Shown here: piece after piece, positions 1 through 52,350 of the stretch
Layout of the letters: the number at the start of each line of letters is the position of its first letter
Position numbering within the stretch: position 1 is the first letter of the stretch
Assembly (NCBI GenBank): GCA_002269645.1
Contig: NIVC01004267.1
Coordinates: 1-52,350 of the forward strand
Direction of reading: 5' to 3'
Origin: Macrostomum lignano
Taxonomy: Eukaryota
Length of the DNA: 52,350 bases
Position numbers and translations under genes: made by a program
The notes under the pieces: model-generated
Databases searched by the model: none
What the model saw: only the letters and a program-made list of their open reading frames with translations
Told to the model about the DNA's origin: nothing

Positions 1-1433
1 TTGAAAAAGTTATAATTTAATTGAACTATACAGTTTTAAATTGACTTTTGTAGTCCTTACTTGTAGTGAATGTTATCTAGAAAGCTTACTGTGGGTTGGC
101 TTTATTCATTCGGTTCGCAAAACCGAAACCCCAGAAGTATCGTGCGTCATAAATTTAAAACGCAGTGTCTTTCATAAGTTCTAGACTTCATTCTGATTAT
201 AGTTCGATCTAGGATGCATCTGATGTTATATTTCAGTTTTTAAATATTTGGTCTTGTCATTTTTGTGTCCTGTAATGCATCGGTGGTGCAATGTCTTAAC
301 ATGAGACCCCTGCCAGACAAAAATTACTTATGTAAACTTTTGGATGCAAGTTACTGTAACAAATTGCTATCGCTAGAAATTTTGTCGAAATGAGTCTGCT
401 CCTAGCTTTGCTCTACCGGTATAATATAAATCACCTAATACAAAACGATTCTGGAAGACAGCCAATGGTACAGCCGCAGCACTCGGCTCGGCGAGGCATG
501 ACCCCTGCATCACTCATTTACCGTGGCTGCCTTGGGAATCGACGCAAGCAGCCTATTTAGCTGCGCGCTAACCGTGGCCAATTCTAATTAACTTGCATCA
601 CCTTGAAATACTTGTCCGACTGAACAGATGCATACCACTTGGTAGTCTATATAACTATTATACTTGTTTCTCCATACCTACTGTAAAGCATAGTAACTTC
701 TCGCTCCCCTCAGAATGCGCAGCAGCTGCTTCACATCTCAGCCCATAGACAAAACCGTAGAAGGGCAACTCGTCTGCCGGTCCTTGTACTCTGGCCTTCT
801 ATCGAATCGAACAACTTTCTAGGCTACACGGCTCGTTAAGAGCGCCCTTAATTCTAGCTCTAATAAGCTAAAACTAACGCTAAAAAGCATCGAAGATCTC
901 GCGCAGGGTGCACAACGTGACGACGAGAATTATTCTCATAGTCGGAGAGTGACAGTGAGAGACGTAACTTAATTAGGCCATTTGCGTTTTCGCCAAATAC
1001 TATAGGAGCAGTCATAATCTAAAAACCCAAAGAGAGGCCGACGGAAAAAAGTAATTCAGCATCAAGACGGCATGTCCAGCTTCAGCCTCGCCGAGGCTTT
1101 GAAAAAGTCTCGGCCGCACCGCGCCGGCCAGTTCGTCTCGCCGCCACGCGTTCTGACGTTGCACAACTCGCGCAGCGAGCCTTCGCACATGACAATTCGA
1201 AGGCGCAACGACGACATAATTCGCCTGCCGGCGCAGCCCTGGCATTCACCCACAGCCCGGGGATCTGCGGCAGCAGCTCGCCGCCGCCGACGCCGCCGCA
1301 GCCATTGCCGGTGTCTTTTAGCGTTGATTTTCCGCAACGAGGCAATGTTAATCTGCACCAATATCTGCCGCGCAATTTTGGTCAACAGAAATTCGTTCTT
1401 AATAATAACAGCTTTGCTGGAGGCAGCGGCGCG

Positions 1434-3790
1434 ATGCTCAACCACACGGACACCAGCGGCGAGGACGCCAAATCAAGCGGCACGCTGGCTGGCCTCTCCG
1501 ACACGATTTCTATCGACGCCAGCATTTCCGATCATTTCCTGTGCGAGCGAAGCGACAGAGTCTGGCACAGCGGCGGCAACTGCAGTAATTCGACGCACCG
1601 CAATCGACGTCGTTCCAGACGACGCGGTGGCTCGAAGCGTCGTCGGAAACCGACGGACTATGACGAACAAGTCGACCAAGATGACAGCGACGATTCGCCG
1701 CGCGTGCCGGAAGTTCTGAACGCTTCGAACGATCGGAAGCATCAAAATTATCTGCGCATTAAAGCTCCAGCAAGGAAACACTATCAGCATCAGTCGCAGC
1801 AGAATCAGGTGATTCAGTGCCAGCAACAGAGCAGCAGCGGGCAATATCAGTACATCAGCAGCAGCGGTGGCAGTGAAGAATTTTGCGACATGCCCCAGCA
1901 ATACATTCGCAGTACCAATGTAGCGGGACTGTGTGAGTTAGCTGCGGCGAAACTTCTCTTATTTATGAATCTAAACAGAAGCGTGAAGAGTGGTGTTAGA
2001 AAGTGTCACATGAGATCTAGGGCACGTTTAGGCTGCGATTGAAACACGCAGTTAATCCAAAACACCCTCAAGGACGCTTTACTAAAAATGGACCTATAAC
2101 GAATCTAAGATACATTTATGACAAATCCAGCGAAACCCTTCAACCCATCGCAGTTGCAAACGCCAGCTGCCTCGCCGACCAGCGCAGTCCAAGCCAACGC
2201 AGCGACCACAGCGAGCCGCAATTCGGCCGAGAGGACCTTAAAGTGCGCGGTCACTGGCAGGAGTCCTTAAGCAACGATGATCAAAGCACAACTGAGGCGT
2301 CCTGCACCGACGAAGAGAATAAAACTCAAATTGCTGGAGTTGACAGCGACTTGACGGCTCTGACGCTTAGCAGAATGGAGCTGAGCAGTTCTCAGGCTGC
2401 CGCTACGGAGCAGAAACTCCTGCAGCAGCTGCAACAGAAGCAGCACAGGTCGCGACGGTACGGCGGAGGAGGCGGAGGAAGTACCACGTCGCCAGGTTCC
2501 AACGAAGTGAGTGAGGATGTCAGCAGTCGCAGCCATAACAAGCAGCTGCAGCAACAGCAGCAGCAACTGCCTCGGCACCAAATCCAGCAACTGCATCAGC
2601 AGCAGTCGCAGCTGCAACAGCAGCATCAGCAGTATCATTTTGACAAGCAGCAGCAGGTGTTGATTCAACAACCGCAGCAATTTCAACAGCAACAGATGCA
2701 GCAGATGCCACAGCAACAGCAGATTCAGCCAAGGCATCAACATGTAGTTATGCCGCCAGTGCTGGAGCCGCATCAGCTGATAGCTGCCCAGCAGATGATG
2801 GTTGGAATGAACTATGATCAGCCGGCCCAGCAAAATCAGCAGCAGACGCAGCAGCCGACGGTGCAACAGCCGACGCCGCAGTTTGCTCAGCCACAGTATC
2901 TGGCGCAGCCATATCAACTGATTTGCCAGCCTTCGCCGTCGATGTATCCCGATCAATCAAACGGCCTGACCATCACCAACCCGATACCGTGGCAGCAGCA
3001 GCCTTCAAATATTCAGCAACAGCACCAGCAACAGCAACAGCATTTTGTTCCACAAGCACTGTTGGCTCAATTGCCAGAGCAGCAGAAGCAAAGTCTGCCA
3101 AGTCCGAAGCATCATCAACATCATCGTCAGCGAGCTCAACATGACAGACATCCGCATTTGAGCAGCTCCGGACGTCATCCGCTCGGTCAGAACAGCTCCA
3201 GTTCGAGCTTCTCTTTGAGCCAATCGCAGCGCAGTACTCGCGAGTCTAACTCCGCACGGGATGAAGAAATCATACCGGCGTCGGATGATCTGGTTCACCT
3301 GTCCGTCATCAGCTGCACGGAGGCTGGCGATCGCAGCGGCGGCAGCGGTCGCGTTGGGGGCGGCGGCGGCGTCGGCGGTGGCAACTCGGAGGGCGAAGCG
3401 ACAACGGCTCCGGCAGTGGAGACAGAAGCCGAGGGAGAAGTTGGCACGACTCTGTGCGCGGAGACGGATGATCATCGGGTGCCGTGCTCCGTGGTTTCGA
3501 CCGAGCAACGACAGGAGCCACAGCAACCACTTCAGCAGCACTTAGACAAGCCGCAGAATCACAACCAGCAACCGGTCCATGAGGAAAGTCATCACATCCA
3601 CCGCAGCCGTGAGCAGCAAGCCAAGCAGGAGCAGATTTTGTCACCATCGGAGTCGCAGCAATCGTCTCGCTACGGCCGATTGAAGACGCCAGAAATTTGC
3701 AAGCGAGACTTTCTATCCATGCTTCGGCAGAACATCTCGCACGGTAGGCTGCACCGACGTGCCAAAATGAAGCTGAACAGGCGGTCCTAG
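1434..3790 (+). CDS. Two-exon glutamine-rich, low-complexity (probably disordered) protein; join(1434..1932,2154..3790); true start may lie further upstream
   Basis: ORFs 1305-2042 and 2039-3790 join in phase 1 through donor T|GTGAGT (1933) and acceptor CCCATCGCAG| (2153), giving ...VAGL-F-ANASCL.... The exon 1 frame is open from 1023, but its first ATG is at 1434. Long polyQ runs, basic stretch RNRRRSRRRGGSKRRRK, stop TAG at 3788-3790. No recognisable folded domain. Confidence 0.7.
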
Positions 3791-4643
3791 CTGACCAAGT
3801 TCCAAGATCCCAACACAAATATTTGCCAGCAAAATCAATTCCTCGATTGTCAATTGTCGCGCCTCCATTGGGACTGCAGCCTTGTTATAAAAACTCAAAC
3901 TTGTGCGCCAGCGTGAACTCTCCCTCCCACACACACCCAACCCTTCAAAGTCTTCTCAGCAGAGTCGAATTTGTAATGCTGTCCGTATCCGTACCGCGCT
4001 CTCAACCAATTGAGTGTTTATTTGCGTAATTGTAATCAATTCAGCACAAGCTCGTGCGCAAAACGCGAAGTTAACAACGCCAATACGCTGCATGCACATT
4101 CGGTTGTGTTTAAAAAGTGCTTTTAACACACACGCACAATTTTTCGTAACTTATAAATGTGGTAAATCCATTCTTTTTGTTTCCTACTCCATCCCCGATT
4201 GGCAGCTTAAACTGCAGTAACTGTCGAGTTTACAATGCCGCCTTTTTTAAACTGTTTCGCTTCTGGCCCTCCCGTACTCATGGTCTCTTCGCAGACTGTT
4301 TGGTAACCTGCTCTCCGAATTATTTCGCACGTCGTCTCAAAACTGTGACTGCACATTTACCTCGAAACCTACTAAACCGACTGCAATGTTTTTTCATTCA
4401 TTTTTTTAATATATAAGACAAATTTCAGGTGTCCAGCAAATACCAGAATATTTTTTCTTGTAACCTCAAGACACAAAGCGTATGGTTATGTAAAATGCTT
4501 GGTATATTCTGTTGCTTTTGTGTTTCCGTGCTGACGAAGGCAAGGGCAGGGGGATGTTAGACAAATGAACAAGGATGTTAGAATAACAACACGGATGTTA
4601 GACTATAACAACGAGGGTGTTAGAAAAATTAAAGAAAGAAAAT

Positions 4644-5000
4644 CAGACCAGAACAATGATGTTGGAAAAATTAAAAAGGATGTCAGACGAGAACAAGGAT
4701 GTTGGACAAATTAAAAGGGATGTCCAACCAGAACAAGGATGTTGGACAAATTAAAAGGGGTGTCCGACCAGAACAAGGATGTTGGACAAATGAAAGATGA
4801 TGCCAGACCAGAACAAGGATGTTGGACAAATGAAAGATGATGCCAGACCAGAACAAGGATGTTGGACAAATGAAAGATGATGCCAGACCAGAACAAGGAT
4901 GTTGGACAAATGAAAGATGATGCCAGACCAGAACAAGGATGTTAGACAAATGAAAGACGATGTCAGGCCAGAACAAGGATTTATGACAAATGAACAAGGT
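4644..5000. repeat. 40-bp minisatellite (CAGACCAGAACAAGGATGTTGGACAAATGAAAGATGATGC)n, about 9 units
   Basis: Period of 40 read directly (e.g. 4801 vs 4841); degenerate shorter precursors from about 4545. Confidence 0.95.
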
Positions 5001-5082
5001 TGTTAAAAGACGAGACTACATGTATGTTAGACCAATAAGCAGGGAAAGCTTAGCCGCGAGAAATGTTACACAAAGAACTCAC

Positions 5083-5401
5083 CTAACAGTTCGTTAATAA
5101 AGGTGCTCTTTCCCGAGTTGCTCTGACCAACAACTACTATGCAAGGCCGTTCGAGACTGTTCGCAGCAGACGAACTATTGAAGCCACCACCGCTTTTGAA
5201 CAGCTGGTTAACCCGTTCTCGGACACCCTGCAAAGCCAAATTCTCTCGAATCTCGGCAACTAATTCCGGTGACAAAACTTTTACAAAGTCTTTGTCTAGC
5301 AGAGACTCAGATTGGTCTAATAGTTTGTTTAATCTGTCACGATCGGCGTAGAATCGAGAGATCTCGAAGCTCAATGGTGACTCGTTCGAATCTTTAGACA
5401 T
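5083..5401 (-). CDS. First coding exon of a dynamin-like P-loop protein, DSTYK/RIPK5-like N-terminus
   Basis: ATG at 5401, helical N-terminus, then RPCIVVVGQSNSGKSTFINELLG (Walker A GxxxxGKS), followed immediately by donor G|GTGAGT at 5082. From recall, the PCIxxxGQ..xNxLLG motif resembles the DSTYK N-terminal region. Downstream exons were not found in the window. Confidence 0.7.
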
Positions 5402-6043
5402 GCTCGTTTTTTTTCCTTCTAAAAACTTTTTTCACTTTTTTGTCTCAGCTTTTACAGGTAGATATTTAATATAGACCGAGCACGCTTGAGCACATGGTCT
5501 TTATCGAGTTAGTTATCTTATCAAATTGTCATTTTCGTCGTTTAACTTTTATAGACATTGCGCTCTAGAAAAACTTAGCAAAAAAGAAGTTCAGTGATAC
5601 GAGAAGTTGCTAAGACTAGCAACGACGCCCTCCACAGTAAAACTCCTGTTGATGTCATCGAAAGAACGGAAACTTAAAACTGCTTTTCCTAAAAATTTAA
5701 AACCAAGCTAAAAAAAGCTGTAATTGATTATTGTAAAAACTTGATTGCCACAATTAAAAAGCCTTATACTTAGCCATATGCTTTGCTAAAAAGGGTAATA
5801 TTATTTTACTTAGGTAGATAAATAAAGCATACATATAGTAGCAACACTAAATCTACAAGATACTGTAGTACAAAAAGAAAACAAATACTAAAACTACAAA
5901 ACAGCAGCATTTTATTAGCAATTGTCTGAGCTGTTACAAAACAACTAGTAATTTAGAAAACATTTAAGCAGACATGATTTTGAGCACACAGTGTTGTAAA
6001 GTACAGAATCTTGAAAGGTTATAAAGAGATTTTATCAATTGGC

Positions 6044-7462
6044 GATTGTATAGATCTGAGCAGCTTCCTATCCAGATTGTGTATAGATCTGAGCAGCTTC
6101 CTATCCAGATTGTGTATAGATCTGAGCAGCTTCCTATCCAGATTGTGTATAGATCTGAGCAGCTTCCTATCCAGATTGTGTATAGATCTGAGCAGCTTCC
6201 TATCCAGATTGTGTATAGATCTGAGCAGCTTCCTATCCAGATTGTGTATAGATCTGAGCAGCTTCCTATCCAGATTGTGTATAGATCTGAGCAGTTTCCT
6301 ATCCAGATTGTGTATAGATCTGAGCAGTTTCCTATCCAGATTGTGTATAGATCTGAGCAGCTTCCTATCCAGATTGTGTATAGATCTGAGCAGTTTCCTA
6401 TCCAGATTGTGTATAGATCTGAGCAGTTTCCTATCCAGATTGTGTATAGATCTGAGCAGCTTCCTATCCAGATTGTGTATAGATCTGAGCAGTTTACTAT
6501 CCAGATTGTGTATCGATCTGAGCAGCTTCCTATCCAGATTGTGTATAGATCTGAGCAGCTTCCTATCCAGATTGTGTATAGATCTGAGCAGTTTCCTATC
6601 CAGATTGTGTATAGATCTGAGCAGCTTCCTATCCAGATTGTGTATAGATCTGAGCAGTTTACTATCCAGATTGTGTATAGATCTGATCCAGATTGTGTAT
6701 AGATCTGAGCAGTTTACTATCCAGATTGTGTATAGATCTGATCCAGATTGTGTATAGATCTGAGCAGTTTACTATCCAGATTGTGTATAGATCTGAGCAG
6801 TCTCCTATCCAGATTGTGTATAGATCTGAGCAGTTTCCTATCCAGATTGTGTATAGATCTGAGCAGTTTCCTATCCAGATTGTGTATAGATCTGAGCAGC
6901 TTCCTATCCAGATTGTGTATAGATCTGAGCAGTTTCCTATCCAGATTGTGTATAGATCTGAGCAGCTTCCTATCCAGATTGTGTATAGATCTGAGCAGCT
7001 TCCTATCCAGATTGTGTATAGATCTGAGCAGTTTCCTATCCAGATTGTGTATAGATTTGATCCAGATTGTGTATAGATCTGAGCAGTCTCCTATCCAGAT
7101 TGTGTATAGATCTGAGCAGTTTCCTATCCAGATTGTGTATAGATCTGAGCAGCTTCCTATCCAGATTGTGTATAGATCTGAGCAGCTTCCTATCCAGATT
7201 GTGTATAGATTTGAGCAGTTTCCTATCCAGATTGTGTATAGATCTGAGCAGTTTCCTATCCAGATTGTGTATAGATCTGATCCAGATTGTGTATAGATCT
7301 GAGCAGTTTCCTATCCAGATTGTGTATAGATCTGAGCAGTTTCCTATCCAGATTGTGTATAGATTTGAGCAGTCTCCTATCCAGATTGTGTATAGATCTG
7401 AGCAGTTTACTATCCAGATTGTGTATAGATCTGAGCAGCTTCCTATCCAGATTGTGTATAGA
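6044..7462. repeat. 33-bp minisatellite (ATAGATCTGAGCAGCTTCCTATCCAGATTGTGT)n with interspersed 22-bp deletion units
   Basis: Translates as an 11-aa repeat (IVYRSEQLPIQ). Short units ATAGATCTGATCCAGATTGTGT at about 6680, 6735, 7050 and 7272. Confidence 0.97.
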
Positions 7463-7924
7463 ATATACACAACTGGTAGCATTAAATCATAAAAAGTTTG
7501 AAAAGGCACACAAAAGCTAACGGTAAGCATAAGATAGCAGTGACTAGATTGCCTTGAAAAGAAAAAAATTAGACATGAAAATTTAAAATATTAAAAATGG
7601 TTATTAGCAGGTGTGAATAAAAATTTTAGCAACAAAATTCTTCGCATAATACTGTTTTGAGCAGTGAAATTGAAGCATTCTCGCAAAAAACGACAATAAA
7701 TAGCTGAGCATGCAAAATAAATAATCAGACGATTTAATTTTTCAAAAATGTTTTAAAAAGCTTTAAACAAAAAACATATATAAAAGTTTGACAAATTTTC
7801 TTTGTTTAGCATGCTTTGAGTGTAAATTATATTTAACAATCACATTTGAATCAACTATTGACTAGAAACAATAAATAGACAATTGTAAATATAGAATTTG
7901 AAAGGCCCGCTATTGAAATTACTG

Positions 7925-9413
7925 AAGAGTGACTTTCTGAAGTATTTCAGTAACGTTGTGTAGGATTTGAGAGTGAATTTCTGTAGGGTTTGAAAGTGAC
8001 TTTCTAAAGAACTCCGGAGTGAATTTCTGTAGGGTTTGAGAGTGACTTTCTCTATGGTTTGAGAGTTACTTGCTATAGGGTTTTAGTGACTTTCTGAAGG
8101 ACTCAAGAGCTGAGTGAATTTCTGTAGGGTTAGAGTGACTTTCTGTAGGGTTTGAGAGTGACTTTCTGTAGGGTTTGAGAGTGACTTTCTGTAGGGTTTG
8201 AGAGTGACTTTCTGTATGGTTTGAGAGTGACTTTCTAGGGTTGAGAGTGACTTTCTGTAGGGTTTGAAAGTGACTTTCTAGGGTTTGAGAGTGACTTTCT
8301 GTAGGGTTTAAGAGTGACTTTCTGTAGGGTTTGAAAGTGACTTTCTAGGGTTTAAAAGTGACTTTCTGTAGGGTTTGAAAGTGACTTTCTAGGGTTTAAG
8401 AGTGAATTTCTGTAGGGTTTGAGTGAATTTCTGTAGGGTTTGAGAGTGACTTTCTGTAGGGTTAGAGAGTAACTTTCTGAAGGGTTTGAGAGTGAATTTC
8501 TGTAGGGTTTGAGAGTGACTTTCTGTAGGGTTTGAGAGTGACTTTCTGTAGGGTTTGAAAGTAACTTTCTATAGGGTTTGAGTGACTTTCTGAAAGACTC
8601 AAGAGTGAATTTCTGTAGGGTTTGAGAGTGACTTTTTAGGGTTTGAGAGTGACTTTCTATAGGGTTTGAGTGACTTTCTGAAAGACTCGAGAGTGACTTT
8701 CTGTAGGGTTTGAAAGTGACTTTCTGAAGGGTTTGAGAGCGACTTTCTGAAGGGTTTGAGAGTGACTTTCTGTATGGCTTGAGAGTGACTTTCTGTATGG
8801 CTTGAGAGTGACTTTCTGTAGGGTTTGAGAGGACTTTCTGTAGGGTTTGAGAGTGACTTTCTGTAGGGTTTGAGAGTGACTTTCTGTAGGGTTTGAGAGC
8901 GACTTTCTGTAGGGTTTGAGAGCGACTTTCTGTAGGGTTTGAGAGTGACTTTCTGTATGGCTTGAGAGTGACTTTCTGTATGGCTTGAGAGTGACTTTCT
9001 GTAGGGTTTGAGAGTGACTTTCTGTAGGGTTTGAGAGTGACTTTCTGTAGGGTTTGAGAGTGACTTTCTGTAGGGTTTGAGAGCGACTTTCTGTAGGGTT
9101 TGAGAGCGACTTTCTGTAGGGTTTGAGAGTGACTTTCTGTAGGGTTTGAGAGTGACTTTCTGTAGGGTTTGAGAGTGACTTTCTGTAGGGTTTGAGAGTG
9201 ACTTTCTGTAGGGTTTGAGAGCGACTTTCTGTAGGGTTTGAGAGTGACTTTCTGTATGGCTTGAGAGTGACTTTCTGTATGGCTTGAGAGTGACTTTCTG
9301 TAGGGTTTGAGAGTGACTTTCTGTAGGGTTTGAGAGTGACTTTCTGTAGGGTTTGAGAGTGACTTTCTGTAGGGTTTGAGAGCGACTTTCTGTAGGGTTT
9401 GAGAGCGACTTTC
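7925..9413. repeat. 23-bp minisatellite (GAGTGACTTTCTGTAGGGTTTGA)n
   Basis: Period of 23 (23-aa translated repeat); more degenerate at the left end, homogeneous on the right. Confidence 0.97.
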
Positions 9414-9569
9414 ATTAGAATTTGAAGGGATTAGAGAACTGTTTGTTATAAAAAAGCAAGTCATTTTCGACCCAATTCAATTAATAAGGAAGTTATTGTT
9501 TGTTCCATTGATCGATTAGAGAAAATAAACAGAACACAAAACTCCTAGTGCACAAAAAGAACCCAGACA

Positions 9570-12500
9570 TCAGAGCAGTCGCAAATTTGTTACTAGCATC
9601 GAATTAAAATCGGTTAGACGTTGATAATCTCCCGGCTCGCTAGCTTGTCCGAAATATTCGCTAAATGATTTTGCATCTCCGGCAGCTGCAGGTTCACATT
9701 CCGGTCTAGGCTCGCTCAGCCGATGATGAGAAGGTCGCTGCTGCTGTTTCTGCTGTTGCACACTCGGGGGCGGCTGCAGCAGCAGCGGACAAGGAAGCAG
9801 TTCAGGTATAACTGACAGGTGACAGATTAGTGAGTGCAGATTCGGCCACTCTTTGGATAGGCCTTTGAGCTTGACGCCTCTGGCTGTGCACTGGATCAGG
9901 TAGTGAGACAGTGCCTGCTGCTTCTGATGAGGCACGCATACCTGGTGGTTGAAATGTTGCAGGGTGTTCCAGGTGAATTTCTTTCAAAGCAGTGGTTTGT
10001 TTGCATTTGCATTTCTTTGGGTACAATATTAGTCACAGGGCGATTTTCTATTGAGTGACAAGGGCGATTTTCTGGGAGTGACAGGGGCGATTTTCTAGAA
10101 GTGACAGACGCGATTTTCTGGGAGTGACAGACGCGATTTTCTGGGAGTGACAGACGCGATTTTCTGAGAGTGACTGGGCGATTTTCTAGGAGTGACTGGG
10201 CGATTTTCTAGGAGTGACAGGGGCGATTTTCTGGGGGTGACAGGGGCGATCTTCTAAGAGTGAAAGGGCGATTTTCTGTTGAGTGACAGGGGTGATTTTC
10301 TCGGAGTGACAAGGGCGATTTTCCGAGAGTGACAGGCGATTTTTTTGGGAGTGACAGGGGCGATTTCCTGTGAGTGACTGGGGCGATTTTCTGGGATTGA
10401 CAGGGGCGATTTTCTAGAAGTGACTGGCGCGATTTTCTGGGATTGACAGGGGCGATTTTCTGGGAGTGACTGGGGCGATTTTCTGGGAGTGGCAGGGGCG
10501 ATTTTCTGCGAGTGATGGGGGTGATTTTCTAGGAGTGACTAGGGCGATTTTCTGGGAGTGACAGGGGCGATTTTTTGGGAGTGACAGACGTGATTTTCTA
10601 GGACTGACTGGGCGATTTGCCGGGAGTGACAGGGGCGATTTTCTGAGAGTGAAATGCAAAATTCACTAGGTGTGATAGAGGGGGGCGATTTTCAGTGCGC
10701 GATGAGGAATAAATCTCGTAGGGAGTAAAGTCAATCTAATAGAGTTGATCAAAGAGTGAATATCAAAGGTAAATTAAAACTAGCAAAGCAAAAATAACTT
10801 GTAATACGTACCGAAAGTGCGTAACAGTTTGGGTGACTGGCACTGTTGCGCACTAAGAAGCTTCCCACTGGTCTGCCAGCCAACAGCTTATAAGCCGCCT
10901 CCCTTGGCAACTCGGGTTGATACCACCACCAGCTCTGGCCGCTGCCGCTGTCTGACTCCATCTCATCGCTTAGGCTCTGAGGCTCGGCTTGTCGCTGATC
11001 TACCGTTTCAGCCTTCGGGATGGCATCTGGAGGCAGTGGCGGCGGCGGTGGCACCTCGAACTCGCAGGGTCGGCACTGAAGACTGTCGTAGCTGCATTGG
11101 TGAGACAACAGGGGGTGGGAGTTATGGTTCAGGTGCAGTTGACAGGCTGGGCCAGCAACTGAGGATCTGGGAGTCTGGCCCAGCAACTGAGGATCTGGGA
11201 GTCTGGCTCAGCAGCTGAGGATCTGGGAGGCTGGCACAGCAACTGAGGATCTGGGAGGCTGGCCCAGCAGCTGAGGATCTGGGAGGCTGGCCCAGCAGCT
11301 GAGGATCTGGGAGGCTGGCACAGCAACTGAAGATCTGGGAGGCTGGCCCAGCAACTGAGGATCTGGGAGGCTGGCCCAGCAACTGAGGATCTGGGAGGCT
11401 GGCCCAGCAACTGACGATCTGGGATACTGTTTGCTCAGCAACGGAGGATCTGGGAGGCTGGTGGCCCAGCAACTGAGGATCTGGGAGGCTGGCCCAGCAA
11501 CTGACGATCTGGGATACTGTTTGCTCAGCAACGGAGGATCTGGGAGGCTGGTGGCCCAGCAACTGAGGATCAGGGAGGCTGGTGGCCCAGCAACTGAGGA
11601 TCTGGGAGGCTGGCCCAGCAACTGAGGATCTGGGATACTGTTTGCTCAGCAACGGAGGATCTGGGAGGCTGGTGGCCCAGCAACTGAGGATCAGGGAGGC
11701 TGGTGGCCCAGCAACTGAGGATCTGGGAGGCTGGCCCAGCAACTGAGGATCCGGGAGTCTGGCCTAGAAACTGAGGATCCGGGAGGCTGGCCCAGTAACT
11801 GAGGATCTGGGAGGGTGGCCCAGTAACTGAGGATATGGGAGTCTGGCTCAGCAACTGAGGATCTGGGAGGCTGGTGGCCCAGCAACTGATGATCTGGGAG
11901 GCTGGTGGCCCAGCAACTGATGATCTGGGAGTCTGGCTCAGCCTATAAAGCAAAGAAAAATCAACAGACAGCAGTTGCTACCGAGTTGGCAGTGGCGGAG
12001 GCTGCTGCTGCTGAGCGCTGTGCACCGATCTGCCAGCTACAGGACTGGCAACATAGCTGTTGCTGTTGACCTGCCCGCCGCCGATAGACCTTGGCGCGGG
12101 AATCGGCTTGGGCTTGACAACGTACTGCGAAAGCTGCTCAATGCTCTGCTGCTGTTGCTGCTTTTGCCAATGCTTCTGCTTTTGGCGATGCGGCTTTCTT
12201 GCAGCTGAAAAATGAATGATGAAGTCCAGCAGAAGTCCGACAACCTGACAACCATAATTTCTTATTCTTCAGACACCAATCAGAAAATCAATGGCCGCTG
12301 TACACTCCTGTGTGTGTGTGCCTGTGGGTATGACTGCGTACGCATCCGCGTGATTGTGTGCCTGCTCAGGGAAGTCGGCGGAATAGGCAGCAATGCCTCT
12401 CGCCGCTTGTGACAATATCGCTTAAAGTGCGCCAGGGTGCACACAGGTCCTTTACATCTAATAAACATGTACTTTTATTTATTTAGACACTTGCACTTTT

Positions 12501-13319
12501 ATTGATGATACCCAATAAAAGCACCTTAATAAGACACAGTGTACTGGAAACGTATGCACTTTAACTGACACAATGTTTCAGAACCATGTACTCTTAGTTA
12601 AAAACCGATCAGACTCTCTAATACTCATTTACTTTAAGTCACCAAGCATCCCAGGCACTAGATAGAACACTGTGTACTTTTATTCGAGAAACAAAGGAAA
12701 TACACCTAATATGAGAAGCATGTACTGTTATTAAGACGAAAATCGGATATCCGACCAAACACATTATGTACCTTAACTTATACAAAAATCTAGGACACAA
12801 TGTACTTTTTAAGCATAACCCAACGCTTTTGAGTTTACCTTCAGCCGCAGACTCAGACTTAAACTTCTCTTTTTCAGCCACCAGCAGAGCGTGCTCAAAG
12901 CAGGCCCCAATTAGACTACTCAGTTCACGAGCAGCTCGAGGCGACTCAGTGGCGAACACTCGACACAGGGCAGGCGTGGACCGGCCACCCCCGGCCGCCT
13001 CTCTGGCCGAGAAGGCAAACAAAGACCGATCCGGATCGCAGCTGGCCATCGAGATTCGTCTCAGTGGGTGCGTAGATAGCAACTGATCCGCACTGGTACT
13101 CTGATTTGATGTCGAGTAAATATCGATTCCTAAATATGATATTCTTAGCTGAACTGGTTGTCCATCAGAAGCGGCTGGTAGGCTGGTAGGCAGCTGAACT
13201 GAACTGCCTGTAGTAACAGGAAATGTTGCCACGTGTCTAACATAGCGAACAGAATCTGCAGTGCGAAGCTGTTGCTGTACACAGCTGTCAGGTATCAAAC
13301 AGTCTCGATTGCGGCGCAT
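9570..13319 (-). CDS. SH2D5: PTB + SH2 adaptor, SH2D5/EGFRAP-like; complement(join(9570..9941,10812..11091,11982..12204,12839..13319)), about 451 aa
   Basis: Exon 1 PTB (HVATFPV...LLSTHPLRRISMASCDPDRSLFAFSARE...LCRVF...LIGACF). Exons 3-4 SH2 (WWYQPELPREAAYKLLAGRPVGSFLVRNSASHPNCYALS|VCVP...HYLIQ...LHSLICHLSVIPELLPCPL). All junctions are GT-AG with matching phases 1, 2, 0. The symbol reflects domain architecture, not tested orthology; the exon 3 acceptor is ambiguous (see findings). Confidence 0.85.
10033..10700. repeat. 23-bp minisatellite (GAGTGACAGGGGCGATTTTCTGG)n in intron 3 of the adaptor gene
   Basis: Period of 23 read directly, with variant units. Confidence 0.95.
11143..11942. repeat. 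28/31-bp VNTR (minus strand CCAGCCTCCCAGATCCTCAGTTGCTGGG)n, 27 full units, between exons 2 and 3 of the adaptor gene
   Basis: CAGC anchors counted from 11153 to 11939 at spacings of 28 or 31 bp (786 bp in total). Confidence 0.95.
12293..12465 (+). mobile_element. 5'-truncated copy (3' tail) of the SINE family at 42686
   Basis: GGCCGCTGTACACTCCTGTG...CGCTTAAAGTGCGCCAGGGTGCACACA...TCTAATAAA matches 42879-43051. Confidence 0.85.
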
Positions 13320-14132
13320 TGTTTTTTAATAGTTTCATGAATATTTTTGTTGAAAGTTGCATTTTTATTGTCTGCAGATAACTAGGGACATAAGTGCAAT
13401 GCTATCAAGTCATTAACTAGTGTTGTGTAGTTTCTAACAACAGAAAATTGGAAAGTTTACTATATTTCTATTATCATTAGAGCAAGATGCAATTAAAAGC
13501 AAGGTCTTGTCAAGCATTAGGGTTACAGAAATCATAGTTTATTACTAGGCATATGGTTGTATTGGCTAGTAGCTGATAAAACTAAAAAAAAAACAGAATA
13601 ACATTGGATGTTAATGTTAATGTCTGATATTAATTTAGGCAATCTAAATATCCCATTTTAGATGTCTATTCATTCTATAGTTCTTCACAAAAAGCCTATA
13701 ATTACCCAACAATTTTCATATCTATAAAAAAATAAATATTGAAAACAATAAGCTTAGAACCACTTAGAACACCTTTTACTTTATGTCTACTATACCAGAA
13801 ATGGAAGACCATCTTGTACATAAATGTGCAATACCTAGCCAAGCTGTTCAATCTGGCTGGCTAGCAATAGGCCTAGACAAGACAAGTCACAAAACTGCCT
13901 ACTCCAAAATTATAGACATGTTACTAACTAGATGATGGGACATTTAGCCCAAATAATATAGTCATTGATACTATTGCCATTTATTTTTGCATACATAAGA
14001 ATATAAGATACATTGATACTATCATAAAAATGTACATGTAGTTACTTCAGTACTGTTTATACATCAGCAGAGAAACATGTGTGTATAGTGCATGTTTGCA
14101 TAATTTTTCTTTTCTCACTTTTCTCCCACAGA

Positions 14133-15462
14133 TTGTGTCCCAGACTTCACCTGCCAACCTGGCATTTATAGATCTTGACAAGGAGACATTGCTGGCTGCT
14201 TCCATTGACATCGGATTTGTTGCGATGAAGGAGCTTGCAAAACTGTGTGCTGAAAATGTTGTCAGTCAAACCTCTAAGCTCTAGTTTCTGACTGAATGCA
14301 AAAAGTTCTACATCACACTTATGAGAAAACTATTTTCTAAAAGTCACTGCTCCGTTATGACATCATCAGAGGGGCCAGCTCTCTATCACCTTTTTTGATT
14401 TCCAACAACCCCAACATTGCTGTGTGGCACTTTTGAATTTTGCTTCTCCAGCTTTTAGAAGCACACTGGCTGACTTCTGATGAAGCCAAGGCTGCCCAAC
14501 GAGCTTTCAGCTTGTTTTTTTGAATTGCCAGATGTAAAGAGCAAGATGGCTACCTTTACATCCAACAAAAGGCTTGACCTGTTTTACAGCAACATCTTTC
14601 AATATGACAGGGGTCTTTCTTAGCCTGCTGAGATGCAGCAAGAGGCTCGTGCTTCCATTTGGAAAGTTGTGTCTCTAGTGCTGATTATGTTGCATGGAAA
14701 CATGTCTGTTGAGAGCGGCTTCTCTCTCAACAAGAATCTTGTTTCCAATCTAATTGAGGAGTCCTTAGTTGCCCTGCGCTTGGTCTAGGACTCTATCATT
14801 GCCACAGGCAGAATTGATGGCAGTGAAATCAGCAAGTTAATGCTCTCTAATGTCTGTATGGCCTGCTAGAAATATTGTGACGACTAGAAAAAATAAATGG
14901 AAATGAGAAGTGGGAGAAGATGGCGAGCCAGGCTTCAAAGAAAAGTGCCGCACTTCAAATAAGTGACTTGGAAAAGTCACTTGAGGTAGAGACAGGCCCT
15001 TGCAGAGGAGGAAGCTGCTACTGCTTCTCAGATTGCTGAACTAAAGAAAGACTTTGATTTTGTTGAAAGACTTGAGTTTTGAACTTGTGCTTTAATGCGC
15101 TGCATCAACAATTTGTTTAGTACTATTATTAGTTATGTTTTTGTAGTATTTAGTAGCATTTAGTAGTATTTAGTAGTGTAATATTTATTAGTTACCTAAC
15201 TATTTTTGTAGTACTAATTTTAGAAAAATTTTAGATGGAAACAGCCATCTCCATACCCCTAAGTCAGTCAGCCAATAATTAATCAATTAGTACATTAGGA
15301 CTTATAATCAGACTTACTGGCTTCAGAATTTGTTCAATCAGGAAAGTTATACATGTTAAGTAATGTTAACACATTTTATAAGCAAAAATAAAGGCATCTT
15401 AAAAAGGCTGGAAAACCTGGAAAAACCTGGAATTAGACTTTGAAATTTGCGTGGACACCCTA
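14133..15462 (+). mobile_element. Decayed hAT-superfamily DNA transposon (C-terminal transposase and 3' TIR)
   Basis: Broken translation includes WKVVSLVLIMLHGNMSVESGFSLNKNLVSNLIEESLVALRLV (hAT dimerisation-like motif) with many stops. The end GTGGACACCCTA reads as a TAGGGTGTCCAC-type TIR with subterminal CCTGGAAAA repeats. Confidence 0.7.
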
Positions 15463-16027
15463 ACTATAAATAAGGATAAAAAATGACCACTTGATTTCCT
15501 TTGTAAGATTATATTGCATCTTTTTTATAAAGATTATTTGGCAGGTGGGTTGCCATTTGTTTATTTTCATTTTATCTTTTAATATTTTATTTTGCGTATG
15601 AATTTGTGTGCCCCAATTGGGACTTTTTTGCATTCCCTCATTTTTGTCATTACCTCAGTTGGCTCAATGACTAACCCAATGGTGGCACTCATTTTTTCTA
15701 GCTATTGGATCTGTTTAGCCCATCTTTAGTTTTATCAATTTTTCAACTTCTTTTCATGTAATTCTGGGTTTGTCCAACCGCTTGTCAACCCCTTGCTTTG
15801 TGTTGGTCCAAATGATGCCCCACATGTTGGAAACCATTTCTACTTTTGCTTAAATACTTCACCCCACTGATAAGTTGTCAACCACCTTTTCCACCCTTTC
15901 ACAATCTCCTTCTCCTCCTTTTCATGCTCACCTTCTCTTCATGCTTACATTTTAACTTCCTTTCTCTCACATTAATTTGTCCATTTATTCAGTTTCTGCG
16001 ACCCATTTAATTTAGCCTGAATATACT

Positions 16028-16700
16028 GTGAAAGAAGTATTCAAGCAAGTTCAAGATGTTAACTTAAAGTTAAAAGGCAAGAAGTGTCATCTATTTCAGG
16101 CAAGTCTAAATCATCTGGGACATCTAGTTACAAAGGAAGGCATCAAGACTGATCTAGCAAAGATTGAAGCAATTCAGACCTGGCCAAGACCAAGAACAGC
16201 CCATCAACTTAAGAGTTTTGTCTGCATTCTGCATATGCGCTTATTATGCAAAATTTGTACCTGGCTAAGCAGACTTGGCAGCTTCATTCAATGATATAAT
16301 TAAGAAGAATATTTGCTATTTCAACTGTCTATAGGGAAAAGCCTAGCAAGACATGTTTGACCAACTTAAGGTGGCCATGACTTCAACATGACTTCAACAT
16401 CAATACTTGCATATTTGCAGTTCAGTGAGAGCCTAACATAACATTTGTCTTGGATACATATGCTTCTGCAACCAGAATCGGAGCCTGCTTGAGCCAATGC
16501 CAAGCTAATGGGATTGAGTGCCCAATCAGCTATTTCTCTAGGAGATTCAAACTAGCCAAAGCTCATTATCTGATTACAAAAATAGGAACTCTTGGCAGTT
16601 GTAGATGGAATGCAACATTTCTGTTTCTACCTACTGGCCAAGAAGTTTATCTGCCAGATTGATCATGCAACATTGACCTGGATCCTAAGGCAAACTTAGC
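16028..16700 (+). mobile_element. Decayed Ty3/Gypsy pol fragment (RT thumb/RNase H)
   Basis: LKLKGKKCHLFQASLNHLGHLVTKEGIKTD..KIEAIQTWPRP; DTYASATRIGACLSQ...PISYFSR; K*ELLAVV...FICQIDHATLTW. Confidence 0.85.
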
Positions 16701-17369
16701 AAGTAGGCATCTTTGGACGATGGCTATAGACTATAGAGGCTTAGAGAATTTGAGTTTGAGATCTATCATCACAAATCTAGTCAGCATCAAAAGGCCATTT
16801 CAATGCAAGGCAGCAGACAAGAACCAAAGTAAGCAGCCAGCTGCAATATCTGGCACAACAGCATCAAAGGTCCTTGACAGTAGCCACCCTAGCCATTTAT
16901 TGAGCAAGAAGCCATTGACCTGCCAAAATCAACAAAAGCCATTAACAAAGCCAAAGGAGTCCAATGGTGAGGCTATGCCGCCAGCAACACTACTAGCCGA
17001 TAGCAAGCTGCTAACAAAGCTGCTCCTGCCAGCAACAAAGCTGAGGCCATCGGCCAGCTATTACTAGGACTCACAGAGGTTACTTACTAGTTTCACTAGC
17101 AAGATATGTTGCCCAACTAGGAGCTAATGACAATCAACTAGAGACAACAAGGACAGCAACCACAGTGCAGCCTACTGCCAATCCACTTGCTGCCCTAAGT
17201 TTAAGAAGGTGAGGTTCAGCAGCGATGCTAACAGCTCTGAGGCCTCATTATTATCTACTGATTAATCCAAGATTAGCAACAATGACGCCAAAGCTATGGA
17301 CAAGGATTGACCTTTGGGCACATTGACAACATAGCAACTAGTTTAAGTAGCGATCATGCAGAGGGAGCT

Positions 17370-18400
17370 CCAAACCCCAAATATTGCAGCAAGTACAGGA
17401 GAGCCATGGACTCAGACTGGGAAATAAGCTTAGCAGGCATCACATTAACTTTGCTAATTTAAAGATGAAAGTTTATTTGGCATCACAACTTTTTTGTAAG
17501 TCGGTGGCTGATTCATTATGATGGGTGCACAAGCAAGGCTTGGTTGGATTTGATCACTCCAATGTATTAGTGACAGTAGATTTTATTGAGCACATGAATG
17601 ATCTGTTCAATGCATTCAATTCAAAGCAACTGGTAAATTATGGGGCTAGGCTAGCTCTAAGAGCTGACAACCAGTCTGACTAGATCGACTTCTTCACTGA
17701 CTTGATCCAGCTTCTCAAGAGCTTAGATCAACTCTAGCAAGATGCAAAATCTTTGACACTGCAAAGAAGACAGGATTTTTAGGCTTCATCATCTACTGCC
17801 ATGCCGTTATTGCACTTGCCTTGAAGCATTTATTTTGAACTGGCGAATTCTTCTTTCTTTGCATTTACAAGCTGTCTCAGGACTTTCTATGAGAACTATT
17901 TTTAGTGCAGTCAAGCTTTGAAATGGCTGGAACCACAACCCGACACCAAAGCAGTTTTGCTTGGCATTTATGTAGCTGCTGGTGCATGCCAGTAAGATTC
18001 TCCAGTCTGTCAGCCTGAATGTGAAGCAGCAGGATGCCACCATTCAACTGTCCTTGTCACGTCTACCATCATCAGCTGAATCAGCACAGAAGCAGTAGAA
18101 GCTGAAAGTTTAGAATGATATGGGACTGAGTCTTGAATCCATCCAGCACCATATGAATGCATCCAATTGTAAGATTTGCTAGTCTATTGTGTACTATATT
18201 GCCTGAGCAGTTGTGCAAAGCATGTTGAAAGTTGTTGAATGTGCTCTGTGCAGGTCAGTTCTGACTGCCAGCTCCAATATGCCACCAGCTTTTTGTGCCC
18301 CTTGCTCACTTGTTGCCTTAAAGAATGTTTGAACAAGGAAGGAACTGGCAGCTTGATTTTTCCCAGCAGCAATGTCTTCTGGGTGCTGCTCAATGCTGAG
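17370..18400 (+). mobile_element. Decayed P-element/THAP9-like transposase
   Basis: QESHGLRLGNKLSRHHINFANLKMKVYLASQLFCKSVADSL and YKLSQDFL*ELFFSAVKL*NGWNHNPTPKQF are P-family motifs (GLRLGNKL, MKVxLAAQ, KLSQDHLELFFS, GGWNNNPT); many stops and frameshifts. Confidence 0.85.
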
Positions 18401-19915
18401 TCTGTTATTCAATGTGCTAGCAGCTATAACAAACTCAATGCCAGTGGAAATTCAAAACTTTAAAGACCCATTTTGGTGTCAGCACAACCACTAGAAAATT
18501 TCTATTTTTTTGCCCCCACCTCAAGAAACAATATTTAATCACTACTGAAACAAAAGTACTAATGCTTAACTTTTTTCAAATTTAAAAAAAGTTAGAGTTT
18601 GCTTGTGTTTTATTGTACTTTATTAGGTATAATATATTTCTGCTTGGATCTGCTTTTATAACTAAGCCATTGTACTCTAAAAATGTTTTGTCATTTATAT
18701 AAGTTTCTAAGTTTATAATATAGTTCACAAAATTATCTTTGTTTTACTCTACCTATTGCTAATATTTTTTAAATAATACCTATAGAATCTACATAATATG
18801 ACAGCAACTATATTGTATTTCTGTAATTCTAGCCATAAGAGCATCTATCTACCATAGGCATATCTGTAGTTGCTATAGGCAACTTATTTTACTATATTTG
18901 CCATAAGATCTTATAGCTATAGCCATAACTTTGGTAGAACACAATTTTTTCTATGCTAAATAAGGGCCTATCAAAAAAGCTTGTGCATTCATGTTATAGT
19001 TTGGAGTGACATCACAACAAGTTGCTTTTTTAAAGGGATTCAAAATAGAATGCAATCAATGTGATGATTTGTTCAAAGCATTTGGGCAACTTTTGAATAC
19101 CATCTATAGCACTGTAATCACCCTAGTGTTTTAGAAGTTAGACAATCTTATTGAAGAGCTTTTTCATACATGTGCAACCTTGGGAATCACTCGGCTATTT
19201 CTATTGGTAAAACACACATATGTAAGTTGCTATTGGCTGGGTGAATCCCTAGGTTGCGCCCAAGCATGAGCTTGTTTAGGCATTGATATTGGCAACCTTA
19301 GGTCTTTTTTGAGAATTTAGTAGATGCTAGATGAAATAATTCCACAAAGTTCTGCTAGTTCTTTAGACATCTATTTTGAATTGATTTCTAAAAAACCATA
19401 GATATACTCAATGTTACTCTTGGTCTATAGTTCTTGGGGTCTCCTAGATCTAGGCTCTTCTAAAGTCAAAGTGCAACCACTTTTAAAGCAATAGTACTAC
19501 TTGTATATAGTCTACTCATATATTAGCAAAATGCATATTTGCCATATACATTTATAAGCTACTAGTAGACTAATGCAGACTAGTGTTTCTTATAGCCATT
19601 TAGTCTTAATATAATACCACTCACTGTTGCTTGTTTGGTAGGTCATTTCATAATATAAAAAAGTTAGCCAAAGAGAAAAACCAGTGGTAAGAGATATTGT
19701 ACTGAAAATAATAAAAATATAACTAGCTCTATTATGCACAAATAATTGCTATTAGCTATAGGGTAGCTATAGTAATAGCTATAGCTATTAGAGTGATATC
19801 TATGATAGATAAAAAGCAATTTATTGCAAGAAGCTTTTGGGATAACCCTTGCCTTATATATATGCAACCTTGAGAATCACCTAGGCCCTAGCTGTTTATA
19901 TTGGCAATGGCAATA

Positions 19916-20272
19916 TCTCTACATATAAAAATCAAAACTCTGTGTATGTGTCTGTGTACAAATTACTTTGCTATGGACTCCCAAACCGCTCAACCAATTT
20001 ACACCAAATTTTGCACCCAGCCTAAATTCACTATTCACCTTAAAATTTCCTAAATTTGAGTCTTCCTACCTAAAAGTGCAAAAAAACTGCTCAAAATGCA
20101 CAATTTTTCACTAAATGCTCCATAGTGTCGCTTCACTTTTATCAATTGTCTTCAAATTTGACACAATTTCAAATAAAAATGTTATTTGCATTACTAATAG
20201 TAGAGTATAAGGAATTGTGCAGGTATTGTTCAAAACTCATTCCTCATCAAAATCTTAGCAATGCTTAGTAAC
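19916..20272 (+). mobile_element. Probable short non-autonomous Helitron-like element
   Basis: A|TC start, TCTCTACATATAAAAATC, TGTGTCTGT microrepeat and AACCGCTCAACCAATTT..CCAAATTTTGCAC resemble the 5' end of the element at 42573. The 3' end is decayed (CTTAGCAATGCTTAGT) and uncertain. Confidence 0.45.
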
Positions 20273-20449
20273 GGTGAAAACCAATGAGCAAGCCCATTAG
20301 AAATCTGCTAAACCCCCTCTCAGGTGAATACAAAAATGTAGTCCAGTTTCTCAGATACATAATCAAGCCCCCTGCAGCTCCATTGACCCGTCAATCATAC
20401 CCCGCCTAGCTAAGAGCAATCATTCGTAAGCAATTATCAAGTATAAGCC

Positions 20450-21574
20450 ATGGAAGATGACAATTTAGACAATTTTCTTAAAGAGTTCCTAGGGATAGAT
20501 GAGTCCATAGAGAATTTAGAGCCGGCCGCCAAGCAAGCCGCCAAGCAAGCCGTCGAACAAATTGCCAGGTAGCAGCCAGCAGCTCAATAGCCAGCAGCTC
20601 CGGCAGCTCAATAGCCAGAAGCTTGGCCAGCAGCATCGCCACAGGCAGAACAGCAGCCAGCGCCATTTGCAGCTCGACTTGATGCTTCGCCAGCCGCCCC
20701 ATTGGCAGCAGAACAACCAACAGTGGAGGATGCACCATTGAGGCAGCCTACGAGGCCGAAGGCAGTGCCAGGCATGAGCAAGCAACTGGCAACAACAGCG
20801 GAGTCAGTGCCAGCTAAGCGGGCGGCCATCCTCGAGGCCCAGGCTAGGGCTCCAGTCAAGTCTATGGTCGTGAGGCCATGTGGTGAGGAAGGGCGGCGCA
20901 CCCTACAACTTGCAGTGCCGCCGCCTTGGCAGTCAACACCACGGCTGCGCCAGTCGCCGCCTTAGCGTCAGCGACAGCCATGGCAGCAGGCCCCGCAACA
21001 ACCAGCACCGCCAAGGAGACAGCCAGCACCGCCACAGTAGCAGCTGAGACAGCCAGCACCACCACAGCAGCAGCCGAGACAGCAAGCACTGGCGAGACAG
21101 CAGCCCCTGCCGCAGCAGCTGCTGCGTCAGCCATCACCGCCTCATCAGCCTGTGCCAAGGCAGCCACTGCAGCCTGTACCTCAGCCGCCTCAACATATAC
21201 CAGTGCATCATGAGGCCACTTTGAACCTCCTTGCCATTTATGGGATTCCACTGGAGAGAGTAGTACACAGTGTGCAAACTTATCTAGGCAGAATTGCTCA
21301 TCTCTGCCTAGATCAGGCGCTGCCACAGCGCGCCTATCTGTGGCCGAGCCTGCGACACCTACAAGCCCGACTGGTGAGAGAAGAGGCGGTCATCGTGCTG
21401 CAGTATGCAGCAGACCAGTTTCAAAGTGATGTCAGCCGCCAGTTTCAGCGCCAGCTTGTAAACATCAAGCTGCGCTGGATTTTCATGCAACTGCAATTTC
21501 TAAAAAGACTGATAAATGTCTACACTAACAATTTTTCTTTTAACTTTTCTAGTATGATTTCCGTTTCATTATAA
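20450..21574 (+). pseudogene. Dead Ala/Gln/Pro/Thr-rich ORF of unknown origin
   Basis: ATG at 20450 (MEDDNLDNFLKEFLG...) is in frame with ORF 20702 except for three TAG codons (20570, 20588, 20612). Further stops or frameshifts lead into a non-repetitive C-terminal segment (EATLNLLAIYGIPLERVV...). Confidence 0.55.
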
Positions 21575-22799
21575 TACATCTTAGTAGACTGTTTCTTTGC
21601 ACCACACCTGTAGCATTTCTTATTGACACCTGTGAAATTTGTTTTGCTAGTTTAATGTGTTTGAGGAGTTTGTTTCTTAATAGTATCTTTTAGTAGTCTG
21701 TATGTGATTTTCTAGCTTTGTCACAAATTTGCCTCTATGCTCATTTTTATTTTTCTATGCAATGCACTTTACTCATTCAAAAATTTTATTTTTGTAAAAT
21801 TTTATTATTCGTAAATTGCTTCTAGGGAAGGCAGGTTGATATAGTGCCTAGAAATATTATATGCACAAATATTTCTATTTTTCTTGTGCTCAAAATACTC
21901 TATTTTTCCTATGCACAAAAGCTTCATTTCTTAGAAAAAGGCATATTTAAATTTACACAAAAAAAGAAATTACTAGTATTTTTTGTTTAAATGTTGTTAA
22001 TCACAAGAATATTAACCTTTTGTTTTAAACAAGCCTGATGGCCAATATAAATAGAAGCTCCGAGTGGGCCAAAAGAGCAACCGTCCTTGACTTATCAATT
22101 AACTTTGAGCAACATTAATAAGCTCTTACTAAATCTTAAAAGCAGTCACTTGAAAATTGACTTATTCATTTCTTAGAGTAGAAGCCCCAAATTGGGAGTA
22201 GTATTTAGATCTGCTAAAAAGCGAGAATTGCCTCAGGGCAGAAGAACTGCTTAAAAGCAGGAGGATTTGCCTCAGGGCAGGGAAAACGCATAAAGCCATG
22301 ACCCTCTGATCCCAGGAATGGCAGGACTGAGAGACTAAGAATTAGACAGTGCCAATAGACTGCTCAGGCTAAAAGTAGATAATAGACACTACCAATATAA
22401 GTAGATAAGTAGACGCTACCAATATAAGTAGATAAGTAGACACTACCAGTAATAGTAATACATTTATGCAAAAGTACATTAAGTAGAGACTAGAGAGACA
22501 GAAGTTTAGCACTAGGACAACTTTGGTGGCAGTTCATAAGATAAGTAACTAGGCAAAGGTTAACAATCAGAAAGACTTAGTTAACACCCCTAGCACAGCT
22601 TGGTGATATGACGGTGGGATTTTCATAGAGAGCCAAAAGGCCTGTAACACAGGGCTTGCAAATTGGCAAGAAAGATGATATGATCAAAGCATGAGAACAG
22701 CCATGAGAGTACTACGTCCCACAAACTGGCATTCCAAGCAGGAATAGGCAGACTTTTACCTCAAAGGCTAGAAAAGAATCCAGCTTATGGCTGAGGGGC

Positions 22800-23880
22800 A
22801 GTTGAGAGTGGAGAAGAAGGAATAGACTATTTAAAAAGAGAGGAGAGGTGAGAAAGGGAATAAGAGAAATATAAAAGATAATAGAAGAGATGAGGGAGTG
22901 AGGACAATGAGAGGAGAGAGTAGAGAGGAGCAAGTAGAGAGGAGAGAGTAGAGAGGAGCAAGTAGAGAGGAGAGAGTAGAAGAGCGAGTAGAGAGTAGAG
23001 AATAAAGTAGCGAGTGGAGAGGAGAGAGTAGAGGAGCAAGTAGAGGAGAGAGTAGAGAGGAGCAAGTAGAGAGGAGAGAGTAGAGTAGACAGTAGAGTAG
23101 CGAGTGGAGAGGAGAGAGTAGAGGAGCAAGTATAGAGGAGAGAGCAGAGAGCTGCAGATGAGAGGAGAGCAGAGAGAAGAGCAGATGAGTTAATAAAGAG
23201 GAGAAAGGAGAGATGAGAGAGTAAATGGAAGAGAGAAGAGATTAGGTTGTACAGATAAGAGAGATGTAGGGAGGATTGGAAAATGAGAAATGAGAGATAA
23301 AGAAGGAGAGTGGAAAGAGAGAAAAGACGACAAGAGAGGGAGAGTCTATATAGAAGAGAGAAGACAAGAGAAAAGAAGAAAGGAGAAGGGAAAGTGAGGA
23401 GACAAAAGAGGTGAAAGAAAATAGTACAGAGGACAGAATGAGAGAACATATAAGACAGTGAAGATGACAGATGAAAGGGGGGGGTGAGCTGAGAGCAGAG
23501 AGTGAGAGACAAAAATGAACAGATGAGAGATGGGAGAATAGAGAGAACAGAGGAGAGATAAGAGACAAGAGATTACAGAGACAAGAGTCAAGAGAAGAGA
23601 CAAAGGGAGAGAGAAGTGAGTGAGGCAAGAGGAGAAAAAAGAGGAGAATGGAGGGGAGAGAGTAGAGAGGAGAAAGATGGGAGAAGAGAGATAAGAGAGA
23701 GGGGGGAAACAGAGAGGGGGAAGCAGAGAGAGAGGGGGAAAGCAAAGAGAAATGAAAAGAGATAAAAGAGAAGAGAGAGAAGAGAAAGGAGAGATCAGAG
23801 AGCAAATAAAGACGAGAAAGAAGAGAGGAAACAGAAGAGAAGATAGAAGTTTCAAAGGATCCAAGTGACATAGGGAGAGT
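22800..23880. repeat. GA-rich low-complexity polypurine tract
   Basis: About 1.1 kb of mostly A/G on the + strand, with GAGAGGAGAGAGTAGAGAGGAGCAAGTA-type subrepeats. Confidence 0.9.
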
Positions 23881-24636
23881 CAGAAGCAGAGGCCAGAGTT
23901 TGCCAATACATGTTTTAGAGTCAGACAGACATTAATTGCCTATTTAAAGTAAAAAGCCCCCTAGCCAACAATATCAATGTTTGCCTTAAATCCTAATTTT
24001 ATGCCAATGTACTCCATTTTGTTTACCTTGATCCTACTAACTCTTAACAAGTTTTTGTTTGTGTATGACCTTAGATTTCAGAATACATGCAAAAGTAGTT
24101 CCAGGGATTGGAATTCCCTGGGTTCAAAATCTATGGGTTTTAACAGCTTGTATATATAAAGGCCTAATTAATGACAATAACATGATTATTATGGTCAGGC
24201 CTAATGTTTATATATTGTATCCATGAAAATATGAAGATATTTTCCTGTCTAAGTATCTAGAACTACCCAAGTTTGGCACAATATATTTGTCAAGGAAACC
24301 TAATCTTCAATTAAATACTGAATATGATTTGATTCCAATAATTTAATTTGTCTAGCCTACTCTTTAGCCTTCACTGCTTTAGGTTCAGAAGGAAGTTATA
24401 TGTTATGTTACCACTACACAACTATGCTATTTCGATATAGTAATACTTAACTATAGATTGACCAGTATTGTCTGCTGCAACCTATATGTAACTCTTATTC
24501 CAATAACCTTAACAAACAGGACACAAACAGCACTATAATATTGGTATAGTGATATAGGTGTAGTAGTATGAAAGCTTCGATCAAACTAAAATCACGAAGA
24601 AAATATTGGTGTTTGATTATTTTAAATTAGTTATAA

Positions 24637-27600
24637 TGTGACGATAACCGGCAGACTCGAAATTAACTGACGAAGACAAATACAGCAGCTAGGCAAATTG
24701 TGTAGCGGTAGCACTTGATGATAGTAGCGAATGATGCGGGCGGTGGCCGCAATTTTTATTTATTGTAACCGTATGAGTAGATAGTTTGGGCGATCGTTAT
24801 TATCAATTCCGTCTGGGTAGTTTATAGAGATGGGCCAGAGTATTTGCTAAATCCGTAAGGAATGCACTGGGCGGCTACGCAACAATAAGATGGATGATTG
24901 ATGATAGAGCGAGTCGATGAGCCTGAGGCAATGTCGACGATGTGATGGCAGTGATCGTGTGATTGCGGTACTCGTAGCAAGAACCCTTTATAGACGGTAG
25001 TGGTGGCGTGGTCGAGATAATTGACGGTGGCGGTGGCGTGACTGAGACTTGGCAGAGGCGTGGTTTAGAACTGTGGCGGAGCGAGGCGGAGAGAGAAGAC
25101 GGGTAAACAAGCAAACAAGGGTCGAGCGCCCCAGCCAGACAGGACTGATAAAGAGAGGGCTAGCTGGGGGTAGGTGCGCGAGGAGAGTGTTGTGGCCGCT
25201 GGCCAAATGAATGAAATCGATTCACTTAAGGCGAAGGAGAGGAGAGGAGAGGTAGCTCTCAGCTATTAGTTAGCTAGCCAATATATATTATCTAACTGAT
25301 ACGAGCTAGATTTACATCGATGCGCGTAAGTTACAAAATAGCATTGAGCATGCACATTCACAACATCATCCCCCCGTGCAAAGAGTGACAGATTACGGGT
25401 GGGATAAGCAGACGCATTAAAGCAAGCAATGTCAATGGAACAGTTTTCGGTGCATGAGCAGTCAGTTTGTCAAGTCAGTCAATCGTGAGTCACAACGTTG
25501 CCGAATCATTGAGGCGGTGCACGAAGTCTCTCAGAGCGGCGCAGCGGTGGCGTTGGCGGTGACGCCTCTGGTTGCCCGCCGCCCGGCTGTTGCAGAGCCT
25601 CTGTGTCGTCGGCCCCGTCACCCCAGCCGTGGTGGTCATCAAGGATGCAGCGGCTGATGTGCCAGCGGCTGCCATAGGTCAGGGTGATCATTGTGTTGCC
25701 CTCGTGACTGACGACTGTCTGTGGCTCGAAGACGCCGTTGCTGAGCTTTCCGCGCCTCGGCCGGCGGACGCGGACACGGCTCCCGACAGTCAGCGCTGCG
25801 TCCTTCAGCGGCTGGTTCCGCTTACGCATCCCGCGGCGGCTCTTGGCCCGCTGCTGTCGCTCCATGACGCTGCGCCGCAGCTCCTGGTCCGTCGTTGACT
25901 CGGTGCTTGCTGGTTGAAGACGATCGAGAGGCAGGCGGAGCTTCCGTCCCAGCATCAGTTCAGCCGGCGACTTCTTGGTCAGCGCGTGCTCAGATGATCG
26001 ATACGCGAGCAGCAGCCCCTGAACCGCCTGCTTCACTGGCACACCGTCGGCGAGTAGTGCGCTAGTGATGAAGCCGTTGAACCTCTCGACTCCGCCATTC
26101 TGCTGTGGACAGTAGAACGGAGTGCGACGGTGCTTGATGCCGAGCGAGCTGAAGAAGTCCGTGAACTCGGTTGACACAAACTGAGGTCCGTTGTCCGTGG
26201 TAATTTCGTCTGGAAGCCCCCAGCGGACAAACAGGCTGCGAAGGGCTTCGATACACGCAGCGGAAGTCACGGATGAAGATGCGATGATCTCAGGCCACTT
26301 GGAGTAGAGATCGTGGACGACGATGAAAAATCGATGGGCACATTGGCTTCCGGCAGCTCTCCAACGATATCGACTTGCAGCTGTCGCCATGGACCCGCTG
26401 GTAGCTCCGTCGTTGACCATGGGACCTTGATCGGCTTGAACGCTTTCTCGGACAGGACGCAGGCACTGCAGTTCCGCACGAAGGCCTCCACGTCGGTGTC
26501 GATGCGCGGCCACCAGACCGTATCGCGGCACCGCGCCTTGACCTTGGCGACGCCGAGATGTCCTTGATGCGCCTCTGCCAGCACAAGGTCGCGGAGGTCA
26601 GTCGGGATGAGGGCTCAGCTGCCTCTCACCAGGCAGCAACCATCATTCCACAGGTAGAGCTCGTGTTGCACCTGGTGGAAGCCCTTCAGGTCGGCTGGAA
26701 CCTCGGCTGGCCATCCGTTGATGAGGAACCCGATGACTCGCTGCAGTTGGTTGTCGCTCTTGGTTGCATCGGCCAGTTGAGTGACTGAGATCGGCTCGGC
26801 GCTTCTGGCCAGCACAAGGTTGATGTCGGACTCGCTCTGGTGCTGCTCATTGGACTCGTTGGCTGTGCTCTTGCCGTCGTAGCCGTAGCGAGACAGAAAG
26901 TCGGGCAGGACGTTGAGCTTGCCGGGGACGTACTCGATGTCGAAGTCGTAGACGAAGAGTCGCTCGCACCAGCGCTGAAGTCGAAGAGGTCGTTGGCCGA
27001 CTCCTCGAGGTGATAGCAGGGTCGTCAGCGCTTGATGGTCGGTTAGAAGCTTGAACTTGCGACCGTACAGCAGCAGGTGCCAAAGCTCGCAGCTCCAGAC
27101 GCAGGCCAAGGCCGCCTTCTCTGACGCAGAGTAGTCGGACAGGGCTCGCGAGGCGAAGGCGACTGGCCACAGCTGTCCGTGCTCGTCGAATTGGCTCAGG
27201 GTCGCGCCCAGGGCGACGTCACTGCTGTCGCAGGAGACGACGGTTTCGTGATCTTGGTCGAAGAACTTCAGGCACGGTGCTGATGAGATGAACCGCTTCA
27301 CCTCGCTGAAGGCTGCCTCGCATTTCGCGTCCCAGTTCCATGGCGCGTCCTTGCGCAGGAGAGCTGTCGGCTCGGCGACGTGAGACAGGTTCTTGATGTA
27401 GAACTAGAAGAACTTTGCAAAGCCGAGGAATGAAGCCAACTCTGCCGTATTTGTGGGTGCCTTGAGTTTCGACACGGACTCGGTGTGCGACTGGAGAGGT
27501 TGAATTCCCGCTGCGCTGACGCGGTGTCCGACGAACTCGATCTCCGACGCCTTGAAGGTGCACTTCTTGAGGTTGACGGTTACTCGATGCTGCAGCAGCT

Positions 27601-30046
27601 TGTCCAGTACCTGAAGTACGCAATTTTCGTGCTCGGCCTCCGTAGCGGCGTGAACGGCGATGTCGTCTTGATAGTGAACGACGCCTCTGATGCCTTGGAG
27701 GATCTTGCCGACGACCTTCTGGAAGGCCGCCGGAGCCGAGCTGATGCCGAACGGCATCCGTCTGAATCGGTAGAGGCCGGATTCGGTGTGGAAGCAGGTC
27801 AGATTCTTGGTGTCATCATGCAGAGGCAGCTGTAGATACGACTGTTTGAGGTCGATCCTTGAGAATAACACCGAATTGTTGAATTCGGTCACCAGGTCAG
27901 CGAAGGTAGGCAGTGACATCGAGTCCGGGATGATCGCCTTGTTGACGCTTCGCAGATCAACGCAAAGGCGCAGCTTCCCATCGGCCTTGCGGTCACAGAT
28001 GAAGTTGGACTGCCAGTCGGGGATATCGCCGTCGACTCGCTCGATGATGCCTTCTTCCTTCCAGCGTTGAATCTCGCTGTCGCACTTCTGGCGCAGCGCT
28101 AGAGGCAGTCGGCGCAGACGCTAAGCTACGGGAGGCACAGTTGGGTCAACTCCGGGACGGTGGCAGAACCCTTTGATCTCACCGAGTCCGGTGCCTAAGG
28201 CGTGGTAATTAGCTGGGATCCATTCGGGCATCGACGTAGTCGGAGGCTCCTCGGACTCGACCGTAGCAATCTGATGTCCGGAAGGCCCGAGAACTCTGCA
28301 GTTCAGCTTGTCCATCAGGTCGATTCCCATCAGGTCATCGCTGTCCATGACGACGGGGAAGCTGAACGATGGGAGCTGGACGCAGTCGAACTCGACCGTG
28401 GCGTCGATCTCGCCGGCGACGCTGATGCTGGAGCCGTTGTACGACACGAGCTGTCTCCCAGACGGTCGCAGGGGGACCTTGGGGCCGAAAATCTTCCGGC
28501 AGGTCTGCATGTTGATGATGGAGACCTTGGCAGCTGTGTCCACTAACAGCGGAGTGCTGAACCCGTTGATCCTGACGCTGGCTCTCTTGTACTCGCCCTT
28601 CTTGTCCGTGCTGACGGCGAAGATGCTTTGCTGAGCGAAGCTGTCGAAGTCGACGCATTGAACCTTCTTCTGAGCCGAGTGCGGTGCCGTGGTGCTGCTC
28701 TTGCACACGCTGGCGAAATGGTTGAGCTTTCCGCACTTCTTACACGCTTTGCCACGGGCAGAGCAGCGCGGGTCGCTGCCTATGCGATAGCCCGGCGTAC
28801 CGCAGTGCGAGCAGCAGGGCTCTTGCAGTGGTCGCGCTGCCTGGCCTCTGGTGCCGATCGGAGCTCTCTTGGCGTTGATCTTCCTGACGCTGTCGTCAGC
28901 TGCATTCTTGCCGGTCAAGGACTTCTCACTCTGGACAGCTTTTTCCACTTGGGCGGCAATCTGGATTGCTCCGTCCAGGGTGAGCTCTTGGTCTAGCAGG
29001 AGGCGTTCGCGCACCTTTGCTGATGAAGTGCCGAAGATCAGCTGGTCCAAGATGAGGTCGTCGTGAAGGCTCTGGAACTCGCTGTCTCTGGCGGCATAGC
29101 GCAAGTTTGCCACGAATGCGTGCACGCCTTCGCCGCCCCGCTGGACGCACTTCCGGAAGTCATGGCGCTTGGCATACACGCTGACGGTGGGCTGAAAGTG
29201 CTCATTGAGCAGTTTGCATGCCGCTTCGAGTGTCGCTGGAGCTTCATCTGGAGACTTGATGAGAGTCCGGTAGACTCGCACTCCTTCCCGCCGGAGGCAG
29301 TGCGATCTTCATGGCTTCTTGCAAGCCGTCGACTCCTGACGCTAGCAGGTAGGTGTCGAACTCAGCGGCCCAAGTTTCCCATGAAACCACAGGTGTTCCT
29401 GGGTTGTCGAGAAATGGAGGCGGTTCTCTGAGGTTTAGTCGTTGCGCTGGCGCTGTGGCGTTGTCAGAGCTGCTTATTTCTAACTTTGCTGTGTTGAGTT
29501 TGCAGAATTGCAAGGCGATAGCGAGAGTTGGCTTGTGGGCCTTGGCTGCCGTGAGTTGAGTTGAATTTTGCGCGGGGTGGTTTTTCGCTAAGTCCCTGCT
29601 TGCGATGCCAATGTTGTGGCCGCTGGCCAAATGAATGAAATCAATTTCACTTAAGGCGAAGGAGAGGAGAGGAGAGGTAGCTCTCAGCTAATAGTGAGCT
29701 AGCCAATATATATTATCTAACTGATACAAGCTAGATGTACATCGATGCGCGTACGTTACATAATAGCATTGAGCATGCACATTCACAACAGAGAGCTTAA
29801 TTTCAGGCTAGCATAATTTATGCGCGGCTTTTCTATTGGCCGGCGAGAAAAACCAACTTGAAAACAGAAATTATCGATCGCATTATACATAGGCTTTACA
29901 AACGCACACAATGTTGTTTAAAATTCTTTGGGCATTACTTTAAGCAGACGTTAGAGTACGAGACCATTGAATTAACAATATTATAGATTGGCACTGCTTT
30001 CGCTAAAACGGCCCTTGTCGGGGCTACCTCAACTGACAACGTCACA
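24637..30046. mobile_element. Solo LTR (about 800 bp) split by the nested Gypsy: 24637-25187 plus 29796-30046
   Basis: Ends TGTGACG...CGTCACA (inverted), flanked by a 4-bp direct repeat ATAA (24633-24636 and 30047-30050); AATAAA on the minus strand near 24760. Confidence 0.75.
25188..29790 (-). mobile_element. Full-length but disrupted Ty3/Gypsy LTR retrotransposon (Mag/K02A2.6-like), gag-PR-RT-RH-IN
   Basis: LTRs at 25188-25365 and 29612-29790 (TGTTGTG..CACAACA; 7 substitutions and 1 indel). GAGAG TSD, PBS-like TGGCATCGCAAGCAGGGAC, PPT GGGGGGATGA. CCHC knuckle CKKCGKLNHFASVC, protease VDTAA, RT YQDD, RNase H CDSSDVALGA, integrase AHQGH..C..C, TDNGPQF and NGGVERFN. TAG stops at 28121 and 27404, plus frameshifts. 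Confidence 0.97.
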
Positions 30047-31439
30047 ATAACGACCTTGATTTCTTTTCTATTTCGTATTTTCTATACTTATAATTCGAAT
30101 AATTTTCCGAAATTCAGAAAGCCGACATGTCATGTCATGCAGTACAAGGTGAGGAAATAGATTCTGAATTAGAGTGTAGTTTCTAGCAATAGGGATGCGT
30201 TCGAGTAGCTTAAAATGGCTTAACATAGGGCCTATAACTTTGTGGCAGTCGCGGGTTGCCACTGTTGAAAACAATAAATTTTTGCATGCAATTTCCAACC
30301 TTTCCACCATATGGCCCTTTACGTCAACTCTCCCCGCTGTTGGCCCATTTTTAGATCCCCGCATTGGCGCTTATTTTTCTCTTTTCTGGCCCTTTTGTGC
30401 CCGGTTTGTTATTATTTTTGCATTGCGTATCCGGTGTTTTTGGTGTGGCCCATCCCCTGAATATTTTTGCCCACTTGCTTGCCCATCGCCTGCCCCATTG
30501 CAAGAACATGATTTTCGCCGTTTAAATATTTCTCATTTTCTCGATCCCACTCTGAACCCGCCTTGGAACATCCGGAATACCCCCCCTGAATTTGGCATAA
30601 CTAGTTTTACTTGAACTCTTATCGTCTGCTTTTTGAGCATTTTTGTTAACTTTTAGCCCCTCTCCTCACCCCCCCCCGAATCCATCTAGGTAACCGGACT
30701 CAAACTGTGCTTGTTTCAATTAGCCAACTTACATTAATAAATTTATCCAACATTTAAGCACATTAACTTTTCTTTGACCAATAAAGCCCATAGTATTCTT
30801 TAATTTCTTTGCCTTTCTAGTTCTTTAAGTTTACTCAAGTCTTTTACTAAGTTCTTTGCCCGCGAGGCGTAAAACAACCCGAATTCTCAACTCTAAGCCA
30901 GCTCTGGGAAATAAACGTTCCATAATATGTAAATTACGATGGTGGTAGCTCACTACGCTACTCATAATAAGCTTTAATAACCTAAATCGACGTATATTAA
31001 AACTCGGTGTCTGAGCTGAGGACCCAATATGAACGACCGTGCCTGTCAACGACATCTCGACTTCGACTTCAACTACCCTCCCCCGGAATTGAGGACCCCG
31101 GCAGACGGAGTAACCAGAAGAAATTTGCCGAGTTTCGACTGCGCGATTTTCTGGCAATTAATTCGAGAGCGAACTGATAAACTCAGGCGGCAATTCAATT
31201 TGCCCAACCACCGACTACAAAATATTTCTCCACCCCCACCCCACTTAAAATGAATTAATAATTTTAAGCGCTATTTTAATGTACTCAGTAAAACAAAATA
31301 AATTACAAGATTTTATTTAAGAAATCGATAAGTGTCGTCAGCACGACCAATCGGCTCGAATATTGGTTCGTTATTCGGCTCGAATAACGAACGCAGGGGC
31401 TTTCGGTCCGTAATTAGAATGAACTTGCGGTTGTTATGG

Positions 31440-33513
31440 TACTAATAGAAATTCTTCAGGCTCCCAGGGACTCCTTCTGGATTTGTGGGTAGCGTCGCTG
31501 AGCGTCCGTCAGGGAATTCGAAGCGTTGGCGATCGGCTTCAGCTCGCTCCCATTTGGGTAGCGGTGAAGCAGCACTGCGCCGATCTCAACATTTGATGCA
31601 TCACAGGAGAGCCCGAGGGGAAGACTGGCATCGTAGTGAACCATTCACGTTCTCCGATAAGAGTTCTTTCTTGGTCCTATCGAAACCTCTGTTCCAGCCA
31701 GTGTCCTTCCTCGCTAGGCGGTACAGCGGCTCCGCAATAGTCGACATGCTTGTAGTAACAATCTCAGTAGGAACTTCGAGTAGAGCTGCACCGAGCCTAG
31801 GAATGATCGGAGGCTGGACACATTCTCTCTTTGGCGTGGGCATCTCCCGGACAACGTCAACCTTGGAGGAGCCTTGGCAATGCCATCCTTCGACAGAATG
31901 TATAGCCGAGGTACTCAACACAGGGCAGCGCTATCTCGCACTTGTTTTTTTCGATAACGGGGTCCATTGTCGCTGACCCGTTGAAAAAGTCGACGAAGGT
32001 TTGCAATGTGCCAAAAGTCGATGAAGGTTTGTTAGTCGTCCAGGAAGAAGGCGACTCCCGGAAAGTCACCAGCCATCATTTCAATGATCGACTGGAACTC
32101 ACCTACTGCAGACTTCCGTGCCGAAGGCAAGTTTTTTTAAGTAGCACAACGCGATGAGTGCTCAGGGCCAGTTGCCTTTGACTGACGGACTCAAGCTTGA
32201 CCTGGTTGTAGGTATCTGCCAGGTCGATTTTCGAGAAGCAGTGACTGCCGCCCTGCTTCTTTAGAAGTTTCTCTGGTAGTGGCAGTGGATGACGATTATC
32301 GTCCACGCTGCGAGTTGACTTGACCGGCTGGCCGAAACTCGCGGCGCCCATCAGTTGACCGACCGAGATCCACAACTGCTTTGTTGCAGTCTGACCCAAC
32401 AGGTTTAGGCCAGGCACCTGGATGCCGTGCTGAGCAGACGACCCAGAAGAGTTTTTTCGCCGACGAAGGTTACTAGGACCGGCATGTCATGTTGGCTGGT
32501 GGACTCTTAGCGCCACTTGGTTTATTCTTTCAGCGTAGACTAACTAGCTTCCTCCAGAAAACCTTTGTGATGAAGTTGCCGTTCGTCGCAGTGTCGATTT
32601 CTACGACGTGATCTTCATTTTGGATGCGAATCAGCAATTCAATTTTCGGCATCTCGGGGTCGGTGCCTGAGACTGCATTTACGACGACGTGATTGCAGAT
32701 GTGCATCACTGGCTTCTTAGTAGTGGCCTGGGCTGGCGCGAGCTCTTTGGTCTTAGAGCGGCACACCGCTTCCAGGTGTCCCTCCTTCTGGCAGTGACGC
32801 CATGTAGAGTTTTTGAAACGGCACTCGTTGTCTCGATGGCTTGTCGAGCCGCAACGGTAGCAACGGTCTCTTTGAATTTGGCGATGCAGACGCCGGCTTT
32901 ACGGGTGTAGCATCGGGTTTCTGGCCTCCTGCCTGACCTTGCTAACCGGGCAAGGCTTGTTCCCGTGGCCAGTTTCCTTGGCAACACGAGCAGGCCGGAT
33001 AATTATATCATTATAAATATTATATCATTATTATTAGCGTACAAGTCGGTGTCACCTGCAGAAGGAATCAAGTCTCTGTACTGAGTGATTTCGGAGCCAT
33101 TCAAAGTTAAAGTTTCCGCTGGTTCTAGTGTATTTAGATGGGAAAAGTCCGAGAAATTTAACTTGAATCTGCCCAGCTGTGTCAGCACACTCAGATATGA
33201 GATTATTTAAATTATTAGAACGTGCCAGTGTTGTGACATAGCCTCATCTAGAATGTCGCAGGCTCCCTTCAGCGGGCGAGCCTGGGATCGCTTCAGTCCG
33301 CTGGCCGGACTGACTTCAATAACTACTAAGCGTGTGAGATCGCGTCAAGACACTGAGCCGGTCCGTCCCTAGATCCCACACCTCGTACATCCCCGAAGAC
33401 AGTATTCCCACGCAAATAAAGCGGGTGAAACTCACTGTTTTGTTTCTGCAAGGAGCCAGTAGCTGCGAATCACTGTGAGAGTGAGGCAGAGCGGCCGAGA
33501 GGTGTCTAATACA
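31440..33513 (-). mobile_element. Truncated, decayed second Ty3/Gypsy element with its 5' LTR at 33229-33513
   Basis: TGT..ACA LTR followed on the minus strand by PBS-like TGGCACG. Fragments of zinc knuckle (HCQKEGHLEAVC), protease (IDTAT), RT (FSKIDLADTYNQV; VEYLGY) and RNase H (LSCDASNVEIGAVLLH..PIANAS..QIQKE). No integrase or 3' LTR seen. Confidence 0.85.
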
Positions 33514-33878
33514 AATGCGTTGCTCGTTTTAAAATAGATTGAGTCTAGAATAGATACTAGCTGGTTAGAAGATCGCAAGCCTAGAGAAGTTCAAGCAAAT
33601 GCTGTGAAGACCTGCAATTCCTGGAGACCCTGCAGCACCCTGGAGTACAGCGCGAAAATTTCCAGCACCGATTGGCCCTCAAAAAGCTCGATTGGTCCGT
33701 TTATCGACAGCGCAATTTATTTTGCAAGGAAGCGGGCCAAGTCACGTTTAGCCGACACTATGGCTTTTTGAACTTCGTCTCAGATGTTGGCGGAATAATG
33801 GGAATTTATCTGGGCATGTCGCTGTTGACTCTGTATGAACTGCTTGAGCTAGTCTACGATTTGGTGATGTCGCTTTGA
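33514..33878 (+). pseudogene. DEG/ENaC 3' fragment (copy 1)
   Basis: AVKTCNSWRPCSTLEYSAKISSTDWPS, then a deletion/frameshift, then VTFSRHYGFLNFVSDVGGIMGIYLGMSLLTLYELLEL (TM2). Begins right at the LTR boundary; no 5' part found. Confidence 0.9.
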
Positions 33879-34102
33879 GAAGATTCACAACAGTCAGCCG
33901 TTTTCGCCTTGAAACAGTACAAAGACAATGGCGCTTCTGACAGAAACAGGCAGTATGGACACCATGAGGACCTAAGAAGTACCTTGATTATTAAACGTGC
34001 ATGTATAGGAACTTAGCTCTAGATTGTCAAATTAAGACGTTAGTATTTAAAACGTTTATTAGTTCTTGACTTGAAACATAAGATGCATTGTAAACTGCTA
34101 TT

Positions 34103-34494
34103 GGGGCCGTAGCCTAATGCTCTAGCACGGCGCTCTGATGCGCCAGCGGCCCAGGCTCGGTTCCAAGTGCAGTCACATTAAAGTGGGGCTAAATTGAAAT
34201 CTTGAATTGGGTCCAAAGCACAGTGAAGTGTACATGCCCAACGATAAATATACTCAGCAACATTGAAAAGTCGCCACCCTTTGCCCCAGTGAGCCGTGTG
34301 TTTTGACCAGCAATCCATTCAATCTTCGCCTTTCGCTCTTCCCAATCCCTCCTCACCCAGTTGCGTCACTTAAAAGTCAATCTGAGCTAGAATTTACTGT
34401 GTACTCTCAAATGTGGCGACTTCCTAATGTTGTTGAGTACAATTTCGCTTAGAGTGCCGTCAAGGTGCACAGAGCCCCTGACTCTTATAAAAAT
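34103..34494 (+). mobile_element. Diverged tRNA-derived SINE copy interrupted by a MITE
   Basis: Head GGGGCCGTAGCC...GGCTCGGTTCCAAGTGCAGTCACATT and tail CGCTTAGAGTGCCGTCAAGGTGCACA..ATAAAAA match the 42686 copy; the middle is replaced by the MITE. Confidence 0.8.
34253..34437. mobile_element. MITE (Tc1/mariner-like), 185 bp
   Basis: 25-bp imperfect TIRs CTCAGCAACATTGAAAAGTCGCCAC / GTGGCGACTTCCTAATGTTGTTGAG with TA on both sides. Confidence 0.75.
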
Positions 34495-35534
34495 ACATGT
34501 AGAGTAAAATAGGAAAACAATGTATATTCGCTTACATAATCGTTAAAAACCAGCTTTGAAAATGCATACAAGCAGAAAATTAAAAAATTGTAATCTATGG
34601 TTCATTTAGTTCTCAGTTTTATTTTCTGATGACACGCCGAGAAGCATAGTGGATAAATTTAAACATGCCATTCGATATAAATTCAGTGAGAGAAAACTTG
34701 AAGAAATGTTCATTAGCATGGATGACCTGCAGCACCTACAACATCCCCGTCTATAGCATCAGGTCATGATTTCAATGCCGGTTGATACTGGTTCTGTAAT
34801 GAATTCTAGTCCAGAGCCTTTGCCTCTGCCCGTTTGCTGGGTGGGGTGTATTTGTGCTTCGTGGATGTAAGGGGACGGGGTTGGTTTAGCGGGGTCGCTC
34901 TTGCCCGCTGCGTAAGCACTTGACTTGAATTCTTGGGTTGCTTGCTTTCTTTGGCTTGCTTTCCTCGTTTCTTTTACGCTCGTACACACCTTGACTTGAC
35001 ATAATGAAATTCGCTTAAACTATACACGCTTCTCGCCGTCACACATGTGCCTTTGCTTTGTTCCTTTCGGCCCAGTTGGCTAATTGTATTGAATCATATT
35101 CATTCGTGCAATTAAAATTTTACATAAGCACTCCGATAGCGGCTTTTAATTTCTCGGTCATGGCATGAAATTGCAAATGATGAATGCAGAATGGAAGATT
35201 GCCTAAAATACAAAGGACACTAATTGGAACGGTCGACGTGAAAAGTCCCTAACTAAACACTTCCGCAGTTTGTGAATTTCTCACTGCTACGTTTATTCTT
35301 TAACCCATTTAGTATAGAGCATTGCAAACAATAATTTTTCTTGGCTTTGCGGTGTTTATACAAGTGGTGCGCTCTCTGGAGTGGAGCAGCTCTCCGTAAC
35401 TAAGCAAGCCAGCTAAGAGTAGCAAACTCAGCTGCAGTGAACCCACAAACTAAGAATAAGTAACTGGGCTGTGCAGACCAGCGCAGGTTGCAGACAGACA
35501 CGAAATCGTTTCCTGATAACTTTGCTAGGTAACA

Positions 35535-37145
35535 ATGCAGTCACTAAAGTCAGCTTTAGAGAACACTTCGGCGCATGCGCTCCCGAGAACGGTGTCAGCC
35601 AAGCCAATTTACATCCGAATCGTCTGGTTGCTCATCTTTTTCACAATGCTGGCGCTTTTCCTCACAGGATTCAGCGAGTTTGTGGTTAAACTGCAGCATA
35701 ACGAGCCAACCAGCACACAGGAAGTGGGAGTTGAGAGCTTCGTCTTCCCGGACGTGTACATGTGCTTCGAGAGTCCAATCTCTGGAAGCTACTCCGCGAG
35801 GGTCGATGCGGCCACAGCTGATGCAATCAATGCAGGACTGAATGCGACAAGCAGAGCCATACAGGACTACATCGCAATGCTGGGTATAACAGGTGAAGAA
35901 GCTCGGCAAACTGAAGCAGAGTTCAGCTTCATGTATCCACAGTCCCTGCCTTACAGCTTGCTGATTGACGCTCTGGCGCACAGAGCAGAACAGTCGGTTA
36001 TCACCAGCCAAATCACCTACCTCAGCAACTATGGAACGGCTTTGTATCGGGACCTTCGACCTGAAAGCTTCTATCATCCGAAGTGGCTTCGCTGCCTGAA
36101 ATGGGCCCTCAACAGTTCGATGCAAGCAAAAATTTTGCAGGCGGGAAAGACGTCAGGCATAATTGCTCGAATTCTTATCGATCAAAACTTCTCCGATATT
36201 TATAGCGCCTCTAACAGAATTCAACAGAAGGTGTTCGATCAGAGCACCCCGATCCCGACCTCGGACTGGACTCTTGGCGACCCGGTGGGTCCAGACAGGA
36301 GCTCGGGTGTTCGCGTGTTCCTCGCACCTCCGGGTCAGTACCCGTCCGACTTCACGACGTCGTTCTCGCTCAGTCCCGGGAAGCACCACACCGTGGAGAT
36401 CGGCATGACCAAATATCAGTACAAATCTAGCCAGTTCGATTGCTTGGAGAATGAGCCCCCAGTTCAGTTCTTGAACCCTTACGATCGGACTCCCTATGAG
36501 TACAGTTACAGCTACTCGTACTGCTTCTACTACCAGTATCACAAGCAGTGTCAGACTTGCTTGCAACTGTCCGGAGAGATTAGCCCAATGCCGTGGCCAT
36601 TAAGAGGCTACAAATACGTGACCAACCTCACTGGTTTGCCAAACTTTTTCTCAGTATTGGCCATGAATGGTTCGCTTGGAGAATATTGCGATGCTGCGAT
36701 CAACCAGACTCGCGTGAATGCCGTGAAGGCGTGTCAATCAAAACGGCTGTGCAGCGACCAGGACTACAGCGTTCGGATCTCCAGCACTGACTGGCCTTCG
36801 CTCAGCTCGCTCGATCCGTTTATCAGAAGCTTCATCTTCCAGTCTTGGAGCAGGGCCAAAGCCCAGAATCTCAGTGTGCCGGCGCTGGACTTTCTGCTTA
36901 GCGGCAGCGCCGACAGGGTCGTCAGTTACTCGAACAGAAACTTGCTTAAAGTGCACTTTCTACCGAGTAAAGTTCAGTGCGACAAGATCACCTTCTCGAG
37001 GGATTACGGAGCATCGAGTTTCATCTCTGATGTTGGTGGCATCATGGGAATTTACCTGGGAATGTCCTTGTTGACGCTGTGTGAAGTTCTCGAACTGATC
37101 TACGATATATCAGTAAATTATCTGCTGAAAAGAAGAGGTGAATAG
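35535..37145 (+). CDS. DEG/ENaC (amiloride-sensitive Na+ channel family) subunit, intronless, 536 aa (copy 2, intact)
   Basis: Pre-TM1 AHALPR, TM1 (IVWLLIFFTMLALFL), FPDVYMC, SGVRVFL, ISSTDWPS and TM2 FISDVGGIMGIYLGMSLLTLCEVLE are family signatures; AATAAA at about 37286. Confidence 0.93.
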   Translation: MQSLKSALENTSAHALPRTVSAKPIYIRIVWLLIFFTMLALFLTGFSEFVVKLQHNEPTSTQEVGVESFVFPDVYMCFESPISGSYSARVDAATADAINAGLNATSRAIQDYIAMLGITGEEARQTEAEFSFMYPQSLPYSLLIDALAHRAEQSVITSQITYLSNYGTALYRDLRPESFYHPKWLRCLKWALNSSMQAKILQAGKTSGIIARILIDQNFSDIYSASNRIQQKVFDQSTPIPTSDWTLGDPVGPDRSSGVRVFLAPPGQYPSDFTTSFSLSPGKHHTVEIGMTKYQYKSSQFDCLENEPPVQFLNPYDRTPYEYSYSYSYCFYYQYHKQCQTCLQLSGEISPMPWPLRGYKYVTNLTGLPNFFSVLAMNGSLGEYCDAAINQTRVNAVKACQSKRLCSDQDYSVRISSTDWPSLSSLDPFIRSFIFQSWSRAKAQNLSVPALDFLLSGSADRVVSYSNRNLLKVHFLPSKVQCDKITFSRDYGASSFISDVGGIMGIYLGMSLLTLCEVLELIYDISVNYLLKRRGE

Positions 37146-37766
37146 GTCAACGCAGGAACTATAGCAGATGGCGAAAAATGATGTGAATCAAAGTTTTATA
37201 CCAATGATTAAAACTGCACTGAAAACAACTACGGAGAATAATGTAAAAACTATCTATTATTAATATTTACGTTATTTACACTGAAAATAAATTTTTGCTT
37301 CAATTTAAAGCAGAATCTCTTTTGTTGCTACGTAGCTTTATCTAATAATTCTTTCACTCAAGACAGCTGTTGGAAGTCAACCCTTAAGCCGTATATTAAT
37401 GTCACTGGTCCCTGATTTAATTTAGCTATGATTTATTTCTAGCAAAGTGGGCATACACAGGACATTGAATACAGGAATGAAAAAACTGGAAAATGGTCAG
37501 ACAATCTGGTTAAACAATCGGTGCACACAGATGTCCTCTGTTTATTCAGTCAATTATTTACTTGGCTTTAGAGTTTTAGTTTTCCGATTAGCAATTGACT
37601 AGCAATCTTTGCCCCCCGATGGGGGACATCTGGATAGAACTTCTGTTCTCTACAAGTAAAAAAAACCGCCAAATAGAGTCTTCACAAAGACAACAGAAAA
37701 ACTGCTCAAATGAAGCGCAATGCAAAAAGAAAACATCCCAAGACAGCAAACATCCCCCCCTCCTCC

Positions 37767-37995
37767 CAGATAGCAAGCACCCCCAGGTAGCAAGCACCCC
37801 AAGATAGCAAGCACCCCCAGATAGCAAGCACCCCCAGATAGCAAGCACCCCCAGATAGCAAGCACCCCCAGATAGCAAGCACTCCCAGATAGCAAGCACC
37901 CCCAGATAGCAAGCATCCCTCAGATAGCAAGCATCCCAGATAGAAAGAACCCCCAGATAGCAAGTATCTATCCTTAAATAGCAAGCATCCACCAG
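37767..37995. repeat. 17-bp minisatellite (AGATAGCAAGCACCCCC)n inside the Helitron
   Basis: Tandem copies read directly. Confidence 0.93.
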
Positions 37996-38089
37996 ACAAA
38001 AAGTATATAGTGCAACATTTCCTTTTAGCTTTCTAGGGGCTCCTTTATGATTGGCATGACGCTTCTTATTACGTTTGAAAATGTCTCTC

Positions 38090-41000
38090 CTGTGTTTGAA
38101 ATGGAGACTATTTTATGTTTGAATTGGTGGCTTTTTAATGTTTGGCATGGTGACTCTTTAATGTTCTACATGGTAGCTCTTTAATGTTTGACATCGTGCC
38201 AGTTTTATGTTTGTCATGGTGGCTCCTTAATGTTAGAAACGGTGGCTCTTTAATGTTTGACATGGAGTCACATATATGTTTCACATGGTGGCTCTTCTAT
38301 GTCTAACTTGGTAGCTCTTTTATGTTTGATATCGTGGCTCGTTAATGTTCGACATGGTGGCTCTTTAACGTTCGACATGGTGGCTCTTTAACGTTCGACA
38401 TGGTGGCTCTTTAACGTTCGACATGGTGGCTCTTTAATGTTCGACATGGTGGCTCTTTACTGTTCAACATGCTGGCTCTTTAATGTTTGACATAGTGGCT
38501 CTTTAATGTTTGACATGGTGGCTCTTTTATGTTTGACATAATGGCTCCTTAATGTTAGACATGGTGGCTGTTAATTGTTTGTTATGTAGTCATATGTATA
38601 TGTTTTACATGGTGGCTCTTTTATGTGTGACATGGAGTCACGTATATATTTGACATGGAGTCACATATATGTTACATGGTGGCTCTTTAGTGTTCGATAT
38701 GGTGGCTCTTTAATGTTTGACATGGTGGCTTTTAATGTTCGACATGGTGGCTCTTTAATGTTTGACATGGTGGCTCTTTTGTGTTTGACATGGCTCTTAA
38801 ATGTTTGACATGGTGGCTTTTTTATGCCTGACATAGTGGCTGTTTAATGTTCGACATGGTGGCTCTTTAATGTTTGACATGGTGGCTCTTTTATCCTTGA
38901 CATGGTGGCTCTTTAATGTTCGACATGGTGGCTCTTTAATGTTTGACATGGTGGCTCTTTTATCCTTGACATAATGGCTCTTTAGTGTTTGACATGGCTC
39001 TTTAATTTTTGACATGGTGGCTTTTTAATGTTCGACATTGTGGCTCTTTATTATTTGACATGGTGGCTCTTAGATGTTTGATATAGTGGCTCTTTTATGC
39101 TTGAAATGGTGGCTCTTTAATGTTCGACATGGTGGCTCTCTAGTGTTTCACATGGAGTCACGTGTGTGTTTGACATGGAGTCACGTATATATTTGGCATG
39201 GAGTCACGTATATGCTTTACATGGTGGCTCTTTTATGTTTGACATAGTGGCTCTCTAGTGTTTCACATGGAGTCACGTATGTGTTTGACATGGAGTCACG
39301 TATATATTTGGCATGGAGTCACGTATATGCTTTACATGGTGGCTCTTTTATGTTTGACATAGTGGCTCTTTAATGTTTGACATGGTGGGTCTTTAATGTT
39401 TGACATGGTGGCTTTTAATGTTTGACATAGTGGCTCTTTAATGTCTGACATTGTGGCTCTTTAATGTTCGACATGGTGGCTGTTTAATGTTTGTTATGTA
39501 GTCATATGTATATGTTTTACATGGTGGCTCTTTTATGTGTGACATGGAGTCACGTATATATTTGACATGGAGTCACATATGTTTGACATGGTGGCTCTTT
39601 AGTGTTCGATATGGTGGCTCTTTAATGTTTGACATGGTGGCTCTTTTATGTTTGACATAGTGGCTCTTTAATGTCTGACATGGTGGCTCTTTAATGTTTG
39701 ACATGGTGGCTCTTTTATGTTCGACATGTTGGCTCTTTAGTGTTTGACATGGCTCTTTAATGTTTGACATGGTGGCTCTTTTATGCTTGACATGGTGGCT
39801 CTTTAATGTTCGACATGGTGGCTCTTTAATGTTCAACGTAGTGGCTCTTTAATATTCTACATGGTGGCTCTTTTATGTTTAACATGGTGGCTCTTTAATG
39901 TTCGAAATGGTGGCTCTTTTGTTTTACATGGTGGCTCTTTAATGTTTGGCATGGTGGCTCTTTTTTGTTCGAAATGGTGGCTCTTTTTTGTTCTACATGG
40001 TAACTCTTTTATGTTTGATACGGTGGCTCTTTAATTTTTGACATGGTGGCTCTTTAATGTTCGACATTGTGGCTCTTTATTATTTGACATGGTGGCTCTT
40101 AGATGTTTGATAAAGTGGCTCTTTTATGCTTGAAATGGTGGCTCTTTAATTTTCGACATGGTGGCTCCGTTATGTTTAACATGGTGCTCTTAAATGTTTG
40201 ACATGGTGGCTCTCTAGTGTTTCACATGGAGTCACGTGTGTGTTTGACATGGAGTCACGTATAAATTTGGCATGGAGTCACGTATATGCTTTACATGGTG
40301 GCTCTTTTATGTTTGACATAGTGGCTCTCTAGTGTTTCACATGGAGTCACGTATGTGTTTGACATGGAATCACGTATATATTTGGCATGGAGTCACGTAT
40401 ATGCTTTACATGGTGGCTCTTTTATGTTTGACATAGTGGCTCTTTAATGTTTGACATGGTGGGTCTTTAATGTTTGACATGGTGGCTTTTAATGTTTGAC
40501 ATAGTGGCTCTTTAATGTCTGACATTGTGGCTCTTTAATGTTCGACATGGTGGCTGTTTAATGTTTGTTATGTAGTCATATGTATATGTTTTACATGGTG
40601 GCTCTTTTATGTGTGACATGGAGTCACGTATATATTTGACATGGAGTCACATATGTTTGACATGGTGGCTCTTTAGTGTTCGATATGGTGGCTCTTTAAT
40701 GTTTGACATGGTGGCTCTTTTATGTTTGACATAGTGGCTCTTTAATGTCTGACATGGTGGCTCTTTAATGTTTGACATGGTGGCTCTTTTATGTTCGACA
40801 TGTTGGCTCTTTAGTGTTTGACATGGCTCTTTAATGTTTGACATGGTGGCTCTTTTATGCTTGACATGGTGGCTCTTTAATGTTCGACATGGTGGCTCTT
40901 TAATGTTTGACATGGTGGCTTTTTTATGCTTGACATGGTGGCTCTTTAATGTTTGACATAAAGTCACTTATATGTTTTGCATGGTGCCTCTAAATATTAG

Positions 41001-41990
41001 ACATGGTGGCTCGTTTAGGTTTGACATGTTGGCTCTTTAGTGTTTGACATGGCTCTTTAATGTTTGACATGGTGGCTCTTTTATGCTTGACATGGTGGCT
41101 CTTTAATGTTCGACATGGTGGCTCTTTAATGTTTGACATGGTGGCTTTTTTATGCTTGACATGGTGGCTCTTTAATGTTTGACATAAAGTCACTTATATG
41201 TTTTGCATGGTGCCTCTAAATATTAGACATGGTGGCTCGTTTAGGTTTGACATGTTGGCTCTTTTATGTTTGACATGGTGGCTCTTTTATGTTCGACATG
41301 GTGGCTCTTTTTTGTTCTACATGGTAACTCTTCTATGTTTGATACGGTGGCTTTTTAATATCTGACATTGTGGCTCTTCTATGTTTGACATTGTGGCTCT
41401 TCTATGTTTGACATGGTGGCTCTTCTATGTTTGACATGGTGGCTCTTTAATGTTTGACATTGTGGCTCTTCTATGTTTGACATTGTGGCTCTTCTATGTT
41501 TGACATGGTGGCTCTTTAATGTTTAACATGGTGGCTCTTTAATGTACGACATAAAGGTTCGTTTATGTTCGACATGGTGGCTTTTAGGTTTGACATGGTG
41601 GCTCTTAAATGTTTCACATGATGGCTCTTTAATGTCTTACATGGTGGCTCTTTTATGTTTGACAATGTGGCTCTTTAATGTTTTACATGGCGGCTCTTTT
41701 ATGTTCGAAATGGTGGCTCTTTAATGTTCGACATGGTGGCTCTTTAATGTTTGACATGCTAGCTCTTTAATGTTCGACATAGTGGCTCTTTTACGTTTGA
41801 CATGGTGGCACTTTAATGTTCGACGTGGTGGCTCTTTAATGTTCGAAATGGTGACTCTTTTATGTTTTACATGGTGGCTCTTTAATGTTTGACATAGAGT
41901 CACGTATATGTTTTACATGGTGCCCATGTAATGTTTGACATGGTGCCTCTTTTATGTTTGACATTGTGCTTTTTTATGTTTAGCAGTTTC
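38090..41990. repeat. About 3.9-kb 23-bp satellite (TTTGACATGGTGGCTCTTTAATG)n with higher-order duplications
   Basis: Period of 23. The marker TGTTATGTAGTCATATG recurs at about 38580, 39493 and 40567; AAAGTCACTTATATG at about 40959 and 41186. Confidence 0.97.
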
Positions 41991-42029
41991 GTGTTTTCAA
42001 GGTGTTTTATAAAAAAATTATTTTGCACT

Positions 42030-42095
42030 ACTAAGATTCGAACCCAGGTCGCTACGTTAGCAGTCCAGTCTGTTCGTATCTAGGCTATCTCTTTT
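42030..42095 (-). other. tRNA-like/pol III remnant inside the Helitron
   Basis: Minus strand AGAGATAGCCTAG...GACCTGGGTTCGAATC contains a B-box and a degenerate A-box; no complete cloverleaf. Confidence 0.45.
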
Positions 42096-42639
42096 CAATT
42101 GGAGAACATGAATTGTGGCCCTTATAATTCAATTCTTACAGCAAGTCAATTGGAGTAAAAAGTTATGACATAATCAATTTCTCAGTCAGCCAGTATCAGT
42201 CTCAATTTAAGTTAGCAATATGGTTACGCAATTTAAATCAAGTCGTGTGTGCATTTCTTCGGCACTGTTTTCAACTTGTTGTGATGCAATCTTTATCACA
42301 ATTGGAATTCAGTCAGTCAGTTTTTTCTCTAGCATTCTTACAATGCATTTCAGGTCGAAAGAGCTGCTTGACCTTTGCAAAAAAGCATGTTTTTCGAATA
42401 TTTAATCCCTTTAACATTCAGCAATTTCTTAGCCAAGATGCATGTACCGTCCCAGGAAAATTTCTGATCGAATGGTGCAAGTTTGAAGAAAATCGGTTGA
42501 GCCAATTTTTCTGAAATCTATCGCATACCTACCTACCCACATACAGACAACTCATTTTTAGTATATAGGAAGATTTAGTATATTTAGATAGTAGCTATTT
42601 TACAATCAGGATTTTACAAAAGTTTTTTTGTCTCGTCCC

Positions 42640-43138
42640 CGACTGCTTGGAGCAGCAATACAAGCGTACCTACAGGCTATCGCCAGGGGGCCGTAGCCCA
42701 GCGGTCTAGCGCAGGCTCTGGTGTGCCAGCGACCCAGGCTCGATTCCAAGTGCAGTCACATTAATTTGGGGCTGAATTGGAATCTCGGCTTGGCTCTGCT
42801 CGTGCAATTAACGGCCTTGAGAGCCAACCCCCCCAAGGCACAGTAAAGTGTACATGCCTAACGATAATATAAAGTTAGGGCCGCTGTACACTCCTGTGTG
42901 AGTGTGTGCCTGCGTAACGTATCCGCGCGCTTGTATGCCTGCTCAGGGGAGTCGGCGGAATGGGCAGTAATGCCTCTCGCCGGTTGTGTGCCTATGTCGC
43001 TTAAAGTGCGCCAGGGTGCACACAACCCCCTGCCTCTAATAAAAAAATAAAACAGGCTATCGCCATGAATCCAATATAACTAGCGGCGTTGAAATTGACA
43101 ACGACACACGGACTACACAGAAGCGTCTCTGGTAAAAT
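42640..43138 (+). pseudogene. DEG/ENaC 5' relic (copy 3) split by a SINE
   Basis: GACTGCTTGGAGCAGCAATAC (42641) matches 45780. After removing the SINE, ATG...GCGTTGAAATTGACAACGACACACGGACTACACAGAAGCGTCTCTGGTAAA aligns with MHTLKAALESTTAHGLPRTVSGK. Confidence 0.85.
42686..43051 (+). mobile_element. Complete tRNA-derived SINE (about 366 bp)
   Basis: A-box TAGCCCAGCGG, B-box-like GGCTCGATTCC, A-rich tail AATAAAAAAATAAA, and a perfect 14-bp TSD ACAGGCTATCGCCA (42672-42685 and 43052-43065). Confidence 0.93.
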
Positions 43139-45455
43139 CACGTGGAAAAATTATGCATAAAATACGGTTCGCACTACTAAAGAGGGCAAATACACGAGTA
43201 AAATTTATTAAAATTGCTAAAAAAGGCAAAGTTGCCTATCAAGTCTGTAAAATATTAGCAAAACGGAAATAAGGTGTGTACAAAAGGCGAAATGTACGTG
43301 CTTACAAAAAAGAAATAGCTCATCAAATAGTCAATTCATGCCCCGTAGATTATAAATTCACTGTTACAATTAGTGGTCCCATCGAACCGTATGCTTGTGT
43401 GGCGTAGCGAGTTCGAGATGTAGTTAGCGATTATTTAATTATTTATTTATTGATTTGTTTATTAGTTAGCTAGTTCAATTATTATAGTAGTGTTGACACG
43501 CAGGGAACGAGACAAAGTTACGCCGAGTAGCGGAGAGAACAAAAACGAGCGCGAGCAACAATTTAAATTGGCGGGGGAAACCGATTCATTTAAACCTAAG
43601 ATGTCTATCAAAAAAAGTAGTAATAACTTGGACTTAAATAAATAAAACTTCAAGTACATTTTTTCTAAATAAATTACATTAAATTAATAGCTAGGGAACC
43701 TGCAAATTTATCAACTACAAAAAATTTAAGTAATAAAAACTCACATAGAAACTAAAAATTTAAGATGCTAACGACGTCGTCACACTTGCTTCCATAACCT
43801 GACGTCTGAAATAAAGGTACTGCATTACAGATCGAGTGATGTGCTGGGAGACGTGAAGAGTATAAGACAAGTACTGTTGAATCTTTTTTCGTTGATTTTG
43901 CTCGTTTGCTCAACATCTTCTCACTTCAATAGCAGCAGCACGGCCGAGATTTTATCAAGAGTATGGAAACTGTCCTTGATTCTCCTTGCTCAGACCACCG
44001 TATGCTTGAAATCCATAGATAGCTAGACAGACCAAGGACTACTTAAGTCGAAGGACGGAAAACCTCGTATCGTGGAAAATTTTAAGAGGCGGGTTTTTTC
44101 TGAAGAAAAACACACTACGGAGATAGGAAGTTTTATTGTTCAGCACGAAAATTATTATTGCGATAGTAGACAGATTAAATGTTTATCGTTTGACATGTAG
44201 TGCTTTTTTATAGCTCTATTGATATTCATACATAGAGCTTTTTGTTTGGGAAAAAGGATTCTAGATGTTTATTATTTCTTCTTGTTTATGTTCAATCTTG
44301 TTTGTTTGTTTTCAAATTGTACGAATAGATTTTCTGTGCCCAAAAACCGTTAAAATCACGCTGCTTTTTCATTCTCCAACATTCTCTCGAATATTCTCTC
44401 CTCACTTCTCAAAAAGGTAACTTATCGAGCTAATTATCAATAATTTAAAGCGATAAAGGTTGATAGATGCAGAGCAGTGGGTTTTTTGTGCCCTCTACAA
44501 AACTGAATTATTGGTAGAATTTTGGCGAAAAAAGATGCTTAAGTGAATAGCAATCAGATAGAAGCAGATTTTTTGAAAAATCTCGAAGCCATACATTGGT
44601 GTAGCCAAAGTGAAAAGATCTTGATGCAGACACTTCCGCACAGCTAATTGCAGCAAATGTGAGAGTGTCCACTAATTCCCTAATCCATTAGGGTATATAG
44701 ACAATTTCAAACTGTGCATTGCGTTTCCATGGAAAATTTGAAAAACGATTAGTAGTATAAACCCATTAGCTAGAGCTCTTTGATTTGTATCTTGTATCTT
44801 AGTATTAAAGATATCTTGGTTTTGTGATGTTTACACAGGTGGTGCGCTTTGACATGGAGCATCTCTCCGACACAGAGCTAGCCACAGCTAAAATCAGTAC
44901 ACTTGTAGCTGCAGAGAGTCAACAAAACCCAGAGAAATCGACCAGATTGCAGCAGGTTAAAGACGGGAAGAAATTGTCTGCTGAGAATTTCGCTGGGGTA
45001 ATTATGGCTTAGTTTAATTAGTATGTTGCTGAGATGAATGATGCCCGAACCTGCGAGTATTTTCATTGTCATTTTCATTGCCTGCGAGAGCAACAAGTGC
45101 ATGGTCTTAGGTGACTTTTCGAGTTATTTAGGAGCATCACTGGAAAATGACGAAAAATGCTAATAATGATAAAAAACCAAGCTAGAAAATATCGATTATT
45201 CGTATTTTAAAATGACTTTTTCGAATATTATCTAGCAGCATCTCGCATCTCCGAACAAATTAGTTACTTTTTATCAAACTTACACTAATTTCTGTGGTAG
45301 CTAAGTTTCTTAATCGTTCTCTACTGAATTTACTAAAGTACGAGTTAATTTAGCTCGTAGCTTTATCTAGAAATATCTACTACAAAAATAGCATACGTAT
45401 ATCAGGAACCACTCAAATTTTATCTGCGCATAGCTTATGCTTACTTTTTCCAGTA
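43139..45455. mobile_element. Possible decayed CACTA/EnSpm-like DNA transposon
   Basis: Imperfect TIRs CACGTGGAAAAATTATGCATAA vs (revcomp) TACTGGAAAAAGTAAGCATAA. A stop-ridden minus-strand stretch near 43820-44030 reads YTLHVSQHITRSVMQY, resembling the EnSpm YNVHxLxHLxxSV motif. No TSD confirmed. Confidence 0.4.
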
Positions 45456-45831
45456 TATTGACGGAGGGGTTGTCCTGTATTGTAAGCCTGAATTGTCGAT
45501 TACGTAGCTACATGCAAACAAAAACTATTTATGCAAATCAGAGCCTGTGAAAGAGGTAGAAAGCCATTTGATTTTTATGTGCACACGGCACCCAATGTTT
45601 AATCAGTTGATTTCTTTCCATGGCCATAACCGGTTTTTTATTTGTTTTACTTTTCCAATAGCCTTCAATTGATTACTTTCTCCAAAATAACCAATGCTGG
45701 AAAGGTTTGAGCAGAACAGTAAAAACCGGCTCACCACCGCACGAAGCAGGTTTTAAAAACGTTTTCTTGTCAAGTCCCTGACTGCTTGGAGCAGCAATAC
45801 GAGCGTGACAGAGCGTACCCGCAGGCTCGTA

Positions 45832-47466
45832 ATGCATACACTGAAAGCAGCGTTGGAATCGACAACGGCTCACGGACTTCCCAGAACCGTCTCTGGAAAG
45901 CCGATTTATGTACGCGTCGGTTGGCTACTGCTTTACCTCGCTATGCTGGGCCTCTTTCTAAAAGGATTCTCCGACTTTATTATCAAACTGCAGGCTCAGC
46001 AGGTCACATCGACTTTGGAGGCTAACCAGGTAGAGTTTCAATTTCCAGATCTTTACGTCTGCCTCGAGAACCCAATATCGTCAAGTTACTCCAGCCAGAT
46101 TGACAATAAAATGGTCAACTCAGCGCTTTCATCAGGACTCTATCACCTTTATGCAGATTACATGGCTATGGGAAAGGACGATCTCACAGCAAGAAGCTAT
46201 ATAAAAAATCTCTCAGGGTTGCTGCCGCAGTCTGCTCCGTATACTTTCCTGGCAGACAAGCTTGGTCACAGAGCCGAGCAAACAGTCATTGAAAGCTACG
46301 CCATCTACAAACATGATTCTGGTTTACCTGGATATGAAGCCCTGCAGCCACAAGCCTACTACGACCCAAACTTTCTTCGCTGCCAAAAGTGGAAACTGAG
46401 CAGTGACTTGCAGAAAAAAATCTCACGAGGTGGCTCCAACTCAGGACTAATTCTCACTCTGTTTGTTGACACGGGTTTCCCAGCAGTCAGAATCGACTCT
46501 GGCGTGTTCATCTTTGGTGCCCCGATTCCCCTGTCTGACTGGCCATTGTCGGAGCTCAGTTTGATCAGCACGGACAGGCGGTCTGGTGCTCGAGTGTTCC
46601 TCACCCAGCCAGGAGAAATTCCCTCAGACTTTGTGAAGTCATTCTCTTTGGATGCAGCCAAGTATCACACCGTTTTAATTGGGATGACGCAGCACGTGTA
46701 CAAAGAAGGCCAGTTTGACGACTGTCTGAGCGAATCTGCAGATGTTCAGTTTGTGAATTTTTAAGATCAAACGCCCAGCAATTATTCGTACAGCTATTCG
46801 TATTGCTACTACTATGAGTACCATAGGCAGTACCAGTCGATAATAAACTCGTCTGGTTTGCAGTCACCTCTGCCATGGCCGTTGAGAGGAAAGCCCTTCG
46901 CTTATAACTTTTCCGTTGTATCAATTGCTGACCTGATGAGACTTGAATCAAATGCTTCGATAGTACAGCGGGTTAATAGGATTGAGGTGGAAGCACAAAA
47001 ATTTTGCAAGACAAAGCGTCCATGCAGCCTGATGGACTACAGCATCAGCATCTCCAGTGCCGATTGGCCTACACAAAGCTCGGCTGAATCGTTTCTTCAA
47101 ACTTCGGTGAAGCTGGCTCAGCTAAATGCTCAAGCTAAAAATCAGAGCGTCCCGGCTCTCGACTACCTATTGAACAACTATTCAACAAGCGACTTTGCCT
47201 CCTACGTTGGCAGTAATCTGTTGAAAGTGCACTTTAAACCGGAGCGCGTATTCTGCGACAGAGTGACATTCTCCAAAGATTACAGGCTTTCCGACTTCAT
47301 CTCGGACGTTGGCGGCATAATGGGCGTGTATCTGGGCATGTCCCTGCTGACCCTGTGCGAGCTGCTGGAACTTGTGCACGATGTCGCTTTCGGACGGAAA
47401 AGTCGGGTGACCAGTCTGCAAAACAATGACGATCTGTCAGCGGAAGTTAAGGCGACGGGTACTTGA
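45832..47466 (+). pseudogene. DEG/ENaC subunit (copy 4), 544 codons with one in-frame TAA at 46762-46764 (recent pseudogene, null allele or sequencing error)
   Basis: ORFs 45805-46764 and 46858-47466 share a frame, and the intervening 31 codons (DQTPSNYSYSYSYCYYYEYH..) align with copy 2. HG motif, FPDLYVC, WPT and FISDVGGIMGVYLGMSLLTLCE are intact. Confidence 0.88.
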
Positions 47467-49236
47467 TACTGGAAACTGAATCACCAATCAAAAACTGTTG
47501 GTCTTTTATTTTCTAAGCCTTATTTTACCATATCTGAGTTACTTTGTAATACGCTCACGTCTATAGCCAACACCTTTGATCAGTCAGTGTAGCAAGCTTT
47601 TTTAACAGGCCACACACAGCACGGTCATCTTCATTGACAGTGATTGATTGGTTATCAAATATTATTTTTAATGTTTTCCATAGCAGTACTTAAGAAGAAG
47701 AAATCTGATGTTTTCTTTTGTTGTTGCAGAAAATTTGGATGGTATTTTTTCATTTTAATTCTCTTTGTCGAAACAGCTATTTGATTTTATTCTCATGTCT
47801 CTGCAATTTTTCTGTAAGGAAGCAAAAATCTGCTGGACTCGATCTTTTTAACATCTAATTTTCACAGTATCACGATTAATATTAACATTTTATCATTTCA
47901 AGTTGTATCGACCCATGGCAATTTCTTTTGAAATATACTCCTTTTTTCTGTCGATAACGAAGAGCTAAACATTCGTCTTCAGATAATCTAACGTTATATC
48001 GATTGCTCAAGATTGCGTAAGGCCGTCCAAGCATAGTCTCAGGCAGCTGTTCCTTTATTTAGCTTCTATTTATCTGTAGATTTCATAGAGGCGCAACGTC
48101 TTTGTCAGAAGACGTTACCAAAGAAACGTCGATTCAATGCAAATTCCATCACAGACAGTACCTAGACGGCCTTTAAAATGCTCAGTCTTGAGAGTTTATT
48201 TCTAGCCTTACGACTTCTTTAATGATTCTGGTGTTTAATATCTAGCGGAATCTGATGGATACTATTGAAAATAGACTACTTAACTTGATTTTTTTAAACA
48301 GTCCTTGTTCGATGGCCTCATAACAAAAACATGTACCAGTACCCGCAAATTAGATTCAAAAATATTTTCTTTGTTTAGTTCTAGGTTTCTGTTAAGAATT
48401 TTAGGAACAGAACAGAACAGAACTTTAGGTTTCTGTTAAACTCATGCCATCTAAATGTAGCAGGAGAAGCAGTTAATATCTTATAACTATAAACAACGTC
48501 GCGAATTTTACCAACCAAAAAGAGAACACGACGCCATTCGAGCTCACTGCAAACGACGGTTCAACCCAAGTCAGCATATGCAGGGGAGATTCAGAAGTTA
48601 GCGGTGGCTTCGTTTGCTTGCATCGGAGGCTCATTCTGCAATGCATTCAGCTTGTCTCGGCGTTACGGGCAGCGGCATCGTTTAATTCGTGCAGCCTAGT
48701 GGAGATAACTGGCCACGAATCGGGTATTGAGACCGATAGGTGAAAAAAGTGCGGGGTTTAGTGTAATTGAATCAAAGGAGTAACTAGTTTCTAATGATCC
48801 ATGTCGGATAATTGAAGATTCTAGGTACGTTTAGGAACTAGATTGAGTACAATGGCTGAGTGAAGTTAATGGGTTATGGGATTTCGGCCATTGGGTGGCT
48901 GACCTTTGTATGTGAATTATGAAAACGACCTGGGTAGAAAAATTCCCGGATGAATTCATAAAGCAAATATCGTAAATTGGCGTTGCAGGTATAGTTATGT
49001 TGATTAATGGACTATATTGCAATACATAGCCGTTTCGTGTTTACACAGTTCTCTAGTCTCTCCATTAATTATCCGAAAATTAGAGATGAGCACTTTGATG
49101 ACAGCCAAATTAGATAGTGTATGCTCTGGGCCATTGCTTGCCGTGACAACAAAGCAGATAAAAAAGAATCCGTTGAAAGAAAATGCTCCCTGCAAATCCA
49201 ATGCAACTGGTCCTTGCGAAAACAAATACAGACGTC

Positions 49237-50232
49237 ATGCAGCAGCTTATCGACCACTACGCACGTTATGCCAAGAGTCGTTAGCGACAAGCCAGTCTAT
49301 GTCCGAATCATGTGGCTATTGATCTACCTGAGTACGTTGGCCCTTTTCATGAAAGGCTTGGCAACAGGGTGTTTGAGTCTATCTGACGCCACCCGGTAAG
49401 TACCCAACTCATTTTGTGACGTCATTCTCGCTTTACACTGGACAGCACCACGCCGTTGAGATTCGAATGCGCGGCAAAGTTACCAACCAGGCTAGTTTGA
49501 CTGTCTGAGTGAACTCCCAGAAGTGCAGTTTTTGAACCCGTATGATCATAATCCATACAATTATACGTAGAGTTATTCATATTGTTACTACTACGAGTAT
49601 CACTGTGAGTTTCTGAAGCTATTCAACTTCTCGGGACAACTGAGTCCATTTCCGTGGCCGCTGAGAGGCAAGAACTTTATATTGAATACTTCCATCATAG
49701 ATTGGATTGGATATTTGATAGTAAAAGTACAATGTGAAAAATGTCTTCAATATATAAAACACTAACTGATCACTGCAATTCGAAGTGACCTTGTAAAACC
49801 CTCGACTACACAGCGTGTGTCTCCAGCGTTGATTGGCCCACCGAGAGCTCGATGACTTCCTTCATCAATGACGTCATTCCAGCTGTTAAAGTGCAAGCTC
49901 GGACAAAGGGTCAAGTGGCGCCTGTAATAGATTTTTTGTTTGCTGAAAATAAATCAACTGTAACCTCCTATGTGAGCAAAAACCTGCTGAAAGTTCACCT
50001 GAAACCAGCTTGTACGCTTTGTTTTGGTGCGTCGTTCTCGAGGGACTACGGACTATCATATTTTCTGTCGGATATTGGCGGCATCATGGGAATCTAGTTG
50101 GGCATGTCGTTGATGACAGTGTGCGAACTGTTCGAACAGATATTTGATCTGCTCTATTTCAATAAGCGGACGATTTCTACGACACCTTCTGTGCCTGATT
50201 TTTCATCTGAGCGGAATTCTTCCGCAGGCTGA
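49237..50232 (+). pseudogene. DEG/ENaC pseudogene (copy 5) with a large internal deletion
   Basis: TTHVMPRVVSDKPVYVRIMWLLIYLSTLALFMKG joins directly to GV*VYLTPPGKYPTHFVTSFSL; later SYSYCYYYEYHC, PWPLRG, VDWPT and FLSDIGGIMGI*LGMSLMTVCE. Several stops and frameshifts. Confidence 0.92.
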
Positions 50233-50574
50233 CACTTTTAAAGTTCTTATTAAAGATTTTTTAAATAAAATTCTTCGTTACACTGCATAAAAATATACTA
50301 ATAAAATAATAGGGATCCAAAGAAGATAACTATTTACCTGCTTAAAGCTATTAACATCATACAAATCTTTCTGCTTTGAAGTTGAACAAACTGTCCAGAT
50401 GACAAAAAAACACATTTGGCTTGGATGGTAAGTTAGTAGGAACAATCAAGTAATATTGGGACAATGCGAAAAGTCACTCTTTAATGCTACTGAATTCTAA
50501 AGCTAGGAAGCGCCTTCATAGATGACGATTTATTGAACAAATAAGATCGTTTTTAATGTTTCAGTCAGGGCCTG

Positions 50575-50826
50575 GGATGGGATGTCTCGGCGATTCTAGT
50601 CGTCTGGTCCGACAAGTTATCGATTGCAGTCTGTTTGGTCCGGAGCTGAACTTCGGGCTCCATTCCAGAGCCTTAAATTGACATGAGATCCCCATTTTAT
50701 CCCCTTTATCCTCTGGGACCCCAAGGAAGGGACCCGGATGGGATGTCTCGGCGATTCTAGTCGTCTGGGCCGACAAGTTATCGATTGCAGTTTGTTTGGT
50801 CCGGAGCTGAACTTCAGGCTCCATTC
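50575..50826. repeat. 91-bp direct duplication (50575-50665 and 50736-50826)
   Basis: Three mismatches in 91 bp; origin unknown. Confidence 0.9.
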
Positions 50827-52350
50827 TGGTGCTTAAGTTGACATCCCCTTTTGCTTTTTGTTCTGTTGTAAAAACTATCTCACAGAGAAAACACATCGGG
50901 TGATATATACCCCTCAGGAACACTGGAGACATACTTTAAAAAGACAGTCCTAAAAATGGGGTACAATTTCGAAAAGAACAACTTGTCAAGATAAACAAAA
51001 AACCTAGACAGAATTTTCCATAATTTCGGAATCACATAATCGATTTTGACAATTTTGGTCTTGTTGTAAAGCAGAATAAATTATTGTACTAAAGACTAGC
51101 TGGGCACGTTTGATAAAGAGTTTTCCTGACAAAGAGTTGTCTGATCGTGTACCTTTCACTCTAACCCCCTAATTTACTCTTGGCGCCTTTTATAAATCTG
51201 TTTTTGCACTTATCGATTCCGCGGTATAGCACTGCTAATCTTAATCTCAACATTGGCACATTTTACTGACACCTAAATCTGACACCATATGGGAAGTGTG
51301 TTAATCCCAGCACGCGTTCGGGGTTCCACTCGGTAATAAAACATTTCCCACAGAAACCTTACAGAGCTGATCTTTTATAAATAGAACTCCAGCACAATCA
51401 ATGTGCGTGCTTCCGTAGTGCTGACGTTAATGCGGGGACAAACTGTTTAGCTTACGTCCCAATAACATGAAAGATTTTTTATTTATTGCTGACTAAGGAC
51501 ATTTCAGTAGACCAACTAACGTACTATAATAAAGCAAATTTAATACAAGGTTTGTCTAGTAAATTGCTCAAAAGTAAATATATTTTTCCATGTTTCCGAA
51601 GATATTTTAGGTTTTTTTTGAATAACTAAATGCTAGTTAGCTTCTAAGTTTACTACACCATTACTAGCACCCAGAAAATATATTATTGAGTTGTCTTAGC
51701 TGCAAGTAACACTATTGCCAATGAATTTGCATGCAGCTAGCAGTCTGATTTCAGAAATGCCTGGCACAACGCTGACCACTGTGCTCGATATGAAAGGTGC
51801 GGGGAAGCCTTTTGAATTTAAGTCAATAATAACTCAGCAGTGAGTGCAAGTTGCTGGGGGAATGATTTTGAGACTGAAATATTCTCTCACCGCCAACAGC
51901 AGACTTTTACGGCCCTGCCCAGCCAGGAAAGGAGGCGAGTTGCCAAGGGGCGCTGAGTGTGCGCAGAGTTCAACCCCCAAGCCTCTTCCCCTAATCTGGC
52001 CAGTTGACCGAACCTTCCGATTAAGAGCCGATGCGATTTCGGTTTATTCTCAGTCTGGCAGTCCTTCAACGCCTCCCCCCCCGCGGCCAGGACAACTCTT
52101 AGCACAGAGTGCACTCCCAGGACCCCGTCGCTCTCTGCCGATTTGCTTCCCTGTTCTCTTAGGATTTGCTAGCAAAAACGATTCTACCCACCCTCCACCA
52201 CTGCATTGTGAGCGCTCGAAACCAGAGCGTATCCAGTTGTTAAGTAAAAAATCGGAGAAAGCGAGTGCAGCAAAAGAATTTTGTTGGCTGCTCCAATAAA
52301 AACTGCACAGCGATTTCACCCAGAAAGGACCGGATTCCGTAAGCATAATT

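Follow-up and report, generated by a model that had tools for sequence, protein, structure and literature searches.

A Macrostomum lignano DEG/ENaC-type channel subfamily with few thumb cysteines, represented by one intact gene in a largely broken tandem cluster

A 52,350-nucleotide stretch of the Macrostomum lignano genome (contig NIVC01004267.1 of assembly GCA_002269645.1; hereafter the window) carries a tandem cluster of five DEG/ENaC-type copies, of which the second alone is intact and the others are broken. Copy 2 (35535..37145; this and all other features lie on the + strand) is an intronless gene contained in a single open reading frame of 536 amino acids plus stop, and it probably encodes a divergent DEG/ENaC subunit of a Macrostomum-type clade in which disulfides were shed stepwise, cysteines being gained afterward in copy 2 itself. 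We read this clade as a fast-evolving, lineage-specific flatworm DEG/ENaC subfamily that constitutes a modest but real variant and not a new architecture.

DEG/ENaC channels are trimeric Na+ channels of the amiloride-sensitive type. Copy 2 is a member of this family, as a preliminary description of the DNA had proposed from its letters and as Pfam, profile and Foldseek matches agree; it presumably assembles as a trimer and conducts Na+. Its match to Pfam ASC (PF00858) covers model positions 2-455 of 455 with E=3.7e-36 and 125.6 bits against a cut-off of 23.6. The post-TM1 FPDxxxC and pre-TM2 GG..G motifs were found, together with the WPS and TM2 GMS motifs already noted in the preliminary description and the post-TM1/beta-ball cysteine pair C77 and C187. 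In the AlphaFold2 secondary structure, TM1 comprises residues 25-55 (35607..35699) and the pre-TM2 and TM2 helices, which include SDVGGIMGIYLGMS, comprise residues 493-534 (37011..37136; helices 493-508 and 512-534). The GxS filter, G509-M510-S511 (37059-37067), was read from the codons with TM2 aligned to FaNaC1 and ASIC; G501, G502, G505, G509 and S511 do not vary in the clade alignment, the pre-TM2 segment of copy 2 reading SDVGGIMG. Before TM1, copy 2 has His-Ala (H14-A15, 35574..35579, within SAHALPR) in place of the His-Gly (HG) that is the family norm. TTAHGLPR is found in copy 4 and in the M. lignano protein A0A1I8GD92 (P0001), HG in most relatives, and HA also in P0161. The substitution is a conservative variant that gives no ground for excluding copy 2 from the family. 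With HA in place of the HG gating motif, the channel could open rarely, or copy 2 could serve as a modulatory subunit.

The broken copies differ in how much of the gene remains. Copy 1 (33571..33923) is a frameshifted C-terminal fragment extending from the late thumb to TM2, and copy 3 (43083..43136) is a relic of the N-terminal AALKLTTTHGLHRSVSGK motif of about 18 codons, matched weakly at E=0.03. Copy 5 (49262..50211) is a degraded pseudogene in four pieces and three frames, with several stops, three frame changes and an internal deletion of approximately 210 codons (residues 48-257). Copy 4 (45832..47466; tblastn and translation) is a full-length paralogue that shares 49% identity with copy 2; it has a four-cysteine thumb and a single lesion, an in-frame TAA (46762..46764) whose counterpart in copy 2 is a tyrosine codon, TAC; every other family motif is kept. 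Because this one nonsense codon breaks an otherwise full-length frame, copy 4 is a probable recent pseudogene. The stop lies in the context NF-stop-DQTP (NPYDRTP in copy 2), about 20 codons 5' of HRQYQSII. An intron hiding the TAA was considered and rejected, the candidate GTGAATTTTTAAG being 13 nt long and out of frame; such an intron is implausible because the flanks of the stop match copy 2 and P0001 residue for residue. The tyrosine-rich YSYSYSYC[FY]YY.YH stretch and PWPLRG are indeed common to copies 2, 4 and 5, as had been reported, and remain readable in copy 5 as SYSYCYYYEYH and PWPLRG. Copies 4 and 5, which had been used as evidence alongside copy 2, are pseudogenes, the one probably so, by its stop, and the other by its decay.

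The notion that mis-assembly, a misread or a missing exon conceals the canonical cysteines is barely credible. In the M. lignano relative P0002 the thumb is indeed immediately preceded by some 50 nt of gap or intron, but the copy 2 frame spans the whole Pfam model, the two halves of copy 4 match that model collinearly (2-283, then 293-455), and the thumb, normal in length, can be aligned gap-free with independent M. lignano proteins from another assembly. The hidden exon envisaged in the preliminary description as a source of the missing cysteines was not found in copy 2 or copy 4.

The thumb of copy 2 extends from C303 to C406 (36441..36752, from codons and alignment columns) and falls in the interval 36430-36800, codons 299-422, to which attention had been drawn. 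It holds seven cysteines, the number originally counted: C303 (36441-43), C330 (36522-24), C400 (36732-34) and C406 (36750-52) are invariant in the clade, whereas C339 (36549-51), C342 (36558-60) and C385 (36687-89) are specific to copy 2. The copy 4 thumb likewise has the four cysteines ascribed to it (C298, C325, C392 and C398), with HRQYQSII for HKQCQTCL and no equivalent of C385. In copy 2, copy 4, P0001 and P0002 alike, cysteines fill just four of the canonical columns. Occupancy was scored on 132 relatives aligned with MAFFT, of which 63 carry exactly the ten conserved thumb columns and 14 carry twelve; 22 sequences in this sample have eight-cysteine thumbs, and P0141 and P0144 have seven. 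The premise that a canonical thumb has about ten cysteines is therefore sound, and it agrees with the literature, in which ten is the canonical count and is more than 90% conserved in the Drosophila pickpocket (PPK) proteins (PMC3583452).

In every member of the Macrostomum clade the same alignment columns are emptied, and since the clade has a neighbor-joining (NJ) bootstrap of 99%, the loss is not a matter of chance. All named relatives are from the flatworm Macrostomum lignano, in keeping with the lophotrochozoan origin suggested at the outset, and the clade has so far turned up only in Macrostomum-type flatworms. The four-cysteine pattern occurs in the intact public proteins P0001, P0002, P0005 and P0008/P0158. 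Outside the thumb, both columns of the canonical C-x6-C pair are empty across the whole clade and in an eight-cysteine sister group, so that some three of the seven extracellular disulfides would be left in the clade.

These observations bear on the possibility that the missing cysteines merely reflect random decay in a dead pseudogene cluster. The nonsense codon of copy 4 does lie 20 codons upstream of its supposedly lost cysteines and copy 5 is heavily degraded, but copy 2 is intact, the pattern recurs in the intact proteins just listed, the four kept cysteines are invariant, and copy 4 has its one lesion amid otherwise complete family motifs. Between copies 2 and 4, dN is 0.47 with dS saturated at about 2, and dN in the thumb (0.48) equals that of the remainder; dN/dS well below 1, combined with this equality, indicates purifying selection and no relaxation specific to the thumb. 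Decay is accordingly a very improbable explanation, and one that the sequences appear to have largely refuted already.

A five-rung disulfide ladder in the thumb is regarded as characteristic of nearly all DEG/ENaC channels and is taken to provide a rigid lever linking ligand sites to the pore, and the finger-facing thumb tip lines the ligand or proton pockets of ASIC and FaNaC. The four invariant cysteines we take to be the wrist-proximal ASIC1 bridges C291-C366 and C309-C362/C360 (chicken ASIC1, PDB 2QTS). The bridge map and thumb orientation are those of that crystal structure, and the pairing is based on column homology and helix positions rather than atomic coordinates; because the last two kept cysteines form a C-x5-C, the alignment does not tell retained C360 from C362. 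Since the four cysteines correspond to these two wrist-proximal bridges, the pore-coupling end of the thumb would stay stapled while the finger-facing tip would be free of disulfides.

Despite the shortage of cysteines, the thumb is predicted to keep the two-helix DEG/ENaC fold at normal size. The AlphaFold2 model of copy 2 (pLDDT 89.2, pTM 0.84) has its transmembrane helices, residues 25-55 and 493-534, around a beta-rich core. Thumb helix alpha4 (residues 327-343, 36513..36563; block pLDDT 89-97) follows directly on the (YS)3 stretch and carries C330, C339 and C342; alpha5 (residues 381-401, 36675..36737) carries C385 toward its N terminus and C400 toward its C terminus, with pLDDT rising from 68 at residues 381-390 to 92 at residues 391-400. 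The intact four-cysteine protein P0001 was modeled at pLDDT 87.5 with both thumb helices kept, such that these helices are confidently predicted in seven- and four-cysteine members alike, bearing in mind that AlphaFold2 confidence is no gauge of stability without disulfides. Foldseek searches with the copy 2 model returned FaNaC1 at E~1e-23 and ASIC1a at E~3e-21, with probability 1.00 to FaNaC, ASIC and ENaC chains. The description of the thumb as drastically reduced thus holds for its cysteine count, which is far below canonical, but not for its length (99-104 residues as against about 92 in canonical sequences) or its fold.

In the subclade of copy 2, copy 4, P0001 and P0002 the thumb has an aromatic-rich core of (YS)3-C-[FY]YY and PWPLRG. 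Aromatic residues make up 14-16% of the thumb there, as opposed to 9.4% in ten-cysteine sequences, and aromatic content is inversely correlated with cysteine number at a Spearman rho of -0.30, a value calculated without phylogenetic correction. Aromatics as a general substitute for disulfides were rejected, because other four-cysteine members lack the enrichment (8.7% in the thumb of P0008).

An exhaustive HMMER search of 1.84 billion representatives returned five clusters at E<1e-30, and word-indexed homology searching, first by copy 2 and later by clade profile A2, returned P0001 alone. Copy 2 itself is absent from public protein sets, and an exact look-up of copy 2 and P0001 in assemblies gave no hit. 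P0001 is 53% identical to copy 2 and belongs to the same clade; P0002 (PAA48052.1/A0A1I8J2R4) is 36-38% identical, and PAA58710.1 and PAA55182.1 are further relatives. Identity of 53% at most means that copy 2 is not the same gene as any of them. The M. lignano proteins share with it the four invariant cysteines, the GMS filter and short N- and C-termini, and P0001 and P0002 also have the (YS)3-C-aromatic stretch and a PW.LR motif; copy 2 differs from them in its extra C339, C342 and C385 and in HA for HG. The next-closest sequences form an environmental eight-cysteine group (P0006, from the Tara Oceans metagenome ERZ28653609, with P0007, P0011 and P0013 to P0020) at 22-31% identity and E values of 1e-30 to 1e-17. 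Like copy 2, they have the GMS filter and an intronless gene and have lost the C-x6-C and one thumb pair, but unlike copy 2 they retain CxC and the cysteines that partner it. Their placement as sister group, like the deep nodes of the NJ tree, is weakly supported.

Among channels of solved structure, FaNaC (Malacoceros FaNaC1, PDB 8ON7-8ONA; Aplysia FaNaC, 7YVB) is both the best PDB sequence match (E=2.6e-13) and the best fold match (TM 0.58-0.64). The profile of A1 matches FaNaC1 at E=1e-126 and PPK26 (9PZN) more weakly, at E=1e-43. FaNaC and copy 2 have in common a spiralian host, a Gx(I/M)S-type filter and the SD.GG..G.W/Y.G.S..T..E..EL. context. Identity is, however, only 17-19%, and FaNaC-type channels have 12 thumb cysteines and the C-x6-C pair, where copy 2 has seven and no such pair; FaNaC1 and 14 relatives have 12 cysteines, and copy 2 lacks both of the extra alpha4-alpha5 insertion columns. 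The 12-cysteine FaNaC-like P0029 and P0049 branch outside the Macrostomum clade in the NJ tree with its weak deep nodes. The proposed FaNaC-like affinity is therefore fitting only as a statement of nearest solved fold, with ASIC similarly close. For ASIC (chicken ASIC1 2QTS; human ASIC1a) the overall fold is common, at Foldseek E~1e-18 to 1e-21 and TMt ~0.6-0.67, while identity is 15% and copy 2 is without equivalents of C313, C322/C344, C324/C336 and C173/C180. Proton gating in ASIC depends on the post-TM1 histidine pair and a palm lysine, along with acidic-pocket carboxylates on alpha5 and the finger. In a low-confidence HMMER alignment, the residues of copy 2 opposite the ASIC1a histidine pair are N55 and E56, and H54 misses the register by one position.

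It had been suggested that the cysteine loss may mark an undescribed architecture with a different mode of activation; a flexible thumb serving a new ligand, or gating by mechanical force or temperature, would be examples. In support of this, the clade, though under purifying selection, lacks three of the five thumb bridges as well as the C-x6-C bridge, the lost bridges lie in the finger-facing tip, where ASIC and FaNaC have their ligand pockets according to established structural knowledge, and three M. lignano channels from a branch close to FaNaC gave no response to FMRFa or other peptides (PMC9234716), though these may lie outside the copy 2 clade. A literature search found no paper describing the four-cysteine thumb clade, and the literature on centipede BRTNaC1 and PDPNaC1 yielded nothing on thumb cysteines; the pattern is thus present in public M. 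lignano proteins but not, as far as that search reached, in print. Against a new architecture, the thumb is canonical in size as well as in predicted fold and length of helices, and other lineages are also short of one or two thumb pairs, as in the eight-cysteine thumbs and the seven-cysteine P0141 and P0144. Because cysteine number varies by degree across lineages, a low count does not amount to an architectural switch. The proposal was too strong, and an altered architecture with its own activation mode is rather unlikely.

The preferred reading is instead one of graded loss, in which extracellular disulfides would have been shed from a canonical ten thumb cysteines to eight in the environmental sister group and six or four in the Macrostomum clade, the C-x6-C pair outside the thumb being lost as well. 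Four cysteines would be the ground state of the subclade of copy 2, copy 4, P0001 and P0002, with copy 2 later acquiring C339, C342 and C385 where alpha4 ends and alpha5 begins. The preliminary description had copy 4 losing cysteines, which probably has the direction backward. Copy 2 nests among four-cysteine sequences in the NJ tree ({copy 2, copy 4, P0001, P0002} at 99.5%; {copy 2, copy 4, P0001} at 95%), and for that reason a gain of three by copy 2, rather than a loss of three by copy 4, is most likely, a call made by parsimony across four sequences.

The converse, that the seven cysteines of copy 2 are ancestral (C322, C324 and C344 retained) and that copy 4, P0001 and P0002 lost theirs independently, is unlikely, albeit with points in its favor: HKQC-QTC of copy 2 looks like HRQCGC of P0006, C385 sits at the start of alpha5 in the position of canonical C344, and cysteine pairs are more easily lost than gained. 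Retention would, however, require the same three cysteines to have been lost independently at least two or three times, where gain needs a single lineage. C339 and C342 miss the canonical CxC columns by 3-4 residues; in an ungapped register from C330 to PxP they are at +9/+12, whereas those of the eight-cysteine group are at +13/+15. The HRQ resemblance is confined to P0006 and absent from the rest of its group, C385 adjoins an insertion missing from P0001 and copy 4, and copy 2 lacks the canonical partner C336, leaving an odd number of cysteines. Under the gain reading, the new cysteines occupy the site of the canonical C322-C344 bridge, so one tip bridge has probably been re-created in copy 2, with one thiol to spare. 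That C339-x-x-C342 and C385 instead form a redox or metal switch, on a disulfide-free, aromatic-core tip gated by a stimulus new to the family, is doubtful; if true, the new thiols would be more than a plain structural bridge. The birth-and-death pattern of the cluster and the variability of the thumb tip prompt a guess that the ligand may be sensory or a peptide.

A clade held under purifying selection with only two wrist-proximal rungs offers a natural test of which rungs the thumb can do without; one member, copy 2, has apparently re-evolved a tip rung, and members of the clade could serve as easily expressed, reduction-resistant scaffolds. The advance is incremental, as the fold is unchanged and the sequences of relatives were already public.

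An open reading frame with a PTB domain near copy 2 had no homologue in public protein sets, and the RNase H frame of the window's retroelement did not resemble P0159, an RT-fusion protein; this one retroelement and minisatellites are interspersed among the cluster copies. Compared with the M. lignano contig that carries P0002, the DNA of the window matched at two short places, of 49-64 nt. With one intact gene, one single-nonsense copy and three fragments, the cluster would be turning over by birth and death, adding to the large, fast-turnover, lineage-specific DEG/ENaC expansions of spiralians, whose ligands are mostly unknown. A comparable evolutionary mode is seen in the PPK genes of Drosophila, a large lineage-specific tandem DEG/ENaC expansion with sensory roles (PMC3583452), although PPKs keep ten thumb cysteines.

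The segment at 36430-36800 lies within copy 2 of a tandem cluster of DEG/ENaC-type channel genes and relics. Copy 2 is one uninterrupted ORF of 536 aa (35535-37145, plus strand) that matches Pfam ASC (PF00858, amiloride-sensitive sodium channel) over model positions 2-455 of 455 (E=3.7e-36). The segment corresponds to its codons 299-422, spanning the pre-thumb strand (..SQFDC) through the post-thumb DWPS motif; minus-strand ORFs here are short by-products only, and neither strand of the segment holds any other noteworthy feature. Five loci were found when copy 2 and two relatives were searched against the window with tblastn, and copy 2 is the sole intact copy among them: copy 1 (33571-33923) is a C-terminal piece split over two frames, copy 3 (43083-43136) survives only as an N-terminal relic ~18 codons long, and copy 5 (49262-50211) is broken into four pieces across three frames, has lost residues 48-257 and contains several stops. 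Copy 4 (45832-47466) is full length, shares 49% identity with copy 2 and is interrupted in frame by one TAA (46762-46764) at the position of a Tyr codon, TAC, in copy 2 (NF*DQTP vs NPYDRTP). Both halves of copy 4 match Pfam ASC collinearly (model 2-283 and 293-455), ruling out an intron at this position and indicating that a gene complete in other respects has acquired a nonsense mutation. This single TAC/TAT-to-TAA change is its sole disabling lesion, the remaining family motifs all being intact, and could mean that copy 4 became a pseudogene very recently, that a null allele is segregating, or that the base is erroneous. An AATAAA at 37286-37291, ~140 nt 3' of the copy 2 stop codon, is a possible polyadenylation signal or a chance occurrence given the AT-richness of the region.

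Counted from flanking strand to flanking strand, the thumb of copy 2 contains seven Cys (C303, C330, C339, C342, C385, C400, and C406) and that of copy 4 four (C298, C325, C392, and C398); copy 4 has HRQYQSII at the site of HKQCQTCL in copy 2 and is missing the equivalent of C385. A YSYSYSYC[FY]YY.YH stretch and PWPLRG are common to copies 2, 4, and 5, and the GMS of copy 2 is G509-M510-S511. These counts and motifs had been reported accurately in the preliminary description, as had the canonical number of about ten, since a MAFFT alignment of 132 relatives contains ten conserved thumb Cys columns and 63 sequences with exactly ten. In the same alignment, 14 FaNaC-like sequences have 12, and a sister group, which includes P0006 from a Tara Oceans metagenome, has eight, the third column and one column of the final pair being empty. 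Within the Macrostomum clade, which includes copies 2 and 4, six Cys occur in P0003, P0004, P0161, and P0016, and four in copy 4, P0001 (A0A1I8GD92), P0002 (PAA48052.1/A0A1I8J2R4), P0005, and P0008/P0158. C303, C330, C400, and C406 (copy 2 numbering) are invariant in a clade-only alignment. From column homology and the chicken ASIC1 structure (2QTS), we take these four to correspond to C291-C366 and C309-C362/360, the two wrist-proximal bridges of the thumb; equivalents of C313-C360/362 and of both bridges at the tip (C322-C344, C324-C336) would then be lacking. Outside the thumb, both Cys of the canonical C-x6-C pair are absent from the Macrostomum clade and the 8-Cys sister group in the alignment. 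Judged from sequence, the Macrostomum clade would keep about three of seven extracellular disulfides. Ten thumb Cys are >90% conserved across 31 Drosophila PPKs (PMC3583452) and Cys accounts for one third of the identities shared by the ectodomains of placozoans, nematodes, and vertebrates (PMC6827283), confirming how unusual such disulfide loss is; a literature search found no paper describing a comparable reduced-Cys DEG/ENaC clade. A further Cys, C482 of copy 2 (36978-36980), is located immediately ahead of TM2, in the final strand of the palm, and is specific to the subclade of copy 2, copy 4, P0001, and P0002 (KVQCDKI, RVFCDRV, RVLCDRM, and RMDCDKL); it has no canonical counterpart, and with its equivalents the extracellular Cys of the 4-Cys proteins come to an odd total.

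The four-Cys pattern is not a product of the pseudogenisation of copy 4, because it is common to intact public proteins, dN between copies 2 and 4 is 0.47 against a dS saturated at ~2, and thumb dN (0.48) equals that of the remaining protein. In a neighbor-joining tree (200 bootstraps), support was 99% for the Macrostomum clade, 99.5% for {copy 2, copy 4, P0001, P0002} and 95% for {copy 2, copy 4, P0001}; copy 2 is thus nested among 4-Cys sequences. By ungapped count from C330 to the PxP motif, C339 and C342 of copy 2 fall at +9/+12, whereas the CxC of the 8-Cys group falls at +13/+15, and C385 adjoins a small insertion missing from P0001 and copy 4. The economical reading of these sequences would be that four Cys is the ground state of the subclade and that three were gained by copy 2; the earlier suggestion that copy 4 had lost Cys present in copy 2 is therefore likelier to hold in reverse. 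Retention of the extra Cys from an ancestor, accompanied by repeated losses elsewhere, appears unlikely.

AlphaFold2 modeling of copy 2 from a 39-sequence alignment (pLDDT 89.2, pTM 0.84) predicted thumb helices at 327-343 and 381-401, with confidence mostly >89 but lower over residues 371-390 (block pLDDT 80 then 68). The intact 4-Cys protein P0001 (pLDDT 87.5, pTM 0.80) likewise has helices at 329-345 and 382-398, and the thumb spans 99-104 residues in the subclade vs a mean of 92 in 10-Cys sequences. With helices predicted in both 7-Cys and 4-Cys proteins and the thumb no shorter, only the disulfides are fewer; the "drastically reduced cysteine-rich thumb" originally proposed thus applies to Cys count and not to size or predicted fold. 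In the copy 2 model, alpha4 carries C339 and C342 at its C-terminal end and alpha5 carries C385 at its N-terminal end, a placement that we take to match the canonical C322-C344 bridge. It is plausible that copy 2 has re-formed one bridge at the tip and keeps one free thiol.

Profile, fold, GxS filter, and pre-TM2 motif place copy 2 securely in the DEG/ENaC superfamily. Departures from the family are the Cys framework and, in copy 2 only of the cluster copies compared, HA for HG. This His-Ala (35574-35579) stands where DEG/ENaC channels have a conserved His-Gly gating motif; the M. lignano relative P0161 also has HA. Altering this Gly in ENaC reduces the open probability. Foldseek against the PDB placed Malacoceros FaNaC1 first (E 1e-23 to 2e-22, TM 0.58-0.64), followed by ASIC1a, ASIC5, ASIC2, and ENaC. 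The proposed FaNaC-like affinity therefore stands insofar as FaNaC1 is the nearest solved relative, but copy 2, with seven thumb Cys, is without the 12-Cys thumb of FaNaC-like sequences and groups apart from them in the tree, and by these tests is not a FaNaC. Three M. lignano channels near the FaNaC branch, which may or may not belong to this clade, were unresponsive to FMRFa and other peptides (Dandamudi et al.; PMC9234716).

Copy 2 itself was absent from the public protein collections searched, where its single close relative is the M. lignano protein P0001 (53% identity). When 1.84 billion cluster representatives were scanned exhaustively with HMMER, 466 matched at E<1e-3 and only five at E<1e-30; named sequences among the closest were all M. 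lignano, in agreement with the lophotrochozoan origin first assigned. The public P0002 protein (489 aa; 9779-11481 of M. lignano contig NIVC01004250.1) is N-terminally truncated. Homology to copy 2 residues 16-287 reaches upstream of its annotated start (tblastn) and a gap or frame change of ~50 nt lies just before the thumb, so the real gene probably includes TM1 and one short intron. The same contig (14737-14785) shares 49 nt at 92% identity with the window (34246-34294), possibly a dispersed repeat and the only sign of relatedness at the DNA level.

The Tyr-rich stretch is a subclade feature, with thumb F+W+Y at 14-16% in copy 2, copy 4, P0001, and P0002 vs 9.4% in 10-Cys sequences; its YS..C core also belongs to the canonical Y-S-x-x-x-C motif. 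Aromatics as a general compensation for lost disulfides were rejected, given that the 4-Cys P0008 has only 8.7% and that aromatic content correlates weakly and negatively with Cys number (rho -0.30, not phylogenetically corrected).

Copy 2 would be a subunit of a putative trimeric Na+-selective channel, its thumb anchored at the pore-coupling end, and its finger-facing tip, without disulfide constraint, may be evolving quickly. In ASIC and FaNaC, the corresponding tip houses ligand or proton sites. The different activation mode initially envisaged is possible but unsupported, and the copy 2 group belongs to a known channel family as a lineage-specific variant, with relatives that are already public yet undescribed. 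The cluster comprises one live gene, one freshly killed, and three relics, with minisatellites and a fragmented retroelement among them, a birth-and-death pattern typical of expanding sensory receptor families, for example the Drosophila PPKs.

Minisatellites with periods of 17-40 nt are very abundant, and they generate long ORFs that are spurious as well as a strong local skew in GC and AT. In the largest (38093-41981), which separates copy 2 from copies 3 and 4, a 23-mer is repeated 170 times across 3.9 kb; others lie at 4643-4994, 6047-7462, 7926-9413, 10031-10652, 11144-11942, and 37765-37964. The retroelement is of Ty3/gypsy LTR type (25506-29281, minus strand, ~4 kb upstream of the channel cluster); separate ORFs match gag-aspartyl protease, RVT_1, RT_RNaseH, and integrase core, indicating that its pol frame is broken in several places. 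A PTB/PID phosphotyrosine-interaction domain ORF (12639-13319, minus strand; Pfam E=7.5e-07), for which a word search of a 5.8-billion-protein collection returned no homologue, is probably an exon of a neighboring gene. A 583-aa Gln-rich low-complexity ORF (poly-Q/H/P; 2039-3790, plus strand) had no Pfam match and may represent either an exon for a Q-rich nuclear protein or an artefact of composition. Strong strand asymmetry at 22000-24000 (GC skew 0.47, AT skew 0.45) overlies a CT/AG-rich low-complexity tract that produces long Ser/Leu-rich minus-strand ORFs.
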